Shown here one piece after another: positions 1 to 64,000 of a DNA stretch of 64,000 bases. The notes under the pieces are model-generated. The model was not told where the DNA came from. It made no database searches and saw only the letters and a list, made by a program, of their open reading frames with translations. Every line of letters starts with the position of its first letter. Positions within the stretch are counted from its first letter, which is position 1. The translations under genes were made by a program, and so were the position numbers. Origin of the DNA: Flavobacteriales bacterium UBA7690 (lineage in GTDB: Bacteria; Bacteroidota; Bacteroidia; Flavobacteriales_F; PHOS-HE28); NCBI GenBank assembly GCA_002482775.1, contig DLGQ01000039.1, forward strand, positions 66,182 through 130,181, written 5' to 3'.

Positions 1-109
1 CAAGCGCCGCGGTGATGCCGAGAACTTCCAAGACTTCCTGGTCCAAGGCGCTGCTTCCGACCTCGGCTTGGAAGCGATCGCGTAGCCCGTTCGTTCCTTC
101 CAACGGCAT
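1..109 (-). CDS. 5' end of an unidentified gene running off the left window edge (partial)
   Basis: ATG at 109..107 opens a frame that stays open to base 1 (MPLEGTNGLRDRFQAEVGSSALDQEVLEVLGITAAL...). It is divergent from the 188..994 gene. Only 36 codons are visible and there is no recognisable motif. Confidence 0.25.
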   Translation of the reverse strand, partial: MPLEGTNGLRDRFQAEVGSSALDQEVLEVLGITAAL

Positions 110-187
110 GGTTCGGCGCAGGAAGGACACCTTTTCGGTGGAAAGCCGTCTTCCTTCCGACCTTTACAACGCGATGTCCAAAACCGT

Positions 188-994
188 ATGATCGATCTGG
201 TACCCACGGCAGGGCTGTGCAACCGCATGCGGACCATTGATGCCGCACTTACGCTGGCGGAGCGGCTCCAGCGCCCGTTGCGCATACACTGGATGCCGAA
301 CAAGGACGCGCAATGCCGGTTCAGCGACCTCTTCCAACCGATCCCCGGCGTGCGTGTGGTGGAAGGAATGCGCAGAGCATCGCGACTGGCCGTGCGCTTC
401 GGCAAACGCCATGAACTGATGGAGAGGGTGGGCAAATTGACCAGCACCACCTACTACAACTGGGACGAGAACCAACGGCTGGAACACGATGCCGCTGCGT
501 TGACGCCCATCGCCCGCCGACGCCACACGCACATCATCAGCTACTGGCGCTTCCTGGATCGGCCGGACAAGTTCACCGCGTTCAAACCACTACCTGCCCT
601 GCAACAGCGGATCGATGAGGCCACTGCATCGTTCGACAGCCACACCATCGGGGTACACATCCGGCGATCGGACAACGAGAAGGCCATCGCCACCAGCCCC
701 ACACACCTCTTCGAACAAGCCATGCAACAGGCGATCGATGCGGATGGCGCAACACGCTTCTACCTCGCCACGGATTCCCAGGAGACGAAGGCGCTCATGC
801 GGGCACGCTTCGGCGATCGCATCATGACCTCCGAGGACCACGCTGAACGCACCAGTGTCGCAGGCATGGAACACGCGTTGGTGGAGCTCTATACCTTGGC
901 CCGCACTTCCCGCTTGTTCGGTTCGTTCTTCAGTTCGTACTCTCGCACCGCCGCCGAGATCGGGCGCATCGAGGAAGTGACCATCAAGCTTTGA
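188..994 (+). CDS. putative glycosyltransferase, fucosyltransferase-superfamily-like
   Basis: 268-aa ORF. GVHIRRSDN (HxRRxD-type motif) and the C-terminal LFGSFFSSYS segment resemble the motifs shared by GT11/GT23/GT65-type fucosyltransferases. First gene of a glycan locus. Family call is from motif memory only. Confidence 0.55.
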   Translation: MIDLVPTAGLCNRMRTIDAALTLAERLQRPLRIHWMPNKDAQCRFSDLFQPIPGVRVVEGMRRASRLAVRFGKRHELMERVGKLTSTTYYNWDENQRLEHDAAALTPIARRRHTHIISYWRFLDRPDKFTAFKPLPALQQRIDEATASFDSHTIGVHIRRSDNEKAIATSPTHLFEQAMQQAIDADGATRFYLATDSQETKALMRARFGDRIMTSEDHAERTSVAGMEHALVELYTLARTSRLFGSFFSSYSRTAAEIGRIEEVTIKL

Positions 995-1013
995 CCGACC
1001 AACCCCATCGCCC

Positions 1014-1799
1014 ATGAACCGCTCCACCCTGAAACGCGTCGCCAATGCCATCGTGGGCGAGACCGCAGCCTACAAGCTTGCTCGCTTGGTCGAGAAAAAG
1101 GACCCGAAAGAGGTGGAAGCGGATCTTGCCCGCCAACGGTTCTATGGCACCTTCGTGAAGAAAGGAGACCTCTGCTTCGATGTGGGCGCCAACGTTGGCA
1201 ACCGTGTAGGGCCGCTCTTGAGCGTGGGTGCGCGAGTGGTGGCCGTGGAGCCCCAGCCGGGCTGCCAACGGGTGTTGCGCCTGCGCTTCGGCAAACGCAT
1301 CACCGTGGTGCCCAAAGGCCTGGCGACGAAAGAAGGCACCATGCAAATGCACCTCTCGGAGAACCATGTGCTCTCCTCCTTCTCCAAGGAATGGATCGAT
1401 GCGGTGAAGAGCGCACGGTTCAACAACACCAATTGGGACAAGACCATCACCGTTCCAATGACCACCTTGGATACGTTGATCGCGGAGCATGGGCGGCCGC
1501 ATTTCATCAAGATCGATGTGGAAGGTTTCGAGACCGAAGTACTGGGCGGACTGACGAGCCCCGTGCCTTGGATCAGTTTCGAGTACACCGTGCCGGAGCA
1601 ATCGGACAAGGCCGTAGCGTGCGTGGAGATCATCCACCGCAACGACCCTTCTGCACGCTTCAACTACAGCAAGGGAGAGAGCATGGTGGTGGCCTTGGAC
1701 CAGTGGATGTCCGCTGCGGAAATGATCACCCACATCACCGGCGACGTGTTCCGGAGCTCGGGCTTCGGAGACATCTACGCCCGGGGCGCGGGACATTGA
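1014..1799 (+). CDS. FkbM-family SAM-dependent methyltransferase
   Basis: FDVGANVGNRVG SAM-binding loop and HFIKIDVEGFETEVLGG, the characteristic FkbM-family block. Confidence 0.85.
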   Translation: MNRSTLKRVANAIVGETAAYKLARLVEKKDPKEVEADLARQRFYGTFVKKGDLCFDVGANVGNRVGPLLSVGARVVAVEPQPGCQRVLRLRFGKRITVVPKGLATKEGTMQMHLSENHVLSSFSKEWIDAVKSARFNNTNWDKTITVPMTTLDTLIAEHGRPHFIKIDVEGFETEVLGGLTSPVPWISFEYTVPEQSDKAVACVEIIHRNDPSARFNYSKGESMVVALDQWMSAAEMITHITGDVFRSSGFGDIYARGAGH

Positions 1800-1826
1800 A
1801 CAACACTACTGCTGGACCAAGCCGTC

Positions 1827-3746
1827 CTAGGCTTTTTCTGCCAGCACCTCGTCGTAGACCTTGATCATGGCCCGGGCGACGTTGTCCTGCGAATAGCGCG
1901 CACCGGCCGCTGCGGCAATGGCCGTGCGGTCGAAGGTCACTTCGCCACGAACGATCCGGGTCAACGCATCGGCGAACGCCTGCACATCGCCCGGCGCGCA
2001 CAGGATACCGTTGGTATGATCTATCAATTCGGGCACACCCCCTACCGCGTGGCTCAAAACCGGCGTGCCACTGGCCAAACTTTCGATGATGATGCACGGC
2101 AGATTCTCCGTCTTCGTCGGATGCACCAACAAGTGCGCATGACCTAGGAAATGCGCGATCTCCGGCTTCAACTGGTAGCCGCGGAAGTTGACCTTCACCT
2201 TGCCCTCCAACGCGCGCGCGTGCACCTTGATCTTCTCCATGGGTTCGCCATCCCCGATCCAATCGACCTCAAGCGAAGCCGCTACATCCGAAGGCAACAG
2301 GTGCAACGCATCCAAGAACAACAGCGGATCCTTCAGCCAAGACCACCGGGCGGCCAGGACGATCCTGAACGGCGCAGGTGCTGCCAAATCCATGGGGCGG
2401 AACAAGGGTGATGCCACGTTGGGTACTACAGCGATCTGCTCCTGGCGAACACCGTATTCGGAGACCAACGTATGGGCCAGGTCGTGGGAGACCGGCAAGA
2501 CCCGCTTGATGGACTTGTGGGCGAACCAACGACGGATGCCCTCGCGCAACACGGCCGGGTCGCCGAGCTGCCCACTGTTTATACCGATGCGGTAAAAGGA
2601 ACTATGCTCCGTAACCACGACAGGAAGGCCAAGTGAAGCGGCTACCGGGGGGAAGCAGGCGGTGCTATCGGTGCGAACATGCACATGGGCGATGCGGAAG
2701 GCGTAGCGTGCGGAAAGATCTTCCACGATGCGGCGGTAGTAGCGGCGCACCAAAGCGTCATGTACGCCAAAACGCCGAACGGGTGTGCGGATGATGGCCT
2801 CGCAGACGACCACCTCCCCATCACGCGATTCCACGAACGACACGCCCGGAGAGCTCCCCTTTTCCACCACCACGCGCACCACCACCACTTTGCGATGCCG
2901 GGCCAAGGCCTGTGCATGCTCCCAGACGTAAACCCCGTTGTGCGGATTTCCCGGCAAGGGCCACCAATCAACAATGAAAAGCACAGCGTCTTGCTTGGTT
3001 CCCGGGTTCTGCACGGTGGCGCCACCACCGACCAAGCGGGAGAACCGACCGGCCATCGTCCGCTTGGGTCGCTTCAGTTTCACGGGAAGGTCCGTGTCGT
3101 AACGATCGATGAACAGCACAGCCGCATCGTTGCTGTTCTCCAACCACAGGCCATAGTGCTCCACGAAACGCAGGTACAGACCCGCGTTAGAAAGCTTGGG
3201 CGCCAATTCTGCCAAGTGGATCTGCTGGTCGATGACCTGCAAACGCTCCGGATGGTGCTGCTGAAGCCAATGGATGTGCTGTGGCGAAGGGATATGCACC
3301 ACGATGGTGCCTCCCGGGGCAAGCAAAGACGCCAACTTCTTGAACAGCTCACCGTGGTGATCCAACGGGATATGCTCCAGCACATCGGGCAGTACGATCA
3401 GGTCGAAAGCCCCGTCAACTTCCAGCGCCACGATATCGCCCACCACGAAATCCACGTTCTGATGGCCCTTCAACCGCTGCCTAGCCGCCTGAACGCTTCG
3501 CGGGCTGATGTCGTTCGCCAAGAGGGTCCCGGTGGTCACCACTTGAGCGATCAGTTCTGTTTGGGTGCCTACCCCACATCCGATCTCCAGCACGCGCGAG
3601 CCCGCATGCATGCCTGCCTTCCGCAGCCACACCATGATGCTACGGTGGCGCTCGTTGACCCCAATGGCCACCTGCTGATCCACGTATTCATCATAGAACC
3701 GCTCCACCTCTGAAGGCGCGGCCGGTGTTGGTCGGGTCGGTTCCAT
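1827..3746 (-). CDS. fusion protein: N-terminal class I SAM methyltransferase + C-terminal GT4/GT1-type glycosyltransferase
   Basis: 639 aa. N-terminal part has VLEIGCGVGTQT and DLIVLPDVLEHIP (methyltransferase motifs I and post-II). C-terminal part has HLLVHPTKTENLPCIIIESLASGTPVLSHAVGGVPELI (GT-B E-x7-E region). Confidence 0.85.
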   Translation of the reverse strand: MEPTRPTPAAPSEVERFYDEYVDQQVAIGVNERHRSIMVWLRKAGMHAGSRVLEIGCGVGTQTELIAQVVTTGTLLANDISPRSVQAARQRLKGHQNVDFVVGDIVALEVDGAFDLIVLPDVLEHIPLDHHGELFKKLASLLAPGGTIVVHIPSPQHIHWLQQHHPERLQVIDQQIHLAELAPKLSNAGLYLRFVEHYGLWLENSNDAAVLFIDRYDTDLPVKLKRPKRTMAGRFSRLVGGGATVQNPGTKQDAVLFIVDWWPLPGNPHNGVYVWEHAQALARHRKVVVVRVVVEKGSSPGVSFVESRDGEVVVCEAIIRTPVRRFGVHDALVRRYYRRIVEDLSARYAFRIAHVHVRTDSTACFPPVAASLGLPVVVTEHSSFYRIGINSGQLGDPAVLREGIRRWFAHKSIKRVLPVSHDLAHTLVSEYGVRQEQIAVVPNVASPLFRPMDLAAPAPFRIVLAARWSWLKDPLLFLDALHLLPSDVAASLEVDWIGDGEPMEKIKVHARALEGKVKVNFRGYQLKPEIAHFLGHAHLLVHPTKTENLPCIIIESLASGTPVLSHAVGGVPELIDHTNGILCAPGDVQAFADALTRIVRGEVTFDRTAIAAAAGARYSQDNVARAMIKVYDEVLAEKA

Positions 3747-3771
3747 TGATCGCTAGGTCGACGTCCGGTGG

Positions 3772-5079
3772 CTAACTCCGCCAGAGGCGTCCGATATCCG
3801 CCGGAAGCAGGATGAAATAATTCGCCATGGGTATCCGGAGCCTGTAGGTTACGGCCCATAGGACCACCGCGAACACCACAAAGTTAGCTACCGCCGATGT
3901 GACGGAAGCACCAAGGAGGCCATGCTCCGGAATGAGCCATAGATCCATCCAGACCGTGCAGGCCAGGCCCAATAGGGATGCAGCCAGATTGTAGATGAGC
4001 TTACCACTGCGAATGACCAACAGCGCCAGAAGCTTCGTGGCACTACCGAAAAGCACGCCGGGCAGAAGCAGCTGGAACGCTCGCACGGACCCCGTGAACG
4101 CTTCTCCGTACAACAACGGCAGCAACCAGCTAGAAAGGGGCACGGCCACGATGCCGCCCAAGAACACCAAGGTGAACACCAACCGGGAATAAAGCACGAA
4201 CTTGGGCAGTACCGTTCCCAGCTCCTCTTTGATCAGGTGCGGGTTGAGCACCTGCACCACCGCGTTGGGCACCATGAAGAAGAGTTGGATCGTACCCACG
4301 GCCACCGCGTAAAGGCCGAGTTCGGACATTCCCTTGAACTCGCTCAAGAACCACACGTCCATGCGGTAATGCAATTGGTGGACAAGGCTAGAGACATATC
4401 CCAATGCGGAGAAGACGAGCATGCTGCGCAACAGTGGCCCATCCCATACGAAGCGAGGCCATACACCCACCAGCGCCACATAACAGACCAACCAGGCGAT
4501 CGCCAAGGCACATTGGGAAAAGATCGCGATGTACAAGACCGGTTCGATGTTCCCGGCGCCTCCCTGGCCACTCACGGCCAAAAGCCCACCATACAAGCTC
4601 ACCAGCAAGATGGCTGATACCAGGTTCATCCGGTTCACCACTTTGAACTTGCGCAAACCGATGAACAAGGAAACCACCCAACCTTGGAAAACAGCATACA
4701 GGATGGCCCAGGCGAGATAGATGAGATACAGCCGCCGACCACCTGTGCCGGGTAGCAGCAGATCCAGCCCGATGACACCGCTGAACGCGAGCCCTACGAG
4801 ACCCAGTACCACGATGGCCCCCAACAACAGCATCGAGAGAGAGGCACCGATGATCCGCTCGCGCGCATACTCCCCTTTGGATAGCAGGTACACCAAGGTG
4901 ACCGGTATGTTGAACGACAGTAAGAAGGTCAACACCGTCACATCGGCCTGCAACAACGAGTAGATCCCACGCCCTTCTTCTTCCAGTATCCGGGTGATGC
5001 ATAACCCTGTGAAAAAGCTCATCACCACGGTGGAGACCAAGGTGGAAAAGCTGGCTAGTATACTGTTGCGAAGCGTCAT
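3772..5079 (-). CDS. polysaccharide/oligosaccharide flippase (Wzx-like, MOP superfamily)
   Basis: 435 aa, hydrophobic throughout with about 12 helix-length segments. Located in a glycan locus, 25 nt upstream of the next gene on the same strand. Confidence 0.75.
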   Translation of the reverse strand: MTLRNSILASFSTLVSTVVMSFFTGLCITRILEEEGRGIYSLLQADVTVLTFLLSFNIPVTLVYLLSKGEYARERIIGASLSMLLLGAIVVLGLVGLAFSGVIGLDLLLPGTGGRRLYLIYLAWAILYAVFQGWVVSLFIGLRKFKVVNRMNLVSAILLVSLYGGLLAVSGQGGAGNIEPVLYIAIFSQCALAIAWLVCYVALVGVWPRFVWDGPLLRSMLVFSALGYVSSLVHQLHYRMDVWFLSEFKGMSELGLYAVAVGTIQLFFMVPNAVVQVLNPHLIKEELGTVLPKFVLYSRLVFTLVFLGGIVAVPLSSWLLPLLYGEAFTGSVRAFQLLLPGVLFGSATKLLALLVIRSGKLIYNLAASLLGLACTVWMDLWLIPEHGLLGASVTSAVANFVVFAVVLWAVTYRLRIPMANYFILLPADIGRLWRS

Positions 5080-5466
5080 GCTCGATCACCTGCGGACATG
5101 ACCGTTCCCCGGATCGATGTGGCCGGATCAAGCACCGGTGTCCAACCATGTGCCCGGCGAAATTACAAATGACCGAACACCGGGAAGCGCACCGGGATCG
5201 ATCGATGAACGATCGCCATGTAAAACCCCGCACCGGTCCACATATCACTGGATCTCCGGCATACGGCCGATCCAACCCTTTCTGCGCCCCAACACCCCAC
5301 ACCTCCATATCACCGGTGTGAGTGGCCCGTAGTTACATGGCCAGGGTAATATTGAACACTGCTCCCGAAGAACATCCGCAATTGCCATATACACTGGCGA
5401 GTGCCTTGTGCAGCCTGCCCAGTGCGTCCTCAATGCTACATTGCGCTTCTGAACCGCCGCGCAACC
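5080..5466. promoter_or_regulatory. 387-bp divergent intergenic region (expected promoters for 3772..5079 operon and 5467..6213)
   Basis: Largest non-coding gap in locus 1, lying between divergently oriented genes. I could only find one-mismatch matches to the Bacteroidota TAnnTTTG -7 box (e.g. TAATATTG at 5346..5353), so no specific promoter is called. Confidence 0.3.
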
Positions 5467-6213
5467 ATGTCAACCTTGCTGGATAAATTGTTGCTGCATG
5501 CTTCCAAGTATGCCCCATTCTCGCATAAGCAGAAATGGCGGATCGGCATGCGTGACGAGATCAGCTTCTGGGACCAGCACATCGCCAAGAACTATGTGCC
5601 GCGGAATGGCCAATTCCCCAGCACAGAAGGCCAAGCCCGCACCGCGCCCGACACGCCTCTCCAAGACACGTTCGTGCAACTCTTGGCCTGGACGAACGAC
5701 CCTGTGCTCCGCATACTGGATGTTGGCTCCGGACCGTTCACCCGGGTTGGCAAGACCATGCCCGGGCGCACGCTGGAAGTCACCGCTGTGGATCCACTGA
5801 GCGAAGAGTACAAGAAGCTGTTCACCAAACATGCCGTACGCCCACCGGTGATCCCTATCGAAGGAGCCGGTGAAACGCTGCACCAACTCTTTCCTGCGGA
5901 CCACTTCCATTTCGCCCATGCCAATAACTGCTTGGACCATGGTTTCGATCCCGTGGAATCAGTCTCACAAATGGTCCAGGTCGTAAGACCCGGCGGGTAT
6001 GTCTACCTGCGCCATGAGGTGAACGTGGCCGAAACAGCGGGCTACATGGGCATGCACCAGTGGAACTTCCTCTTGGATGCTAACGGCGATTTCATCATCC
6101 GCGATAAGAAACGGGTGGTCAACATGAACAAGCACTTGGGACGTGGCGTCCGGATCACTTCACAGCATGAAGGTGATTTCCTTGTCACCACGATCCATCG
6201 AGCCCCGCAGTGA
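5467..6213 (+). CDS. class I SAM-dependent methyltransferase
   Basis: ILDVGSGPFT (motif I) and VRPGGYVYL. Start placed at MSTLLDK (5467); the ORF opens at 5401. Confidence 0.75.
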   Translation: MSTLLDKLLLHASKYAPFSHKQKWRIGMRDEISFWDQHIAKNYVPRNGQFPSTEGQARTAPDTPLQDTFVQLLAWTNDPVLRILDVGSGPFTRVGKTMPGRTLEVTAVDPLSEEYKKLFTKHAVRPPVIPIEGAGETLHQLFPADHFHFAHANNCLDHGFDPVESVSQMVQVVRPGGYVYLRHEVNVAETAGYMGMHQWNFLLDANGDFIIRDKKRVVNMNKHLGRGVRITSQHEGDFLVTTIHRAPQ

Positions 6214-6233
6214 CATTCGCCTGAGCAAAGCAG

Positions 6234-7562
6234 ATGGCCAAGGATCACGCAACAGGCATACCTCTCCCCAGTGTACTTATCGCGTGTACACACTTCCCGC
6301 CGATGAACGCTACGGGGGCTCGGCGCCCCTACTATTTAGCGGTTCACCTGGCAGCACACGGCCATCGCGTAACGGTGCTCACCACCGCACCAACCGGACC
6401 GCCCATGTGGTCGCCGCCATTGGAAGGCATTACCGTGGTGTACCGTCCCCGCTCGGTGACCCAACGTGATCTGGGCTGGTTCCAACGCTTTATAACGAAG
6501 ACGCATCACCGGGCACCACCCGGCCTCTGGAAGCGTATGCTCGGCTTCCTGGGTGATATGATCCTGCCCGTTCACCACCACATGCGCTGGGATGTGACCC
6601 CCGATGAACTGGAGCAGCTTTGCGGCCGAAGTGATGTGGTACTCGCATCGGGGCCGGCATGGGCAGCAGTGCAGACAGCAGCGGACATCGCAAAGGCTTG
6701 GAACGCGACGTTCCTCGTGGATCAGCGCGACCCCTGGAACACGGTGATCCCCGGAGTCTCATTGCGCTGCCTGAACTGGCATGGGGACGGTATCACCGGG
6801 TATTTCCGCAGTAAACGGATGTTGCGCTTGGAAGAGCGTATCCTTGATCAGGCGCATGGCATCACCGCTGCCAGCCCCGCCTACCTCCAGAACGCACTGA
6901 CGATCTCTCCGCATGACCACAGCTTGACAGTGCTCAATGGGATGGTATCCCCTGTGCGGACGGATAGGAAGCCCTTGAAGGGGCGCTTCACCTTGTTCTA
7001 TGCCGGAAGGTTATACGAAGAGCAGGCGTGGCAGGCGGTGATCCAGGTCTTCGATGACATCCATGTGCATCATCCGGACATCGCCTCCGAACTTCAGCTC
7101 CATGTTCTCGGTGGCATCAGCGATACACCGGCCATCGGCGCTGCACTGAAAGCCTGTGGCGCGCGTACTGGAATGATCCATGTGGTGCCTGATGTGGGGC
7201 GAGATACGTTGGCCGAAGTAGCGGGCAAGGCGAACCTTTTGCTCTCGCTGATCTGCGAAGGGAATACCGGACAGATCCCGCTGAAGCTCGTGGACTACCT
7301 CTCCTTTGGAAGGCCTACCTTGCTTTTCGGGGAAACCAAGGGTATCCAACACGAGATCCTCGAGCGGACCTGTACCGGGATCATGGTGAAGGACGCACCT
7401 GACCTGAAGGCTTTCCTGATCAATGCCGTTGAAAAGTGGCAAGCCGGGATCGATATCCCCTATGATCCGGACCAGGAGGCCCTGCGCGAATGGAGCAACG
7501 AGGTACAAGTGCGTAAGTGGCGGCAATGGATCATCGAAGTGGACCGTTCACGCCGGGCCTGA
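6234..7562 (+). CDS. glycosyltransferase (GT-B fold, GT4-like)
   Basis: 442 aa. The N-terminal VLIACTHFPPMNATGARRPYYLAVHLAAHGHRVTVLTT is typical of GT4 N-domains. Lies in the glycan locus. Confidence 0.7.
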   Translation: MAKDHATGIPLPSVLIACTHFPPMNATGARRPYYLAVHLAAHGHRVTVLTTAPTGPPMWSPPLEGITVVYRPRSVTQRDLGWFQRFITKTHHRAPPGLWKRMLGFLGDMILPVHHHMRWDVTPDELEQLCGRSDVVLASGPAWAAVQTAADIAKAWNATFLVDQRDPWNTVIPGVSLRCLNWHGDGITGYFRSKRMLRLEERILDQAHGITAASPAYLQNALTISPHDHSLTVLNGMVSPVRTDRKPLKGRFTLFYAGRLYEEQAWQAVIQVFDDIHVHHPDIASELQLHVLGGISDTPAIGAALKACGARTGMIHVVPDVGRDTLAEVAGKANLLLSLICEGNTGQIPLKLVDYLSFGRPTLLFGETKGIQHEILERTCTGIMVKDAPDLKAFLINAVEKWQAGIDIPYDPDQEALREWSNEVQVRKWRQWIIEVDRSRRA

Positions 7563-7567
7563 ATCAG

Positions 7568-8431
7568 ATGGCGAAGCCACCGCTGATCTCCATCATCATG
7601 CCGGCCTTGAACGCCTCGGCGTTCATCGCCGAAGCGATCGATTCGGTCCTTACGCAAAGCTGGACGGAATGGGAACTACTGGTGGTGGATAACGGCAGTA
7701 CCGACGATACCACGGCCATTGTGCGTGCTTACACGGACCCGAGGATCACACTGCTCCATTGCGGCACACGTGGTGTGAGCCTTGCGCGCAACCAGGCGCT
7801 GCAGCAGATGCGAGGCGAGTTCTATTGCTTTTTGGATGCGGACGATATCCTGCCGGCATCAAGCCTAGCCGACCGCGCTACTCTGCTCGTGAACAACGCA
7901 TCGGTCTTCTTCGCTGATGGCGCTATGCGCGCCTTTAAAACGAACGATCCTTGCGTTTGGGAACGAACACCAACGTACCGGGGTCCTGCCCCGTTGCAAC
8001 AGCTCTTCAGCATTACAGGGGCTTGTTTCCTCGGTCCCACATGGATGATCCGGCGTACCGCAGGACCAGTACCCTTGTTCCGCACCGATATGACCCATGC
8101 CGAAGACCTGCTCTACTACATGAGCATCGCGCACCATGGTGCATATGACCATGTTCCACATCCCGTGCTCCATTACCGCGTGGGCACCGCCTCGGCCATG
8201 TCCGACCTGGATGGACTTCACCGGGGTTATAGGCAGTTGATGCGGGCCATGCATGACCTGCCGATACCGCCGGACGAGGCGACCCTTCAACAGGCGTGGG
8301 CGCGCATCCGTAGCATCATGTTCAAGAGCTATCTCAAGAAAGGCCGATTCCTTGCCGCTCTTTCCGCTTGGTTCGGATCACGACCGGACAGGCCTGCTCA
8401 ATCCACGGCAAAGCCGAACATTTCCTTGTAG
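7568..8431 (+). CDS. glycosyltransferase family 2
   Basis: SIIMPALNASAFIAEAIDSVLTQSWTEWELLVVDNGSTDDT and FLDADD (DxD) are GT-A/GT2 signatures. ATG is 6 nt after the preceding stop. Confidence 0.85.
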   Translation: MAKPPLISIIMPALNASAFIAEAIDSVLTQSWTEWELLVVDNGSTDDTTAIVRAYTDPRITLLHCGTRGVSLARNQALQQMRGEFYCFLDADDILPASSLADRATLLVNNASVFFADGAMRAFKTNDPCVWERTPTYRGPAPLQQLFSITGACFLGPTWMIRRTAGPVPLFRTDMTHAEDLLYYMSIAHHGAYDHVPHPVLHYRVGTASAMSDLDGLHRGYRQLMRAMHDLPIPPDEATLQQAWARIRSIMFKSYLKKGRFLAALSAWFGSRPDRPAQSTAKPNISL

Positions 8432-9597
8432 ACCAAGCGGGCCACACGGATGTCCCGGATCTCCCGGCACATCTGCATGATGCGTTCCCTGTGCCCTGGT
8501 GTGGCTACAAGAGCCTTCAAATGATCAACGGCCTGGTCCAGCTTTTCCGGCTTACCGGGATCGAAGATGGCCCCCGTCCAAGGTTTCTCCTGCACGATCC
8601 GGAAATCGTCCGAGACCCCGTGTGGCAACAGGATCGGCAAGCCGTTCGCCCAATACTCCCCATTCTTCACCGGACCGAAATACAGGCTCGATGGCGTGAT
8701 CCGGTGAAGCGAGAACGCGATGTCGGCCGCCGAGAGCCAATGCGGCACTTCCCCGTGGTCCACAGCACGCACCACGGCATGCTCCTGCGGAAAACCAGCG
8801 GCGCCCAACCAGCTCCGAACCTGTTGTTCCGGAACCACGGTGATGATGATCAACCTGAACTGCGGACCTACCAACTGGCGCACGCGCTCGAACAGATCGA
8901 ACGCCTCTCCTTCGTAGTACAACCCTCCGAACTTCCCTACGTAGATCCCCACCAGGGAATCCTGCCACCCCAGTTCGGCACGCAAAAGGTCGCGTTTTTC
9001 AGCGGAGAAGGCGAACCTCCCGATATCGGTGATCGACGGGATCACCTTGATACGGTCCGCAGGAACCCCTTCATCCATCAACTGCGCGCGGTAGTTCTCC
9101 GTCACGGTAACGATGGCACGGGCATGGTCCTTCTGCTTGCGCTCCAACCACCTTGCTACACGGTACGATATACCCCGTCGTCCCCACACTCCACAGTCCG
9201 CCATGTAATCCGAATGTGGCTCGAACGATTCCACTACATAGGGCACACCCGTGCGTTGGCTTACCAAGTGGGCCATGCCACCGGCGAGGGAGCCTTTCGC
9301 ATCGATCATGTCGATCCGATGGTCCTTCACCAATCGAACCAATTCGTTGATGCGACCGGTGAACTGGTCCAACTTCGAGAGCTGGTCGATGGCACGGTAC
9401 CGTGTAACGATAGGATGATGCACCACTTTGCGTAGTTCTCCCAACCCGGCAAGTGTGGTGGGTTCACCGCGTTCAACGGATGCGAACACCACTTTCTCCA
9501 TAGAGGGGTCGGCGACCATGATCCGCAAGTAGGGAAGAATGGTGGAGGAGGTGAGCGGTTCGTTGGCGCTCCAGAAACTGATGAACAGAAGTCTCAT
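8398..9597 (-). CDS. glycosyltransferase (GT-B fold, GT4/GT1-like)
   Basis: 399 aa, MRLLFISFWSANEPL... 4-nt overlap with the upstream gene 9594..11063. Its 3' end overlaps the convergent GT2 gene by 34 nt. Confidence 0.7.
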   Translation of the reverse strand: MRLLFISFWSANEPLTSSTILPYLRIMVADPSMEKVVFASVERGEPTTLAGLGELRKVVHHPIVTRYRAIDQLSKLDQFTGRINELVRLVKDHRIDMIDAKGSLAGGMAHLVSQRTGVPYVVESFEPHSDYMADCGVWGRRGISYRVARWLERKQKDHARAIVTVTENYRAQLMDEGVPADRIKVIPSITDIGRFAFSAEKRDLLRAELGWQDSLVGIYVGKFGGLYYEGEAFDLFERVRQLVGPQFRLIIITVVPEQQVRSWLGAAGFPQEHAVVRAVDHGEVPHWLSAADIAFSLHRITPSSLYFGPVKNGEYWANGLPILLPHGVSDDFRIVQEKPWTGAIFDPGKPEKLDQAVDHLKALVATPGHRERIMQMCREIRDIRVARLVYKEMFGFAVD

Positions 9598-11063
9598 CTT
9601 CGCTTATTACGTGCAGGGCGAACGCCGCGTTCTTGAACACGTGGATCCGAACGGTCCGGATCGCCTCCGGAGAACGCATCGAGATCGAAACGTTGCCCGG
9701 TGGCAAGAGCCTTCCGCCTCCTGTCCAGGATATGACTGGTGATGAACAATCCGGAAACGAACAACGGCAACATCGGTATCTTGAAGCGCACCAATGCACC
9801 GAAATTCGGGGTGGTGACACCGATCATGAAAGCGTAGCCCACAGCGAAAACGAAACACAATTGCAACAACGGATTCCGCAGTACCAAGGTGATGAAGAAA
9901 ACCACCCGGCTACGGAAAAGGATATAGAGCACCAACAGGAACAAGAAGGTGTTCTCCAAGCCCGCAAGCACCATCACGATGTTGTTGCATTCGGGCAGCT
10001 GTGGCCTGAACAGACCGCCGAAGGTGGCCTGCGGGAACTTCCCCAAGACACTGGACCATGTGGCTTCCATCTCCCCGATATCGAAGAAATTCGTCCCATA
10101 CTGCTCGCTCCGCTTCAGGTCGGCCTGGCTTACCACGATGGTCTGGAGCGCTACATCCAAAGAGAACTTCCCCAACCGGTCGCCAAGGCCTTGTATCACG
10201 AAGATGGAACCGGTCGCCAAGACGGTCATCGCCACGGGTAGGAACAACATACGCACCAGTGCGTTGCGGAAGTGCCGCACACGATGGTACAACAGCCATA
10301 ACAACGTGGCTGGAAAAACGGTCATGAAAACATAGGGCTTCATGGCGATCATGATCCACGCGGCCAACACCACGTTCACCCAATTGCGCCACGCGTTCCT
10401 ACCTACGAAGAAGATACTGTCCAAGCCATAGATGAACCAACACACGGCGGAGAACGCGAAGGTGTCCTTAAGCAGGCCCGAACCCCAGAACACGCAAGAG
10501 GGCAGGAACAGAACGGCGATGGCCAAACGACCAGGTATCTGCGGATAGTAACGCACGAGCATGCGGTACAGGTTCCAAACGCCACCGTACGTGATCGTGC
10601 TCACCACGACGGAGACCAGGATGATGCTCTTGAAGCTCACCAGCAGGAGCACGCCAACGAGTTTCACCAGGAAGTACGTACGTTCATCCGCATAGATGTA
10701 ACCCAGCGGAAAACCCGTTCCCGAATCATACAGGTACCGATAGTTCTCCAAGGTGTTGGGGAGGAAGAACATCTCGAAGAATTTCCCGGGATCGATCATT
10801 GCCAGGTTGGCCACCGGAACAGCCGAGTTATAGAAGCTGATCGTATCCCCGTTGTCGTAGTAGTAAACGAAGATCCAGATCAGGCTAAGGGAACCGAAGA
10901 GGCGGGCGAAGTACCCCAGTAGATAATACTTGTACTCCGGGTTCTGCCCGATCATCAGCCGCTTCTTCCGCCCGTAGTAGAGCACGAACACGACGATGTA
11001 GACCACCAGGAGCATGAACTCCCATGCGTGGATGGTCACGAAGGCGGATCCGAACTCGAACAT
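9594..11063 (-). CDS. polytopic membrane protein, possible polysaccharide polymerase (Wzy-like)
   Basis: 489 aa with many hydrophobic helices. Position is between glycosyltransferases. No family motif recognised; the function is inferred from context. Confidence 0.5.
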   Translation of the reverse strand: MFEFGSAFVTIHAWEFMLLVVYIVVFVLYYGRKKRLMIGQNPEYKYYLLGYFARLFGSLSLIWIFVYYYDNGDTISFYNSAVPVANLAMIDPGKFFEMFFLPNTLENYRYLYDSGTGFPLGYIYADERTYFLVKLVGVLLLVSFKSIILVSVVVSTITYGGVWNLYRMLVRYYPQIPGRLAIAVLFLPSCVFWGSGLLKDTFAFSAVCWFIYGLDSIFFVGRNAWRNWVNVVLAAWIMIAMKPYVFMTVFPATLLWLLYHRVRHFRNALVRMLFLPVAMTVLATGSIFVIQGLGDRLGKFSLDVALQTIVVSQADLKRSEQYGTNFFDIGEMEATWSSVLGKFPQATFGGLFRPQLPECNNIVMVLAGLENTFLFLLVLYILFRSRVVFFITLVLRNPLLQLCFVFAVGYAFMIGVTTPNFGALVRFKIPMLPLFVSGLFITSHILDRRRKALATGQRFDLDAFSGGDPDRSDPRVQERGVRPARNKRR

Positions 11064-11225
11064 GCTTTATTGTAGCTGCCAAATGTAGACGGCACAAGCG
11101 CTGCACACCCGACCACCAATGGATCCATCCCCGGGCTCCGATCACAGGAAGATGGTTCCAGGGCCCACATCGCCCGACTAGCCCCGCATGTGCCCCGGCC
11201 GTATCTTGCACCGCGTCCACCACAC

Positions 11226-12098
11226 ATGTTGCGCGATTGCCCGATCTGCGATGCCCACGATGGGCGTTTCCTGAAGAATTACACCAAGCACCACCTGGCC
11301 CGATGCAGGAGGTGCGGTATGGTGTATGCTGGAAAACGTCCTACCCCAGCCGAACTTGCGGAATTCTACGCTACCTACCCGCTTCACGCGCAACTCAATC
11401 CGATCACGCGCGCTCGATACCTGGAATTGCTGACCGACCTGGCTCCTGCACGCACGCACGGCCGCATACTGGATGCGGGATGCGGGGTGGGTTTCTTCTT
11501 GGATACGGCCAGGGAGGCCGGCTGGGATACCCACGGATCAGAATACGACGAACGCGTGGTGAAGACCTGCCGTGACCGCGGTATCACCATGTGGCAAGGG
11601 GCGTTGACCACCGAGAGCTTCCCCGACGCCTATTTCGACGTGATCACCAGCTTCGAGGTGATGGAACACTTACAGGACCCGCTTGCTGAGCTCCGGAACT
11701 TCCACCGCATGTTGCGCCCAGGGGGTGTTCTCTACATCACCACGCCCAATTTCTCGGCCTTGAGCCGGCGCCTCATCGGACAGAACTGGAGCGTGGTGAA
11801 CTACCCTGAACACCTCAACTACTTCACACCGGCAACGCTGCGCAGAGCATTGGAAAGCGCCGGACTTTCCGTGACCGCATGCCGAACCACCGGCATCAGT
11901 GTGAGCAGGCTCAGCTACCGCGTGGATTCTTCTGACCAGCGGGAGGCGAACCACACGCCCATGAACACGGACCAACGTCTACGTGCACGGATCGAAGGCA
12001 ATGGCCTCTTGCGTGTGGGGAAAAGCAGCCTGAACGCGCTACTGGGCATGTTATCTGCCGGAGACACCATCAAGATGTTCGGCGCTCGGCCTCAGTGA
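11226..12098 (+). CDS. class I SAM-dependent methyltransferase with N-terminal Cys4 zinc-ribbon
   Basis: CPICD...CRRCG zinc ribbon, ILDAGCGVGFFL (motif I), LRPGGVLYITTPN. Start placed at MLRDCPICD. Confidence 0.8.
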   Translation: MLRDCPICDAHDGRFLKNYTKHHLARCRRCGMVYAGKRPTPAELAEFYATYPLHAQLNPITRARYLELLTDLAPARTHGRILDAGCGVGFFLDTAREAGWDTHGSEYDERVVKTCRDRGITMWQGALTTESFPDAYFDVITSFEVMEHLQDPLAELRNFHRMLRPGGVLYITTPNFSALSRRLIGQNWSVVNYPEHLNYFTPATLRRALESAGLSVTACRTTGISVSRLSYRVDSSDQREANHTPMNTDQRLRARIEGNGLLRVGKSSLNALLGMLSAGDTIKMFGARPQ

Positions 12099-12553
12099 TG
12101 GTAGGGTGAACCCTGTAGGATCGCCGACGCCCGATACAATTGTTCCGCGAAGAGCACACGTACCAACTGGTGCGGGAAGGTCATCGCCGATAAGGACAAC
12201 ACCAGATCCGCCCGTTGGCGCACCTCATCGGTCATTCCATAGGCGCCGCCGATCACGAAAGCGATACGCCGTGCACCTTGATCGCGCCAGCTCCCGATGC
12301 GCCCCGCGAATTGTGGGCTGGTCATTTGAATGCCCCGCTCGTCCAGCACCACTACCCGCTCACCAGGTCTCAGCGCAGCTAGAATGCGCTCACATTCCAC
12401 CCGCTGTTGGTAGGCCGGTTCACCTTTCCCCGCTTCTGGCAGCACCACCTGTTCCACCGGGAAGGTTCGTGCCAAGCGGCCCAAATAATGCTCCACACCG
12501 TCGGTGACCAAGCCCCGTTCGCTACGTCCAACTAGTAACAACCTCACGTTCAT
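12092..12553 (-). CDS. rlmH: 23S rRNA (pseudouridine1915-N3)-methyltransferase
   Basis: 153 aa, SPOUT-type. Has LDERGIQMTSPQFA, IAFVIGGAYG and LSLSAMTFPHQLVRVLFAEQLYRA, which match the RlmH family end to end. Confidence 0.9.
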   Translation of the reverse strand: MNVRLLLVGRSERGLVTDGVEHYLGRLARTFPVEQVVLPEAGKGEPAYQQRVECERILAALRPGERVVVLDERGIQMTSPQFAGRIGSWRDQGARRIAFVIGGAYGMTDEVRQRADLVLSLSAMTFPHQLVRVLFAEQLYRASAILQGSPYHH

Positions 12554-12628
12554 GCGCGTATCCCTGTTCGTAAGTCCATGGGCCTCAAGGTCTACACTTG
12601 GCCCGGTATTTGCCAAATTACGCTCCAA

Positions 12629-13039
12629 ATGAAGCCCTTTATGAACAGGTTCGTCCTGCTTCTTTCAACCTTATTGCTCGCCTTCGGTCTACAAGCCCAG
12701 GACGATGTGAAGGAAAAAGTCGTGCAGGCCATGCGCACAGGCAACTCCAAGGACCTGGCCGTGCATTTCATACCCAATATCGACCTGACGATCAAGGAGA
12801 CCGCTGACGTGTACAGCAAAGCACAAGCCGAGCAGATCGTCCGCAAGTTCTTCAACGATAACCCGCCCGTGGACCTGGTGATCGAGCACAGCGGTGTAAG
12901 CAAGCTCGGCGACAAGTACTTCATCGGGATCCTGCGCACCACCACGGGGTATTTCCGCGTGACCTTCTTCTTGAAGAAAACGGATGCCGCTTTCCAAGTG
13001 AAGCAGTTGCGCATCGAGAACAGCAAGAACGACTTCTGA
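12629..13039 (+). CDS. DUF4783-type secreted protein
   Basis: Signal peptide MKPFMNRFVLLLSTLLLAFGLQAQ. The YSKAQAEQIVRKFF...YFIGILRTTTGYFRVTFFLKK pattern matches, as does the position directly upstream of nadC, as I recall for this family in Bacteroidota. Confidence 0.65.
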   Translation: MKPFMNRFVLLLSTLLLAFGLQAQDDVKEKVVQAMRTGNSKDLAVHFIPNIDLTIKETADVYSKAQAEQIVRKFFNDNPPVDLVIEHSGVSKLGDKYFIGILRTTTGYFRVTFFLKKTDAAFQVKQLRIENSKNDF

Positions 13040-13041
13040 CC

Positions 13042-13884
13042 GTGCTTCCACCCGGCACCGAAGCACTGATCGAGCTGGCCTTTCGCGAGGATATCGGCGA
13101 TGGCGACCATACTTCACTGAGCACCATACCTGCGGATGCCAAAGGTGCCGCCCGGTTGTTGGTGAAAGAAGATGGGATCCTGGCCGGTGTGGAATTGGCC
13201 CAAGCCGTAGCCGCCCATTTCGACAAGGCGCTCTCCTTCCGGATCTATCTGGAGGATGGTGCATCGGTGAAGAAGGGTGACATCGCCTTCAACCTGATGG
13301 GGCCGATCCGTAGCATCCTCATGGTGGAGCGCGTGTTGCTCAACTTCATGCAACGCATGAGCGGGATCGCCACGCAAACACGCCGGTATGTGGATGCCGT
13401 GGAAGGGACCGGATGCCGCGTTCTTGACACGCGCAAGACCACACCTGGCCTGCGTGGACTGGAGAAGTGGGCCGTACGCCTCGGTGGCGGCCGGAACCAC
13501 CGGCAAGGGTTGTACGACATGATCATGATCAAGGACAACCACCACGATTTCGCCGGTGGTATCGCCAACGCCATTGTTGCTGCTCGGGATTACCTGTTGA
13601 AGAACGGGAAGCAGCTCGCCATCGAGGTGGAAACACGCAACATCGACGAGGTACAGCAAGTGTTGAAGGTGGGCGGTGTACAGCGCATCATGCTGGACAA
13701 TTTCACACCCGAACGCATGCGCGAAGCGGTATCGCTGATCGATGGCCGGTTCGAGACGGAAGCCTCGGGCGGCATCACCTTGGCCACCATCCGTAGCTTC
13801 GCAGAAACAGGAGTGGACTACGTCTCCGTTGGTGCCCTCACCCATTCGGTACCCAGCTTGGACTTGAGCCTGAAAGCCCTGTGA
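13042..13884 (+). CDS. nadC: nicotinate-nucleotide pyrophosphorylase (carboxylating)
   Basis: DIGDGDHTS, LLNFMQRMSGIAT, DTRKTTPGLR..EKWAV..GGG.NHR.GLYD.IMIKDNH. Confidence 0.92.
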   Translation: MLPPGTEALIELAFREDIGDGDHTSLSTIPADAKGAARLLVKEDGILAGVELAQAVAAHFDKALSFRIYLEDGASVKKGDIAFNLMGPIRSILMVERVLLNFMQRMSGIATQTRRYVDAVEGTGCRVLDTRKTTPGLRGLEKWAVRLGGGRNHRQGLYDMIMIKDNHHDFAGGIANAIVAARDYLLKNGKQLAIEVETRNIDEVQQVLKVGGVQRIMLDNFTPERMREAVSLIDGRFETEASGGITLATIRSFAETGVDYVSVGALTHSVPSLDLSLKAL

Positions 13885-13888
13885 CCGT

Positions 13889-14848
13889 ATGGTGAAACGG
13901 CTGAAACGCAAGCTGCTCTACTCGCGCTCCAACAGGCGCGTGATCAAATGGGCACGGCGGATCATCCTACCCGGCTTCGAAGGTTTCAGCTTGTACGAGA
14001 TCAGCCGGTTCTTCTTCCGGGCACTGTTCACCGGCAACTTGGTGATGCGCGCCTCGGCCATCTCCTTCAAACTCTTCCTGGCCTTCTTCCCGGCGGTGAT
14101 CGTGCTGTTGACTATGATCCCGTACATCCCCATCAACGATTTCCAGACCAAGCTGCTCACCACCTTCCACGACATGCTGCCGGGCGAGGTCTACACATTC
14201 ATCGAATCCACCCTGCACGACCTGCTGATCAAGAAACACGGGACCCTGCTTTCGGTGAGCTTCCTGGTCGGTGTGTACATGGCCAGTAACAGCATCGATG
14301 CCATTCTCGCCGGCTTCAGCGACAGCACCAACCACACCACTTGGCATACGCCCTTGAAGCAACGTTTGCTCAGCATCGGCCTGCTCTTCGCGCTCACCAT
14401 CCTCACCATGATCGCCATACCCCTGCTCACCTTCAGTGGCACGGTGATCTACCAGCTGGATCAACTCGGCTTCTTCACGAGCTATTTCCAAGTGGCCGCC
14501 CTGTTCGCCGCGAAGTGGGTGGTCTCCATTCTCGTGGTGGTCATGTTCGTATCACTGCTCTACAACGCAGGCGACCCTACCGCTCGCCGGTTCCGCCTCT
14601 TCACACCGGGTGCCATCCTAGCGATGTTGCTGATCCTGCTGGTGTCCCAAGTACTCGCGTTCTTCTTCTCGTCCATCACGGACTACAACGCGCTCTACGG
14701 TTCCATCGGGGCCATCCTTGCAGTGCAATTCTGGCTCTATTTCAACATGATCGTGCTGCTGGTGGGCTACGAACTGAATACCAGCATCGTAAAAGCCCGG
14801 ATCATGCGCAGCGAGCACCTGCAAGCACCCATCGTTCCTGCCGTTTGA
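13889..14848 (+). CDS. YihY/BrkB-family membrane protein
   Basis: ASAISFKLFLAFFPAVIVLLTMIPYIP and six hydrophobic segments typical of YihY. Confidence 0.8.
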   Translation: MVKRLKRKLLYSRSNRRVIKWARRIILPGFEGFSLYEISRFFFRALFTGNLVMRASAISFKLFLAFFPAVIVLLTMIPYIPINDFQTKLLTTFHDMLPGEVYTFIESTLHDLLIKKHGTLLSVSFLVGVYMASNSIDAILAGFSDSTNHTTWHTPLKQRLLSIGLLFALTILTMIAIPLLTFSGTVIYQLDQLGFFTSYFQVAALFAAKWVVSILVVVMFVSLLYNAGDPTARRFRLFTPGAILAMLLILLVSQVLAFFFSSITDYNALYGSIGAILAVQFWLYFNMIVLLVGYELNTSIVKARIMRSEHLQAPIVPAV

Positions 14849-14871
14849 TGGAATAACTTGGAGCCGCCATC

Positions 14872-17800
14872 ATGCGGATACTCCTTTTACTCCCGGTCTT
14901 TCTATTGGCTCTGGCCACTAGCGCCCAGCCTTTCGACGATAAGCACCCGCCGAACACCTACCGCAATGCGGACAATCCGCATTACTGGAAGAACAGGCCG
15001 CCCAAGCCCGGGTACTGGCAGCAGGATGTACACTACGTGATCAAGGCGCGGCTGGATGATGCCACGGACCAACTGACCGGCGAGGAAGCCCTGACGTACG
15101 TGAACAATTCGCCGGATACGCTCCAGTACGTGTTCTTCCACCTATACCAAGAGGCGTTCGTGCAGGGATCATACCTCGAACGGTTGGAGGGCGGGTTGCG
15201 CCGCACCAAGAAGGGCGAAGTATCCTACGCCGGCACACGGATCAATTCCCTGACGATCGATGGTGCCGAATTGAAGAAGGAACAGGACAATACCGTACTG
15301 AAAGTGTGGCTACCCGAGCCGTTGCCACCGGGCACACGCACCACCTTCCGCATCGGCTTCACCACGCACTGGACCAGCGATGTGTACCGGCGCATGAAGC
15401 TCTTCAACAGCTGGGGCACCAAGCACTACGATGGTGTACACTGGTATCCACGCATCGCGGTGTACGACGCGCGCTTCGGGTGGGACACGCAACAACACCT
15501 CGGCAGTGAATTCTATGGTGACTTCGGCGCATTCGACGTGGACCTGGACTTCCCGCACCACTATGTATTGGACGCCACCGGCTGGTTGCAGAACGAGAAG
15601 GACGTGCTGCCTGCCGATCTCAAAGCGAAGCTTGACATCCGCAACTTCAAGGACAAACCGTGGAACGAAGCACCTTCGGTGATCACCGCTCCGGAGCCCG
15701 GAAAACGCAAGGTGTGGAAGTTCCATGCCGAGAACGTCCACGACTTCGCCTTCACCGCCGACCCGAACTACCGCATCGGCGAAGCGGAATGGAACGGCAT
15801 GAAATGCGTGGCGTTGGTGCAAGAACCGCACGCGAGCGGTTGGCAGAACGCCGCCGAATACACCGCGAAGATCATCGCCTGTTACAGCCGCGACTTCGGG
15901 ATGTACGCCTACCCGAAGATGATCGTGGCCGATGCACGTGATGGCATGGAATACCCCATGCTGACCCTGGATGGCGGCCGCGACCCGAGTTACCGTGGTC
16001 TTCTCGCACACGAGGTGGGGCACAACTGGTTCTTCGGCATGGTAGGGAACAACGAGACATACCGCGCGTTCCTGGACGAAGGCTTCACCCAGTTCCTGAC
16101 CTCGTGGGCCTTGGAACACATCGATGGGGATACGTTGGTGAAGGATGCGCCCTCCACGGCTTATGAGCAGCGCTTCACCCTGCCCCAACGCCCGCGCGAA
16201 GAAGAAGTCTACTTCAGCTACCAGCGCGATGCCGTCCGTGATCTACTGCCCCCGATCAACACGCATAGCGACGAGTTCTCGCGCTACGAGAAAGGCGGAC
16301 GTGGGTATGGGCATGTCTACTTCAAGACGGCTACCATGCTGTACAACCTGCAGTACGTGCTGGGAGACACCCTCTTCCTGGCGGCCATGCAGCACTACTT
16401 CGATCAATGGCACATGTGCCACCCGTATCCAGAAGACTTCCGCGAGAGCATCATCGCCTTCACGAACGTGGACCTCAACTGGTTCTTCGATCAATGGATC
16501 GAAACCGATAAGCGCATCGACTACGCGGTGACGAAGGTGACCGGCCAGCATCGCGATAGTGCGCAGACCATCCACCTACGCCGCAAAGCCGACCTGCAAA
16601 TGCCCATCGATCTGCGGGTGGTGGCGCGCGATGGCAGCCTGCACGATTTCCACATCCCGAACACGTGGTTCGAGAAGAACACGAACGCCACCGTGCTACC
16701 GCGCTGGATCGGATACGATGAACTGCAGCGCGACTACATCGCCAAGGTCAACATCCCGTCCGGCATAGACCAGGTGATCATAGACCCGACGGATCGTCTG
16801 GCGGACGCGTACAAGTTGAACGACCAACTGCGGCCACCGGTGGACATCCAGTTCGACCACCACATCCGGAACCGACCTGACCGCCGCACGTATCAAGGGT
16901 TCGTTCGGCCGGATCTTTGGTGGAACGGTTTCGACGGAGCCAAGGTGGGTGTACACTTCAACGGAGCGTACATGAAGTACAAGCACCAGGTCCACTTCAC
17001 CGGATGGCTCAACACCGGTATGGGGCAATCCCTTCCACCGGGGAATCCATCGGCACAGGTGGATTCGATCCCCGGCAACACGGACACTTCATATGACCCG
17101 TTCTCCTTCAACTTCCGCTATGAGAACGGCACGGAGAAGATCCTGAAAGGTTCTTCGCTCTTCGTGCATGCGCGCATGTTGGACGGCCTGGAGCGCTATG
17201 GTGGAGGCTTCGCGTGGAAACTTCCCAATGGAAGAACGGAACTGAAAGCCGAGCTGATCTACATGCTGCGTCGCGACAGTACGGACCTGACCTACCTGCT
17301 CTATCCGGACCAGTGGGAGTTGAACCGCTTGAACGGGGTGATGGACCTGAGCTTGCGCCACCGCTACTCCTACACCCGTGGTACGGGCGACATCAATTTG
17401 GAACTGCGCAACAGTGCCGTGGGTTCCGCATCAACCTACGCGCAAGTGAGGCTCACGGCCGTGAACAGCAACAGGCTCGGCAAACTGGATGTGCGCACAC
17501 GCGCCTTCGGACAGTTCGGTACCGGCAACACGCCGCGTGAAAGTGCGCTCTTCCTTGCCGGGGCTTCACCCGAAGAGATGATGGAGAACAAGTATGTGCG
17601 CAGCATCGGTTTCGTGCCGTACGACCTGTTGGGTCTCGGTGCTGATGTGAACAGCTTCCAGCATGGCGGTGGGCTCGGACTGCGTGGATATGCCGGTTAC
17701 TTGGCACCTGAACGTGACGCTGACGGCAACTTCATCTTCACCTACCGGGGCAACACCGGCATAAGTGCATCGGGCGAGATCGACCTGGATGGGCTGGTAC

Positions 17801-18096
17801 GGCTTCGGCCGGGGAAACTGGCGCAGTACCTGCACATGGATGTCTACCTATTCGGCGACATCGGTGTGATGGGATACCGTGTGGCGAAAGCCGATGGACA
17901 GGAACTCCGGTTGGCTGAGCCACGTGCGGATGCTGGAGTGGGCGCTGCGCTCACGATCAAAAAGTGGGGGCCGCTGGTGGACATCAACCCGCTCACGATC
18001 CGGTTCGACATGCCGTTGGTGCTCTCCGCACTGCCCGCAACAGAGACCGACAACTTCGCGTTCCGCTATGTACTGGCCGTTGGCCGAAGCTTCTGA
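14872..18096 (+). CDS. M1-family zinc metallopeptidase with long C-terminal extension
   Basis: Signal peptide MRILLLLPVFLLALATSAQ. HEVGH at 16009..16023 is followed by E at +19 (FLDEGF), which is HEXXH-X18-E. The 1074 aa is about 470 aa longer than a bare M1 catalytic unit. Confidence 0.85.
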   Translation: MRILLLLPVFLLALATSAQPFDDKHPPNTYRNADNPHYWKNRPPKPGYWQQDVHYVIKARLDDATDQLTGEEALTYVNNSPDTLQYVFFHLYQEAFVQGSYLERLEGGLRRTKKGEVSYAGTRINSLTIDGAELKKEQDNTVLKVWLPEPLPPGTRTTFRIGFTTHWTSDVYRRMKLFNSWGTKHYDGVHWYPRIAVYDARFGWDTQQHLGSEFYGDFGAFDVDLDFPHHYVLDATGWLQNEKDVLPADLKAKLDIRNFKDKPWNEAPSVITAPEPGKRKVWKFHAENVHDFAFTADPNYRIGEAEWNGMKCVALVQEPHASGWQNAAEYTAKIIACYSRDFGMYAYPKMIVADARDGMEYPMLTLDGGRDPSYRGLLAHEVGHNWFFGMVGNNETYRAFLDEGFTQFLTSWALEHIDGDTLVKDAPSTAYEQRFTLPQRPREEEVYFSYQRDAVRDLLPPINTHSDEFSRYEKGGRGYGHVYFKTATMLYNLQYVLGDTLFLAAMQHYFDQWHMCHPYPEDFRESIIAFTNVDLNWFFDQWIETDKRIDYAVTKVTGQHRDSAQTIHLRRKADLQMPIDLRVVARDGSLHDFHIPNTWFEKNTNATVLPRWIGYDELQRDYIAKVNIPSGIDQVIIDPTDRLADAYKLNDQLRPPVDIQFDHHIRNRPDRRTYQGFVRPDLWWNGFDGAKVGVHFNGAYMKYKHQVHFTGWLNTGMGQSLPPGNPSAQVDSIPGNTDTSYDPFSFNFRYENGTEKILKGSSLFVHARMLDGLERYGGGFAWKLPNGRTELKAELIYMLRRDSTDLTYLLYPDQWELNRLNGVMDLSLRHRYSYTRGTGDINLELRNSAVGSASTYAQVRLTAVNSNRLGKLDVRTRAFGQFGTGNTPRESALFLAGASPEEMMENKYVRSIGFVPYDLLGLGADVNSFQHGGGLGLRGYAGYLAPERDADGNFIFTYRGNTGISASGEIDLDGLVRLRPGKLAQYLHMDVYLFGDIGVMGYRVAKADGQELRLAEPRADAGVGAALTIKKWGPLVDINPLTIRFDMPLVLSALPATETDNFAFRYVLAVGRSF

Positions 18097-18099
18097 ACC

Positions 18100-18513
18100 A
18101 TGCGCTACATCGCATTCGCAGCACTCCTTGCCACACTCCCGATCAGTGCACAGGACATCGCCGGTCGTTGGGTGACCATCGACGATAACACCGGCAAGCA
18201 ACGTTCCGTGGTGGAGGTAACCGTGAAGGACGGGATCGCGACCGGGCGCATCGTGGAGATCTTCGACAAGACCAAAGCGGACAAGACATGTGAGGCTTGC
18301 ACGGATGATCGCAAGGGGAAGAAGGTGCTCGGCATGGACATCATCCGTGGCATGGTGCAGGATGATGATGAATGGGAAAATGGCACCATCATGGATTCCG
18401 ACAACGGCAAGGTCTACGATTGCAAGTTGTGGGTGGAGAACGGAAAGCTCCAGGTGCGGGGTTACATCGCGTTCTTCTTCAGGACACAGACGTGGATCCG
18501 AGGGACGAAGTGA
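18100..18513 (+). CDS. DUF2147-type secreted protein
   Basis: Signal peptide, GRWVTIDDNTGKQRSVVEV..., NGKVYDCKLWVENGKLQVRGY. Starts 3 nt after the peptidase stop. Confidence 0.8.
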   Translation: MRYIAFAALLATLPISAQDIAGRWVTIDDNTGKQRSVVEVTVKDGIATGRIVEIFDKTKADKTCEACTDDRKGKKVLGMDIIRGMVQDDDEWENGTIMDSDNGKVYDCKLWVENGKLQVRGYIAFFFRTQTWIRGTK

Positions 18514-21500
18514 TCAACGAAGCACGGTGACGTGGCCTCGCGTGGTGACCAGCGTATTGTTCGCGTTGCAACGATCCTGGTAGGTGACCGTGTAGATGTA
18601 AACACCGTCCGGGACAGGTTTGCCGCCTGATGTCCCATCCCAGTATTTGTACGGATCAACGGACCGGTAGATCTCTTCTCCCCAACGATCGAAGAGTACC
18701 ATCTCGAAGGTGCCCGCTTCCGCACCGTAGACCAGGAATTCCTCGTTCAGGTCATCTTCGTTCGGTGTGAACGCGTTGGGGATATGGATGGAACCGTCGC
18801 TATCATCCATCCAGCGGATGGTCACGAAATCGGCATGCTCACAGCCGTAGATGTCCGTGGCCTCATAGCCGTAATTGCCTTCGCCCACGGTGATCGCATC
18901 AACCGTATCGCCCGTGGTCCAGCGCACTTCCACCAGATCACCAACGGGATCCAAGGTCACCTTCTGGGCCGCACAAAGTTCAACGTCCGCCAAAGGCTCC
19001 ACCGGGACCGCGAAGTTGAGTTGCACGGTATCCGATACCACACCACAGTAGTTCGTGATCACCGCGATGTACTGCCCGGTGCGTTCTGCCACATAGGTGC
19101 GCCCGACCGAGCCATCCTGCCAAACAGCATCGTTGCCTTGGAAACCTGCATCGAGCGTGTAGGACGAGACCGTACAGAGCGTGAGGTCCGCTCCTAGATC
19201 GAACGCCACCAACTGGTCGTAGTCCACTTCCACCGTATCGCGATCCGTGCAACCATCCACCACCGCCGTGATCCAATACTGCCCCGGGGCCGTTACGATG
19301 AATACCGGATCCGTACTACCATCCTGCCAGGTCAACGTTGCGCCGACGGAACTCAGGTCCAGCACCAGGGAATCCGTTCCGCAGATGGTGGTATCCGGAC
19401 CTAGCCCGAATTGCAGTGGTTCCACGAAGGTGGCCACGACCTCATCCGCGTCCGTACCACAGGCGTTGGTCACCGTGATCGAATAGGTTCCATCCATTTC
19501 TACAACGAGCGTTGGTGCATCACTTCCATCGGACCAGATCAGTTCATCCGCATCCACTAGCACAGGCTCCAACTCCAGTACTTCACCGCTGCAGATCGTG
19601 GTATCATTGGGCAAGGTCACTTGCGGCGCGAACCGCTCGTCAACCACGATGGTGTCGCTCACCGTGCAACCGGAACGTTCGGCGTCCACCCAGAATTCAC
19701 CGGCACCGGTAACAACGAATGTCGAAGCACTGCTTCCATCGGACCACGTCAAGGTCCAATCCGAAAGGTCCACGTTGAGTTCCAGGGTGGCATCACTACA
19801 GATGATGGTATCCGGCCCCAGATCGATCGTCTGGCCCTCGACCAGATCCACAACGATGGCATCACTTACTGTTCCGCACGCATTGGTGACATCCAACGTG
19901 TAGGTCCCTGATGTTGCAACGGTGAGCGTCGGGTCCGTTGAACCGCCCGTCCACAGATACGAATCAACGTATTCCACCACGGCGATCAGTTCGATCGGAT
20001 CCCCAGTGCAGGAAACGGTATCGGCACCCAGCGAAACCGTCGGGAGGTTCGCCGTTGTGACCTCGATGGTATCCTGCGCAGAGCAACCACCGTCGACCAC
20101 TTCCACCCAATAGGTCCCAGCAGCGTCAATGGTCAGCGTAGGATCGGTACTTCCATCGGACCATTCGAAGGTCCACGTACCGGTGAGCGTTTCCAAGGTG
20201 AGTTCCTGGCCTTCGCACAACGCGGTATCGGGCCCCAGGTCGATACCGTCGATCTCGCCAGCAGAGACCACGATGGTATCGGACCCGATGCAGCAACCCA
20301 GGTTGACACGCACCCAATAGGTGCCGCTCGCGCTCACATCCAAGGTCTGTGCAGTGCTCCCATCCTGCCACTCGTAGGTGGCATTCGGTATCCCTGCATC
20401 GAGCGTTAGCGTTCCACATACCGACGTATCGTTCCCGAGGGCGACATCCACTTCGCACAGGTCGGCGATACCAGCGTCCACGGCTATCGGCGCGCTCTGA
20501 TCGGTCGCCACAGGGAATGGGAACAATAACGCAGCCGTGGGGAAATTGACCGTGGGGAGCACGGTGGTGATCGCGTTGCGATCGGAGACCACATCACAGG
20601 TGATCTGGCCGTCAACATCGGTCCGTATCAACAAGAGGTCGAGATCACCACCCCCTTGATCGACCATGCCGGTGAGCAGGTAACCATCACCAACATCCGA
20701 TACGTTGTAACCATAGAAGTCCACCAACGAATGCGCTTGGACAGGGTCTCCGTAAGAGCGGCACCAAAGCATGGTACCGGAATTGGAGATGCCCATGAGG
20801 AACAACTTATTGGGTGCCGAGGTGCTGGTGCGGCCCGCAACCACGTAACCAAAAGAGGTCGGCAGCACACGCGTGCTATGCTCCTGGCCGCTCCCGCCCA
20901 CGTTGAAGTCCCTCGCCCAAGCGATATTGCCCAAGGTGTCGCACCGGATCAACCCGGTAGACCATGTGTTCGATGAACCGTTGATATCCCCGTAGTAGGC
21001 GATGGTGAGCGAATCATCCTTCACCACGATATCCGTGGGGTAGACACGACGGTCCTGGAAGTCGGAGAACACCAAGTACTTGTTGTCCACGTAGGTACCC
21101 GTGAGATCATAGGTGGACAGGCCCACTCTGCGGCCCGAAAGTGGCGCACCTACCACCGACATGCCAGCAACGGTGTAATACAGGTCGTTCAGCCGGACAG
21201 CTCCACGCACCTCGTCGATATAGGAGTTGGGAGAGTAGAGGTCGTAGCGGTCCGAAAGCCCGATCAGATCACCGGTAGCCGCATCGATGCGTGCGTTCAT
21301 CACATCGCTATACGTGAAGGGGAAGGGTTCGGAAATGCCCCCGAAAACGATGTACTCGCCTGCGTTCAATACCAGGATCCGACGCTCGTACATGGATGGG
21401 TTGTCCCAGGAACGCAACCAGAGGAGATTCCCTGCGGCGTCCATCCGGAAATGGAATCCTTCCACTTGTTGCTGTGTGCCATCGAGACCCGATCCGCATC

Positions 21501-21792
21501 CGATGAGATCACCTTCCGGGGTATCCGTTAGATGATACACCACCTTCGGCCATTGCCCTGCGGGGCGGAAAGCACGCGACCAAAGCACCGTTCCGTCGCC
21601 ATCGATCCGTTGGACCAACGCACTGTCATTGACGCTTCCTGCGATGTAGATGCCGCCCGTGGCGGAGACGTGTGAGACGAAACCCGCCTCCGCACGGCCC
21701 GGTTCACCGATCACTTTCAGGAATGTCTGGCCGTAGCTCGAGGAGAGCACGCCCAGCGAACAGTATAAGATCAAGAGGGAACGCCACACCAT
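18514..21792 (-). CDS. large secreted protein with T9SS type-B (gliding-motility-associated) C-terminal sorting domain
   Basis: Signal peptide MVWRSLLILYCSLGVLSSSYGQ. C-terminal 91 aa: IPNAFTPNEDDLNEEF...FDRWGEEIY...WDG...PDGVYIYTV...GHVTVLR. Eight internal Cys-containing modules. Confidence 0.85.
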   Translation of the reverse strand: MVWRSLLILYCSLGVLSSSYGQTFLKVIGEPGRAEAGFVSHVSATGGIYIAGSVNDSALVQRIDGDGTVLWSRAFRPAGQWPKVVYHLTDTPEGDLIGCGSGLDGTQQQVEGFHFRMDAAGNLLWLRSWDNPSMYERRILVLNAGEYIVFGGISEPFPFTYSDVMNARIDAATGDLIGLSDRYDLYSPNSYIDEVRGAVRLNDLYYTVAGMSVVGAPLSGRRVGLSTYDLTGTYVDNKYLVFSDFQDRRVYPTDIVVKDDSLTIAYYGDINGSSNTWSTGLIRCDTLGNIAWARDFNVGGSGQEHSTRVLPTSFGYVVAGRTSTSAPNKLFLMGISNSGTMLWCRSYGDPVQAHSLVDFYGYNVSDVGDGYLLTGMVDQGGGDLDLLLIRTDVDGQITCDVVSDRNAITTVLPTVNFPTAALLFPFPVATDQSAPIAVDAGIADLCEVDVALGNDTSVCGTLTLDAGIPNATYEWQDGSTAQTLDVSASGTYWVRVNLGCCIGSDTIVVSAGEIDGIDLGPDTALCEGQELTLETLTGTWTFEWSDGSTDPTLTIDAAGTYWVEVVDGGCSAQDTIEVTTANLPTVSLGADTVSCTGDPIELIAVVEYVDSYLWTGGSTDPTLTVATSGTYTLDVTNACGTVSDAIVVDLVEGQTIDLGPDTIICSDATLELNVDLSDWTLTWSDGSSASTFVVTGAGEFWVDAERSGCTVSDTIVVDERFAPQVTLPNDTTICSGEVLELEPVLVDADELIWSDGSDAPTLVVEMDGTYSITVTNACGTDADEVVATFVEPLQFGLGPDTTICGTDSLVLDLSSVGATLTWQDGSTDPVFIVTAPGQYWITAVVDGCTDRDTVEVDYDQLVAFDLGADLTLCTVSSYTLDAGFQGNDAVWQDGSVGRTYVAERTGQYIAVITNYCGVVSDTVQLNFAVPVEPLADVELCAAQKVTLDPVGDLVEVRWTTGDTVDAITVGEGNYGYEATDIYGCEHADFVTIRWMDDSDGSIHIPNAFTPNEDDLNEEFLVYGAEAGTFEMVLFDRWGEEIYRSVDPYKYWDGTSGGKPVPDGVYIYTVTYQDRCNANNTLVTTRGHVTVLR
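18811..20454 (-). repeat. eight tandem ~68-70-aa coding modules inside the T9SS cargo
   Basis: The pattern LG.DT..C....L.L......W.DGS....L.V...G.Y.V.V....C...D.I.V recurs 8 times between residues 447 and 994. The repeat is at protein level; the DNA copies are diverged. Confidence 0.7.
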
Positions 21793-21796
21793 GGGA

Positions 21797-22417
21797 TCAA
21801 ACTACGCTGTTCTTGTTGAAGATGTCTCGACCATCATGGCATTGCAACTTGGCATCCAAGATGGAATGGATGATGTAAAGGTGCAGGATCTCCACCAGCC
21901 CATAACTGCTGCTGGCCACATGGAAGTTGATATCACCCTGTGAGCGAAGGGGGTTAGCGGGGTCGAAGCCACTGAAGGTGACCAGTCGGCACCCCGCCGT
22001 GCGGGCGGCTTTGGCGGCGTTCAGGATGTTGGGCGAAGCCCCGCTGCTGCTGATGGCGAAGACGATATCCTCCGGATCCGCGAATCGATCGATGGGGGCC
22101 GAAAAGAGGTTCTCGAAGCCCAGGTCGTTACCGATGCAGGTGAGCAAACTAGCATCGTTGAAGGCGATGGCGCGCACGCCGCCGTTCTTCCAATAGTCCA
22201 CGGCCTGGTGGCTGGCGATGCCCGCGCTGCCGCCGTTGCCCACCATGATGACCTTGCGGCCCGCTGCTTGGGTGATGCGCACCAGTTCCACCGCATGCTC
22301 GATGGCCTTCACATAAGCAAGCTCGCCGTTGGCGTTGCTCGCGCTGATGCCATCGATGAGGCCGTGCATGGCACCGGTGTAGCGGGAGAGGAATTCAGGG
22401 ACGGTGGGCGAGCTCAT
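21797..22417 (-). CDS. gmhA: SIS-domain phosphoheptose isomerase (D-sedoheptulose-7-phosphate isomerase)
   Basis: GNGGSAGIASHQAVDY, ISSSGASPNILNAAKAAR. 4-nt overlap with the heptose kinase/nucleotidyltransferase gene. Confidence 0.8.
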   Translation of the reverse strand: MSSPTVPEFLSRYTGAMHGLIDGISASNANGELAYVKAIEHAVELVRITQAAGRKVIMVGNGGSAGIASHQAVDYWKNGGVRAIAFNDASLLTCIGNDLGFENLFSAPIDRFADPEDIVFAISSSGASPNILNAAKAARTAGCRLVTFSGFDPANPLRSQGDINFHVASSSYGLVEILHLYIIHSILDAKLQCHDGRDIFNKNSVV

Positions 22418-23928
22418 TTCAACAGGTGCTTCACGAATTTCAACAGGTCTTTCTTGTACACCGGATGTTCGTTCCCGATGATCTCGACGGCGAGCGAGCC
22501 CGTACAGTTGCCCACGAAGCCGATCACCGCCGGGTCCATGCCCGCTTTGGCACAGAGCGCCGTAACACTGAGCACAGCATCACCGGCACCCACACTGTCC
22601 TTTATGCGTGTGGCGAAAGCTGGCGTTAACGACTGGGACTTTCCGCGCCGGTAAATACTGCCCTTCTGCCCCAAGGTGATCTGCACCTCGTTGGCGTGCG
22701 TGATCTCCTGCAGCTTGTCGATCAGCCCATCCAGCGGTTCTCGCTTCGCACCGAACGGAAGGCGCAACTCCGCCTCGTCGATGCTGATGTAATCCACACG
22801 GCCGTATTTGGTGATGTAGTTGAAGCCGTAGTTGTTGCTGTTCGTCTGCGCGTTCACCACCAGGTACTTCCCGCTCTTCTGCAGCAGATCGATGATGGCA
22901 GGGCTCATCACGCCGTGGCCGAAGTCGGCGACGAGGACGAGGTCGCAGGCCGGTAACTTCTTCTCCAGTTCTGCGATGATCGATGCTTCCAACGCGCCGC
23001 TCACGGGCTCGTCGTTCATGAAGGTGACCTCGAAGAGCTTGATGCTGAGGTAGTGGTCCAGGTAGCGGCGCTTGATCGGCGTGGGGCCATCCGGACGAAC
23101 GAAATAGGTGCGCTTGATCGCCGGGCTCAGTTTCTCCTCGATCATCTCCCGGCGTTCATCCTTCGCGCCGAGGCAGGTGATCAGGTCCACGCTTCCGGCG
23201 AACTGTTCGAGGTGATTGGCGATGGCGAGCACACCACCGGCGTACGCCTCTTCACGCAACAGGATGCTGCTGATGGTGGGCGATTTGCTGCTCTTACCTA
23301 GCGGGCGGCAATAGTGGTACTCGTCGATGATGGTATCACCGATCACCAGCACGTTCAATTTCTTAAGCGACTCCAGGTCTGCCACGATGGTGTCGGCATC
23401 GAACCGTTTGCGGAAACCAGCGAGGAAGCTCTGCACACTGTCATCCAACGGACTGAAGTGCGCGTTGATCAGCGTGCTGCTGCTGAACTGGATCTCTTCG
23501 GTGAAGTGGAGCTTCCCTCCTACTTCGATCGCGGCGGCTTCCTCTTTTGCGATCATGCCCGTCACGTCCTTCGACCGGTCCTTGTAATCCTGGCCCTTCA
23601 CGTAAAGGTCGGGCTTCAACAGCTTGATGGTCTCGATCGCTGTTTCCCACTTGTTCAGGCCCACGTAGTCCACCGCACCAAGTGCGGCGATCGCTTCCAT
23701 GCGCAAGGTCTCGGTGAATACCGGGCGGCCCGGGCCTTTGTTCACGAAACGATCCGGAGTGACCGTGACGATCAACACATCGGCATCCTTCTTAGCGGCC
23801 TCGAAGTGTTTCATGTGGCCGAGGTGCAACAGATCGAAACAGCCGTGGCACAACGCCACGCGCTTGCCTTCGGCCTTGTGCTTCGCGATCACCGAAGCCA
23901 ATTCGTCGAGTGGAAGGATCTTGCTCAT
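22414..23928 (-). CDS. bifunctional heptose-1-phosphate nucleotidyltransferase / heptose-7-phosphate kinase, domain order reversed relative to E. coli HldE
   Basis: N-terminal CHGCFDLLHLGHMKHF...VTPD...KG.GRP... is a cytidylyl/adenylyltransferase (RfaE domain II-like). C-terminal VLVIGDTIIDEYHY... and DSVGAGDA are a PfkB kinase (RfaE domain I-like). Confidence 0.8.
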   Translation of the reverse strand: MSKILPLDELASVIAKHKAEGKRVALCHGCFDLLHLGHMKHFEAAKKDADVLIVTVTPDRFVNKGPGRPVFTETLRMEAIAALGAVDYVGLNKWETAIETIKLLKPDLYVKGQDYKDRSKDVTGMIAKEEAAAIEVGGKLHFTEEIQFSSSTLINAHFSPLDDSVQSFLAGFRKRFDADTIVADLESLKKLNVLVIGDTIIDEYHYCRPLGKSSKSPTISSILLREEAYAGGVLAIANHLEQFAGSVDLITCLGAKDERREMIEEKLSPAIKRTYFVRPDGPTPIKRRYLDHYLSIKLFEVTFMNDEPVSGALEASIIAELEKKLPACDLVLVADFGHGVMSPAIIDLLQKSGKYLVVNAQTNSNNYGFNYITKYGRVDYISIDEAELRLPFGAKREPLDGLIDKLQEITHANEVQITLGQKGSIYRRGKSQSLTPAFATRIKDSVGAGDAVLSVTALCAKAGMDPAVIGFVGNCTGSLAVEIIGNEHPVYKKDLLKFVKHLLK

Positions 23929-24055
23929 GAGGAATGGAACGCTGATGACGCTGAAGAGCGCAGATCAAAATATGATAATACCAGATCATCCATGCTCCTC
24001 AGCCCCATTCTCATATCAGCATTCATCATACCTATCAGCGTCATCTGCGTGCCCA

Positions 24056-25042
24056 TCAACCGAGGTATTTGAACCAATCCTTCGTTGCTTCTTCAATGCT
24101 GTTCGGCTCCCACACCGGAGCTTCGCGCCAGTAGTCGATGTTCGCGAGCATGGTCTTCACGCCATCCTCGAACTTCACCTTTGGTCGCCAGCCGAGCACT
24201 TCCTGTATCCGCTTGGTATCCGCAAAGGTCTGGTCCGGTTCGCCGGGACGTTTGGGGATATACACCTTCTCTCCCCCGAGCAGGTCGCACAAGAGGTTCA
24301 CGCTGTACGTGCTGCCGCTGCCGACGTTGAAGATGCGACCGGCCACATCATCGCGTTCACTTGCCGCGACACATGCATCGGCCACATCGCTCACGAAGGT
24401 GAAGTCGCGCGTTTGCTGGCCATCACCCACCACGGTGAATGGTTTGCCGGCGAGCTTCTGCGCAAGGAACACACCGAATACCGCACCGTAGGTGCCACTG
24501 GTGCGCGAGCGCGGACCGTACACGTTGAAGAAGCGCATGCTGGTGATGTTCATCTTGTACACGCTGGCCCAGTACATGGCGTATTCTTCTCCCAAGTACT
24601 TCGTGACGGCGTAAGGATATTGGCAACGGATCGGCGCGACCTCTGGCGTTGGATACACATCAGGGATGCCATAGCAGCTTGAAGAGGCCGCGTAGATCAC
24701 GCGCTTTACGCCGTGCTTGCGACACGCTTCCAACACGCTGACCGTTCCGTTCACATTGGAGTGATGGTATTTCAATGGCTGCTCGATGCTAGGGACGATG
24801 TCCGCCAATGCCGCGAGGTGGTAAACCCGTTCGATGCCGAGGAACAACGGTTCGATGCGCGCGTGATCGGCGATGTCGGCGATGTGGACGTGCAACTGTT
24901 CGTTGTCTTTCAGGTGGTCCAGGTTGCGCGCATGGCCGCTGCTGAGGTTGTCGATCACATGCACCTCATGGCCATCGTGCAACAGCCTTTCCACCAACCA
25001 ACTTCCGATGAAGCCGCAGCCTCCTGTCACCAACGTTCTCAT
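24056..25042 (-). CDS. NAD-dependent sugar epimerase/dehydratase (extended SDR)
   Basis: MRTLVTGGCGFIGSWL (GxxGxxG) and YAVTKYLGE (YxxxK). ATG at 25042 overlaps the upstream stop (ATGA). The 450-aa ORF in the track is an upstream extension without support. Confidence 0.85.
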   Translation of the reverse strand: MRTLVTGGCGFIGSWLVERLLHDGHEVHVIDNLSSGHARNLDHLKDNEQLHVHIADIADHARIEPLFLGIERVYHLAALADIVPSIEQPLKYHHSNVNGTVSVLEACRKHGVKRVIYAASSSCYGIPDVYPTPEVAPIRCQYPYAVTKYLGEEYAMYWASVYKMNITSMRFFNVYGPRSRTSGTYGAVFGVFLAQKLAGKPFTVVGDGQQTRDFTFVSDVADACVAASERDDVAGRIFNVGSGSTYSVNLLCDLLGGEKVYIPKRPGEPDQTFADTKRIQEVLGWRPKVKFEDGVKTMLANIDYWREAPVWEPNSIEEATKDWFKYLG

Positions 25043-26070
25043 GCCTTGCCTTTCAATTTCTTCAGGGTCCGTTTGAATCCGCCGCCGGTGATGGTGTCCA
25101 CATCCACCACGGCTTGGTCGAGCTTCTGTTTCCAGGTGCGTGTGCGCGATGCGATCACTTCCGGCAAAGCCTTCCGCCAAATGCGCGGGATGCCATGCAG
25201 TTCCACATCGTTGATGATGTGCGCGCGGAACTCCAGATCGAAACCGTTCGACCCGAGGTGTTGTTCCACATTGAAGGTGTCCGTCGGTTTCCACGTGTAG
25301 GCGTGGTCGCGGATGTAGAGCGCGCCGCCGGGTTTCAGCACGCGGTGGAATTCGCCCAACATGTGCCGTACGAGGCGGCTGTTCAGCTCCGGCAACACCT
25401 GCACACACATCACAAGATCCACGGACCCATCGGGGACCAGATCACTGCGCCACGTGGGGACGTGCTGGATGCCGGGCTTGGGCTGGAAGGTGAACGTGGA
25501 TGGTGCGTCGATGTAATCCGCGAACGGCACGCCCAGCCCGTTGTAGTACAGGTGCTGCAAGCAGTACGAGTTCACGATCGCGTCCATGCCGATGTAGCAA
25601 ATGTCCGGATCCTGCGTGGTCCACAGGTTCGCTTGGCGCCCATAACCCGCTCCGAAGTCCAATACCGTTCGGATGCGTGCGCGCTCGGGTACGGGGTACG
25701 ACTGCGGGAGCAAATGGTCGTGCGCGTTGTTCAACCCTACCCGCTTGTCGTAAACGGACGTATCCAATTCCAAACCGAGGGATCGTGTGATGCGTTCATC
25801 ATTGGCACGGCTGGCGTCCACCAACTTGGTGATGCGGTCGTCGTTGATGTAATCGGGATAATCCGTGCGGAACCAACTCATCCACTTCAACAGGTCCGGT
25901 GCGCCGCCAAAGGTGAAGAAGTCGCTGACCACGCCATCCTCGTACATGCGCTTGCGCTTCTTCAAGCCCTCTTGATAGTCCCAACGCGTCATCCATTCCG
26001 GCGCACGATCACGATCACGCGACAAGGCATCGTTGAACCGTTGTTGCAGGGCGAGTTCCTCCGGCCGCAT
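25039..26070 (-). CDS. class I SAM-dependent methyltransferase
   Basis: VLDFGAGYGRQ (motif I), LKPGGALYIRD. Start at MRPEEL (26070) shares one nt with the upstream stop (TGATG). Confidence 0.7.
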   Translation of the reverse strand: MRPEELALQQRFNDALSRDRDRAPEWMTRWDYQEGLKKRKRMYEDGVVSDFFTFGGAPDLLKWMSWFRTDYPDYINDDRITKLVDASRANDERITRSLGLELDTSVYDKRVGLNNAHDHLLPQSYPVPERARIRTVLDFGAGYGRQANLWTTQDPDICYIGMDAIVNSYCLQHLYYNGLGVPFADYIDAPSTFTFQPKPGIQHVPTWRSDLVPDGSVDLVMCVQVLPELNSRLVRHMLGEFHRVLKPGGALYIRDHAYTWKPTDTFNVEQHLGSNGFDLEFRAHIINDVELHGIPRIWRKALPEVIASRTRTWKQKLDQAVVDVDTITGGGFKRTLKKLKGKA

Positions 26071-26885
26071 CAGTTCTTGTCGGTGGTGATGCGTACGCTG
26101 AAGGTCTTGGTGGGCCAACCCACTTCGGGGTAGCTGGCCTTCACGGCTTCCGGCAGGTAAACGGCACAGAGCGTGTTGCTCACGTGGTAGATCCGCTTGC
26201 GGTGCTCGTCGCTGGGCGCACCGTCCAAGATGCCGCGGAACACCTGCCAGTTCGGCTTTTCGTAGCCTAATCCGTAGTCATGCCAAACGATGATCGACTT
26301 CTCGTCCTTCAAGAGGGTGAACGCATTGCGCGTGTCGATGGTGACGCCGGGGTACTGATGATCGGCATCCACGAAGATCATGTCGCAGGTGCCTTTCAAT
26401 GCGGAGAAGTCGTAGGTCTGTGTGTTGTGCTCGATCAGCCGCAGGTTGGGCAGGCCTTTGCTGTAGAGGTGCGCTGCGCGAACGGCTGCATCGGGAGCAC
26501 CGATCTTCTTCATCTCGGCCGGACCGAAGCTCATCGCGATCACCTCTTTCACCAAGGGGGAAACGTTAGCGAGGCTCTCACCGCGCCACGAGCCGAACTC
26601 GATGTAACGGCCTTGTGGGAACCGTTTCGCCAAGGCGCGCAGCAACGCGAAGTCGGTCACGCGACTGGTGCCGTCCAAGTAGGTGTAGTGCGTGATCGTA
26701 TCATCCAGACCGGGCGCGATGTCACGGATGTCCACCGTGGGCAAACCCTTGGCAAGTCCGTACTTCTTGATCACGTGATCGCGGCAATCCTCTTCCATGG
26801 TGAAGTGGAAAAGGCCTTTCAGCACACGCTTCGGTTGCGTGAGACAGAGTCGCAGGAAAGGGCCTGCCAGATGCCAGTTGCCCAT
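26070..26885 (-). CDS. class I SAM-dependent methyltransferase (Methyltransf_24-like)
   Basis: YIEFGSWRGES and MIFVDADHQYPGV resemble the macrocin-O-methyltransferase/Methyltransf_24 pattern. Confidence 0.6.
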   Translation of the reverse strand: MGNWHLAGPFLRLCLTQPKRVLKGLFHFTMEEDCRDHVIKKYGLAKGLPTVDIRDIAPGLDDTITHYTYLDGTSRVTDFALLRALAKRFPQGRYIEFGSWRGESLANVSPLVKEVIAMSFGPAEMKKIGAPDAAVRAAHLYSKGLPNLRLIEHNTQTYDFSALKGTCDMIFVDADHQYPGVTIDTRNAFTLLKDEKSIIVWHDYGLGYEKPNWQVFRGILDGAPSDEHRKRIYHVSNTLCAVYLPEAVKASYPEVGWPTKTFSVRITTDKN

Positions 26886-28012
26886 CAGTGCGCGCCGGAA
26901 TAAAAGGTCTTGATCGCATCGATCACGTACTGCACTTGCTCGTCGCTCAATTCGGCGAAGACCGGCAAACTGAGGATCGTGGCGCTTTGCTTCTCCGTCA
27001 CCGGGAAGTCGCCTTTCTTGTGGCCGAGATACGCTGCCGCTTGTTGCAAATGGATCGGCACCGGGTAATGGATCTTGGTGTCGATGCCGCGATCGGCCAG
27101 GAATTGCTTCAGCGCATCGCGTTGTGCGGTCTGTACGATGAACGTGTGGTACACCGCGCGCTCACCGTTGCGATCGTTCGGGACCAACAGGTCACCGGTG
27201 GCGGACAGGCCTAGTTGGTACATCGCCGCGATAGCGCGTCGTCGTTCGGTCCAGCGTGGAAGCTCGCGCATCTTCACGTTGAGGATCGCCGCCTGCATGT
27301 TGTCCAAGCGCGAGTTGTAGCTGAAGAAATCACTGTGATCGCGGTCGCGCATGCCGTGGTTGCGGGCCTTCGACAAGTGCGCGGCAACTGCATCATCGTT
27401 CGTGGTGATCACGCCGCCATCACCGGCAGCGGCCAGGTTCTTCAACGGATGAAGGCTGAAACAACCCGTGGTACCGAAGGATCCGACGTGCTGTCCGTTC
27501 AAGGTGGCACCGATGGCCTGCGCACAATCCTCGATCACGTGCAACCCATGTTCTTTTGCGATGGCCAACAGTTCCACCATCCGCACTGGACGACCGGTGA
27601 GGTGTACGGCGATGATCGCCTTGGTGCGTGACGTGATCGCTTTGCGTACCGCGGCTGGATCGATGTTCATGTCATCCAGCGGATCCGCGAAGACCGGCGT
27701 TGCGCGTGCCAATGCGATGCTGCTGGCGCTGGCGAGGTAGGAGTTCGGTGCGGTGATCACCTCGTCGCCTTCGCCGATGCCGAGCGCCATCATGCTCAGG
27801 AACAACGCGTCCGTGCCGTTTGCGACACCGATCGCGTACTTCGTACCGCAGAGCTGCGCGAAGTTCTTCTCGAAGGTGGCCAGCTCTTCGCCCATGATGA
27901 AGGCGCCACTGTCCAGCAACGCGCCAATGCGGTCCAGCACTTCCTGCTTGATCCCATTGTACTGCGCACCGAGGTCCACGTACGGGACTTTCATGATCGT
28001 CATCACCGCCAT
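26885..28012 (-). CDS. DegT/DnrJ/EryC1/StrS-family PLP-dependent sugar aminotransferase
   Basis: VPYVDLGAQY...GEELATFEKNFAQLCGTKYAIGVANGTDALFL. Typical length of 375 aa. Confidence 0.9.
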   Translation of the reverse strand: MAVMTIMKVPYVDLGAQYNGIKQEVLDRIGALLDSGAFIMGEELATFEKNFAQLCGTKYAIGVANGTDALFLSMMALGIGEGDEVITAPNSYLASASSIALARATPVFADPLDDMNIDPAAVRKAITSRTKAIIAVHLTGRPVRMVELLAIAKEHGLHVIEDCAQAIGATLNGQHVGSFGTTGCFSLHPLKNLAAAGDGGVITTNDDAVAAHLSKARNHGMRDRDHSDFFSYNSRLDNMQAAILNVKMRELPRWTERRRAIAAMYQLGLSATGDLLVPNDRNGERAVYHTFIVQTAQRDALKQFLADRGIDTKIHYPVPIHLQQAAAYLGHKKGDFPVTEKQSATILSLPVFAELSDEQVQYVIDAIKTFYSGAH

Positions 28013-28992
28013 CAGTTCAGGTGGATGCGTTGCATGCGTTTCACGTTGAAGTAGCGGTCGTCGGTGAGACTATCAGGGATAGCACCCGCGTCGAAGGCTT
28101 TCTTCAGGTCGCGCACGGCATCTTCCAAACTGTGCGTGGCCACGAAACCGATGTCCTGCTTGATCTTCTCGCTGCTCACGTGGTAGCTGCGCAGATCATC
28201 CGTTGGCGTGGTGACGATGCGCACATGATCACCGATCACGTTCCGAACCATGCCCGCGATCTCGGCGATGGTGAAGTTGTCGTAGCCCGCGTTCCAGATC
28301 TTCCCGGCGATGCGCTCCTTCGGCAGTTCGAGCAACTGGATGTAGAGGTCCGTCATGTCCTCGATGTGGATGTTGGGGCGCTTCTGTGTTCCACCGAACA
28401 CCGTGATCTCGCCCTTGTTCACCGCTAGGTTGGTGAGGATGTTGACGCTGAGGTCGAGGCGCAGGCGTTTGCCGTACCCGCACACCGTTGCCGGACGGAT
28501 CGTCACCGTGGTGAAGTCGTCGCTCTGGAACGGTACGAGGATCTCCTCGCATAGCATCTTGAACTTGCTGTAGTCGGTGAGCGGCTCCAGCACCATGTCC
28601 TCCGTCACATTAGGCTCTTCCTTGATGCCGTATACGCTGCTGGATGAGGCATAAATGAACCGCTTCACGCCGCTCTCTTTGCTGATGCGCACCAACGGTT
28701 CGAAGGCGTCCAGGTTGATGCCCTTGCCGAGCTCCGGGTTCAGCTCGAAGCTTGGATCGTTGCTGATGCAGGCGAGGTGGATCACGGCGTCATGCCCCGG
28801 AAGCAGTTGCTTCAAAAGCGCCTGATCGCGGATGTCGCCCTTCACGGCGTTGAGCTTTTCGTGCTTCGGCAGCACTTCCTCGCCGTAGATCATCAGGTCC
28901 AGCACCGTTACGGCGTAGCCCTTGTCCAAAAGCTTCGGCACGAGCACCGACCCTACGTATCCGGCGCCGCCGGTGATGAAGATCCTATTCAC
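28012..28992 (-). CDS. NAD-dependent sugar epimerase/dehydratase (extended SDR)
   Basis: (V)NRIFITGGAGYVGSVL. GTG start at 28992 overlaps the upstream TGA by 4 nt. No in-frame ATG lies near the Rossmann motif; the 417-aa ORF is an unsupported extension. Confidence 0.8.
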   Translation of the reverse strand: MNRIFITGGAGYVGSVLVPKLLDKGYAVTVLDLMIYGEEVLPKHEKLNAVKGDIRDQALLKQLLPGHDAVIHLACISNDPSFELNPELGKGINLDAFEPLVRISKESGVKRFIYASSSSVYGIKEEPNVTEDMVLEPLTDYSKFKMLCEEILVPFQSDDFTTVTIRPATVCGYGKRLRLDLSVNILTNLAVNKGEITVFGGTQKRPNIHIEDMTDLYIQLLELPKERIAGKIWNAGYDNFTIAEIAGMVRNVIGDHVRIVTTPTDDLRSYHVSSEKIKQDIGFVATHSLEDAVRDLKKAFDAGAIPDSLTDDRYFNVKRMQRIHLN

Positions 28993-29648
28993 TGTTCGTT
29001 CGTTTCGTTCAATTGTTCTATAACACGGGGCGGTGCGCCTACGACCTTCGTGAAGGGTTCCACGCGATCCAACACCACTGTTCCGGCTCCGCAGATCGCA
29101 CCACGACCAACACTCGCATCCGGGATCACCAATGTTCCTGTTCCAAGAAAGGCATCCTGCTCTATCCGCACGCGGCCCGCTGTGTGAACACCAGGTCCGA
29201 TGTTCGCACCATCCTCGATCACATTGTCGTGATCGATCGTGGCACCGGTGTGGATGTTGACACAATCGCCCACCCGCGTTCCGCTCACAAGGATGACGCC
29301 CTGTCCGATGTAACAGCCTCGGCCGATCACAACGTCCGCATCGCGTATCACCGTGGGGTGGATGGCGTTGATGAGCTGAAGACCGTGTTCTTTCAACTTA
29401 CCGGCCAATGCGCGCCGACCTGGATTGTCGCCGATGGCTACAATGCCACCCGCTATTCCATGGCCAGCCTTCAGCGCTGGGATGTCCTTCATCGCACCCA
29501 GAACGGGCACATTGTTGATCACGAGGCCCAGTTTCTGAGGGTCATCGTCCACGAAGCCGACCACCTCGTGCTCACCGGCTGCGCGTACCACTTCCAGCAC
29601 CACTTTGGCGTGGCCGTCTGCACGGGCTCCGATGATCAAACACTTCAT
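28989..29648 (-). CDS. NeuD/PglB(PglD)/VioB-family sugar N-acetyltransferase (left-handed beta-helix)
   Basis: MKCLIIGARADGHAKVV N-terminal Rossmann-like part, followed by hexapeptide repeats (IGRGCYIGQGVILVSGTRVGDCVNIHTGATIDHD...). Confidence 0.85.
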   Translation of the reverse strand: MKCLIIGARADGHAKVVLEVVRAAGEHEVVGFVDDDPQKLGLVINNVPVLGAMKDIPALKAGHGIAGGIVAIGDNPGRRALAGKLKEHGLQLINAIHPTVIRDADVVIGRGCYIGQGVILVSGTRVGDCVNIHTGATIDHDNVIEDGANIGPGVHTAGRVRIEQDAFLGTGTLVIPDASVGRGAICGAGTVVLDRVEPFTKVVGAPPRVIEQLNETNEQ

Positions 29649-29715
29649 GTTCTGGAAAAGCACGCGAATTTAGCCAACGAAGGGGTCTCTATCTTGCAGA
29701 ACAATCCAAGCGCGC

Positions 29716-30705
29716 ATGAACTTCCGCTCTTTCTTGCCTTTCGTAGCCCAATTGCCGGTCATTGCAGGCTTTGGTCAAAACCTGGTCTCGAATCCCGGTT
29801 TCGAGGAGTATTCCAGTTGTCCTTCAACCTACAATCAAGTGGAGCGGGCTGTGGGCTGGTTCAGGTCCACCAATGGGAACGACCCGGAGTTCCACACGGA
29901 ATATCTACACGCGTGCAACTCAGGGATCTTCTCCAGCCCGAACAATACTTGGGGGTACCAAGAGCCGCTTTCCGGGGAAGGCTATATGGCCCTGAATACG
30001 ATGTCCCCGGAGATCTTCCAGAACTATCGGGAGAACATCTACACGCAATTGATCGCACCCACACAGATCGGGGTCGAATACACGGTACGCGTGAGCATCT
30101 CGCATACCGACAATAGCCAGTTCGCGACGAATAACTTCGGCATAAAACTGTCGACGAACACTGATTTCCCCATCGACAACAACTGCCAACTCGCCCTGGC
30201 GGATGTGGTGATGAACAAGACGGGATGGTCCACTGTCACCGCGACGTTCATCGCTGATCAGGCTTACACACATCTGGCGATCGGGAATTTCATGACGGAT
30301 GACAACACCATGGTGATCGAAGCCTGCTCATCCTGTCCATACGACCTGTTCGGTTATTATGTTGATGATGTCTGTTTGGTGCCCGCGAATACCGACCTGT
30401 GCTCCTCGTGCAAGGAACGCTTCAACCCAACACTCGGGTTGGTAACTGCGGCTCCCGAAATGCTGACGCTCTCGCCAACGCTATTGGGAACGGCGATCCA
30501 GGACTTGGAGATCAGCCTCCAGAACAACTTGATAAGCAGTATTGAGGTATTCGATGCTGGCGGCCGTTCTGTGCTATCCAACCGCTACCGCAACCGATCA
30601 AGTGTGCGCATTTCCACAACTGACCTCGCGAATGGTGCCTACTCCATCGCAGTGGTCAGCGAGGATGCAACGAAACTCACTGGGCGCTTCGTCGTTGCGC
30701 GATGA
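29716..30705 (+). CDS. secreted protein with T9SS type-A (Por_Secre_tail) C-terminal domain
   Basis: N-terminal signal-like segment, NLVSNPGFEEYSSCP module. C-terminus is SIEVFDAGGRSV...ISTTDLANGAYSIAVVSEDATKLTGRFVVAR. Confidence 0.7.
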   Translation: MNFRSFLPFVAQLPVIAGFGQNLVSNPGFEEYSSCPSTYNQVERAVGWFRSTNGNDPEFHTEYLHACNSGIFSSPNNTWGYQEPLSGEGYMALNTMSPEIFQNYRENIYTQLIAPTQIGVEYTVRVSISHTDNSQFATNNFGIKLSTNTDFPIDNNCQLALADVVMNKTGWSTVTATFIADQAYTHLAIGNFMTDDNTMVIEACSSCPYDLFGYYVDDVCLVPANTDLCSSCKERFNPTLGLVTAAPEMLTLSPTLLGTAIQDLEISLQNNLISSIEVFDAGGRSVLSNRYRNRSSVRISTTDLANGAYSIAVVSEDATKLTGRFVVAR

Positions 30706-31924
30706 TGCGTTCGTAGAAGGCTAAGAGGCGGGGTGTCTGCTCCTTCAAGGACAATGCGACACGTGCTTGCTGCGCCGGAAGAGCAAGCCTGTCCTGCAGT
30801 TTCTTACTTAGTTCCATCAGGTCGGTGCCTTTGATGGCCACTCCCGCGCCGCTGCGCTTGGCCTTCCATGATTGGAAACCAAGGTCCGTGGAAACGACCA
30901 CCGGCAAACCTGCTTCCAAGAAGTTGAAAAGCTTGAGCGCTGTGGCATACTTGAGCTTCTCGGGCGATTGATCCGACCTTTCCACAAAGAAGGGTATCAA
31001 CCCAAAATGATACCGCGCCAACTCCCCAGCCAACACTTCCTGTTTCACCGGCTGGTGGTAGTGGAAACGCGGGTTGGTCTTCGCCAATTCCATGTACTCA
31101 CTGCGATCCGCCTCCAACGTGGTCGGACTCGGGTAGATGTGCAGGTGTAGCCCTTGTTTGGTCAATGTATCGATCAATCCGAAGAACTGGATGTTGCCGA
31201 AGTAGCGTGGATCGCGGTGTGATCCGGCCACGCCGCCAGCATAGACCAGGTGGATCTCCGCGTCCGAGATCTTCGGTACGCCGGTGATGAAACGGTCATC
31301 GTCGCAGTAAAGCGGGAAGAACAAGGTGGGTGGCCGCGTGCTGCGCGGAATGCCGTAGCGGCGGAAACCTTCGGCGGGTTCCAGGCTGTGTGCGATGACA
31401 CCATCGGCGTGGGCCATGCATGCTTTCTCGTGCGGCAGTTCGGCGCGCAGCCAGCGTTTCGTGGGCGTTGTTCCGTAGTAGACCACCAATGTATCCTGCA
31501 GATCGTGGATGTAGGGCACATCGGGCATGGCCTTGCGCGCGACATCGGGGTAGTGGCTCTTCGGTGCGAAACCGTGGATGAGCCAGGGCTTCGGCAAAGC
31601 CCGCAACAACCGGCGCAGGTGCCACGCGTTGCGGTACCGCACGATCGCCATGAAGCCTTCCGAGAACTCCGGGATGAAGCCTTCGGTATGGCAGAGCAGG
31701 ATCACTTTGCGACCGCTGAGGCGTGTGACCCATTTCGCCATGCGACCCGCGCGCGCCATCAACAATTCGGCGACGTATAACAAGGCATCGTTCACCTTCG
31801 CTTCAACGGGAATACGAGGCGGGATGCGCAGGAAGTAGAGCATCGCATCCACCGCACCGCTGGATCGTACGCGCAACTCGCGCACGATCTTCACCTTCCA
31901 CGTCCGCAGTGTGAGCGCGTTCAT
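30677..31924 (-). CDS. glycosyltransferase (GT-B-like)
   Basis: 415 aa from MNALTLR (the ATG overlaps the upstream stop, ATGA). C-terminal half has ALKLFNFLEAGLPVVVSTDL, which resembles GT1/GT4 donor-binding regions. Confidence 0.6.
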   Translation of the reverse strand: MNALTLRTWKVKIVRELRVRSSGAVDAMLYFLRIPPRIPVEAKVNDALLYVAELLMARAGRMAKWVTRLSGRKVILLCHTEGFIPEFSEGFMAIVRYRNAWHLRRLLRALPKPWLIHGFAPKSHYPDVARKAMPDVPYIHDLQDTLVVYYGTTPTKRWLRAELPHEKACMAHADGVIAHSLEPAEGFRRYGIPRSTRPPTLFFPLYCDDDRFITGVPKISDAEIHLVYAGGVAGSHRDPRYFGNIQFFGLIDTLTKQGLHLHIYPSPTTLEADRSEYMELAKTNPRFHYHQPVKQEVLAGELARYHFGLIPFFVERSDQSPEKLKYATALKLFNFLEAGLPVVVSTDLGFQSWKAKRSGAGVAIKGTDLMELSKKLQDRLALPAQQARVALSLKEQTPRLLAFYERIIAQRRSAQ

Positions 31925-33414
31925 CGCGAGGTGTTGAAGAACCGCTGTTTCAACGTGGCGGCTTGCTCGCTCAGGTCCGGGGCCAGGCGCAGGAAATACA
32001 CCGCGGGCCAGAACAGTACCGTGACCAGTACGATGCGGACGATGGCATTGGTCCACAGCTCGCCGATGAGCGGCAGCAACCACAGCAGTGCGACCAACGC
32101 TGCACCAACCAACGCGGTACGCATGGTGCTTGCATCGAACGGCCAGAGACCGTGCTTCTTACGCAAGAAGGCCATGCGCCAGGCGAGCACCAATGTGAAC
32201 GAGACCAGCGACGACCATGCCGCGCCCACCATGCCGAAGAGCTTGATGAAAGCGAAGTCCAGCACCACGTTAAGGATCACGAGCACGGCTCCGCTCACCG
32301 CATCGAACCAATAGGAACGTGAGGTGGCCACGATACCACCGCTCAAGCCGCCAGCCAGGTTGATCACGTTGACCGCCGCAAGGATGAGCAAGGCCTGACG
32401 GGCGATGGCGTACCCCGGTTTCATCAACGAGAACAGGGCATCCACGCCGCTCCACAAACAGAGGAAGAGGTAGATGCCGATGACGAGCTGGATCGCTGCG
32501 GAGCGCCGGTAGATCATGCTGATCTTGGCGTGATCACGTCTTTTCCACGCTTCGGCGAGGATGGGCATGCTGGGCAATACCAACGCCCTTGCCGGAATGA
32601 GTATCACGCTTGCGATGTAGAACGCAACGGCGTAGTACGCCACGTTGTCCAAGCCGTTCTTCAGCATGGCACCCACCATCAGTTGGTCGATGTTGCCCAA
32701 GGCGATCACCGCCATGCTACTGCCGAAGGTGAACAAGGCGTACCGCGACATGCTGCGGCCGAGCCGCTTCGGCACACGCAATCGACTGAGACCGAAATGC
32801 AGGTTGTCGCTGCGCCAAAGGTCAAGTACCAACCAGGCGGTGCTCACCAAGAAGGTGCCCACGTACAGCAGCATGAAGGTGCGCAGGTCGAAGTGCATCT
32901 TGGCCTGCACCAGGATCAAGCCCATCTGCAATACACGCAACAGGAATTCCCGCGAGAACGTGGGCGCGATACTGCGATGGACCGAACGGCTGTAGCTGCG
33001 GAAGAGGAAGAAGCAGACCTCGGAAAGTACGAGCGGTAAGACGGTAATACCGTGCTCAGCGTACAGGCCATCCGCTGCGCCGAACCAAAGTGCGAACGTG
33101 CCGTGAAATGCCCACAGGATGAAGATGGCAACGAGCGAACCGACCGTGCCGATGCCCAATACCAGGGAGAGCAATCCGTTGTGCTTCCGCTCCGCATCGC
33201 GGAAATACGGGAAGTACCGGATCACCGTATTGTCCAAGCCCAGCTGTGCCACTTGTGCCGCGATGGCCGCGATGGAAACCACCAACCGCGTGAGCCCGAA
33301 CTGGTCGGCGGGTAGGATCTTCGGATACAACAACACCACGTTGACGAAGCCCAACGCCAACCCCACGTAGGCGAGTGCCGCGTTCCAGCTGGCCTGGCGG
33401 ACTACGATGCCCAT
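31921..33414 (-). CDS. polysaccharide flippase (MOP/Wzx-like)
   Basis: About 497 aa, polytopic. The N-terminal ASWNAALAYVGLALGFVNVVLLYPKILPADQFGLTRL is typical of this family. An alternative start is at 33471. Confidence 0.75.
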   Translation of the reverse strand: MGIVVRQASWNAALAYVGLALGFVNVVLLYPKILPADQFGLTRLVVSIAAIAAQVAQLGLDNTVIRYFPYFRDAERKHNGLLSLVLGIGTVGSLVAIFILWAFHGTFALWFGAADGLYAEHGITVLPLVLSEVCFFLFRSYSRSVHRSIAPTFSREFLLRVLQMGLILVQAKMHFDLRTFMLLYVGTFLVSTAWLVLDLWRSDNLHFGLSRLRVPKRLGRSMSRYALFTFGSSMAVIALGNIDQLMVGAMLKNGLDNVAYYAVAFYIASVILIPARALVLPSMPILAEAWKRRDHAKISMIYRRSAAIQLVIGIYLFLCLWSGVDALFSLMKPGYAIARQALLILAAVNVINLAGGLSGGIVATSRSYWFDAVSGAVLVILNVVLDFAFIKLFGMVGAAWSSLVSFTLVLAWRMAFLRKKHGLWPFDASTMRTALVGAALVALLWLLPLIGELWTNAIVRIVLVTVLFWPAVYFLRLAPDLSEQAATLKQRFFNTSR

Positions 33415-33493
33415 GCGCGGCGCGGGGATTGTGGTTCGTGTGGCACGGTTGCGAAAGTAGGGGGCGATCACGCACTGGAAGAGAATGCACCTT

Positions 33494-33545
33494 CCCCCCT
33501 AACCCACCCTCACCCCCTAACTCTCTCCGAGGGAGAGGGGAGAAT
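33494..33545. repeat. C-rich/G-rich hairpin element in an intergenic gap
   Basis: CCCCCTAACCCACCCTCACCCCCTAA-CTCTCC-GAG-GGAGAG-GGGAG. There is a 6-bp stem at 33523..33537 with C-run and G-run flanks. It lies between two co-oriented minus-strand genes. Confidence 0.35.
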
Positions 33546-33552
33546 ACCGGTC

Positions 33553-34833
33553 TCACCTAATGACCGTCCCCAAGAGCTTCGCCAACTGGGCGGTCAGGTT
33601 GCGGCGGTCGTAGGCTGCAATATCGGACGCCTTCCCTAGAGTGTTCATGAACAATGATGCGACCGCTTTGCGCATGCCCGTTGCATCTTCCCGTGCGATC
33701 ACCGTATGTCCATCGCCCAGAACACGCACGATGTCCGCATCCAGCGGCGCGATGCAGAGGATGGGCCGTTGTGCGCTGAGGTATTCGAACACCTTCGCGG
33801 GAAGGAATCCACCGACGTTCGGGGTGTTGTTCACCGGCAGTAACAAGGCCTTCGCGCGTTGCATGTGGCGCATGGCTTCGGCGTGGGAGACCTGCGCAAT
33901 GCGTTCAACATAGGGTGTAAGGCCCGCCGCTTCGATGCTGCGTTGTATGGTGTGATCAACACTGCCGACCAATCGGAGCTTGAAGCGCGAACGGAATTCG
34001 GCATCGCTGGTGATGCGTTCTGCAAGTGCGTTCCAGAGTTCGGGCACATCGCGGGTGGCGCTGATGGAACCGACGTGTACGAGCGACCATTCATCATCCA
34101 CCTGCGCAGGTGGTGAGGGCACATCCGCTGGATCAAAACCGTTGGTGATAACGTCCACGTTCTTCGCGCCGAGGGCTTTCAGTTCTTCGGCCCAATGCCA
34201 GCTCACGGTGATCACGCGATCCGCTTCGGTCAACACCGCACGCTCCAGCTTGTGCTGCTCGGCATCGGCCCACTTCGTCAATTTCAACTGGCCGTAGAAA
34301 TCGATATTCGTCCACGGATCACGGAAGTCGGCTACCCATGGAATGCCCGTGCGCTTCTTCAATGCCCGCCCGATCAAATGCAGGCTGTGCGGCGATCCCG
34401 TGGTGACGATCACATCCACAGGATTGGCCTTCAGGTAGGCTAGCAAGCGCGTCACCGAAGGTTTCACCCACCACACGCGTGCATCGGGAATGAAGAAGTT
34501 GCTGCGCACCCAGTTGGCCACGTTCTCCTTCCACGTTGGCCCACCACCATCCTCTTTCAAGAATGCCGTCTGCAAACGCTCATCGGACTTCTTTCCGGTG
34601 AAGCGTTTGTACCAGGTGTACGGCTCGATGATCGGCGCTTTGATGACCTCGGCTTCCGGTGGTACCTCCTTCACCAACGCTTCGTCCACGGCCATCAGCT
34701 CCGGGTTCTCCGGCGTGTACACCACCGGCTGCCAACCGAATTGCGGCAGGTATTTCGTGAACTTCAGCCAGCGATACACCCCTACCCCGGCGTTCGGTGG
34801 CCAGTAGTAGGCGATGATCAGCACCCGTTTCAT
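33553..34833 (-). CDS. glycosyltransferase family 4
   Basis: MKRVLIIAYYWPPNAGVGVYRWLKFTKYLPQFGWQPVVYTPENP. ATG overlaps the YfhO stop (ATGA). Confidence 0.8.
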   Translation of the reverse strand: MKRVLIIAYYWPPNAGVGVYRWLKFTKYLPQFGWQPVVYTPENPELMAVDEALVKEVPPEAEVIKAPIIEPYTWYKRFTGKKSDERLQTAFLKEDGGGPTWKENVANWVRSNFFIPDARVWWVKPSVTRLLAYLKANPVDVIVTTGSPHSLHLIGRALKKRTGIPWVADFRDPWTNIDFYGQLKLTKWADAEQHKLERAVLTEADRVITVSWHWAEELKALGAKNVDVITNGFDPADVPSPPAQVDDEWSLVHVGSISATRDVPELWNALAERITSDAEFRSRFKLRLVGSVDHTIQRSIEAAGLTPYVERIAQVSHAEAMRHMQRAKALLLPVNNTPNVGGFLPAKVFEYLSAQRPILCIAPLDADIVRVLGDGHTVIAREDATGMRKAVASLFMNTLGKASDIAAYDRRNLTAQLAKLLGTVIR

Positions 34834-37658
34834 TCCGGCTTCTGCGTGGTGCGCCATTCCCAACCGAGCGCACCGATCACCAACAGGAGCAACAACGCGC
34901 TCGAAGCCATCGCCAACGGACGCGAGGTGTTGTACGGCTTGCTCTCCACTTTGAAGACGATGGCGTGTTCGCCTGCGGGTACGGCCATCGCGCGCAGCAC
35001 GTAATCCGCACGTACGTGATCGGCAGGTTGGCCGTCGATGGTGACCGTCCAATCGGGACCGTACCAGATCTCGCTGAAGACCACCACACCACCGTTCTGC
35101 GACCGTACGTTGTAGGTGAGTTCGTTGGTCTCGTACTCCGTCAATTCAACGCTGGCTGATGGATCGGCGATGGCTTTGGCATCACCCAACTGCGTCTTGT
35201 ACCGTTCATCGATGAGCACGGTGCGCGATGGATCGATGTTGCCCAGCTCGGTGATCTCCTCATCGCCGTTCTTCACCCACTTCACCTCATCCACGAACCA
35301 GCCTGCACCGTAGGCATTGCTGTTGCGGATCGGCGGACGCTCCGGGTTGTAGACGAGGTAGCGCGTGTTCAACATGTTGAGGACACCTTCTTTCGCGAGC
35401 AAGCTGTCGATCTGCGGAAGTGATGTGCCGCCTTGCAACAAGCCCCCTACACGTTGCATCGCACCGGTGAGGTGGAACTCGATCAGCTCTTGGTAACGCT
35501 TCAACTTGGCGCCGTGGTAACCGCCGAGGCTGCGATGGAAGTAGCTCGCTTTGGTATCGTTGAAGGGGTTGTTCAACCCCAGGACACGGTAATCCGCATG
35601 GCGGCGCAGGCTGCTGAAACGCTCGGCGAGTTCCACTTCAGGCTTCACAAATTTTTCGCCCGACTCCTTCAACCGTGCCATACGGGCCTTGTGTTCCGCT
35701 TCTGCTTCGGGCGACCATTCGGCTTCGAGGATCGCTTTGTCGGCCGCGTCGGGTTTGTACGGCCGCTTGAATTCCTCCGCATCCACCCACTTCGCATAAC
35801 GCCCGCGCTCTTTCTCGTTGTGCATGTAGCGCTTGTCCACCGTCCACTGATCCAGCAGGAACAACGCACCGAGGCCCGCGACCAAGACCACCTTGCCGAT
35901 CTTCTTCTTCCCGAAGAAATAGACCAACGCACCGGCCGCCACCACGAAGGCGAAGCTTCGCCAGACATCGGCGGTGAAGATGCCGATGCGCACAGCCTTC
36001 AACTCGTCCACGAAGACGCGTACTTGCGCTTCCATAGCGGGTGAATCCTCGGCCTGTTGCGCCAACATCACTTGTTCCTGATCGCTCACGAAACTGAAGA
36101 AGGTGTCCGGCGCGAGGCCCATGCCCAATAACACCACGAGCACCGATCCCATCGCGATCAACGAACGTTTCTCCATTACCTTGTCCCAGCCGCCGTTGCG
36201 GATGAGGCGGTCGAGGTAGAGGATCGCCAGCACCGGCGCGGCCAATTCCACGATAACGAGGATGATGGTGACCGCGCGGAACTTATCGTAACCGGGCACG
36301 TTATCCAGGAAGAAGTCGGTGAGCGGCATCAGGTTGCGGCCCCACGAAAGCATCAACGTGAGGAGCAATGCACTGAAGAGCGCATACACCAGGCCGTCGC
36401 GCATGAGCCAGAGACCAGCCAGCAGGTAGAGGATGATGACCGCACCGGCCAACAGCGATGCTTTGATGCCGCCCACGTGAGCCACGGCCACCGAAGGGTC
36501 GAACGGTGCGGCGTTGGAGATCATGATCTGCAAGAGGATCACCAGCAGCGAACCGAGCAGCCACCAGCGGTCGCGCCCTTCGGCTTGCATCAACAACATC
36601 AGCATCAGCAGGATCACGATCACGCCCACGTACTGCGGACCGCTCGTGCTGATCTGATCGCCCCAATAGCGGTTCATCTGGGCGAGGTTCTGGCGGTAGC
36701 GTTGATCCGCACCTGCCAGCTCCGGACCGTTGCCGATCATGCTGGAGTAGCCGCCCTTCGCATCGGGCACCAACAAGGTGAACGACTCCTGTTTGCCGTA
36801 GCTGTACGTGGTGATGTAGTCGCGGTCCAGACCCGCTGTCCGCAGGCCTTCAGCGGAAGAACCATCCGCCTGTATGGTGAGCTCGCTCTTGCCGCGCGTG
36901 CTGTACTTGCCGTATTCCATCGTGCTCCACAACACACCCAGGTTGCACAACACCGCCAGGCCAGCAGCGATGGCACCCAAACCCGAACGTTTGGTAAAAT
37001 CCACCAGCTGCTTCTCGCGCACCGCACGCATCAATTCGGCAAGCACGAAGAGCAGTAATAAGATCGCGAGGTAGTAGGTTACCTGCAGGTGGTTCTGCAT
37101 GATCTGCAAGCCGAGGAATAAGCCCAGCAGCGCTGCACCCAGGATCATCCGTCCACGGTACAGGAGGTACAGCCCGCCGAGCACCATGGGCATGTAGCCG
37201 ATGGCGTTGGCCTTGCTGGTGTGGCCCGCAGGAAGGATCACGAAGAAGTAACTGGAGAAGGCGAAGGCGATGGCACCGATCACACTGAGCCACGGATCCA
37301 CCTTCAGGATGCGCAGCAGGACGAACATGCCCATCAGGTACAGGAAGAGGAAATTGGCCGGCCTCGGCAGGAAACCGTGGAAAAGCGAATCGGCGTAAGT
37401 GAGCAGGTTCGCTGTCCACTTGACCGAGATCTGGTAGGCGGGCATGCCGCTGAACATGCTGCCGGTCCAGAGGGCCTCTTCGCCCGTGGCGTCCCGGTGC
37501 TCGTCCACCTCGTGGGCCATGCCCATCCACTGCTTGATGTCGTGCTGGTCCAGCTGTTTGCCGTCCAGCATGGGGCTGAAGTAGACCAAGCTGAGCACAT
37601 AGAACAGGACCAGGGCCGCGAACACGGGCACCAGGCGCTTCCAGGGGATGGAATTCAT
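34830..37658 (-). CDS. YfhO-family polytopic membrane protein (GT-C-like)
   Basis: 942 aa. N-terminal LVYFSPMLDGKQLDQHDIKQWMGMAHE...GSMFSGMPAYQIS and multiple TM helices, with a C-terminal TM anchor. Confidence 0.8.
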   Translation of the reverse strand: MNSIPWKRLVPVFAALVLFYVLSLVYFSPMLDGKQLDQHDIKQWMGMAHEVDEHRDATGEEALWTGSMFSGMPAYQISVKWTANLLTYADSLFHGFLPRPANFLFLYLMGMFVLLRILKVDPWLSVIGAIAFAFSSYFFVILPAGHTSKANAIGYMPMVLGGLYLLYRGRMILGAALLGLFLGLQIMQNHLQVTYYLAILLLLFVLAELMRAVREKQLVDFTKRSGLGAIAAGLAVLCNLGVLWSTMEYGKYSTRGKSELTIQADGSSAEGLRTAGLDRDYITTYSYGKQESFTLLVPDAKGGYSSMIGNGPELAGADQRYRQNLAQMNRYWGDQISTSGPQYVGVIVILLMLMLLMQAEGRDRWWLLGSLLVILLQIMISNAAPFDPSVAVAHVGGIKASLLAGAVIILYLLAGLWLMRDGLVYALFSALLLTLMLSWGRNLMPLTDFFLDNVPGYDKFRAVTIILVIVELAAPVLAILYLDRLIRNGGWDKVMEKRSLIAMGSVLVVLLGMGLAPDTFFSFVSDQEQVMLAQQAEDSPAMEAQVRVFVDELKAVRIGIFTADVWRSFAFVVAAGALVYFFGKKKIGKVVLVAGLGALFLLDQWTVDKRYMHNEKERGRYAKWVDAEEFKRPYKPDAADKAILEAEWSPEAEAEHKARMARLKESGEKFVKPEVELAERFSSLRRHADYRVLGLNNPFNDTKASYFHRSLGGYHGAKLKRYQELIEFHLTGAMQRVGGLLQGGTSLPQIDSLLAKEGVLNMLNTRYLVYNPERPPIRNSNAYGAGWFVDEVKWVKNGDEEITELGNIDPSRTVLIDERYKTQLGDAKAIADPSASVELTEYETNELTYNVRSQNGGVVVFSEIWYGPDWTVTIDGQPADHVRADYVLRAMAVPAGEHAIVFKVESKPYNTSRPLAMASSALLLLLVIGALGWEWRTTQKPE

Positions 37659-37672
37659 GGGTGGTTGGTGGT

Positions 37673-37915
37673 CTACTTGATCTCCTCGAAATCGGCATCC
37701 ACGATGTTGCCGGGCGGTTTCCCGGAACGGTCCGCATCGCCGGGCCGCTCTATCCTTACCTCGCCCGCAGGACGTTGTGGCTCATTGGTGCGCCGCGCCG
37801 GTGGCGGGTCCTTGGCGCGCTGGTACCGTAGGATCATGCGCAGGACCATCCAAGCCAGCACCAACAGGAGGATGGTGCGCAAGGTGCCGTTGAAACTGGC
37901 TTCTACAACGTTCAT
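37673..37915 (-). CDS. DUF4834-type small membrane protein
   Basis: 80 aa: one TM helix, a Pro/Arg-rich linker, and a C-terminal GEV.I...DADFEEIK as in DUF4834. Confidence 0.6.
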   Translation of the reverse strand: MNVVEASFNGTLRTILLLVLAWMVLRMILRYQRAKDPPPARRTNEPQRPAGEVRIERPGDADRSGKPPGNIVDADFEEIK

Positions 37916-38024
37916 CGGAAGCGGCCAAAGATAGTCCCCGGCCTTTGCCCGGCCCCAGAACCGTACCTTCGCGGCCGTTACGCGCTAGGCAAGCGCTTCG
38001 CCACTCCCCTTTTCCCACCTGAAG

Positions 38025-39962
38025 ATGTCCTCTTTTGAAGCGCTCGGTCTACGTGCCGAAACCCTCCAGTCCCTTACCACGATCGGCTTCACCACACCTA
38101 CTCCCGTGCAGGAGCAGGCCATTCCCCTGTTGCTGACGACCGAGAAGGATGTTGTGGCCCTGGCACAGACCGGCACCGGCAAAACGGCCGCCTTCGGCTT
38201 GCCCATGCTGGAGTTCCTGGATCCGCAGGACAAAACGATCCAAAGCCTGATCCTGGCCCCTACACGCGAGTTGTGCGTTCAGATCGCCAAGGACTTGGAG
38301 CGTTTCAGCGCCAACTTGAAGGGAACGCGTATCGTGGCGGTGTACGGCGGTGCCAGCATCCGCGACCAGATCCGCGACATCCAACGCGGCGCACAGATCA
38401 TCGTGGCCACACCCGGCCGCCTGCTGGACCTGATCGGCCGTGGGGTGATGGACCTGACCACCGTTGGCGTTGTTGTGTTGGACGAGGCCGACGAGATGCT
38501 GAACATGGGTTTCCAAGAGGACCTCACAGAGATCCTGGAGAAGACCCCCGAGAACAAGAAGACCTGGCTCTTCAGCGCTACGATGAGCAGCGACGTGCGC
38601 CGCATCGCGAAGCGCTACATGCGTGAGTTCGAAGAGGTGAGCGTGGGGCCTGCCAACAGCGCTGCGGCCGCCATCCAGCACCAATACTGCGTGGTACACT
38701 CCAAGGACCGTTTCGCGGCCTTGAAGCGTTTCATCGATGCCGATGCCGACCTGTTCGCCATCGTCTTCTGCCGCACCAAACACGAGACACAAGACCTGGC
38801 CACGGCCTTGGTGCGCGACGGCTACAACGCCGATGCCATCCACGGCGACCTTTCCCAGGCGCAACGCGATCACGTGATGGGCCGCTACCGTGCCCGCAGC
38901 ATCCGCATGCTGATCGCGACGGACGTGGCGGCGCGCGGGATCGACGTGAAGGACGTGACGCACGTGTTCCACTTCGACCTGCCGGGTGAAGCCGAGAACT
39001 ACACGCACCGCAGTGGCCGTACAGGCCGTGCCGGACGCGCGGGGATCTCGCTCAGCATCATCGGTGTGCGCGACGTGAACAAGATCCGCCAGCTGGAACG
39101 TGCGCTGAAGACACACTTCACCTATGTGCGTGTGCCCGGCGGTGCCGAGATCGGCAAGCAGCAAGTGGTGGCCTACATGAAGCGCTTGAAGAGCGTGGAG
39201 GTGGACAGCGAAGGCTTGGAAGAACTGCTCTCCGAAGCCCGTACCGAATTGATGAGCTTCGAGAAGGAAGAGCTGATCGATCGGTTCATGAGCCTCGCGT
39301 TCAACCGCATCATCGAAGCGCACCGGACCTCGTTCGACCTGAACGTGGACATGAGCCGCAAGGACCACAGCGCCCGCGCGGAACGTCCGTCTTCGCTGGA
39401 GCGCTTCAGCACCGGCCGCCAGATGTTCATCAACCTGGGCACGGCGGATGGTTTCGACAAGGGCAAGATGCTCGGCTACGTCTGCGGCATCAGCGGCATC
39501 AGCGGCGAGCTGATCGGCCGCATGTTGATCAAGGACGTGTACTCCTTCATCGACATCGAACCGGACCACTTCGAGCAGGTGAAGAACTCCTTCAACAACG
39601 CCAACTACAAAGGCCGCAGCGTGCGTGTGGATGAAGCCGCCGGTGGAAGCAAAGGCGGCGAGCCGCGCCCCAGCGGTGGCGGATACAAAGGTGGAGGCGG
39701 CGGTGGTGGCTACAAAGGCGGTGGCGGTGGCTATCGTGGTGGCGGCGACCGTGGCGGTTACCAGGGCGGCAACGACCGTGGCGGGGATCGCGGTGGATAC
39801 CAAGGTGGCCAAGGTGCCCCAGGTGCCCGTCAGGAGCAGAGCAGCTACCGTGGCAACAACGACCGTCCGGCTGCTGATCGCCCGGCGCGCGGTGGATTCC
39901 AGAAAAAGGAAGGCTTCTACGAGCCCAAGCCGAAGTTCCCGAAGAAGGAGCGCAAGAGCTGA
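38025..39962 (+). CDS. DEAD-box ATP-dependent RNA helicase with DbpA-like RNA-binding domain and Gly/Arg/Tyr-rich tail
   Basis: Q motif (TPTPVQEQAIP), AQTGTGKTAAF, VLDEADEML, SAT, HRSGRTGRAG. Confidence 0.92.
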   Translation: MSSFEALGLRAETLQSLTTIGFTTPTPVQEQAIPLLLTTEKDVVALAQTGTGKTAAFGLPMLEFLDPQDKTIQSLILAPTRELCVQIAKDLERFSANLKGTRIVAVYGGASIRDQIRDIQRGAQIIVATPGRLLDLIGRGVMDLTTVGVVVLDEADEMLNMGFQEDLTEILEKTPENKKTWLFSATMSSDVRRIAKRYMREFEEVSVGPANSAAAAIQHQYCVVHSKDRFAALKRFIDADADLFAIVFCRTKHETQDLATALVRDGYNADAIHGDLSQAQRDHVMGRYRARSIRMLIATDVAARGIDVKDVTHVFHFDLPGEAENYTHRSGRTGRAGRAGISLSIIGVRDVNKIRQLERALKTHFTYVRVPGGAEIGKQQVVAYMKRLKSVEVDSEGLEELLSEARTELMSFEKEELIDRFMSLAFNRIIEAHRTSFDLNVDMSRKDHSARAERPSSLERFSTGRQMFINLGTADGFDKGKMLGYVCGISGISGELIGRMLIKDVYSFIDIEPDHFEQVKNSFNNANYKGRSVRVDEAAGGSKGGEPRPSGGGYKGGGGGGGYKGGGGGYRGGGDRGGYQGGNDRGGDRGGYQGGQGAPGARQEQSSYRGNNDRPAADRPARGGFQKKEGFYEPKPKFPKKERKS

Positions 39963-40049
39963 TCTGATCCACTCCACCCACCCGAGGCGGGCAAGTTCGT
40001 GGTGACCGGCGTTGCCGAGGCGTTCCGTTGACAACGATCTTCGCGGGGT

Positions 40050-40592
40050 ATGGACATCCGCACACAACTACTGAAAGAGCATAGCCGCCGGAACACGGAG
40101 GCCATTGCACATTTCGTTGGCCACGACGCACAGCGCTTCGCGGAGCTGATGAAGTTGGTGCTGGCGAACGAGCCGCGCGTGGCCCAGCGTGCGGCCTATG
40201 CCATGAGCGTTGCGTGTGAAGAGAACCCACATCTGACCACCCCGTACCTGAAGCAGCTGATCGATGTGCTGGACCAGGATGTGCATGACGGCATCCACCG
40301 GAACAGCATCCGCATAATGCAGTTCTGCGCGTTGCCGAAGAGGCTTCACGGCCGGATCACCGAGACCATGTTCTTGCGGATCGCGGAACCTCGGCACAGC
40401 ATCGCCGTGCGCGCCTTCGCGATCACCGTTGCCGAGCGTATGGTGAAGCTTTACCCGGAGCTACGGGATGAATTCAAGCTCCTGCTGGAGGCTGCGCTGC
40501 GGGTGGATCCCGGACCGGCGATACGGTCGCGCGCTACCAAGGCACTGAAAGCACTGGAGCGCCACTTGCGCACCGCCACACCACATCGGTGA
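40050..40592 (+). CDS. hypothetical alpha-helical (HEAT-like) protein
   Basis: 180-aa ORF with helix-rich composition and no competing ORF of better quality. No motif recognised. Confidence 0.5.
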   Translation: MDIRTQLLKEHSRRNTEAIAHFVGHDAQRFAELMKLVLANEPRVAQRAAYAMSVACEENPHLTTPYLKQLIDVLDQDVHDGIHRNSIRIMQFCALPKRLHGRITETMFLRIAEPRHSIAVRAFAITVAERMVKLYPELRDEFKLLLEAALRVDPGPAIRSRATKALKALERHLRTATPHR

Positions 40593-40773
40593 GGCCGATA
40601 CAACGCGGGCAACTTGCCGAGGCTCTTCGTAGTCATGTCCGTACCGGTCGAACAAGTCGGCCACTCCCCACCAGCACGACCAGCCGAATTCATCAACCCC
40701 GATCCCCGGTTCGTCGGGTCCGAGCACTACCTTCACCATGGGTCTTCTCACCTTGGCTCTCCGATCATCTACC

Positions 40774-43700
40774 ATGCGTTCACTCCTCCCCGTTCTAGCC
40801 TTTCTCCTCGCTTCACTCACCAACGCCCAGCAGATCAGCATCACGGCGGGTTCGGCCACGAGTTGCTCGGGGGTGATCGAAGACTCCGGAGGGCCCAACG
40901 GTTCGTATTCCGACAACGAGAATTTCACCCTCACCATTTGTCCGGACGTGCCCGGCAATGTGATCTACCTCAACTGGTTCGTATTCAACCTGAGCAACCA
41001 AGGTGGCCCTGGCAACCCGGCGGACAACATCACCATCTATGACGGTGACAACACCAGCGCTACCTCCTTGGGATCCTACTCCGGCAGCGCGCTGCAGAAC
41101 CTGATCGTGAGCGGAACGGTGTTCAACACCAGCGGCTGCCTCACCTTGGTCTTCCGCAGCAACAACGGAGGTATCGGCGACTTCGCAGCAGGCTTCCAGT
41201 GTACCGTGCCCTGCCTCAACCCCACATCGGTGGCTACCATGACCGAGGCTGCGCCCGCATTGATCTGCCAGGGAGAAGCCGTGACCTTCGACGGAACAGG
41301 ATCCACCGCCCAGAACGATTTCAACATCGTGCAATACCTGTGGGACTGGGATGACGGAACGGTGGATAGCACCAGCGGCCCCATTGCCACGCACGTCTTC
41401 GACGATGATGGCGAACATGTGGTGCAACTGTATGTAACGGACGACAACGATTGCCGCAACCTGAACCTGACCGACCTGCAGATCCTGGTGAGCACCACGC
41501 CCACCTTCAGCCCTACGGACGAAAGTCTGGAAACCTGCTTCGGCGAAACGGTGGAGATCTTCGGTGGAGCACTACCTACCACATGGACAGGGATCCCCGA
41601 TGCGAACTTCGGCGAAGGCATCTTCCTTCCGGATGATGTGGGCCTGCCGTTCACCTCTACGCTCACCTTTGAACAGTTCGATTTCGGCCAGTTGGTAACG
41701 AGCCTTACCGACATCGAGTCCATCTGCGTGGAGATGGAACACACCTTCATGGGTGATCTCGTGCTGCAGGTGATCTGCCCCAACGGTCAATCCATGATCT
41801 TCCACCAACAAGGTGGCGGCGGCACGTATCTCGGGTCGCCGAACGACCTGGACAGCAACGACGATCCGATCTTCGGGGAATGTTGGGAATACTGCTGGAG
41901 CCCTACGGCCACCAACGGAACATGGGTAGAGAACGTGGATGCCGGCGGCATGACCACCCCTTCCGGCACTCCACAGAGCGGATCGATGAACCCCGGAACC
42001 TACGAGCCGGTGCAGACCTTCAACAACCTGATCGGCTGCCCGCTCAACGGCGACTGGACCTATCAAAGCACCGACCTCTGGGGTGCTGATAACGGCTTCA
42101 TCTGCTCGTGGTCCATGAACTTCAACCCGGACATCATTCCGGATGTCACCACCTTCACGCCATCCTTCGGACCTGATGCCGACTCCAGCGCATGGACCGG
42201 CGGCACCACCCCCGACCTGATCTCCGCGAATGGCGACACGATCACCTTCACCGCTACGGTACCGGGCGAATATCCTTTCGTGTATTCCGTTACCGACAAC
42301 TTCGGCTGCACGTACGACACCACCATCACATTAACGGTCAACGAGCCGTTCGTGCTTGATGCCGGCGACGATGTGGTGATGTGTTCCGACTCCATTCAAC
42401 TTCAAGCCACGGTGGTGGGCGCTTCCACACCGTGCGAATGGACCCTGCAAATGGACGACTCCGCGTTCGATGGTTGGAACGGCGCTAGTCTCACCATCAC
42501 CGTGGATGGCGTGGAAACGGACTACACTATGCCTTTCGGTGGAACCGCGACCGAACCCATCGCCGTGGTCGCCGGAGATGCCATCACATTGACCTACACG
42601 GCAGGCTTCTGGGAGAGTGAAGTGTCCTACGCCCTGCTCGACGACCAAGGCAACGTGCTCTTCTCCGATGGCCCCAACCCCGGCACGGGTGTAGTTTGGA
42701 ACGGTACAGCTTCTTGCGACGGCGCGGACGGCATGGTCTGGTCGTGGTCGCCTGTCGAGGGCCTCTCCGACCCCACCGTTCCCGACCCCATGGTGTATAT
42801 CACGAGCCCCACGATGTACGTGGTGAACACGCACATAATAGGCCACCCCATCTGCAACGCGCTAGACAGTGTTTTCGTGGACATCGACCCCGGTTTGAAC
42901 CCGGGCTTGGACTCGCTGGTGATCCTGTGCGCTACACCGCCTAGCTACCAACTGATCGACCTGCTGGCAGGAACACCAGATGCGGGCGGGGTATGGACCA
43001 ACGCCAACGGTGACGTGGTGCCCAGTGTGTTCGACCCGCAAGTGGACCCCGCTGGGGTTTACACCTACACACTGGAAACCCCACTGGGTTGCACGGGCAC
43101 TGCTGATGTGGAGATCCAGATACTACCAGCCAGCGACCCCAGTTGTTGCGGCGTGGCGGATGCCGGACCCGATTCCACCATCTGCACCTTGCTCTACCAA
43201 CTGAACGCTACACCAGGTAACACCGACGTGGGTGAATGGAGCGGACCTGCGGGGTACGTCTTCGACAACGCACAGGATCCACAGACCAACGTTACCGCAC
43301 CGGACAGTGGACCCGCGATGTTCTACTGGACAGAGGACGATGGAGTCCTGTGCTACCTGATCGACAGTGTGACCATCACCTTCACCCGGCCGCTGATGGC
43401 CACCACCGTGTTGAGCGATGCCATCTGCTTCGAGGCCTGCGATGGTACCGCACTGGTGAGCGTGACCGGCGGCAACGGCGACTTCACGTACACATGGAGC
43501 GACACGACCTTGGCGGACACCAGCTACATCGAGACGTTCTGCGCTGGGGATCATGGGGTGACCATCACCGACGAGAATGGATGCTTCACCTCGACCGAAT
43601 TCACGATCAGTCAACCCGTATTGTTGCAGATAGACAGTGTGAGCCATGTGCTGCCGTGGTGCCATGGTGATGAGAACGGTTCCATCTCCATCTACGATCC

Positions 43701-44391
43701 AGAAGCAGTGGAATACAGTTTTGATGGTGGCGTGACCTTCTCCACTTCCACCCTCGCCGAAGAACTCGGCACCGGCTTGTACGATCTGCAGATCCGCAAC
43801 GCTGCCGGTTGTGTGGGCACGCTCGCCTACAATTTGCCAGAGCCTCCGCAAGTGATCGCCGAATTCATCCACGGTCCGGACCCCGCCAATGTGGAGGCCC
43901 CGACGATCACCTTCGGCAACCTCTCCCAGAACTCCATTGCGTGGGCTTGGGATATCGCTGGTCTCGCCACCTCCGACGCGCTGCATCCGCAATACACCTT
44001 CACCAACAAGGTACCCGACACCTACGAGGTCTGCCTGATCGCACGTGACGCCAACGCTTGCGCGGATACCATTTGCCACACGGTGATCATCAACGACGTG
44101 CTCTATACCTACATCCCCAATGCCTTCACACCGGATGGTGATGGGGAGAACGAAGGATGGAACGTGCACTTCAATGTGCCGGACGTGACCGGATTCGACC
44201 TGAAGGTGTATGACCGTTGGGGCAAGGTGGTCTTCGCGGCTACGGACCCGAACATCCGCTGGAACGGCACACTGAACAATGGTGGAGGCGATATACTGAA
44301 ACAAGACGTTTACGCCTACCGCGTGGTGTACCAGGTGAAAAGCACCGGTGGCGGACGTGAATATCTAGGCCACGTGAGCTTGCTGAAGTGA
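40774..44391 (+). CDS. large mosaic secreted protein with T9SS type-B C-terminal sorting domain
   Basis: Signal peptide MRSLLPVLAFLLASLTNAQQ. CUB-like ITIYDGDNTSATSLGSYSG. PKD-like WDWDDGT...HVF...G.H.V.L.VTDDNDC. Proprotein-convertase P-domain-like VEMEHTFMGDLVLQVICPNGQ. SprB-type CFEACDGTALVSVTGGNGDFTYTW. C-terminus YIPNAFTPDGDGENE...YDRWGKVVF...GHVSLLK. Confidence 0.85.
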   Translation: MRSLLPVLAFLLASLTNAQQISITAGSATSCSGVIEDSGGPNGSYSDNENFTLTICPDVPGNVIYLNWFVFNLSNQGGPGNPADNITIYDGDNTSATSLGSYSGSALQNLIVSGTVFNTSGCLTLVFRSNNGGIGDFAAGFQCTVPCLNPTSVATMTEAAPALICQGEAVTFDGTGSTAQNDFNIVQYLWDWDDGTVDSTSGPIATHVFDDDGEHVVQLYVTDDNDCRNLNLTDLQILVSTTPTFSPTDESLETCFGETVEIFGGALPTTWTGIPDANFGEGIFLPDDVGLPFTSTLTFEQFDFGQLVTSLTDIESICVEMEHTFMGDLVLQVICPNGQSMIFHQQGGGGTYLGSPNDLDSNDDPIFGECWEYCWSPTATNGTWVENVDAGGMTTPSGTPQSGSMNPGTYEPVQTFNNLIGCPLNGDWTYQSTDLWGADNGFICSWSMNFNPDIIPDVTTFTPSFGPDADSSAWTGGTTPDLISANGDTITFTATVPGEYPFVYSVTDNFGCTYDTTITLTVNEPFVLDAGDDVVMCSDSIQLQATVVGASTPCEWTLQMDDSAFDGWNGASLTITVDGVETDYTMPFGGTATEPIAVVAGDAITLTYTAGFWESEVSYALLDDQGNVLFSDGPNPGTGVVWNGTASCDGADGMVWSWSPVEGLSDPTVPDPMVYITSPTMYVVNTHIIGHPICNALDSVFVDIDPGLNPGLDSLVILCATPPSYQLIDLLAGTPDAGGVWTNANGDVVPSVFDPQVDPAGVYTYTLETPLGCTGTADVEIQILPASDPSCCGVADAGPDSTICTLLYQLNATPGNTDVGEWSGPAGYVFDNAQDPQTNVTAPDSGPAMFYWTEDDGVLCYLIDSVTITFTRPLMATTVLSDAICFEACDGTALVSVTGGNGDFTYTWSDTTLADTSYIETFCAGDHGVTITDENGCFTSTEFTISQPVLLQIDSVSHVLPWCHGDENGSISIYDPEAVEYSFDGGVTFSTSTLAEELGTGLYDLQIRNAAGCVGTLAYNLPEPPQVIAEFIHGPDPANVEAPTITFGNLSQNSIAWAWDIAGLATSDALHPQYTFTNKVPDTYEVCLIARDANACADTICHTVIINDVLYTYIPNAFTPDGDGENEGWNVHFNVPDVTGFDLKVYDRWGKVVFAATDPNIRWNGTLNNGGGDILKQDVYAYRVVYQVKSTGGGREYLGHVSLLK

Positions 44392-44392
44392 T

Positions 44393-44409
44393 CAGCGGGA
44401 TCACCGCTG
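44393..44409. terminator. possible bidirectional terminator hairpin between convergent genes
   Basis: CAGCGG-GATCA-CCGCTG, a 6-bp stem in the 26-nt gap between stops at 44391 and 44418. There is no clear U-tract. Confidence 0.3.
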
Positions 44410-44417
44410 GCATGTTG

Positions 44418-45920
44418 CTATTCGTCTGAAAGGGCGAACACCTGTGTAGCGAGCCCGGGATCAAGCACTGGTGTCACACCGGGGTCGAAAGCCCGATGAA
44501 CACCTTGGCGTAACAGGGCGTGATCGGTATCAGGCAGTTGGTGCCAGATGCGTTCGAATTCTTGGAGTGCCGTTGTATCAGCCGTTGATCGTCGGTCGAA
44601 CAAGGCTGCGGTGAAGCCCCAAGCTGCACCCTTGACCAGCGGATCGTGCCTTACAGGTCCTGCCCCATCGATGATCCGCCGAAGTCGTTCCGGATCATCC
44701 CCGAATTTGCGGCCCAGCACCCAACCAGTGGCTTCATCGTTCGGTGACGCGTAATGGGGTGTTCTGTACATGTGGACCAGTGAAGCACCCAAGCAGCCGA
44801 CGATCCAAGCGGTGCGCACCTTGTTGCCGTATCGCGGAAGTTCACCGGAGCCTTCGATGATCAACAACACCAACAACGGTGCGATGAACGGGAAATAGCG
44901 GTAGTACAGGTAGCCATTGCCATCTGCACGAGGTTCGAAGAAGGGACCTATGATCAGCGCCAGCAGGAAGACGAGAACAGTAAGGATCATCAGGTGCAAT
45001 GCCGGCGAACGCTCGTCTTTGATGCGCCATGCAAGCGAGACACCGAGCACGATGAGCGCTAGGACCCCTGTCGCCAAGAGCCGTGGAAGCCATTGATCCA
45101 TGCGTAGCAGCGCGAAAGACCCGGGCAAGGCGGCGGTCAGCACGGCCCAGGTCTTCCCGGGCCATGTTGAAAGATCGATACCTTCCTTTTCCAACCCGCG
45201 AACGGAAAGCACGGAAAGCTCCTCCAACGCGAAACCGTGATCGATGAACGTCCGGATGAACAGATGCGGAAGGAAGGCCAGCACTGCACCCAGACCGAAC
45301 ATCACGATCCGCTTCATCCGAACATTCAACCGATCCTTGGAGAAGAGCTCGAATATGATCCACGCCGGTGCGAAGATCCAAACATCGTAGGCTAACGATG
45401 CCAACGCACCGCAGAACAGGCCTAACACGAACCGTGAGCGATCCTTCCGCATGGCGAAGGCGATCAGCACGAACGGCGCGAAGGACATCAGCGCATGGAG
45501 GCCGAAATCGATGATGGACCAAGGCAGCATCAACGGCGCAGCGAAGACCGTCCACACCGCGAACCACATCGCCGTGCGGGCTCCGAAAAGCCGGTGTGCA
45601 ACGTTGATCTGGATGATGCGAACGAGGGTATCCACCAGTAGCGCAGCCCACGAAAGCGGCGGCATTATCCCACTCAATGGAACGAACAGGAACGCCAGCA
45701 ACCCCAGGAACGAACTACCACCTTCGTGTGGATAGTGGATCAGTTGCTTGTACGCGAACGTTCCACCGTTGACCAGATCCTCTAGCGCCAAGCCCCACGC
45801 CAATTGATCCGGAGCGCTGTTCCATAATTCATGCGAAGAACCGAACGCGAAGCGCACGAGGGTACCTGCCATGACCAACAGGGGCAAAGAAGAGCGCTGC
45901 ATCGCATCCAGGTGGTTCAT
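44418..45920 (-). CDS. polytopic membrane protein with C-terminal soluble domain (function unknown)
   Basis: About 500 aa from MNHLDAMQ. At least 10 hydrophobic segments precede a ~110-aa hydrophilic tail. Start is uncertain (45905/45920/46016). Confidence 0.55.
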   Translation of the reverse strand: MNHLDAMQRSSLPLLVMAGTLVRFAFGSSHELWNSAPDQLAWGLALEDLVNGGTFAYKQLIHYPHEGGSSFLGLLAFLFVPLSGIMPPLSWAALLVDTLVRIIQINVAHRLFGARTAMWFAVWTVFAAPLMLPWSIIDFGLHALMSFAPFVLIAFAMRKDRSRFVLGLFCGALASLAYDVWIFAPAWIIFELFSKDRLNVRMKRIVMFGLGAVLAFLPHLFIRTFIDHGFALEELSVLSVRGLEKEGIDLSTWPGKTWAVLTAALPGSFALLRMDQWLPRLLATGVLALIVLGVSLAWRIKDERSPALHLMILTVLVFLLALIIGPFFEPRADGNGYLYYRYFPFIAPLLVLLIIEGSGELPRYGNKVRTAWIVGCLGASLVHMYRTPHYASPNDEATGWVLGRKFGDDPERLRRIIDGAGPVRHDPLVKGAAWGFTAALFDRRSTADTTALQEFERIWHQLPDTDHALLRQGVHRAFDPGVTPVLDPGLATQVFALSDE

Positions 45921-45981
45921 GCTCTCTCGTCTCCGATACGAAGGTATCCGCCATCCAGCGATCACATCCTTCCTTTGTGGC

Positions 45982-46494
45982 ATGGACTTCCTCCGCGCGA
46001 CCCACAAAGAATTCACGCACTACCGATCGCTTGGTGATCGCACCTTCTTACAACTTACAGATGAAATGCTGCACCGTGAACCGGCTCCGGGGAGCAACTC
46101 CATCGCCACGATCGTGAAGCACATGCACGGCAACATGCTGTCGCGTTGGACGGACTTCCTCACATCCGATGGCGAGAAACCCTGGCGTCAGCGAGAGGCC
46201 GAATTCAATAACGACCTCCGGACGCGCGAAGCCGTTCTCCAGCGGTGGGATCAGGGATGGTCATGCCTCTTCAACGCGATCGGACCACTGACCACGGCGG
46301 ACCTCGCACGCATCGTTACCATCCGGACCGAACCACATACCGTGGAACAAGCCATCGTACGCCAACTCGCCCACCTACCCTACCATGTTGGGCAGATCGT
46401 GCTGCTAGGCAAACTCTTCTTAGGGGACCAGTTCAGTTCCCTGACCATTCCGAGAGGCGGCAGCGCTGAGTTCAACAAGGCCAAAGGAATGTGA
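45982..46494 (+). CDS. DinB-like/DUF1572-type protein
   Basis: HMHGNMLSRWTDFL...GEKPWRQREAEF...VRQLAHLPYHVGQIVLLGK, a four-helix DinB-type His pattern. Confidence 0.7.
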   Translation: MDFLRATHKEFTHYRSLGDRTFLQLTDEMLHREPAPGSNSIATIVKHMHGNMLSRWTDFLTSDGEKPWRQREAEFNNDLRTREAVLQRWDQGWSCLFNAIGPLTTADLARIVTIRTEPHTVEQAIVRQLAHLPYHVGQIVLLGKLFLGDQFSSLTIPRGGSAEFNKAKGM

Positions 46495-46548
46495 TGAACA
46501 GCGAGCTGGAGGTGAGGAACACCGGCGCAGGCGCGATACCTTTTCACC

Positions 46549-47454
46549 ATGCGACCGCAGCTGCTCGCGCCCATCGTGGCCTTCGCCTTCTCGCTCCAAG
46601 CCCTGGCACAGCAGGTCCCGGACACGGCTTTCAATTACACCCCCAGGACACCAACCTACGCTAGAGGAAAAGGGCCTGTTGTACTGCTCGATGAAGCGCA
46701 TCATAATTTCCACCGCATGGATGGGCGCTACATGGCCTTTGCCCGGACCCTTGAGAACGATGGGTATGTGGTGCTGCCGGGCTCAGCGCCATTCACGTCT
46801 GAACAGCTGAAGCAAGCCAGGATACTGGTGATCGCGAACGCCTTGGGTGATGATGGGCCATGGGTGCTACCTACCGCGCACGCGTTCACCAGCGAAGAAG
46901 CCGCCGCTGTTGAAGCTTGGGTGCGCGCCGGTGGAAGCCTGTTCCTGATCGCCGATCATATGCCCTTCGGTGGTGCCGCGCGCAGACTTGGCCGTGCCTT
47001 CGGCTTCAACTGGATCAACGGATACGCCATGCGCGATGATGGCGGTCCGGAACGTTTCTCCCGCAAGGCCGGCAACCTTGTGCCCAACGCGATCACCGAT
47101 GGTGCTTCCTTGGAAGACCGCATCGACAGCGTGATGGTGTTCACGGGAAGCGCTTTCATAGCACCACCAGAAGCCACGCCGATCCTGAAGCTGGACAGTG
47201 ACTACTCGATCCTCCTCCCCGAACAAGCGGGCACTTTCACGGACACCACCGCTTGGATCGAAGGCCGCTATTTCCTCAACGCCGCCATGCTAGAACATGG
47301 GAAAGGTCGCGTGGTCTGTTCCGGCGAAGCCGCCATGTTCAGCGCCCAACGCCATGGGCCCCAACTACAGCCCGTTGGCATGAACCAGCCGGGTGCCGAG
47401 CAGAACCCGCGCTTGCTCTTGAACATCATTCGTTGGCTGGATCGGCGGTTGTGA
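46549..47454 (+). CDS. secreted hypothetical protein
   Basis: Signal peptide MRPQLLAPIVAFAFSLQALAQ. 301 aa. No family recognised with confidence. Confidence 0.55.
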   Translation: MRPQLLAPIVAFAFSLQALAQQVPDTAFNYTPRTPTYARGKGPVVLLDEAHHNFHRMDGRYMAFARTLENDGYVVLPGSAPFTSEQLKQARILVIANALGDDGPWVLPTAHAFTSEEAAAVEAWVRAGGSLFLIADHMPFGGAARRLGRAFGFNWINGYAMRDDGGPERFSRKAGNLVPNAITDGASLEDRIDSVMVFTGSAFIAPPEATPILKLDSDYSILLPEQAGTFTDTTAWIEGRYFLNAAMLEHGKGRVVCSGEAAMFSAQRHGPQLQPVGMNQPGAEQNPRLLLNIIRWLDRRL

Positions 47455-47619
47455 TGCAACGGGAATGCGCAGGGGGAGTTTCTAAAAGACCCCATGGCGC
47501 AGCGCGCATTCGCCATGGTACACCACACGAATGGGGAAACAGCACCCCACGGGATCCGATCCGCAAGCGTAGAAGCACGTGGCACTGGAATGGATGATCC
47601 GCCAGAAACACCCACATCC

Positions 47620-48243
47620 ATGAAGCACACCTTCTTCTTGCCGCTGGTCATCCTCCTGGCCACTTCCTCTTCCGCGATAGCCCAAGGCCCACGCGCTGGC
47701 GTGAAAGGCGGCGTGAACCTGAGCACGCTCTACAACAATGAGGTTAGTGACCAGAATGCCCGCGTAGGCTTGAATGCCGGTTTCTTCGGACGCACCAGCG
47801 TGGAGGACCCCATCGGCCTACAGGTGGAACTGCTGTACTCTTCCAAAGGCAATCGCACGAACTACGATGGTGTGTTCGGCTTCATCGACCAGACCGTGGA
47901 CTTCAACCTGAACTACCTCTCCATTCCTGCGATGATCGCGTTCCGCTTCGGCGATCAGGCCATCGAGCTACAGGCCGGTGGATATGCCGCCTATTTGATG
48001 AGCGCGAACGCGAACACCGAAGGTGATCTCGGGTCAGGATCGGAGGAACTGGACAAGGACAACTTCAATTCCTTCGATGCAGGACTGGTCGGTGGCGTCG
48101 CGTTCAACGCTGGTGTGATCCAGATCGGTGCGCGGTACGAGTACGGATTGATGACCATCGCGGACAGCGACGGTGCCAAGCTGTTGTTGGGCGACGCGAA
48201 GAACGCTTGCGCGCAGCTCTACATCGCTGTGGGCATGCCGTAA
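47620..48243 (+). CDS. outer-membrane beta-barrel (porin-family, OMP_b-brl_2-like) protein
   Basis: Signal peptide MKHTFFLPLVILLATSSSAIAQ, GVKGGVNLSTL, alternating-hydrophobic strands, and a terminal aromatic-rich strand. Confidence 0.7.
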   Translation: MKHTFFLPLVILLATSSSAIAQGPRAGVKGGVNLSTLYNNEVSDQNARVGLNAGFFGRTSVEDPIGLQVELLYSSKGNRTNYDGVFGFIDQTVDFNLNYLSIPAMIAFRFGDQAIELQAGGYAAYLMSANANTEGDLGSGSEELDKDNFNSFDAGLVGGVAFNAGVIQIGARYEYGLMTIADSDGAKLLLGDAKNACAQLYIAVGMP

Positions 48244-48245
48244 GG

Positions 48246-48584
48246 TCAGATCTCTTCCAACACGGAAGATCCGGATGTGCGATCGCCGCTGGTCCATTGC
48301 CAGCGCTCGTGCAGCCGGATCTTCCCGTTCGGCAACACTTCGGGAACAGAGGTGCAGGTACCTGTCATCAACTCGCCCTTATCGTTGATCTGGTGGTACC
48401 GCATATCGATCCGTCCCTCAGCATCCACCAAGGCGATCAGGTGGCCGATGCGGATCCTTCCCCCTGCATACGTGGATGATAGCACAGGGCCCTCCTGCTT
48501 GTAGTGGAAGATGGTATCCGGTGAAGTTTCTCCGTTGGCCGTGTTCTGCACTGGCCTGAAGCGGCGGTCGTTGTAATCGATCAT
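48246..48584 (-). CDS. small conserved hypothetical protein
   Basis: 112 aa. 4-nt overlap with the upstream ogt gene, which suggests co-transcription. Confidence 0.55.
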   Translation of the reverse strand: MIDYNDRRFRPVQNTANGETSPDTIFHYKQEGPVLSSTYAGGRIRIGHLIALVDAEGRIDMRYHQINDKGELMTGTCTSVPEVLPNGKIRLHERWQWTSGDRTSGSSVLEEI

Positions 48585-49126
48585 GAAGCTTGCTCGTATG
48601 AGAACAGGTCGGGTGTGGTGTTGCGCATCGCCCCTTCCAACAGGAGCAGATCCCGTTTGGCCGATAGCCCGCCAGCATAACCCACCAACGCGCCATCACG
48701 GCCGATGATGCGGTGGCAGGGCACGAAGATGGAGAGCGCGTTGGCCCCGTTCGCTGAGGCTACGGCACGGATAGCGGTCGGTTCCGCGACCTGGTGCGTG
48801 AGGCCCTGATAGGTGCTCGTGGCGCCATAGGGCACGTTCAGCAAAGCCTGCCACACGGTTTTCTGGAACGGTGTTCCGACCAAACGTAGCGGGATGGAGA
48901 ATTCCTCCCTTTCACCGTTGAAATACCCTTCCAATTCTTCCTTCGCACGCACGATCACCGCACTGGTACCCGCTGCATACTCCGCACCCAAGCCGCGCTG
49001 GATCCGCGCATCCACAGCCGTTCGCATACGCCGGTAGCGCCAGTCGCAAAGGCACAGTTCTTCGCCCCAAGAGCCCAATAACAACTCACCGAACGGCGTT
49101 GCCCAGGCATGTGTTATGATCCGCAT
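48581..49126 (-). CDS. ogt: methylated-DNA--protein-cysteine methyltransferase
   Basis: TPFQKTVWQAL...IPYG...TY, RAVASANGANALSIFVPCHRIIG (PCHR active site). Start at MRIITHAW (49126). Confidence 0.88.
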   Translation of the reverse strand: MRIITHAWATPFGELLLGSWGEELCLCDWRYRRMRTAVDARIQRGLGAEYAAGTSAVIVRAKEELEGYFNGEREEFSIPLRLVGTPFQKTVWQALLNVPYGATSTYQGLTHQVAEPTAIRAVASANGANALSIFVPCHRIIGRDGALVGYAGGLSAKRDLLLLEGAMRNTTPDLFSYEQAS

Positions 49127-49207
49127 AGCAGGTGCGAAGTTCCGTGTATGGTCAATAGGTCCGTAAACCTGCTCCGTTCCATGGGATCCACCGAAATTCG
49201 CGCCCCC

Positions 49208-50692
49208 ATGAGACGGATCGCCACGTTCGCCGCACTGTGCTGCCTGATCAGCAGCTATGCACAGGAGCCGTGCGTGCTGGACATCACAATAGATCCGCCC
49301 ACCTGCGTGGACGATGCGGATGGATCCATCACCCTCGCCATGGGCCCCGGTGGACCCTTCACATTCCAATGGTCGCACGACTTCGCATTGGATGCGCCAC
49401 AAGCAACGGACCTTGAAGTGGGTATCTATTCCGTTACCGTACTGGGCGATCTCGGTTGCGTTTCGGTGATCGACACGGTGGTGGCGGAACCCTTCCATCC
49501 TCCCTTGGGATCGATGACAACAACGGACATCTCCTGCGCCGGCATCGCCGATGGCACCGTGACCTTCGCTGTGAACCCCGGCCCTTACACCTGGGAATGG
49601 GTGGATGATGATGCCATCACCAGTCCGGTACGTACGGGTTTGACGCCCGGCTCCTACACGGCACTTGTGCTCGGCGGAATATGCCCATCCTACATCACCG
49701 GTTTCTTAGGTGACCCTGACATCTTCATCAATGGATCCTTCGCCTATTGCCCGGCAGCGCCACCCACCCTAACCACGGCGAATAGCTGGGGATTCCAGCC
49801 GGATGTGTTCCTGTGGAGCACCGGAGATGTGACCTCCTCCTTGAGCGTGATCACCGGCCTGGAGGGAACGGTATCGATCACCGCAGTGAACTCCGCGACC
49901 GGCTGTACCGCTACGGACGAAGTGGAACTCACCATACTACCGAGCCCTACGGTAAGCTTCAACATTACGGACAGTGTGTGCATCCACCTACCAACAGTGG
50001 CTACTGTGGCGCAAAGCGATGCCGACTCGCTCGTATGGCGATGGGCGAACAACGGCTACAGCAACGCGGAAGAACCCACCGTCGTGTTCGACCTTCCGTA
50101 CTGGCAGCCCATCTCGTTGCAAGGATTCGATGCGCTCGGGTGTGGGAACCTTGCCGTGGAAGACAGTGTGTTCGTTAGACCGCGCCTTCCAGCGGACCAC
50201 ACGGCAGCACAGATCCCGTGTACCACCTTGCTGCAACTGGACCTGCGCAGCACCGCTGATTCCTGCGCGCTCTTCATCGGCGACAGCTTGTACTTCAACC
50301 TGTGTAGCGGTTCTGTTCAGTTGGACATGCGCCGCTACACGGAGTACGACATCACCTTCTACTCCACACAGCCGAACCGGTGCGATGATACGGCCAGCAC
50401 ACACATCGACCTACGCACGGAGCCGACGCTCTTCCTACCTACCGCGTTCACGCCCGATGGTGATGGCCTGAACGAGACCTGGCCGGGACCGGTGGACATC
50501 CCGGAGAACGGCTACGAACTGATGCTCTTCGACCGTTGGGGCACTCACTTCTGGTCCACGCGCGATACGCAAGAGAAGTGGGATGGATCATCGTTCCCCA
50601 CCGGCGTGTACGTCTACACCATGCGCATGCGCGACCCCTGCGAGCCAACGAACGAGGTGGCAAAGAAGGGTACGGTGACACTCCTTCGCTGA
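49208..50692 (+). CDS. secreted protein with SprB-type repeat and T9SS type-B C-terminal sorting domain
   Basis: Signal peptide MRRIATFAALCCLISSYAQ. PPTCVDDADGSITLAMGPGGPFTFQW. C-terminus LPTAFTPDGDGLNETW...FDRWGTHFW...WDG...TGVYVYTM...GTVTLLR. Confidence 0.8.
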   Translation: MRRIATFAALCCLISSYAQEPCVLDITIDPPTCVDDADGSITLAMGPGGPFTFQWSHDFALDAPQATDLEVGIYSVTVLGDLGCVSVIDTVVAEPFHPPLGSMTTTDISCAGIADGTVTFAVNPGPYTWEWVDDDAITSPVRTGLTPGSYTALVLGGICPSYITGFLGDPDIFINGSFAYCPAAPPTLTTANSWGFQPDVFLWSTGDVTSSLSVITGLEGTVSITAVNSATGCTATDEVELTILPSPTVSFNITDSVCIHLPTVATVAQSDADSLVWRWANNGYSNAEEPTVVFDLPYWQPISLQGFDALGCGNLAVEDSVFVRPRLPADHTAAQIPCTTLLQLDLRSTADSCALFIGDSLYFNLCSGSVQLDMRRYTEYDITFYSTQPNRCDDTASTHIDLRTEPTLFLPTAFTPDGDGLNETWPGPVDIPENGYELMLFDRWGTHFWSTRDTQEKWDGSSFPTGVYVYTMRMRDPCEPTNEVAKKGTVTLLR

Positions 50693-50796
50693 AGCAGGCA
50701 TACGAAAAGGAACGTTGTTCCTAGCGGGTACTTCCGAGGCTCATCCGTGGATCTCTTTAGTGGCTCGGACCCACATGCGTTCAAACAACACCTTGC

Positions 50797-51270
50797 ATGC
50801 TCCACTGCATGGACCCTTACCTTGTTGACCTCTCCCATCCCGAAAAGAACATGACCCTCGAACCCCGCGAACATCACACCGAGATCGCCAAACTCATCGT
50901 TGTAAGCTCCGATCTGGTGGAGATCCACTACCACCCGGGCATCGTGTTCAACGCCAAGGCCGTGGCTGAAGTGCAAGAGAAGAGGCGCGCTGTGATGGGC
51001 AACAGGCCTTACGCCACGCTCACCATCATTCCCGAAGATGTGGACTACAGCATGGACACCATGGGAAAAGACCAGGGCAAAGCCGACCGAACCCAGAGCC
51101 AGTTGCTCGCCAGTGCGGTGGTGACCAAGGCCAGCATGATCGAGATGCTCACGAAACTCTACTTCTCCTACTTCCCGCAGCTACACCGCATCCTGGTAAC
51201 GGATGATGAGAACGCAGCGCGCATCTGGCTGGAAAAGCAGATGGCGGAGATCGAACGTACAGGGAGTTGA
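50797..51270 (+). CDS. hypothetical protein
   Basis: 157-aa ORF with ordinary composition. No motif recognised. Start is uncertain (several in-frame ATGs in the first 20 codons). Confidence 0.45.
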   Translation: MLHCMDPYLVDLSHPEKNMTLEPREHHTEIAKLIVVSSDLVEIHYHPGIVFNAKAVAEVQEKRRAVMGNRPYATLTIIPEDVDYSMDTMGKDQGKADRTQSQLLASAVVTKASMIEMLTKLYFSYFPQLHRILVTDDENAARIWLEKQMAEIERTGS

Positions 51271-51313
51271 ATTCGTCCAGTGCGGTCGATGCCCTTCAGG
51301 TACATTCGCCGTG

Positions 51314-51778
51314 ATGACGGCTTCAACCATTCAACCCATCCGCACGGGTCCGCACGATCCCGCTTTCCGTTCTCTTGTCGTAGAACTGGACAAGGATCTC
51401 GCGATCCGCGACGGGGACGAACATGCATTCTTCGCGCAATACAATAAACTGGATGAGATCAAGCATGTGGTGCTGGTCATGAACGGTGACCAACCCGCTG
51501 GATGCGGTGCTCTCAAACAGCTCGACACGAACACGGTGGAGATCAAGCGCATGTTCACCGCGCCAGCACATCGGCAGCAGGGCATCGCATCCACGGTGCT
51601 CTTGGAACTGGAGCGCTGGGCCACCCAACTTGGCTACACACGTTGCGTGCTGGAGACCGGGAAGCTACAGCCCGAGGCCATTGCGCTCTATACGAAGCAT
51701 GGATATGATCCCATCCCGAATTACGGGCCATACATCACTGTGGAAAGCAGTTTGTGCTTCGCGAAGCAACTGGCTTAG
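51314..51778 (+). CDS. GNAT-family N-acetyltransferase
   Basis: VEIKRMFTAPAHRQQGIASTVLLELERWA (acetyl-CoA-binding R/Q-x-x-G-x-A/G motif), YTRCVLETG, ALYTKHGY. Confidence 0.8.
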   Translation: MTASTIQPIRTGPHDPAFRSLVVELDKDLAIRDGDEHAFFAQYNKLDEIKHVVLVMNGDQPAGCGALKQLDTNTVEIKRMFTAPAHRQQGIASTVLLELERWATQLGYTRCVLETGKLQPEAIALYTKHGYDPIPNYGPYITVESSLCFAKQLA

Positions 51779-51949
51779 CCACAGGTGTCACCCTAAGCAC
51801 ATCAACGGGACGTTCTCCCGGTTCCCTGCCATCACAACATCGCGGACGATCAAGGGGCATTCGGTCAGACCAGCAGGGCCATCCGGCGATCGTTCAGCTG
51901 ATCTCCTCGGTGGTCGAAGTGCTATTTCCTCACCCGCGGAGACCATTGC

Positions 51950-52297
51950 TCACCGGGAAGGCAGGAAAGAACCGAGCAACAGGATGAGCCCACCAACACC
52001 GCTCAAGAGCATTTGCAGGAATTCGATGTCATTGTTGCTACCCGGCTGTGTGCCGATCCATAAGCCCACGAGCAAGAGCACGGCACCGAAGACCAGTGCC
52101 ACCCACCGCTGCCATGGCCTACGCTTGCACACGTACAGCACCGTGATCACCAGACCAGCGATCACCGACCCGAAGGCCACCGCGCCGAACAGAACAGCCG
52201 CTGCGATCGCCTTCTCCGTGCCCTGAGCCAATAATGGCGGTGCGGCCGAAACCAACAGGATGACCCCTATTGATCGCTGCAAATTTGCGGAGGGCAT
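51950..52297 (-). CDS. small membrane protein (3 predicted TM segments)
   Basis: 115-aa hydrophobic ORF with no overlap with better genes. Function unknown. Confidence 0.4.
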   Translation of the reverse strand: MPSANLQRSIGVILLVSAAPPLLAQGTEKAIAAAVLFGAVAFGSVIAGLVITVLYVCKRRPWQRWVALVFGAVLLLVGLWIGTQPGSNNDIEFLQMLLSGVGGLILLLGSFLPSR

Positions 52298-52353
52298 GGG
52301 GCAAGTTAGCCTTGAAGCGGATGGTGATCCAGTCCTGGGTTAGCGTGCGGATC

Positions 52354-53730
52354 CTACCTCGGCAACGATAGGACATGATCCAAGGCATCATCCGCCTTCA
52401 CCTCGATGTCGGGCTTCACCCCTACCTGATCCAAACGCTGTAGGTCCGCATTGTAATAATCCGCGATGGGAAGGAACAGGTGGTACTTGCCGCTGACCTG
52501 GAACATTGCAGCACTGAGCATGGCTCCCGCCGTGTTCTCGCCCACGATGGTGGCTCTACCCGATCGTTTCAACGCATCCACGATGGGTTCGCAGGTGCTC
52601 GCGGTCTTGTTGCTGGTGAGGATGTACAGGTTCCCTTTGAAGGCATTGGTGTGTGGGTACAACACCAAGTGCCTGCCTTCCGATGTCTTCAGCGCTTCGA
52701 TGAACGCTTCAGTGGTCCGCTCTTGCGCGATGGGGAGGTCCTTGAACGCTGCGGCGCTTGGCGGCCTGGTGACCTTGCTCGCCCACGTGTTCGTTACGAA
52801 ATAGCCGGCGTCCACCGTGTCCATAGCGAAGCATTCACCGAATGGCAGCGCGCTGTCCAAGCCACCACCGCCGTTCTTCCGCAGGTCCACGATCAGCGTG
52901 CGGAATCCACCCTTCAACAACGTATCGCAAATGGCATCCATCTCTTGCGTCGAGCCACCGAAACTTTGAACATCCATGTAGAGCGTAGTGGGGTCGATCA
53001 CCTTAAGGAACACGTTGCGTTCGCTCGTATCCGCTGCCAGCGATGGCGTCTCTTCCAAAAGCAATAGGTTCAAATGGCTGAACGGAAGCTCTTGTGAAAG
53101 CACACTGAACCCGAAGAAGAACTCCACATCGTCCTTCACACGTTTCGCGATCCGGTCCATCTTCTTATCGAACGTGTTCCACTCCTTGGTCTTCAGCAGC
53201 GCTCGGTCGTAGATGTTCTTCTCGCTGGTCGATCGTAGCGCCGCATAGAGTGCAGCATAGTCCGTCTTCTGGAACAACCCCGACTTCGCGATGGTGATGG
53301 AACCCGTTCGTTCCCCGTTCTTGAACAGCCCACCCTTGATCACCCCTGCCCGCTCCACCGCCTTGATATCTGACGTACCGAGCATGGGCATAGTCAAGTT
53401 GGCGAACACGCTGTCCCCATCACCAAAGCGCTGGAACCTACCATCGCTTAACGCCAACAGCTTGCCCTTCTTCGGCAGCTTCTTCATCATTCGGGCCAGC
53501 TTGCTCTTCACCGTTCCGAAAACCCTTCGATCCGCGTTCTTGGGTGACTTGGCTGTGAAGTGCGTTGCGTCCGACCACACAAGATCCAGGTACGTATCCA
53601 CGGGTCCGAACTCGGTGCCGAAGATGATCTGGCACTGCCACCGCTCGTCAGCCGGTACTTCGCTCTGGGGAAGTGCCAACAAGGGAAGAAGAAGGAAGGG
53701 GATCGAAGCAAGGGATCGCAGCATGCGCAT
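52354..53730 (-). CDS. S41-family (tail-specific/C-terminal processing) peptidase-like protein
   Basis: Signal peptide. LIVDLRKNGGGG and TSNKTASTCEPIVDALKRSGRATIVGENTAGA are the S41 catalytic-domain blocks. Confidence 0.8.
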   Translation of the reverse strand: MRMLRSLASIPFLLLPLLALPQSEVPADERWQCQIIFGTEFGPVDTYLDLVWSDATHFTAKSPKNADRRVFGTVKSKLARMMKKLPKKGKLLALSDGRFQRFGDGDSVFANLTMPMLGTSDIKAVERAGVIKGGLFKNGERTGSITIAKSGLFQKTDYAALYAALRSTSEKNIYDRALLKTKEWNTFDKKMDRIAKRVKDDVEFFFGFSVLSQELPFSHLNLLLLEETPSLAADTSERNVFLKVIDPTTLYMDVQSFGGSTQEMDAICDTLLKGGFRTLIVDLRKNGGGGLDSALPFGECFAMDTVDAGYFVTNTWASKVTRPPSAAAFKDLPIAQERTTEAFIEALKTSEGRHLVLYPHTNAFKGNLYILTSNKTASTCEPIVDALKRSGRATIVGENTAGAMLSAAMFQVSGKYHLFLPIADYYNADLQRLDQVGVKPDIEVKADDALDHVLSLPR

Positions 53731-53866
53731 GTGGGTCGGTTGTCGAACCGTGTGCCAAAGTAGAGGACACGTTATCGTATTCTACTGACATGTCCTTGAA
53801 TGGGTTTGAGCAAAGCAGGACCCATGGAAATCATGACCCGTCCTGAAATGGGACCCCGACCGGGCC

Positions 53867-54991
53867 TCAGCCCTTCTTCTTCCCGAACCAGCGCGCGTGC
53901 AGCGATGGTTTGCGCGGCGTGCCATCGTCGCTACCGAGCACATAGCCGAAGGGCTTCAGGCCGGGCACATGATCGAAGGCCACCTTGAGCACGGCCGTGA
54001 GGGGGATGGCCAGGAACATGCCGGGTATGCCCCACAGCGCGCCACCGATCATTACCACGATGATGGACACCAACGCGTTCAGCTCCACGCGCGAGGCCAC
54101 CACGTTGGGCACGATGAAGTTGTTGTCGACGAACTGCACGGCGCTGTAGAGCACCAGCACCCACAAGGCAGCGCTGGGTTCCATGGTGGCCAGGGCGATC
54201 ACCATGGGCAGCACGGTGGCGATGATCATACCGATGTACGGGATCAGGTTGAGCACGGCGGCGATAACGGCCAGCAGCAACGCGTACGGCACACCGATGA
54301 TGAGCAAGCCGGCGAAATTGAGCACGGTAACGATGCCCGCCTGCAGGATCAGGCCGATGAGGTAGCTCTGCGCAACGCCCTTCGCACCTTGCAGCATGTG
54401 GTGTACGGCACCCAGCTGCGTTGGGCTGAACAACTGATCGATGAAGGTGAGCAGCAACCGCTTGTAGAGGAGGAAGAGGAAGGTGAACACCGGCAGAAGG
54501 AATGCGAAAGCGAACACGCTGCCCATGGTGATCAGGGCGCCGCCCACCAGCTTACCGCCCCGGGTCATGCTCTCCTTCTTCGCCGTGGCCAGCGCGTCGT
54601 CCACGGTCTTGGCATCCAAGTCCGTGCGCGACAATACCCACCCTTGCAGTTTGCCGCCCAGCGCGCCCACCTTTTCCTCCAAGCCCGGCAAGCTCGCGCT
54701 GAAGTGCGCAGCTTGGGTGATGATGAAGTACGACAGCCCGGTCGCACAGCACATGGCCAGCAGCACAGCGAGGGCGATGGCCACCACGCGGTTCAGGCCG
54801 TGGCGCGTCAGGAAATTCACCAACGGGTTCAGCAGCAGGGCCAGCAGCAGGGCGAAAAGCAAGGGCACCACGATGGGCTGCGCCTGCACAAGGCCATAAA
54901 CCAACGCGACCAGGCCCAGCACGATGAGCGCGAGCTTCTGGTACACCGGTTGGATCACATGCGGATGCGTGGTCGTGGCGGGTTCGTTCAT
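53867..54991 (-). CDS. AI-2E family transporter (PerM/UPF0118)
   Basis: About 8 TM helices. Terminal block is NALVSIIVVMIGGALWGIPGMFLAIPLTAVLKV. Start at MNEPATT. Confidence 0.85.
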   Translation of the reverse strand: MNEPATTTHPHVIQPVYQKLALIVLGLVALVYGLVQAQPIVVPLLFALLLALLLNPLVNFLTRHGLNRVVAIALAVLLAMCCATGLSYFIITQAAHFSASLPGLEEKVGALGGKLQGWVLSRTDLDAKTVDDALATAKKESMTRGGKLVGGALITMGSVFAFAFLLPVFTFLFLLYKRLLLTFIDQLFSPTQLGAVHHMLQGAKGVAQSYLIGLILQAGIVTVLNFAGLLIIGVPYALLLAVIAAVLNLIPYIGMIIATVLPMVIALATMEPSAALWVLVLYSAVQFVDNNFIVPNVVASRVELNALVSIIVVMIGGALWGIPGMFLAIPLTAVLKVAFDHVPGLKPFGYVLGSDDGTPRKPSLHARWFGKKKG

Positions 54992-55119
54992 GGCGTAAGG
55001 CGAGCGGTGATCAACGCTGCCCAGCCAAGGTATCCCGTTATGATCTCCGAAGGGCGCTCGAATGGTCAAAGCCTACACACCGCCTTCCGTCCTCGGAGAC
55101 CCCGCCTTCGTGAGAAGCC

Positions 55120-55716
55120 TCATTCCTCCCACCGCACCGCCACCACCATTTCGTTCCGGCGCGCCAGCAGCTGCCAGGGCGGATCGTAGCCCAGGAAACG
55201 CACGGGGCCTATCTGTTCGAGCCCGGCCTCCTTCACCTTCCGCAGGAGCTCCTTCGCGTACTTCTCGAACTTCTCGTCACTGGAAAAACCACCGAAACGC
55301 AGTACAGCCACCACCTCTTCCGGAACGCGTTGAAGCTTCACGTTCGCGTCGTTCGGTTCGGGCAGGCTGTCCATGGTAAGGTCCGATGGCATCACGAAGC
55401 GCATGCGCGAACTGTCCGCTCCCATCTCCATGTGTACCGGGGCCGTCATGGCGATCTTCTTCCCGCCTTCGTTGCCGCCGAAGATGTAGCCCGCCAGACT
55501 GCGGAAGCCGGAATTGCTGATCTCCTTGTACGTACCCCCTGGCCGCAGCACCGTGGCGGTGAGCGCTTCGGGATAACGGCGGATATCCATATCCCCGATG
55601 GTCTTCAGCACTGCATATGGCTGCTGTGGTGTGCCTTTCGTGCTCATGGTGGTGTAGGTCTGGAACGCGATGAACAAGAAGACAAGACCGCCGATGATGT
55701 ACATGACTTTGCGCAT
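55120..55716 (-). CDS. SOUL heme-binding-family protein
   Basis: PYAVLKTIGDMDIRRYPE, GFRSLAGYIFGGN, IAMTAPV, LGYDPPWQLLARRNEMV. Confidence 0.85.
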   Translation of the reverse strand: MRKVMYIIGGLVFLFIAFQTYTTMSTKGTPQQPYAVLKTIGDMDIRRYPEALTATVLRPGGTYKEISNSGFRSLAGYIFGGNEGGKKIAMTAPVHMEMGADSSRMRFVMPSDLTMDSLPEPNDANVKLQRVPEEVVAVLRFGGFSSDEKFEKYAKELLRKVKEAGLEQIGPVRFLGYDPPWQLLARRNEMVVAVRWEE

Positions 55717-55810
55717 GAATGAAGCTGTACAGAGGTAACACCTGGGACAGGGAAATGGTGCGATGCAACAGCACGATCAGGTCATGCGCTCCTCCCACAA
55801 GGTGAACGAA

Positions 55811-55908
55811 CATCCGCGAGCAGCGGACAGAGGGCGGTGGCGGTCTAAGGAACCATAGGGGTCATCCGCTTATCGCTTCGCAAAAGCCTCGCGAGCAGCG
55901 GCACAGGA
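55811..55908 (+). repeat. structured intergenic repeat, copy a (two partial units)
   Basis: GCGAGCAGCGGACAGAGGGCGGTGGCGGTCTAAGG is a 3' part. It is followed by GGGGTCATCCGCTTATCGCTTCGCAAAAGCCTCGCGAGCAGCGG, the 5' part of the long form. Alignable by eye to copies b-g. Confidence 0.7.
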
Positions 55909-55928
55909 AAGAGACTCGCACTTGGCCT

Positions 55929-56492
55929 CTACTTCCCTCCCTCCTCACCCCCCATCATCCCCAGCTGCTCCATCATCTTGAACTCCTCCATATAGCCCCA
56001 GTGCTCCACCACTTTCCCGTTCTCGAAGCGAAGCACATCCACCGTATGCACATCGATGGGCTTGTTCGTAGCGGGCATGCCTTCGCCCATAGGACCGGTG
56101 TTCACGCCCTTCCAGCGGTAATGCGCCACCACACGATCGCCATCCGCGATCAGGTGTAGGTCCTCGGTCTTGTTGTCGGTGAAGGCCCCGGAGGACTTGG
56201 CGATCATGTCCTTCAGCTGCTGGATGCCCGTGGTAGTGACACCCGGCATGGGGATGTTAGACTTGAAATTCTCCGCCACGATCTCCTCGATGCCGTCCGT
56301 CTTCCCCGAGAACCACAGGTCGAGGAAGCGCTGGGTGGTCTGCTTCATCTGTTCCACCTCCGCTTGCTTCACACTGTCGGCCGACATCATGGCTTTGTGC
56401 TCGGCCATCATCGTGTCGTGCTCGGGGTTGGGTCCTCCGCAAGAACACAGGAATGCTGCTAGGGGTAGGGCAAGTACGAGTGGGTTCTTCAT
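55929..56492 (-). CDS. SnoaL-like/ester-cyclase-family lipoprotein
   Basis: Lipobox LAAFLCSC. LIADGDRVVAHYRWKGVNTGPM...ATNKPIDVHTVDVLRFENGKVVEHWGY. Confidence 0.7.
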   Translation of the reverse strand: MKNPLVLALPLAAFLCSCGGPNPEHDTMMAEHKAMMSADSVKQAEVEQMKQTTQRFLDLWFSGKTDGIEEIVAENFKSNIPMPGVTTTGIQQLKDMIAKSSGAFTDNKTEDLHLIADGDRVVAHYRWKGVNTGPMGEGMPATNKPIDVHTVDVLRFENGKVVEHWGYMEEFKMMEQLGMMGGEEGGK

Positions 56493-56576
56493 GCGAATTC
56501 AAGTTGGAAATCGAATGTAAGGAAGGGTAGCGGGCCTGGTAGCAAGCAGGAGAAGAAAAGTGATGACTGCTGCGCA

Positions 56577-56646
56577 CCGCAGGGCCGTCGACTCAAGAGC
56601 AGCGAACAGAGCCGACGGAGCATTCGGAAGGACACCCGGCTATAGG
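56577..56646 (+). repeat. structured intergenic repeat, copy b (short form, degenerate)
   Basis: CCGCAGGGCCGTCGACTCAAGAGCAGCGAACAGAGCCGACGGAG...GGACACCCGGCTATAGG. Confidence 0.7.
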
Positions 56647-56663
56647 CCGCACTCAGCAAGCGA

Positions 56664-57212
56664 TCACGCGGTCCGGCGCCGCACATACTCGCTCTGTACG
56701 AGCCCGCCGGGCAAGCTGCGGCTCGCCACCAGCTTCATCGGGATGTCGCGGTCCAGCGCCCCGAACAGGCGAACACCCTGCCCGATAAGCACCGGCACAT
56801 GGGTCACGATCAAGCGGTCGATGAATCCCGCACGCAGGAAGCGCTGCACCGTGGCCCCGCCATCGATGTACAGGTTGCGGAAGCCGCGCGCGGCTAGCTG
56901 CGCCACCACTTCCTCCGGTGTCGCGTTCAACAGTTCCACATCGCCACCACGGTCAAGCGCAGGCGATAGGTCGACGGCCGTGCTACTGAGCACGATGACC
57001 TTTTTCGCATACGGCCAAGCGTCAAAACCCATCACCACCTCGAAGGTCCTCCGGCCCATCACCAGCGCGTCGATGCCGGCCATGAAGGCCTCGTATCCGT
57101 GGTCCCCCATCTCGGCCGTGCCATCCCCTTCCAAGAAGTCCAACGCGCCATCGGGACGTGCTATGAAACCATCGATACTGATGCCGCAGAAGACGGAACA
57201 GGTGGAGCGCAT
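56664..57212 (-). CDS. dihydrofolate-reductase-like (RibD C-terminal domain) family protein
   Basis: ISIDGFIARPDG, VMGRRTFE, LYIDGGATVQRFLRAGFIDRLIVTHVPVLIGQGVRLF. Confidence 0.8.
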   Translation of the reverse strand: MRSTCSVFCGISIDGFIARPDGALDFLEGDGTAEMGDHGYEAFMAGIDALVMGRRTFEVVMGFDAWPYAKKVIVLSSTAVDLSPALDRGGDVELLNATPEEVVAQLAARGFRNLYIDGGATVQRFLRAGFIDRLIVTHVPVLIGQGVRLFGALDRDIPMKLVASRSLPGGLVQSEYVRRRTA

Positions 57213-57265
57213 GGTGCGAAATTATCCCACCGGCACCGAAGGCCATGCGGTCGAAATGGCGGTGC

Positions 57266-57340
57266 CCGATGGGCCGTCTACTCAAGAGCAGCAGACAGAC
57301 CCGGCAGAGTTCTGGAAGGACATCATGAGGTGGCCAAGAA
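57266..57340 (+). repeat. structured intergenic repeat, copy c (short form, degenerate)
   Basis: CCGATGGGCCGTCTACTCAAGAGCAGCAGACAGACCCGGCAGAG...GGACATCATGAGGTGGCCAAGAA. Confidence 0.7.
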
Positions 57341-57366
57341 TGTGATCCGCGCCGATCGCCTCTTCC

Positions 57367-58113
57367 CTACCTCCCGGCCGATAGACCCGTCCATTGCCGC
57401 ATCAACTCCAAGACCTGTTGGTCCCTTTGTGCCAACTCCGGCCGCTGCTGCCCTTGTCGGCGGATCTCGGCCTCCACATCCAGCAGCATGCGTTGCCGTT
57501 GCCCGGCTGAGAAGTGATCGAAGTAGCGCTTCATGTCCAAGGACTCGTCCAGCGCTTGTTGGTCCGCACCGAGGCACCCTTGGTCCAGGAACGTGGTGAA
57601 GTAGGTCAACCGCTCGCTGGGGTCCCAAACGCCGGTCGCATTGCCGTGGAACATGGACCCGAAGACCTCCGTGGTGCCATCGGCAAGCTGCTTCACGCCT
57701 TGCATGGTAGGCGTGTGGTTCACAGAGAAGAAATCGAACAGACGCTGGAGGGGATCCTTGCTTTTGTTGAAGCGCTTCAAATAGCGCTCGAAGAAGTGCG
57801 CGCTGAAGTAGATATCCGCATCGCTGCCGAGCAGATCCACCCGCACGGCACGCAGCCGCTTATCGCGACCATGATACCGGACCAGGCCGGCCATTTGCGT
57901 GCTCCGTTTGGTGCGGATCAACACCAGGATCCACTCGTTGCCGCGCGGCGAACGCCAGGTGATGGCCTGCTCAATGCGATCGACGCCCTTGGGCGAGACA
58001 CGAAACTCACGCTCCATGCGCTTGCCTAATGGCTTCAACTTGTTCACCAAGGCGCGCAGGTCCTTCCGCGCGTCATCGGCGACTTCCTTGGGTGACATCG
58101 AACGTACGACCAT
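57367..58113 (-). CDS. hypothetical protein
   Basis: 248 aa from MVVRSMSPKE. The longest-ORF ATG (58200) lies inside repeat copy d, so an internal start is preferred. No motif recognised. Confidence 0.45.
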   Translation of the reverse strand: MVVRSMSPKEVADDARKDLRALVNKLKPLGKRMEREFRVSPKGVDRIEQAITWRSPRGNEWILVLIRTKRSTQMAGLVRYHGRDKRLRAVRVDLLGSDADIYFSAHFFERYLKRFNKSKDPLQRLFDFFSVNHTPTMQGVKQLADGTTEVFGSMFHGNATGVWDPSERLTYFTTFLDQGCLGADQQALDESLDMKRYFDHFSAGQRQRMLLDVEAEIRRQGQQRPELAQRDQQVLELMRQWTGLSAGR

Positions 58114-58194
58114 GGCATACGGGGTTTGTATGCCGCTTGTACGGGTGCGAGCTGGTGGGGTTACTCCTAATATTGGCACGCTTGCGGCTTCGAT

Positions 58195-58334
58195 CCGCAT
58201 GGTCGTCCGCTATCGCTTCGCCAGGCCCCGCGAGCATCGGAAATCCCGCTGTTCAGCGGGACCGGTGGTGGTATAGGAGGACACCATGCGGCGGTCTAAA
58301 CCGGGGAGGGGAGGTGACCATGCGGTGGTCTAGA
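58195..58334 (+). repeat. structured intergenic repeat, copy d (long form with duplicated 3' arm)
   Basis: CCGCATGGTCGTCCGCT-ATCGCTTCGCCAGGCCCCGCGAGCATCGGAAATCCCGCTGTT-CAGCGGGACCGG...GGACACCATGCGGCGGTCTAAA...GACCATGCGGTGGTCTAGA. Confidence 0.8.
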
Positions 58335-58752
58335 TGTGCCTCCTCACCCAAGGATCGAAACCAGTGGTGGGGGAATCATCGCTCGCAGGATCATCGGCCG
58401 TCCTGATCAGCTGCTTCTTGAATGCCCAGTGCCTCAGTTGCGCGCTGGTCCGCACGTTGAAGTTCCTCCCCAAATGAGTGAAGTAGGCCAGAACGGTACG
58501 CTCCTGCAATCCCAATGCGTGTCTGATCTCTTCATCCGTTAGCTCCGGATGTTGGCATACGTACTGAACGAAAACCCATTCGCGTGGTGTGATCCGGGCG
58601 AGGATATGTTCCCGCGTACCCAATTCCGGGTCCTCGTTGGCCCCATACAGCGCATTGTAGACCTTGGGCCCATGGTTGAAACGCGCCAAGGCAAGCGATG
58701 ACGGCGCGCTACCGTAGCCGAGACAAATGGAACGTTCCTGTTCATCAGCCAT
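58330..58752 (-). CDS. LuxR/GerE-type helix-turn-helix protein
   Basis: ITPREWVFVQYVCQHPELTDEEIRHALGLQERTVLAYFTHLGRNFNVRTSAQLRHWA fits the LuxR C-terminal HTH pattern. Start is uncertain (58752/58764/58785). The stop codon is the CTA of the repeat terminus GGTCTAGA. Confidence 0.5.
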   Translation of the reverse strand: MADEQERSICLGYGSAPSSLALARFNHGPKVYNALYGANEDPELGTREHILARITPREWVFVQYVCQHPELTDEEIRHALGLQERTVLAYFTHLGRNFNVRTSAQLRHWAFKKQLIRTADDPASDDSPTTGFDPWVRRHI

Positions 58753-59214
58753 ACTCCCATCCATTCGGCCCGGGAGAAGGCGCATTGAACGATACCAAAT
58801 TGGATCAAATACACCTGATCGGGACCAGCAGGTAGCATTGGTTACGAACCGGACCGAGTTGATCAACAACGCTCGTGGAAACCACTCCGAACCGCTCTAC
58901 ATGAAGAAGAGGGTATTTGCACTCGCGAACCGCAAGCCCTTTCTTCTCGCAAACGTTCCCATCAAAAACGAAACCGCCGGCCGGGGAATGCATCCTGCAA
59001 CGCACTTGACCGCATCCTTCAGTGTCCTGCGAGATCCCAGCGATGCGACCAAAGGCCACTCCGTAAGCTACCGCCGCCAAAGCCCGCGGAACAACAGCAT
59101 ACATGGCAGATGCATGCCAGGCGCTGGTTCATCGCGCACGATCGTATCGTGCATCGCACCTAGGCGACGCGCGGCAGGACCCAGAGAAGATGGTGTGGTG
59201 AGCACGGCTACGGG

Positions 59215-59318
59215 CCGCAGGCTTGCCTTCCGGAGGCAGGGTCGCCCGCTCAGCGCTTCGCTAGGCCTCGCGAGCAGCAGGAACCGGATGGGAGAACAAC
59301 CCGTGGCAGCCTATGATC
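59215..59318 (+). repeat. structured intergenic repeat, copy e (long form, with extra hairpin insert)
   Basis: CCGCAGG-[CTTGCCTTCCGGAGGCAGG]-GTCGCCCGCTCAGCGCTTCGCTAGGCCTCGCGAGCAGCAGGAACCGG...ACCCGTGGCAGCCTATGA. Confidence 0.7.
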
Positions 59319-59345
59319 CTCGGACATTCCAACGCTGCGTGCACC

Positions 59346-60026
59346 TCAATACAGCGGAACGATACGGCCATTCTCAATGCGGCCTTTGAAGCGGATGGTG
59401 TCGCCCACTTGGAAGAGCACCTCTTCGAGCATGATGTCACGATGGCCACCACGCCCGTTGCCGATGACGTAGCTGTCCACCATGCCGGAGCGACCTTGCA
59501 GGGCCTTCACGGCGCGTATATCGTCGGCATATTCCTGATCGAAGAGCGTGGAGACGTGGTTGCTTCGGAACCTCCCGCCAAGCTTGCCGCTGTGATCGCC
59601 CGGCGTCCACATGAGCGTGATGGAATCGGGGAGAGCGGTGTAGCTGACATCCCCGATGGAAACCACCAGGCCGGGTGCTCCCATGAAGATGACATCGTCA
59701 TCATGATCGTAACGTGGTCCGCTGCTGGGGCCGCTGCTGCGTCCACCGGTCGGTCCGCTCATGTCCATCAGCAGGGCTTGGGTCAAGGCGTAGGCCGCTA
59801 CGTCCGCGTGGGAGAAGGGCGCACGCACCGTGCCTGCGGAGACCACGATGGCCTGCAGTTCGGGCAAGGCTTTGATGCGTTCCACCTCGTTGTACCGCTC
59901 CGCCTGCATCCGCTCGATGCCCACCACATCCCGGTTGAACTTGCTTACGAGGGCATAGATGCCGAGACCAGCGACCAGCAGAATGAACACACCCGAAATG
60001 AGCAGGATCTTGAAGGCTCGACGCAT
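59346..60026 (-). CDS. N-terminally membrane-anchored hypothetical protein (possibly GIDE-domain-like)
   Basis: MRRAFKILLISGVFILLVAGLGIYALV TM anchor. GTVRAPFSHADVAAYAL loosely recalls GIDE domains. The longest-ORF ATG (60074) lies inside repeat copy f. Confidence 0.45.
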   Translation of the reverse strand: MRRAFKILLISGVFILLVAGLGIYALVSKFNRDVVGIERMQAERYNEVERIKALPELQAIVVSAGTVRAPFSHADVAAYALTQALLMDMSGPTGGRSSGPSSGPRYDHDDDVIFMGAPGLVVSIGDVSYTALPDSITLMWTPGDHSGKLGGRFRSNHVSTLFDQEYADDIRAVKALQGRSGMVDSYVIGNGRGGHRDIMLEEVLFQVGDTIRFKGRIENGRIVPLY

Positions 60027-60055
60027 GGGACGAAAGTAGAACAGTGCATGGCGAG

Positions 60056-60150
60056 GCGCAGGGTTTTCGCTCATCGCTTCTCAAGGTCTCGCGTGTAGCG
60101 GACATCCCGCTGTTCAGCGGGACCGGCGGAGGTTTGGGGGGAAACACCTG
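60056..60150 (+). repeat. structured intergenic repeat, copy f (long form)
   Basis: GCGCAGGGTTTTCGCTCATCGCTTCTCAAGGTCTCGCGTGTAGCGGACATCCCGCTGTTCAGCGGGACCGGCGGAGGTTTGGGGGGAAACACCTG. Confidence 0.75.
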
Positions 60151-60182
60151 ATCTTGAGGTCACAAATTGTGACCTCAAGATC
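60150..60182. promoter_or_regulatory. 33-nt perfect palindrome 12 nt upstream of the ORF6N start codon
   Basis: GATCTTGAGGTCACA-AAT-TGTGACCTCAAGATC: 15-bp arms and a 3-nt centre. Confidence 0.6.
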
Positions 60183-60194
60183 TACTTTGGTGCC

Positions 60195-60773
60195 ATGAGC
60201 AAGGCGCTGGTCAAGATCCCGGACGAGATGGTCGCGCGGAGGATCTTCTCGATCCGTGGCGAGAACGTGATGCTCGACACCGACCTGGCACAGCTATATG
60301 GCGTGGAGACCAAAGTGCTCAAGCAGCAAGTCAAGCGTAACGTCCAGAGCTTCCCGGAGGATTTCATGTTCGAGCTGACAGCTGAGGAGTTCGAGCACTT
60401 GAGGTCACAAATTGTGACCTCAAGACATGGCGGCGCCCGGTACATGCCCATGGCCTTCACCGAGCATGGCGTCCTCATGCTGTCCAGTGTGCTCAAGAGC
60501 CCGCGCGCACGTGCCGTGAACATCCAGATCATGCGCCTCTTCGTGAAGATGCGTGAGCACCTGCTGACGCACAAGGATGTGCTCCTTCAACTGGAGAAAC
60601 TGCGTGGCACTTCGAAAGAGCACGCGGGCAAGATCGCGGTGATCTTCAAGTACCTGAAGCAGATGGAGCAGCGCCAGCAAGAGACCGAACTACTTGACGA
60701 GATCCGGCGTGGCAAGGGGAAGAACCCCATCGGCTTCAAGGCTGTGACCGAGCGGCGCGGCACGAAGAAGTGA
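60195..60773 (+). CDS. ORF6N-domain (KilA-N-related) protein
   Basis: IFSIRGENVMLDTDLAQLYGVETKVLKQQVKRNVQSFPEDFMFELT..EEFEHLRSQIVTS..GGARYMPMAFTEHGVLMLSSVLKS matches the ORF6N domain as I remember it. Confidence 0.85.
   Translation: MSKALVKIPDEMVARRIFSIRGENVMLDTDLAQLYGVETKVLKQQVKRNVQSFPEDFMFELTAEEFEHLRSQIVTSRHGGARYMPMAFTEHGVLMLSSVLKSPRARAVNIQIMRLFVKMREHLLTHKDVLLQLEKLRGTSKEHAGKIAVIFKYLKQMEQRQQETELLDEIRRGKGKNPIGFKAVTERRGTKK
60398..60425. repeat. second exact copy (28 nt) of the palindrome, inside the ORF6N coding sequence
   Basis: CTTGAGGTCACAAATTGTGACCTCAAGA is identical to 60153..60180. It encodes LRSQIVTSR. Confidence 0.9.
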
Positions 60774-60786
60774 TCACGGCTCCGGG

Positions 60787-60860
60787 CCGCAGGGTCGTCC
60801 GCTCAAAAGCAGCGGACAGACCCGGCGGAGGTTTGTGTGGACACCCTGCGGTGGTCTAGA
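60787..60860 (+). repeat. structured intergenic repeat, copy g (short form, best preserved)
   Basis: CCGCAGGGT-C-GTCCGCT-CAAAAGC-AGCGGAC-AGACCCGGCGGAGGTTTGTGTGG-AC-ACCCTGCGG-TGGTCTAGA. Has a 9-bp outer stem and a 7-bp inner hairpin. Confidence 0.85.
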
Positions 60861-61275
60861 AGGCATCATGCGACTGTCGCGATCGCAGTCCTGCATACAT
60901 CCAACAGCTAAAGGCGAACTCCTTCTCTTCAGCATCTCTTCCCCAATCGTAGATCATCCGAAAGGTCAGACACGTCTCGATCAATGCTCTCAACAACACA
61001 TTGGCGGACTGCAAGTCGACGACCTTTCCACTCAGTTCCTTGTTGTAAGCGTTCGAGAATGAGTAGCCCTCCAGCAGACTCTTCATCGACATTGTATGGT
61101 ATGCGATCTTGAACCCGAGCTTCTCCGAATAGGTCAGCCATTCCAGCTCGCGCGTTCTTGCTTCATGCGGAGCCTCAATAAGATAACCTGCAAGGTCAAC
61201 AAGCCGACTGAAGTTCCGAAAATGGAGTGATGCGTCCTTACTTCCGGCCTCTTTGAGGAGTTGTAGGAGAATCAT
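60856..61275 (-). CDS. cassette ORF C5, hypothetical protein
   Basis: 139 aa from MILLQLLKEAG (a GTG-extended ORF runs to 61290). Follows the decayed carB-tail copy R5. Stop codon lies in the terminus of repeat copy g. Lower GC. Confidence 0.45.
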   Translation of the reverse strand: MILLQLLKEAGSKDASLHFRNFSRLVDLAGYLIEAPHEARTRELEWLTYSEKLGFKIAYHTMSMKSLLEGYSFSNAYNKELSGKVVDLQSANVLLRALIETCLTFRMIYDWGRDAEEKEFAFSCWMYAGLRSRQSHDAF

Positions 61276-61282
61276 TGTATCA

Positions 61283-61351
61283 ACACCCACCTAAAGAACG
61301 GCCCTTCAGATCCTTGATGAAGTAGATCTCCTCGCTGGTGCTACGCATCAT
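61283..61351 (-). repeat. carB-tail repeat R5 (decayed: frameshifted, 3' part missing)
   Basis: The minus strand reads ATGATGCGTAGCACCAGCGAGGAGATCTACTTCATCAAGGATCTGAAGG-GCCGTTCTTTAGGTGGGTGT, i.e. MMRSTSEEIYFIKDLKG followed by a 1-nt deletion. Confidence 0.75.
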
Positions 61352-61619
61352 TCTCGGCGTATTGAATGAGTCGCTCACCGATCGCCATCATGGGATCATT
61401 GGTGCCATGCGCGGCTTTCCAGTCAAACACAAAGTCACGTGCGATAGAGACCTCGAGGAAGTAATCTTTCCCATACATCCGCTGGAACCCGACCAGTGCC
61501 CCATCTTCTTGACCAGGACCGACAACCGCTTCTGAATGAACCGTCCATGGACGAGCAGCACAAATCGTGTCCTCTTCGTTGAACGAATCTATCTTCTCTA
61601 TGACGTCCAATAAGGTCAT
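61341..61619 (-). CDS. cassette ORF C4, small hypothetical protein
   Basis: 92 aa, acidic. ATG is 2 nt after the stop of R4. Its own stop lies 8 nt inside R5. Confidence 0.5.
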   Translation of the reverse strand: MTLLDVIEKIDSFNEEDTICAARPWTVHSEAVVGPGQEDGALVGFQRMYGKDYFLEVSIARDFVFDWKAAHGTNDPMMAIGERLIQYAENDA

Positions 61620-61621
61620 GC

Positions 61622-61744
61622 CTACCGACTGAGGTACATCGAGCGTTCACTATACACCTGTCGGAAGAACCCCGCATCAACGTGCGGGGCAGGCTCCTCC
61701 TTCAGCTCCTTGATGAAGTAAATCGCTTCGCCGGTGCTCTTCAT
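61622..61744 (-). repeat. carB-tail repeat R4 (intact 40-codon ORF with 9-codon in-frame insert)
   Basis: MKSTGEAIYFIKELKE[EPAPHVDAG]FFRQVYSERSMYLSR*. The ATG overlaps the stop of C3 (ATGA). Confidence 0.85.
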
Positions 61745-62043
61745 TCGGCACGGTATGAGTGGAACGTTCCAAATCTAAGGTACCCGGTCTCCTTCGCTTC
61801 TTCGGCCTTCGTCTTGAGTTCGGCTGCAACCAAATGTGATCGATGACGATCCTCGAATGGTTCAAGATCCTCGATGCCTACCACTGTCATCTTGTAGTGT
61901 TCAGCAGCAGCCTTGACCTCGCCTGAGAATTCAACAGCATCCTTCACGAACGCAACAACTTGAACGAAGCTGTTCTCTTTGATCAATTCGCAACCTCGTT
62001 CAGGACGCAGATGTACCAGTCCGATCCAGACGCGCTTCATCAT
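61741..62043 (-). CDS. cassette ORF C3, small hypothetical protein
   Basis: 100 aa from MMKRVWIGLVHL. ATG is 3 nt after the stop of R3 (a TTG at 62046 abuts it). Confidence 0.5.
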   Translation of the reverse strand: MMKRVWIGLVHLRPERGCELIKENSFVQVVAFVKDAVEFSGEVKAAAEHYKMTVVGIEDLEPFEDRHRSHLVAAELKTKAEEAKETGYLRFGTFHSYRAE

Positions 62044-62046
62044 CAA

Positions 62047-62163
62047 CTAACGGCTCAGATACATGGACTGCTCCCCGCACACCTGCTTAAAGAGCGGATC
62101 CCTCAGGTCCTTGATGAAGTAGATAACCCTGCCTCCGGCAGGCAGGCTCCTTGTGTTCTTCAT
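62047..62163 (-). repeat. carB-tail repeat R3 (intact 38-codon ORF, most diverged, in-frame hairpin insert)
   Basis: MKNTRSLPAGGRVIYFIKDLRDPLFKQVCGEQSMYLSR*. The ATG overlaps the stop of C2 (ATGA). Confidence 0.85.
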
Positions 62164-62936
62164 TGACCCTTCTTCATTGGAACGATTGGTTCACACCGTT
62201 CAAAGTACAGTGTGTCCCAGAGGCGCGCATCCATGCTCATGACCATTCGGCTCTCATCGATCTCAAAGATGGGTGCACGTGCTCCAACAATGCACCCACG
62301 ACCGAGGCCAATGGCACTGTCTGCGGGCTCCCAACTGTACTCGATCACTGAATCGGGATTGTTCTCTGCATAGATGCGAGCTAGACAGTCACGCCCTAAA
62401 TGCAGCGTGAAGTCATTCAACTCATCCGGATAGTTCACCAACTTGATAGGTCGCCAGCTCGCCGCGCGCAACTTCCACCAACCCGCAACTCTTCTATAGA
62501 GCGCATCCCCAGCTCGAAGTTCAGCCAGTGACTGTGCAAAGTCCGACTTCCACGGACGATCAAGATTGCGATAGATGAGGGTGGTACCCTTCGATGAGAT
62601 ACTGATCGAGGCACTATCGATCACCTGCAACTGATATTTCACCTCTTGACCAACGAGAACGTTCGCATCCTTCACAACTAAACAGCTATCGACCAAATAG
62701 CGATCCTTGCCTTGGGCAAATCGCCAGAATTCATTGCCACTCGTGATGATGATCACGTCAGTACCCCACGGCCGTGAAGCACCTACGACTGAATCGAGTC
62801 CCCATTCACCGATCGCCGTGAATATTCCTTGACGTCCAATCGATCCCGTCGCATCATGACCAGTTGGCGGTGCGCAGGAGATAACGAGACTCGCGAAGAA
62901 CAAGAAGAGTCCGATCATCCTGACTTCGCGCTTCAT
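62160..62936 (-). CDS. cassette ORF C2, predicted lipoprotein of unknown function
   Basis: 258 aa. Signal plus lipobox MIGLFLFFASLVISC. ATG is 3 nt after the stop of R2. Confidence 0.6.
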   Translation of the reverse strand: MKREVRMIGLFLFFASLVISCAPPTGHDATGSIGRQGIFTAIGEWGLDSVVGASRPWGTDVIIITSGNEFWRFAQGKDRYLVDSCLVVKDANVLVGQEVKYQLQVIDSASISISSKGTTLIYRNLDRPWKSDFAQSLAELRAGDALYRRVAGWWKLRAASWRPIKLVNYPDELNDFTLHLGRDCLARIYAENNPDSVIEYSWEPADSAIGLGRGCIVGARAPIFEIDESRMVMSMDARLWDTLYFERCEPIVPMKKGQ

Positions 62937-62939
62937 GGC

Positions 62940-63038
62940 CTAGCGGCTCAAATACATTGACCTCTCCTCATACACCTGCCTAAAGAACGGCTCCTTCAGG
63001 TCCTTGATGAAGTAGATCGCTTCGCCGGTGCTCTTCAT
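62940..63038 (-). repeat. carB-tail repeat R2 (intact 32-codon ORF)
   Basis: MKSTGEAIYFIKDLKEPFFRQVYEERSMYLSR*. By hand alignment 85 of 99 nt are identical to R1, and most differences are synonymous. Confidence 0.9.
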
Positions 63039-63039
63039 T

Positions 63040-63846
63040 TCACTGAATTGATCTCCGAGGCAAACGGCCGTATGCGTACCTCGTCGTACTCCGTAAGCTT
63101 AAAGTGGTCCGCAATAGCCCGTCTTCATCATAGACATTACGTTCATGGCTGTTGATCTTGCCCTTGATGAGCTCATACCGCTCCACCTCCCTGCCCTGCT
63201 CATCCCTGTTCACCACCTTGATCGCAGATAATGAAGAAGTGTCAAGCTCAGCCAGCAGCGGGTGCACATCCCGAATGTCGTAAACGGTCCGGTCCCGGTA
63301 TACCACCTTGCCGTACTCGTCCAGGTTGATCTGTTCCATTCTCCGTCCTAGGCTATCATATGTGTACGTCCGCGTGTAATCACTGCGCCACCTAGGCGGG
63401 TTTGAGATCCTGCTGATCCGCCCTTCGCTGTCATATTCCCAAATGGTGACCCCTGTCTTTTCCATTCGACCTTTTTCGTCAACGCCATAGTCCGTGACGG
63501 AAAAGAGATGCCCATGCTTATAGCGGAAGTTGTACCTGCTCAAATCGTGAAAGTTCTGAACCTGAACCCTTATTCTTCTCTTCCTATCGTAGATGTATGA
63601 ATCATGGACGGGTGACTTCTCTCCTTTGAACCAAGAGAACTGCTCCCGTTCCAACCCATCTTGATCATAATAGGTGATACTGGTGGTATCCACCCTCGTT
63701 GTATCGGTGGCGTATACTGTGGTGACGATACAAGCGGAATCAAGCCGCTGCCCTAAACAGAAGGATGTCAATAGCACCAGTCCTGAGATGAACAGCAACC
63801 GCAATGCGGATACCCGTTCGCTATGCGATACGGGCGCGCTGATCAT
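63040..63846 (-). CDS. cassette ORF C1, secreted/lipoprotein-like protein with YD-type repeats
   Basis: 268 aa. Hydrophobic N-terminus LRLLFISGLVLLTSFC. Repeated YDxxG motifs (YYDQDGLE, WEYDSEGRISRI, YTYDSLGRRMEQ, VYDEDGLLRT). The ATG overlaps the carB stop (ATGA). Confidence 0.6.
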   Translation of the reverse strand: MISAPVSHSERVSALRLLFISGLVLLTSFCLGQRLDSACIVTTVYATDTTRVDTTSITYYDQDGLEREQFSWFKGEKSPVHDSYIYDRKRRIRVQVQNFHDLSRYNFRYKHGHLFSVTDYGVDEKGRMEKTGVTIWEYDSEGRISRISNPPRWRSDYTRTYTYDSLGRRMEQINLDEYGKVVYRDRTVYDIRDVHPLLAELDTSSLSAIKVVNRDEQGREVERYELIKGKINSHERNVYDEDGLLRTTLSLRSTTRYAYGRLPRRSIQ

Positions 63847-63941
63847 CGGCTGAGGTACATGGAACGCTCCCCATACACCTGCCTGAAGAACGGATCCTTC
63901 AGGTCCTTGATGAAGTAGATCGCCTCGCCAGTGCTCTTCAT
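63843..63941 (-). repeat. carB-tail repeat R1 (the native terminus of carB: last 32 codons + TGA)
   Basis: MKSTGEAIYFIKDLKDPFFRQVYGERSMYLSR*. This is the reference copy for R2-R5. Confidence 0.9.
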
Positions 63942-64000
63942 CTCAGGTCCGAGGCTCTTGTCCACGTTCGGGAACTTGTCGAAGCTGAAGACGGGCACCT
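63843..64000 (-). CDS. carB: carbamoyl-phosphate synthase large subunit, 3' end (partial; short form without the C-terminal MGS-like allosteric domain)
   Basis: VPVFSFDKFPNVDKSLGPEMKSTGE matches the conserved CarB block FPF.KF.G.D..LGPEM(K/R)STGE. The ORF ends 26 codons later and runs off the right edge. Confidence 0.8.
   Translation of the reverse strand, partial: VPVFSFDKFPNVDKSLGPEMKSTGEAIYFIKDLKDPFFRQVYGERSMYLSR

Follow-up and report, generated by a model that had tools for sequence, protein, structure and literature searches.

A carB-linked cassette array in uncultured Flavobacteriales that may represent a new, integron-like gene-capture system

In integron arrays, whether sedentary chromosomal integrons or CALINs (attC clusters without an integrase), each cassette carries one structured, imperfect palindrome and the sites are co-oriented. 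The inner stem of attC keeps its structure more than its sequence, with bulges retained and a highly variable terminal loop. Each cassette is one compact gene, in most cases an ORFan, whose stop codon overlaps the site. Toxin–antitoxin cassettes are found among them, and chromosomal arrays are stable within a species and different between species. In the CIME/ICE accretion model, cis-mobilisable elements lie at the 3' end of a housekeeping gene, for example fda in Streptococcus thermophilus, and duplicated 3' ends of the target gene separate the small inserted units. REP, BIME and REPIN sequences, associated with RAYT transposases, are GC-rich imperfect palindromes forming intergenic, modular mosaics, REPs being scattered across the genome in either orientation. 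In the Bacteroidales, rAID-1 (recombinase-associated acquired interbacterial defence) comprises small accessory-gene arrays with repetitive intergenic sequences, described by its authors as reminiscent of integrons; its defining features are an XerD-like recombinase at the 5' end, genes that all run in one direction and a low GC content (Ross et al. 2019, bioRxiv 10.1101/471110).

The array considered here occupies 55.8-60.9 kb of the window, that is, the whole 64-kb stretch of DNA that was analysed, and is built around a repeat termed R. An earlier note on this DNA had described seven co-oriented copies, and a covariance model, nhmmer and BLAST recovered all seven at essentially the same positions, four of them strong (c2, c3, c4 and c7) and three degenerate (c1, c5 and c6):

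55808..55908, + strand: c1, two R copies, truncated or degenerate, forming a composite; covariance model E only 1.8
56564..56652, + strand: c2, short form; covariance model 66.4 bits, nhmmer E 1e-14
57253..57340, + strand: c3, short form; covariance model 70.9 bits
58182..58335, + strand: c4, long form carrying two insertions in its loop, its 3' unit present twice (58279-58300, 58313-58334)
59204..59316, + strand: c5, degenerate long form; nhmmer E 0.083, covariance model E 0.06 (59221-59316)
60053..60145, + strand: c6, long form with degenerate 3' unit; nhmmer E 1e-3, covariance model E 0.035 (60107-60142)
60774..60861, + strand: c7, canonical short form; covariance model 106 bits, fold z-score -3.1

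Copy c1, at the array end farthest from carB, consists of a loop/right-part fragment ending in GGTCTAAG, followed by a left arm and a long loop. By BLAST it was 85-96% identical to R copies of L003, L004, L010, L013 and L014 (L-numbers label the compared array loci or contigs), segment 55859-55906 being 92% identical to L013 and 55815-55840 matching both L003 and L013. Copy c4 scored 41.8 bits with default filters (58182-58301) and 30.5 bits with filters off (58220-58301), under which its extra 3' unit at 58304-58335 gave 11.5 bits. The remaining 58 kb of the window, with ~50 other intergenic gaps, held no further copy, also when searched with the covariance model.

R is a 75-140-nt element, found in one orientation and in short and long forms. 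It is longer than the repeat first delimited, starting at the conserved boundary between (G)TGA and TCACGGCTCCGAG and ending sharply at GGTCTA. A conserved 5' leader, (TGA)TCACGGCTCCGAG, is followed by a bulged 16-bp hairpin and a conserved 3' tail, AGGTTTGGGAGGACACCCTGCGGTGGTCTA, the final unit of which can be tandemly multiplied. The imperfect hairpin has the layout CCGC-A-GGGTC-(7-bp variable stem)-(loop)-(stem')-A-GACCC-G-GCGG; the loop measures 4 to >50 nt, and the three bulged bases (A, A and G) are kept in 51-60 of ~70 copies. Long and short forms had been ascribed to a single ~41-nt loop insertion; several independent hairpin insertions were found in its place, namely a ~23-nt loop module ATCGCTTCGCnnnGCCTCGCGAG, a CCCGCTGTTCAGCGGG module, a palindromic left-arm insertion in c5 (59221-59242) and the duplicated 3' unit of c4. 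Over conserved stretches of 30-40 nt, R copies are mutually 75-95% identical.

The hairpin is supported by covariation. The covariance model was built from 20 family members and returned 82 matches from 35 sources; in their alignment, which is fitted to the model's own structure, 81.9% of cells at the 16 hairpin pairs were paired, versus 72.6% in shuffles, and 77 cells carried double changes, versus 22.7. None of 500 shuffles reached any of these measures, and slid registers of the hairpin were 28-47% paired. Wobble pairs were equally frequent as G·T (62) and A·C (65), which does not discriminate the folded strand.

The sharp edges of R supply stop codons. The TGA at the left edge is the stop codon of nine + strand ORFs and the CTA of GGTCTA at the right edge that of 14 minus-strand ORFs. 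ORFs face R from both sides about equally, and the orientation of R is independent of gene direction. In the window, TGA 60771-60773 just before c7 is the stop codon of the ORF6N gene, and CTA 60856-60858 inside c7 and CTA 58330-58332 in c4 are TAG stop codons of minus-strand genes. The genes and neighbouring features are as follows:

55929..56492, - strand: SnoaL-like protein with lipoprotein-like N-terminus (Pfam SnoaL, E 2.5e-27)
56664..57212, - strand: RibD_C/DHFR-like reductase (Pfam RibD_C)
57367..58113, - strand: gene3, 248-aa ORFan family restricted to this Flavobacteriales group (26 homologue clusters only)
58330..58785, - strand: small protein with marginal LuxR-type HTH (NCBIfam ErdR C-terminal region, E 0.008); gene call in L016; stop codon in c4
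58805..59104, - strand: 99-aa ORF; gene call in L016
up to 59201, + strand: decayed 3' end of a cassette gene (…PEKMVW and stop), remnant 59170-59201, stop 59199-59201 (left-flank listing; BLAST of 59165-59221 to L004 and L007)
59346..60074, - strand: gene5, membrane-anchored ORFan
60150..60773, + strand: ORF6N-domain cassette (Pfam ORF6N, E 5.5e-35)
60856..61290, - strand: gene next to the R array on its carB side, stop codon inside c7; gene call in L016
61303..64000, - strand: variable region adjoining the R array, with four displaced carB 3' ends and the true carB 3' end

Since the c4-c5 interval holds two ORFs and the remnant of a third gene, the original description of one gene per interval is only approximate. 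Among its gene assignments, Pfam agreed with SnoaL, RibD_C and ORF6N, and the LuxR-type HTH was no better than marginal. The gene3 product had no match in Pfam, NCBIfam or PDB. The …PEKMVW gene end also abuts R in L004, L007 and L015; in L005 it has diverged to …MFW, with no stop codon there.

Strictly co-oriented R arrays were found on ~40 contigs of related Flavobacteriales MAGs, orientation being uniform within each of 38 loci. When 185,579 species genomes were scanned for an R 20-mer, 14 Flavobacteriales MAGs were hit, in one stretch each. R was absent from plasmid, phage and IMG/VR collections, and the 12-kb L043 locus, mostly upstream of carB, contained no copies. At the array end farthest from carB, R copies are decayed or missing (c1 in the window; beyond gene3 in L051).

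In other genomes, genes of the array are again bounded by R copies, and their neighbours differ; with the co-oriented arrays and the single locus per genome, this supports the cassette organisation that the note had proposed. The SnoaL-like gene is also found in L023, L030 and L051, each time beside different neighbours, and BLAST placed the RibD_C/DHFR-like gene in L012, L014, L015, L023, L040, L051 and L052. Besides the window, gene3 lies between R copies in L005, L007, L017, L026, L046, L051 and L052, amounting to at least six further species-level contexts. In L051, where the gene3 protein is 93% identical to that of the window, the order is gene3-SnoaL-…-RibD_C, compared with gene3-RibD_C-SnoaL in the window. 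The most recurrent cassette is that of ORF6N (window, L004, L008, L011, L018, L024 and L030), whose stop codon always falls in the left-edge TGA of R. An S41 peptidase gene with flanking R copies occurs in L002 and L040. Across the arrays, the cargo is similar to that of chromosomal integrons: ORFans predominate, accompanied by toxin–antitoxin pairs (ParE; DUF5615/DUF433), SUFU, OmdA, DNA-alkylation repair and YhcG. Arrays from the same species were identical across four to five samples (L046-49; L052-56), and recent activity was not visible. Cassette content is reshuffled between species and stable within species.

Hybrid R copies allowed a putative crossover to be mapped. In these the left arm goes with the left gene, and the loop and 3' part go with the right gene. 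Gene5 is joined directly to SnoaL-RibD_C in L023 and to gene3 in L026; the R copies preceding gene5 in these two loci and c5 have the same loop and right part and three different left arms. Conversely, L026 and the second R copy of L007 have a common left arm, including the private insertion TGCCTGTCCCGCCTYAGCGGG, up to …CGTCCGCTC, and diverge thereafter. The switch point is confined to ~10 nt, GTCGYCCGCT, as mapped from about three independent events between sequences only 85-93% identical, and per-column linkage over all R copies gave a weak positional signal. The crossover would therefore appear to lie at the base of the loop and not at the base of the hairpin.

Adjoining the array are displaced copies of the carB 3' end at 61303-61349, 61623-61748, 62048-62149 and 62927-63042, which comprise the last 13-50 codons of carB; a single small ORFan gene comes after each of them. 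These copies and the true 3' end, at 63843-64000, were recognised from repeat families, BLAST with the L011 carB 3' end and translations; carB Pfam domains were found in L008 and L011, and L016 continues into carB. In all scorable loci (about 22) R runs antisense both to carB and to its tail copies, and units of both kinds are interleaved in L004 and L010. The R array and the carB-tail array, already suspected of belonging together, are one variable region.

A cognate recombinase was sought with XerD, IntE, PinE and RayT seeds. These single-sequence screens, which can miss divergent enzymes, detected neither tyrosine nor serine recombinases nor RAYT in ~350 kb of array loci. The window likewise contained no recombinase, nor did 9 kb upstream of carB (L043), 14-18 kb of downstream arrays (L046 and L052) or the array flank of L051, and no integron integrase was found near R arrays.

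The R arrays share all the integron properties listed at the outset. Unlike attC, R has no RYYYAAC at one edge with GTTRRRY at the other (0 of 82 copies), appears to recombine at the loop base, possesses in addition a conserved 3' tail in which a unit is iterated, and has ORFs on both sides about equally; unlike integrons, the array has no adjacent intI, attI or Pc, abuts the 3' end of carB and resides in Bacteroidota. With rAID-1, compared here by description and not by repeat sequence, the arrays share the phylum and some immunity-like cargo (SUFU, NTF2/SnoaL-like, OmdA); they differ from it in mixed gene orientation, in the lack of a detected recombinase and in GC, which is ~0.60 in the array and ~0.58 around it. 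Because the array looks and behaves integron-like, yet has neither the integron site signature nor a nearby recombinase, it may be a new gene-capture system.

The reading we favour, which we regard as evenly poised, is that of an integron-like, mostly sedentary cassette array downstream of carB, with a new type of site and a presumed unlinked, non-IntI recombinase. The seven repeats would be the junction sites of this chromosomal array. A putative site-specific recombinase, encoded elsewhere in the genome, would recognise the hairpin shape of R together with its conserved outer boxes and exchange strands where the loop begins on its 5' side. A cassette would therefore consist of the loop and right half of one R, the gene or genes, and the left arm of the next R. 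Such a cassette could be excised, re-inserted or swapped between arrays, in a process resembling attC x attC recombination with a different site, crossover position and enzyme.

The most serious alternative, though an unlikely one, is that R plays a passive part, for instance as a structural or insulating gene-end hairpin, and that RecA-dependent homologous recombination alone reshuffles the genes, within a genome or after DNA uptake. It is consistent with the lack of a recombinase in any locus, the stability of arrays within species and the weak linkage signal over all copies, and the identity among R copies could support occasional homologous exchange. However, the three mapped switches fall in the ~10-nt covarying inner stem and not in the longest conserved stretch, the 35-nt 3' tail. 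Nor does homologous recombination explain why R strictly keeps one orientation whichever way the genes point, why its edges are sharp, its bulges kept and its stem covarying, or how unrelated genes were first flanked by the repeats.

Accretion of small integrative elements at the carB 3' end, with an integrase supplied by a larger, now absent ICE, IME or phage and with R and the carB tails as leftover attL/attR-type sites, is improbable. The four displaced carB ends with their single genes, the interleaving with R units, the decay of R far from carB and the failure to find a resident recombinase in the loci screened would all suit such debris. On the other hand, R had no evident similarity to the carB tail when compared by eye, is missing from mobile-element collections, and bounds units of single genes (0.4-1 kb), far below typical integrative elements; no integrase-bearing element was seen. 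That many species keep its architecture, with covariation, moreover argues that selection still acts on the site.

Two further readings, a selfish repeat of the dispersed REP/REPIN or MITE type, which the earlier note had considered, and an element acting as RNA (a terminator, 3'-UTR structure or sRNA), would account for a palindromic, GC-rich, intergenic sequence of variable length at gene 3' ends, and R also resembles REP sequences in its modular, mosaic make-up; both are very improbable. The dispersed repeat was rejected on the grounds that R occupies a single locus in each genome and none of the ~50 other intergenic gaps of the window, keeps strictly to one orientation, which does not follow gene direction, and has aligned edges in which neither terminal inverted repeats nor target-site duplication is apparent; RAYT was undetected. 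At the RNA level, T-tract terminators at R numbered zero against 3.7 expected, there was no G·U excess on either strand, and Rfam gave no match to R. That the sites are canonical attC, forming a CALIN on which an IntI from another part of the genome acts, is hardly credible: one bulged, variable-loop hairpin per cassette, co-orientation and diverse, ORFan-rich cargo fit it, but the boxes are lacking, the crossover would not lie in the R' box, ~30-40 nt of the site and not 6 nt go with the neighbouring cassette, and ORF orientation is mixed.

The ORF6N cassette also carries a 33-nt perfect palindrome at 60150-60182, with a second copy at 60398-60425; c6, which was compared with L004, L008 and L011, runs into this palindrome upstream of the gene.

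The co-oriented repeats proposed in the earlier note were borne out by reading of 55.5-61.2 kb and by repeat detection. The hairpin element between cassettes, termed R here, is present in the window as four good and three degenerate copies (c1-c7), every one on the + strand. A covariance model, R1, was built from R and used to score the window and other loci, whereby the following matches were obtained in the window:

55808-55850, + strand: c1, two truncated copies, matched by R1 only at E 1.8
56564-56652, + strand: c2, strong match, 66 bits
57253-57340, + strand: c3, strong match, 71 bits
58182-58301, + strand: c4, strong match under default filters, 42 bits; with the filters off, 30.5 bits over 58220-58301
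58304-58335, + strand: weak match, extra 3' unit of c4
59221-59316, + strand: c5, weak match, E 0.06
60107-60142, + strand: c6, weak match, E 0.035
60774-60861, + strand: c7, strong match, 106 bits

By BLAST, c1 is 85-96% identical to R copies of other genomes. A fuzzy search of the whole 64-kb window confined the three conserved blocks of R to 56.5-60.9 kb, and neither block search nor covariance model detected R in that window outside 55.8-60.9 kb. The GC content of the array is 0.60-0.61, compared with 0.57-0.62 over the rest of the window.

Alignment with copies from other genomes gave the anatomy of a full R: (G)TGA at the left edge, followed by TCACGGCTCCGAG, CCGC·A·GGGTC, a 7-nt stem, the loop, the returning strand of the stem, A, GACCC·G·GCGG, AGGTTTGGGAG and GACACCCTGCGGTGGTCTA, with the degenerate base R past the right edge. 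Both edges are sharp, the sequence immediately beyond TGA and GGTCTA being unrelated between copies. The loop is CAAGAGC-like in the short form and is replaced or extended in the long form by self-pairing modules (e.g. ATCGCTTCGCAAAGCCTCGCGAG, CCCGGCTTAAGGCCGGG and CCCGCTGTTCAGCGGG); its length ranges from 4 to more than 50 nt. The terminal ~20-30 nt of R (GGACACCCTGCGGTGGTCTAR) can occur in tandem, twice in c4 (window 58279-58334) and in L011 (1837-1889) and three times in L013 (1029-1172), the L numbers denoting contigs with R arrays or carB contexts from other Flavobacteriales genomes and metagenomes. Such tandem units have the look of repeated protein-binding modules or of a product of slippage.

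Covariation was scored over the 16 pairs of the hairpin in 82 model matches. Paired cells amounted to 81.9% against 72.6% in shuffled alignments, and double-change cells to 77 against 22.7, margins that are large even though the alignment was fitted to R1 and is biased towards structure. Compensatory changes were seen in 16 of 16 pairs, the observed values were reached by none of 500 shuffles, and slid registers of the hairpin were only 28-47% paired. Three bulged bases, A, A and G, are conserved. Wobbles comprised 62 G·T and 65 A·C; with the two about equally frequent, there is no sign of RNA-level or single-strand-specific constraint on R. An antiterminator-like switch, in which the 3' unit ACCCTGCGG would pair with the 5' CCGCAGGGT, was rejected (74.4% paired against 74.1% shuffled, reached by 197 of 500 shuffles). 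As the 5' box and the 3' unit do not covary, the latter is a conserved direct repeat and not a pairing partner.

The direction of R was then compared with that of the flanking ORFs (at least 80 codons). At the left edge, 23 ORFs end on the + strand, 9 of them using the TGA of R, and at the right edge 27 end on the minus strand, 14 of them using the CTA of GGTCTA; cassette ORFs in the window are split 5 to 1. Since ORFs end at both edges about equally, the orientation of R is independent of transcription, which points to a function at the level of DNA, linked to the array or the chromosome.

To establish distribution, a 20-mer of the R 3' unit was scanned against one genome per species from 185,579 species. 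Matches were found in 14 Flavobacteriales MAGs, in a single stretch in each, together with one chance match in Succinivibrio. The same pattern was present in 25 metagenome contigs and had no match in IMG/VR; BLAST of the whole c7 copy against PLSDB plasmids and GenBank phages likewise gave no match, and no matching family was found in Rfam. The R-bearing Flavobacteriales come from activated sludge and lakes. Covariance-model and profile searches count 82-98 R copies over the loci, in arrays spaced 0.4-3 kb, and orientation is uniform within every locus (98 nhmmer-matched copies, 38 loci).

The address of the array is constant: next to it, encoded on the other strand, lies carB, whose 3' end faces the array, and R is antisense to carB in all ~22 loci that could be scored for both. 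The gene was identified by Pfam domains in L008 and L011, accounts for 5 of the ORFs in a screen of 123, and is full-length in L046 and L052. The window ends inside carB; a 10-kb Logan contig identical to the window, reached via ORF6N, extends 0.9 kb further into the gene. The earlier note had left room for a repeat scattered over most intergenic sites of the genome, and confinement of R to one locus per genome, next to carB, rules out such a generic dispersed REP. Nearly all of this group's CarB homologues in the protein database (P0001-P0120) are partial (376-628 aa) and lie at contig ends, so that wide carB contexts are few; both flanks were seen in L043, L046 and L052. The left edge of R was also considered as a homologue of the sequence around the carB stop (window …AGCCGATGATCA), an idea rejected because TGATCA is not conserved at the carB end elsewhere.

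Between the R array and the true carB end (63843-64000) lie four displaced copies of the carB 3' end:

61303-61349: displaced carB tail
61623-61748: displaced carB tail
62048-62149: displaced carB tail
62927-63042: displaced carB tail

They correspond to the last 13-50 codons of carB (…EMKSTGEAIYFIKDLKEPFFRQVYEERSMYLSR*), and each is followed directly by one small ORFan gene with its start codon within a few bases of the tail stop. A look-up of the exact protein encoded at 63040-63846 gave no record. Similar tails occur in ~20 other loci, in some of which they are interleaved with R units (L004, L010). A further conserved element of ~115 nt, termed A (TTTGGGCGTGCCCCCGGCTCAAATGCAGCCGGGGTCGGGC…GCTTTCCGCT…CACGCG), is not found in the window. 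It stands immediately 3' of the carB stop codon or of a displaced tail in nine loci (L012:296, L017:12913(-), L019:7232(-), L022:1103, L024:3999(-), L033:2271(-), L037:307, L051:112 and L052:5448). Its hairpin and CAAATGC loop are similar to those of R, and A could therefore be an attI-like partner site or a carB terminator. At L008:7938 and L011:7960 an A-like element lies inverted beside a start codon upstream of the carB C-terminal half; carB may be split there, or may have a second insertion point in some genomes.

The labels given earlier to the window genes held for SnoaL, RibD_C and ORF6N by Pfam, with LuxR only marginal; the remaining cassette genes are ORFans. The claim of one gene per interval failed for c4-c5, which holds two ORFs and the decayed end of a third gene. 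BLAST between loci showed that single genes recur between R copies beside different neighbours. The ORFan gene3 (57367-58113) recurs in the window, L005, L007, L017, L026, L046, L051 and L052. RibD_C and ORF6N each recur in seven loci, the stop of the latter always lying in the TGA of the R left edge. SnoaL, an S41 peptidase gene and the membrane-anchored ORFan gene5 (59346-60074) also recur with different neighbours. In L023, SnoaL-RibD_C is joined straight to gene5, as is gene3 in L026. The close relative L051, whose gene3 protein is 93% identical, has the order gene3-SnoaL-…-RibD_C-SUFU-S41, compared with gene3-RibD_C-SnoaL-SOUL-AI-2E-S41 in the window. Content between repeats thus varies among relatives, as the cassette proposal had anticipated, and is not an invariant syntenic block. 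Within a species the arrays are the same in contigs from 4-5 samples (L046-49; L052-56), indicating that they are sedentary on short time scales.

At a distance from carB, R copies have decayed or disappeared (c1 in the window; L051 past gene3). The S41 peptidase gene is bounded by R copies in L002 (3694-5151) and L040 (4161-5588) and is without R in the window, where it lies at 52354-55716 with AI-2E transporter and SOUL genes. The genes just past c1 may represent old cassettes whose sites were lost, in which case the array is larger than its repeats suggest.

Hybrid copies of R in L023 and L026 were used to locate the point of exchange. The left arm of these hybrids is that of the R accompanying the left-hand gene elsewhere (a private 21-nt left-arm insertion is common to L026 and L007-R2), and the loop with everything right of it is that of c5, the R accompanying gene5 in the window. 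The switch falls within ~10 nt at the loop's 5' base, GTCGYCCGCT, in approximately three independent events. This suggests a cassette unit composed of the loop and right half of R, the gene or genes, and the left arm of the next R. Per-column linkage over 43 near-full copies was underpowered, ORF6N pairs dominating and only 3 pairs sharing the right flank.

Our leading interpretation, which we hold at about even chances, is an integron-like cassette array anchored at carB, in which a new type of hairpin recombination site is served by a putative, unlinked recombinase. R would be recognized by its shape and conserved outer boxes, with recombination at the base of the loop. The main rival, to which we assign a rather low probability, is that the repeats are passive and are reshuffled by homologous recombination. 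The switch segment lies in the covarying inner stem and not in the longest conserved stretch of R, which disfavours homologous exchange and, short of proof, favours a site-specific cut.

In the functional sense the cassette proposal is supported; membership of the integron/attC family is not. Integrons are defined by IntI together with the attC signature, namely an inverse core RYYYAAC (R'') at the 5' edge and a core GTTRRRY (R') at the 3' edge. Canonical attC was rejected for R, from whose copies these boxes are absent: RYYYAAC occurs within 15 nt of the left edge in 0 of 82 copies and GTTRRRY at the right edge in 0 of 82, nor does RYYYAAC-N40-135-GTTRRRY match on either strand of the array region. 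A complete integron has an intI tyrosine recombinase, attI and Pc adjoining the first cassette, with ORFs mostly co-oriented and attC 3' of them. By contrast, the array here has no adjacent intI, its cassette ORFs are mixed (23 left-edge against 27 right-edge), and the inferred crossover lies elsewhere in the site. R nonetheless resembles attC in its imperfect hairpin, its conservation of structure rather than sequence, its extrahelical bases and its variable terminal loop. At the level of the array, the likeness to integrons extends to a structured site per cassette with conserved bulges, co-orientation, compact ORFan cargo and toxin-antitoxin cassettes, and in function to the gene3, RibD_C, SnoaL, gene5, ORF6N and S41 cassettes found in differing R-bounded contexts.

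No account of such arrays in Flavobacteriales turned up in literature searches, and in the Bacteroidota literature the only comparable system found was rAID-1 of gut Bacteroidales. These clusters have a 5' XerD-like recombinase with >44% identity to BF9343_RS08045 and at least two co-directional downstream genes whose GC content is ≤41% or departs from that of the genome (Ross et al. 2019, bioRxiv 10.1101/471110). Although rAID-1 is the nearest system within the phylum, its recombinase, co-directional genes and low GC are all absent here, and no XerD-like ORF was found in the array loci with E. coli XerD as query.

The MITE/REP family offered earlier as the alternative to cassettes fails on distribution, orientation, element ends and composition. 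MITEs carry terminal inverted repeats, generate target-site duplications and insert in either orientation, whereas the aligned edges of R (TGATCACGG… and …GGTCTAG) were read as having neither inverted repeat nor flanking duplication, and R has a single orientation per locus. REP/REPIN elements are dispersed in many intergenic copies and have an associated RAYT gene; R occupies one stretch in each of 14 genomes and lies nowhere else in the window, and no RayT homologue was found in the array loci. An intrinsic terminator or structured RNA, which would show a hairpin with T-tract, a gene-following orientation and a G·U bias on the transcribed strand, is dismissed by 0 terminator-like sites against 3.7 expected, by orientation independent of genes and by the wobble counts.

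The enzyme itself was sought in several ways. Pfam searches of most window ORFs gave polysaccharide-synthesis, type IX secretion (T9SS) and housekeeping genes and no recombinase, and in other loci 20 large ORFs and a screen of 123 ORFs gave only IS-type DDE transposases. With E. coli XerD, IntE, PinE and RayT as phmmer seeds, nothing was obtained below E 0.26 in six-frame translations of all loci (~350 kb), single-seed screens being able to miss divergent enzymes. For the carB contexts L043, L046 and L052, no recombinase domain is listed in precomputed Pfam gene tables; upstream of carB are the housekeeping genes ftsH, rsfS, birA and rpmH in L043 and a gene for an S4/HSP15-like protein in L052. 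The product of gene3 was considered as a hidden recombinase and rejected, having no sequence match in Pfam, NCBIfam or PDB. A recombinase, if it exists, is unlinked to the array.

Among systems that store and reshuffle single genes, promoterless or compact, via a structured single-stranded recombination site, integrons are to our knowledge the only one that is well understood. We put forward more tentatively that R represents a new gene-capture class in Bacteroidota, with a ~90-nt hairpin site unrelated to attC and a non-IntI, unlinked recombinase, as an independent and convergent invention of the integron principle. If so, cassette-array architecture arose in environmental Flavobacteriales with another site and probably another enzyme, a pool of ORFans, toxin-antitoxin pairs and immunity-like genes is invisible to current integron-finding tools, and the tendency of assemblies of these organisms to break at carB would be accounted for. 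For an enzyme search, R offers an alignable site (82 copies, covariance model) and a defined address at the carB 3' end.

Cassettes of other arrays include toxin-antitoxin pairs (ParE with antitoxin; DUF5615 with DUF433), a HEPN_AbiU2-like gene and SUFU-family genes (L046:13042-13565; L052:9089-9612 and 10941-11527; L050:17772-18226), a toxin-antitoxin and defence or immunity cargo that parallels chromosomal integrons and rAID clusters. A perfect 33-nt palindrome (GATCTTGAGGTCACAAATTGTGACCTCAAGATC, 60150-60182) immediately precedes the ORF6N gene of the window, with a second copy of 28 nt at 60398-60425 within the coding region. Conserved in L004, L008, L011 and L030, it resembles an operator to which the ORF6N DNA-binding protein might bind. 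Short GC-rich palindromes are also inserted at several positions within R left arms and displaced carB tails (window 59221-59242 in c5, about 61668-61698 in the second tail and 62126-62147 in the third; also L001, L007, L008, L009, L022 and L024). The same types, such as GGAGCCTGCC…GGCAGG and CCCCGCACGTTGATGCGGGG, recur between genomes, and they are possibly a mobile mini-palindrome or a repair footprint.

Follow-up and report, generated by a model that had tools for sequence, protein, structure and literature searches.

The window analysed here is a 64,000-nt stretch of DNA from Flavobacteriales bacterium UBA7690 (GCA_002482775.1, contig DLGQ01000039.1, positions 66,182-130,181 of the forward strand), which belongs to a group of wastewater Flavobacteriales with cargo genes stacked repeatedly 3′ of the essential carB gene. 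The live carB 3′ end lies on the minus strand at 63843..64000 and encodes CarB residues 885-936 and the stop codon; its ORF is extended by 361 codons upstream in contig L210, whose sequence matches the window at 100% identity over 9.3 kb. The last 32 codons of carB are present in five co-oriented copies (61283-63941), and an unrelated ORF follows each copy on its 3′ side. All five were re-found on the minus strand at the places given in a preliminary description of this DNA, i.e. R1 (63941-63843, the last 99 nt of carB itself), R2 (63038-62940), R3 (62163-62047), R4 (61744-61622) and R5 (61351-61283), as were the single ORFs of 268, 258, about 100, 92 and about 139 aa between and after them. 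R1 is the natural terminus of a 936-aa CarB without the MGS domain, and complete carB genes ending in SMYLSR and a stop codon are present in L001, L007 and L059. The protein sequence is the same in all live tails except that of L104 (final-residue R-to-K), and comparison of the live tails of this 936-aa CarB revealed no variable C-terminal tip.

The displaced copies, hereafter stubs, differ in length and state. R2 is an open 32-codon mini-ORF that carries D920E and G928E and has its ATG 1 nt past the ORF1 stop. R3 and R4 are open mini-ORFs of 38 and 40 codons, and are longer than R1 and R2 because of small hairpin insertions, namely one of 28 nt in R3 (62125-62152, replacing 10 nt, net +18), which resembles 59221-59242, and insertion ‘a’ of 27 nt in R4 (61670-61696, net +24), a type also found in stubs of L187, L185, L217 and L222. 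R5 is frameshifted and truncated as originally reported: it joins the ORF4 end at codon 907, lacks 1 nt and breaks off after codon 926, and its shifted frame ends 4 nt upstream of the ORF5 ATG. Among the related loci, the 5′ boundaries of stubs span codons 831-923 and their lengths range from 13 to about 106 codons; all resemble the carB tail of the window's lineage, and all extend to the carB stop, save right-truncated ones such as R5.

Genes and stubs overlap or lie no more than 4 nt apart at nine of nine junctions in the window. ORF1 (63040..63846, minus strand like all five ORFs; 268 aa, an N-terminal hydrophobic segment and weak YD/RHS-repeat matches) overlaps the carB stop with its start codon (ATGA); ORF2 (62160..62936), a predicted lipoprotein of 258 aa, starts 3 nt past the R2 stop and ends with the TGA within the ATGA of R3; ORF3 (61741..62046, about 100 aa) starts 3 nt past the R3 stop and ends in a stop codon that overlaps the start codon of R4 (ATGA); and ORF4 (61341..61619), a full-length gene of 92 aa, starts 2 nt past the R4 stop. 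ORF5 (60856..61278) does have the length of about 139 aa first assigned to it, but required correction, since it covers codons 1-139 of a DUF5677 gene of 296 aa that in this strain breaks off at about 60860; the sister contigs L211 and L212 are 99.8-99.96% identical to the window up to 60860 and then continue into the intact 296-aa gene. No similarity was found between any of the five ORFs, in agreement with their earlier description as mutually unrelated, and a comparison with curated families yielded no match apart from the weak YD-repeat matches of ORF1. Across the array the G+C content falls from about 0.59 to 0.52-0.54.

At the ORF5 truncation point lies a REP/MITE-like hairpin element (60787..60861), with further family members at 56577-56634 and 57266-57340. 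The stretch 60152..60773, which forms part of the strain-specific distal segment, carries an ORF6N-domain gene on the plus strand (60195-60773), and two perfect 28-nt palindromes (60152-60179 and 60398-60425) lie beside or within it. The variable region runs from carB to a conserved S41 peptidase, and its distal, stub-free part (53780..60150, minus strand) holds a 242-aa ORF, a LuxR-like ORF, a 277-aa ORF, and RibD_C, SnoaL, SOUL and AI-2E transporter genes, which are shared with relatives piecemeal and in changed order.

A metagenome-derived contig carrying 99-nt repeats could be suspected of having been stitched together from the repeats of several strains. However, the identical order and junctions were found in contigs of five other sequencing data sets, which had been produced with different pipelines and assemblers and are 99.8-100% identical, so that the chance of an assembly artefact is negligible and the array order is real.

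Between R1 and R2 there are 12 differences in 96 coding positions (14 in 99 nt with the stop codon, as originally counted) and two amino-acid changes, and the pN/pS among tail copies is 0.10-0.15 versus 0.06 between live tails. This predominance of synonymous differences supports, at the sequence level, a divergence of the tail copies under purifying selection, and so bears out the proposal that they evolved as functional carB ends. In the 64 kb there are exactly five occurrences of the 14-mer TACTTCATCAAGGA, against an expectation of 0.01, and all five copies indeed contain it. This ‘invariant core’, however, consists of successive codons with two-fold degeneracy and varies synonymously in the live tails of other genomes, which does not support a dedicated recombination site.

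Comparison of related loci revealed how such arrays change. L222 possesses the array of L223 plus one additional carB-proximal unit, and the former live tail of L223 is kept in L222 as stub 1 together with its downstream DNA, all but one position matching from codon 865 to past the stop; the displaced end is thus the former live end, and the new live tail of L222 differs from it by about 20 mostly synonymous changes. The ORF4 cassette, fourth in the window, reappears as a 78%-identical copy in first place after carB in L217, L218, L220 and L221, retaining both junctions at different array positions and beside other neighbours. In a sister population (L217, L218 and L221) the carB bodies are 3-6% apart, yet the tail and this ORF4′ cassette are 100% identical, and the identical tract begins at differing points inside carB. 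Likewise, the stub of a YhcG cassette in L001 equals that in L002 up to codon 922 and then switches together with the downstream DNA, while the G928E mark of R2 (YEER) also precedes the ORF2 homologues in L222, L224 and L225 and so travels along with ORF2. Cassettes therefore vary in presence among relatives, where they recur in changed order and in new combinations. These comparisons show serial displacement, units gained or lost next to carB, cassette re-use in other arrays and a foreign origin of tails. Together with the synonymous tail differences, the dynamics in relatives support serial insertion at the carB 3′ end with replacement ends, and the array is read as a footprint of repeated insertions that each brought such an end.

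As to the process, we lean, by a modest margin of confidence, towards a displacement array built by homologous plus illegitimate recombination, for which no dedicated recombinase would be needed. DNA of a related strain, comprising a carB 3′ end and the next gene, would recombine repeatedly into the resident carB, with the left crossover being homologous within carB and the right junction falling inside the resident carB end. An illegitimate right junction would found a new stub, whereas a homologous one, joining a donor stub to the resident's live tail, would stack an existing unit; in either case the incoming tail would take over as the live end of carB, with the previous tail remaining downstream as a stub before the older cargo. 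The mobile unit would accordingly consist of the right part of a tail, an ORF and the left part of a tail; RecA dependence and transfer of DNA between strains, by whatever route, are presumed. Imported tracts reach varied depths in carB, as those of homologous recombination do. On the other side, 99-nt repeats of 85-90% identity are poor RecA substrates, which counts against displacement of this kind.

By analogy, the closest known process is the C-terminal displacement at rhs, cdiA and T6SS effector loci (PMC2935791, PMC5361080), a likeness that the preliminary description had dismissed as superficial. In rhs C-terminal displacement (Jackson et al. 2009, PMC2935791) and in orphan cdiA-CT/cdiI modules (Poole et al. 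2011, PMC3150448), both of which have been ascribed to homologous recombination as the proposed cause, co-oriented repeats of the conserved 3′ part of a gene, with an ORF after each, lie behind the intact copy of that gene, the fragments are variable in length and of the same clade as the resident gene, and the newest unit is attached while older ones are shunted downstream, all without a recombinase and all as at carB. The variable fragment length and phylogenetic limit predicted by the rhs model (PMC2935791) fit the stub range of codons 831-923 and the own-lineage tails. The anchor differs, being a polymorphic toxin at rhs/cdiA and a housekeeping enzyme gene here; the carB array has no variable ‘tip’, its repeat runs to the stop codon, and variation is confined to the downstream cargo, which does not consist of immunity partners cognate to the anchor. 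In Vibrio cholerae, T6SS effector-immunity modules undergo sequential displacement (Kirchberger et al. 2017, PMC5361080), in which the incoming module is anchored by upstream homology and joined by homology-facilitated illegitimate recombination while older genes shift downstream, and finished arrays, whose integron-like look the authors note, spread via ordinary homologous recombination without an integrase. There an effector is displaced and its immunity genes are retained, whereas here a functional gene end is displaced and in every case replaced by an equivalent copy. The orphan-immunity rAID-1 arrays of Bacteroidales, defined by a XerD-like recombinase at the 5′ end (Ross et al. 2019, 10.1101/471110), share the Bacteroidota host, co-directional arrangement, lower G+C and repetitive sequence between genes, with immunity families found in arrays of relatives and none matched by ORF1-5, but here carB stands in place of the XerD-like recombinase and no recombinase is present.

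With integrons and CALIN arrays the locus shares promoterless single-ORF units in one orientation, very short spacers (junctions ≤4 nt) with a repeat of about 100 nt between the units, insertion at the array head (L222 versus L223) and varying positions of a given cassette between strains; it differs in having no intI and no attC-like fold, in a repeat that is a coding gene end, and in variable boundaries. Phage 21 and e14 reportedly integrate in the 3′ end of icd and supply a replacement end, and ICE/CIME elements accrete in tandem; such elements carry or borrow an integrase and have a fixed crossover. In these systems, too, a functional gene end arrives with the insert, the end that it displaces persists as a direct repeat and repeated use leads to tandem arrays; the carB units, by contrast, go down to one 92-aa ORF, have variable repeat lengths and come with no integrase that we could find. 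The supposed novelty of the array holds in part: the displacement process itself is known, and for its occurrence at a housekeeping gene no published description was found in the literature.

Tandem duplication of the carB end in place, followed by drift and later insertion of unrelated genes, would account for the common orientation of the copies and for their decay, which was confirmed by copy comparison to grow with distance from carB. We consider it very improbable, given that the divergence is mainly synonymous, that the tails are closer to tails from other genomes than to the neighbouring copies, that a unit has arrived with a foreign tail in L222 relative to L223, and that cassettes reappear in other arrays; a simple local duplication is likewise contradicted by the variation among relatives' arrays and a pN/pS of 0.06-0.15 among tails. 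A stronger competitor, though still clearly on the doubtful side, is a site-specific recombinase whose gene would lie outside the array, in the rest of the genome or on a helper element. It would insert and excise integrase-less circular cassettes, much like CIMEs, satellites or CALIN-type integron arrays, at a carB-tail core around TTC|AGGCAGGTG, which is located at the right arm of an inverted repeat CCTGAAG-N8-CTTCAGG. While repeat extents vary widely, junctions cluster at two places: at least 13 different stubs begin exactly at the ATG of Met905, and codons 922/923 hold five or more junctions as well as one recombination breakpoint and one site of hairpin insertion, with junctions recurring in left- and right-truncated stubs and, in one case, in the distant lineage L171. 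Such clustering of heterologous junctions suits a site- or structure-specific step and counts against the displacement model; small hairpin insertions at both borders of the 8-nt spacer and the position of the newest unit next to carB also agree with a recombinase. These hot spots possibly mark a site-specific activity that has not been described, although the 905 class is also explicable by selection for the sole in-frame ATG of that stretch.

Against a recombinase stand the extents of the repeats, from codon 831 to codon 923, and the identical imported tracts that end at variable points in carB, which speak against the dedicated recombination site of integron-type cassettes envisaged at first. 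The search covered 10-kb flanks of the loci and the one 64-kb window. A Pfam scan of the 30 window ORFs and of the island ORFs (the DNA upstream of carB lies outside the window) revealed no recombinase gene, as first noted for the window, nor did the precomputed Pfam annotation of islands at related loci; in the DNA downstream of carB, about 160 further Bacteroidota loci showed neither a tyrosine nor a serine recombinase, and a motif scan of about 225 loci returned only three Xer-like ORFs, all upstream of carB and in unrelated taxa. No viral contig was found to carry the carB tail as an attP site, and the DNA of R1-R4 showed no attC-like folding (z = -0.1 to -1.3 versus shuffles). An HUH enzyme (Y1, RAYT or IS200-like) acting on single-stranded hairpins might instead move hairpins and cassettes to preferred tail sites: RAYT-like Y1 genes with 51-54% mutual identity adjoin arrays in L001/L006, L170 and L218, a remnant is present in L059, and REP-like hairpins occur in stubs at cassette-junction positions. 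This is improbable, since the window has no Y1 gene, the flanks of the stub hairpins have no common target tetranucleotide, cassettes lack consistent terminal hairpins (R2 has none), and RAYTs are usually tied only to the spread of REPs.

Returning to displacement by homologous and illegitimate recombination, the spacing and frame statistics suggest that the stack is probably co-transcribed from carB; a scan without Bacteroidota promoter models found no excess of promoter-like or terminator-like sites in the array. In the codon-905 class, 14 of 16 stubs are divisible by three in length and 12 of 16 are open from the ATG to the canonical stop, their frames staying mostly open despite indels of +18, +24, +57, +75 and -3. 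Translation may be coupled as well, with ribosomes relayed from gene to gene because stubs stay short translatable ORFs that abut their neighbours. More tentatively, carB could be a recombinase-independent platform for gene capture, whose end serves as a handle and whose displaced ends persist as translated mini-ORFs relaying ribosomes, and hence expression, down a promoterless array; with the conserved end as the handle, the downstream gene of any relative would therefore become stackable. An alternative to such coupling is that the tails acquired these indels earlier, when each was still the live end of a carB gene.

Until now, displacement arrays have been regarded as peculiar to polymorphic-toxin loci, where they serve to swap toxin tips, whereas here a cargo stack lies behind a metabolic gene. 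A conserved gene end alone could thus serve as a capture site, so integrase-free integration hot spots may arise elsewhere, and, if this is true and ‘tail-stub’ stacks exist behind other conserved genes, integron-like arrays would have a general origin of this kind that has been overlooked. In metagenome annotations, islands like these are marked by short ORFs labelled ‘partial CarB’. Bacteroidota largely lack Shine-Dalgarno initiation, and the open, abutting mini-ORFs make a translational relay in promoterless arrays directly testable in this phylum.

The cargo itself is diverse. ORF1-5 gave no match to immunity families, and the predicted model of ORF4 (pLDDT 89) had no match in the PDB; ORF4 homologues measure 91-106 aa, and full-length homologues of ORF2 have 255 aa and are 79-86% identical; an ORF2 homologue also lies within another, longer array. 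The arrays of relatives hold the immunity families Imm27, CdiI_2 and SUFU, and beside immunity-type genes the cargo of this lineage comprises restriction-modification systems, toxin-antitoxin pairs, HEPN proteins and T9SS surface proteins, among others. In L001 and L007, ParE toxin-antitoxin genes and housekeeping genes lie upstream of carB.

The terminal minus-strand ORF of the window ends in the 32 codons MKSTGEAIYFIKDLKDPFFRQVYGERSMYLSR, followed by the stop codon, and the same tail is repeated four more times downstream. All five copies reported in the preliminary description were recovered, i.e. the live tail of carB (R1, 63941-63843) and four displaced 3′-end copies, or stubs (R2, 63038-62940; R3, 62163-62047; R4, 61744-61622; R5, 61351-61283), and the 14-mer TACTTCATCAAGGA occurs 5 times versus 0.01 expected. 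The close relatives L001, L007 and L059 (L numbers denote loci or contigs compared with the window) encode a 936-aa CarB without an MGS domain and with exactly the same terminal sequence; R1 is the natural end of carB. ORFs of 268, 258, 101 and 92 aa (ORF1-ORF4) lie between the tail copies and a ~139-aa ORF (ORF5) follows R5, and the G+C content drops across the array from ~0.59 to 0.52-0.54. Over 9.3 kb, contig L210 matches the window at 100% identity, and it contains 361 carB codons upstream; contigs from five other data sets, produced with different assemblers, contain the same array at 99.8-100% identity, so an assembly artefact is excluded. All junctions of the window array are tight: the ATGA in which carB ends also starts ORF1, and a common ATGA likewise joins ORF2 to R3 and ORF3 to R4; R2 follows ORF1 by 1 nt, ORF2 and ORF3 each follow their stub by 3 nt and ORF4 follows R4 by 2 nt; the ORF4 stop lies within R5, whose shifted frame ends 4 nt ahead of ORF5. 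Three stubs are open mini-ORFs, R2 with 32 codons, R3 with 38 and R4 with 40; the extra length of R3 and R4 comes from small hairpin insertions rich in G+C (net +18 and +24 nt).

Among the cassette ORFs, ORF2 and ORF4 are full-length genes, since their homologues are of equal length, and ORF5 corresponds to codons 1-139 of a DUF5677 gene of 296 aa; sister contigs, which part from the window at precisely 60860, have this gene intact. A population-level structural variant is found here (window 60856-61278 versus L211 2707-3597): contigs 99.8-99.96% identical to the window hold the intact 296-aa gene and further ORFs, while in the window and L210 the gene is cut at codon 139 and followed by a REP-like element and an ORF6N segment. 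Searches of ORF1-ORF5 against PADLOC, Pfam and NCBIfam yielded no family except weak YD-repeat matches for ORF1, which had no match by exact look-up either, and the AlphaFold model of ORF4 was confident, yet without a PDB neighbour. A first cassette of 99 aa, apparent in L212 and L214, was rejected as being only the end of ORF1, and a search of the window from 56 to 64 kb against Rfam was negative.

Close relatives, i.e. Flavobacteriales MAGs, many from metagenomes apparently of wastewater or activated sludge, commonly have stubs 3′ of carB, which are rare elsewhere. Of 80 GTDB species representatives whose CarB is of this type, just two, the close relative L059 and the unrelated low-G+C Bacteroidia L080, show another copy of the tail less than 10 kb away; when GTDB genomes and JGI metagenomes were scanned, ordinary carB dominated the matches, and arrays were added only in these two, L119 and L170. 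A count of 442 tail protein matches, which would have implied a huge stub family, was discarded, as many of the ‘73-aa’ matches are split carB genes. Such calls were seen in other Bacteroidota assemblies (L017, L019, L021, L022 and L023) as a separate 73-aa C-terminal ORF beginning at the conserved Met of VMLG, with the carB body uncalled in L019 and L021; frameshift errors, gene calling or another cause could underlie them. Duplication of any other gene end was found neither in the window nor in the lineage loci. In L171 (1-1265), from a distant A+T-rich lineage, the carB stop is followed by one BRO-N/ORF6N-like gene and then by a 121-nt direct repeat, which starts at the codon 922 equivalent and extends at least 78 nt beyond the stop.

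Comparison of the region 3′ of carB across relatives showed cassettes varying in presence, order and number, in agreement with the serial insertion previously proposed, and island content differs strain by strain. Following carB, L007 carries two methyltransferases plus a PLD/BfiI nuclease and a ParE pair, a 79-aa stub, a 13-aa stub, a YhcG nuclease and a 45-aa stub; L001 and L002 carry a 241-aa or 268-aa ORF, YhcG and a stub; L010, a 1235-aa T9SS protein, a 68-aa stub, a 219-aa ORF and HEPN AbiU2; L187, a 798-aa T9SS protein, an 88-aa stub, an 88-aa ORF, a 32-aa stub, YhcG, a stub and Imm27; L218, ORF4′, a stub and CdiI_2; and L222 has at least nine tails within 6 kb. Replacement of the carB end in series was supported by the following observations. 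The array of L222 is that of L223 with one more unit next to carB, a gain or loss of one unit: the live tail and downstream DNA of L223 form stub 1 of L222 from codon 865 (of 936) onward, and the new live tail of L222 bears ~20 mostly synonymous differences. The ORF4 cassette, fourth in the window, is the first after carB in L217, L218, L220 and L221 (78% identity), with both junction sequences kept and different neighbours. The G928E change in the tail copy upstream of ORF2 also stands upstream of the ORF2 homologues in L222, L224 and L225, and thus the right part of the tail moves with the ORF behind it; the YhcG cassette has, in every context, a right-part tail remnant upstream and the left part from codon 892 downstream. 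The pN/pS was lowest among live tails (0.06), higher for live tails against stubs (0.10) and highest among stubs (0.15), upholding the synonymous excess noted before; divergence thus took place while the copies served as working gene ends, not by drift in place.

The further proposal of integron-type cassettes, with a recombination site mimicking the carB end, was not sustained. No recombinase was found in any island, among 30 window ORFs or 3′ of carB in ~160 other Bacteroidota loci, an attC-like fold of the repeats was sought and rejected as absent, and stub 5′-ends are variable (codons 831, 849, 853, 858, 865, 869, 876, 892, 905, 907, 914 and 922/923). None of the viral contigs scanned contained the tail, i.e. 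an attP-like copy, and YhcG was dismissed as the recombinase for the window, which has no YhcG. Nor did the invariant 14-nt core hold as a recombination site: it codes IYFIKD, the codons are all two-fold-degenerate and the genome is G+C-rich; live tails of other genomes show synonymous variation within it, and third positions vary as little in live tails as in stubs, so that the core lends no support to such a site.

In L217, L218 and L221, the carB bodies are 3-6% apart and the tail and cassette are identical, the identical tract starting at differing points within carB, and the YhcG stub common to L001 and L002 up to codon 922 then switches together with the flanks. Such patterns are characteristic of homologous recombination anchored in carB, with the other joint, in the tail, being illegitimate or a second homologous one, and this is the best explanation, adopted with moderate confidence. 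The same model has been described for rhs C-terminal displacement, through homologous recombination with core fragments of variable length and phylogenetic limits (PMC2935791), and for sequential displacement of T6SS effector-immunity modules, through homology-facilitated illegitimate recombination and then spread by homologous recombination (PMC5361080). The carB stack works like these C-terminal displacement arrays but lacks their defining feature, a polymorphic toxin with a variable tip as the anchor; literature searches turned up no carB-linked island and no account of a stack of this kind behind a housekeeping gene. Tail-less ‘head-only’ carB fragments (residues ~827-894; L001 11659-11862 and 12439-12606, L002 11135-11176) sit 3′ of the last stub, one ending at the YhcG stub start (codons 892-894), and have no simple account under displacement.

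Displacement is also without an explanation for the junction hot spots. Junctions to unrelated DNA are non-random: at least 13 stubs begin at the Met905 ATG, and several features coincide at codon 922/923 (TTC/AGG), which is the right arm in the inverted repeat CCTGAAG-N8-CTTCAGG. Short stubs of L215, L007 and, in a distant lineage, L171 have their left edge there, a truncated stub of L222 has its right edge there, L001 and L002 switch there, and hairpin ‘b’ is inserted there. A site-specific or structure-specific activity acting in trans therefore stays a live rival, though a rather unlikely one given the recombinase-free islands, window ORFs and Bacteroidota loci. That RAYT-like Y1 genes move the units is very improbable; they adjoin the arrays in four relatives, but none is in the window. 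These IS200-type genes (L001 11050-11454, L006 1157-1561, L170 1433-1960, L218 2000-2548), often neighboured by a four-helix-bundle gene (23S rRNA IVP family), may have stood next to carB ancestrally and may have given rise to the REP load nearby. For the Met905 class, another reading is suggested by ATG use, tight junctions and frame-keeping stubs, i.e. selection for translatable stubs. The last 75 CarB codons contain in-frame ATGs only at M864, M905 and M932, and stubs begin at, or close to, one of the first two of these; those with other starts acquired an ATG from foreign sequence, as where the YhcG stop overlaps ATGAACACC/GACAAGTTC. Despite indels, including a compensating -1/-2 pair, 905-class stubs have a length that is a multiple of three in 14 of 16 and are open in 12 of 16.

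Stubs, but never live carB tails, were seen to contain small hairpin insertions rich in G+C (net +6 to +33 nt) (window 61670-61696 and 62125-62152; L187 3748-3782, 4145-4210 and 5685-5719; L185 1270-1356; L007 8768-8802; L059 10548-10582), at the recurrent sites of codons 889-893, 904/905, 908-911, 919/920 and 922/923; of the insertion and deletion events that could be told apart as distinct, most keep the reading frame. Two related REP/MITE-like intergenic repeat families, with the common motif CAAACCTCCGCCGG and then a hairpin, part the genes of the island's distal stub-free section (window 56577-56634, 57266-57340, 58191-58284, 60052-60145 and 60787-60861), one lying exactly at the ORF5 truncation point. 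The 28-nt perfect palindrome CTTGAGGTCACAAATTGTGACCTCAAG occurs upstream of the ORF6N gene (60152-60179) and again inside it (60398-60425), and the YhcG cassettes of relatives have the same layout with another palindrome, AATTGTCCAACAGnCTGTTGGACAATT, upstream of and within the gene. A ~95-nt MITE with terminal inverted repeats CTCATTCCGCC...GGCGGAATGAG lies in the tail remnant upstream of YhcG (L001 8790-8890; L002 8660-8760; L059 8138-8254 and 8937-9055, with several copies in L059). Most of the remaining window is a large polysaccharide-biosynthesis region (~3700-35100) encoding flippases, GT2/GT4 glycosyltransferases, a DegT aminotransferase, epimerases and methyltransferases.
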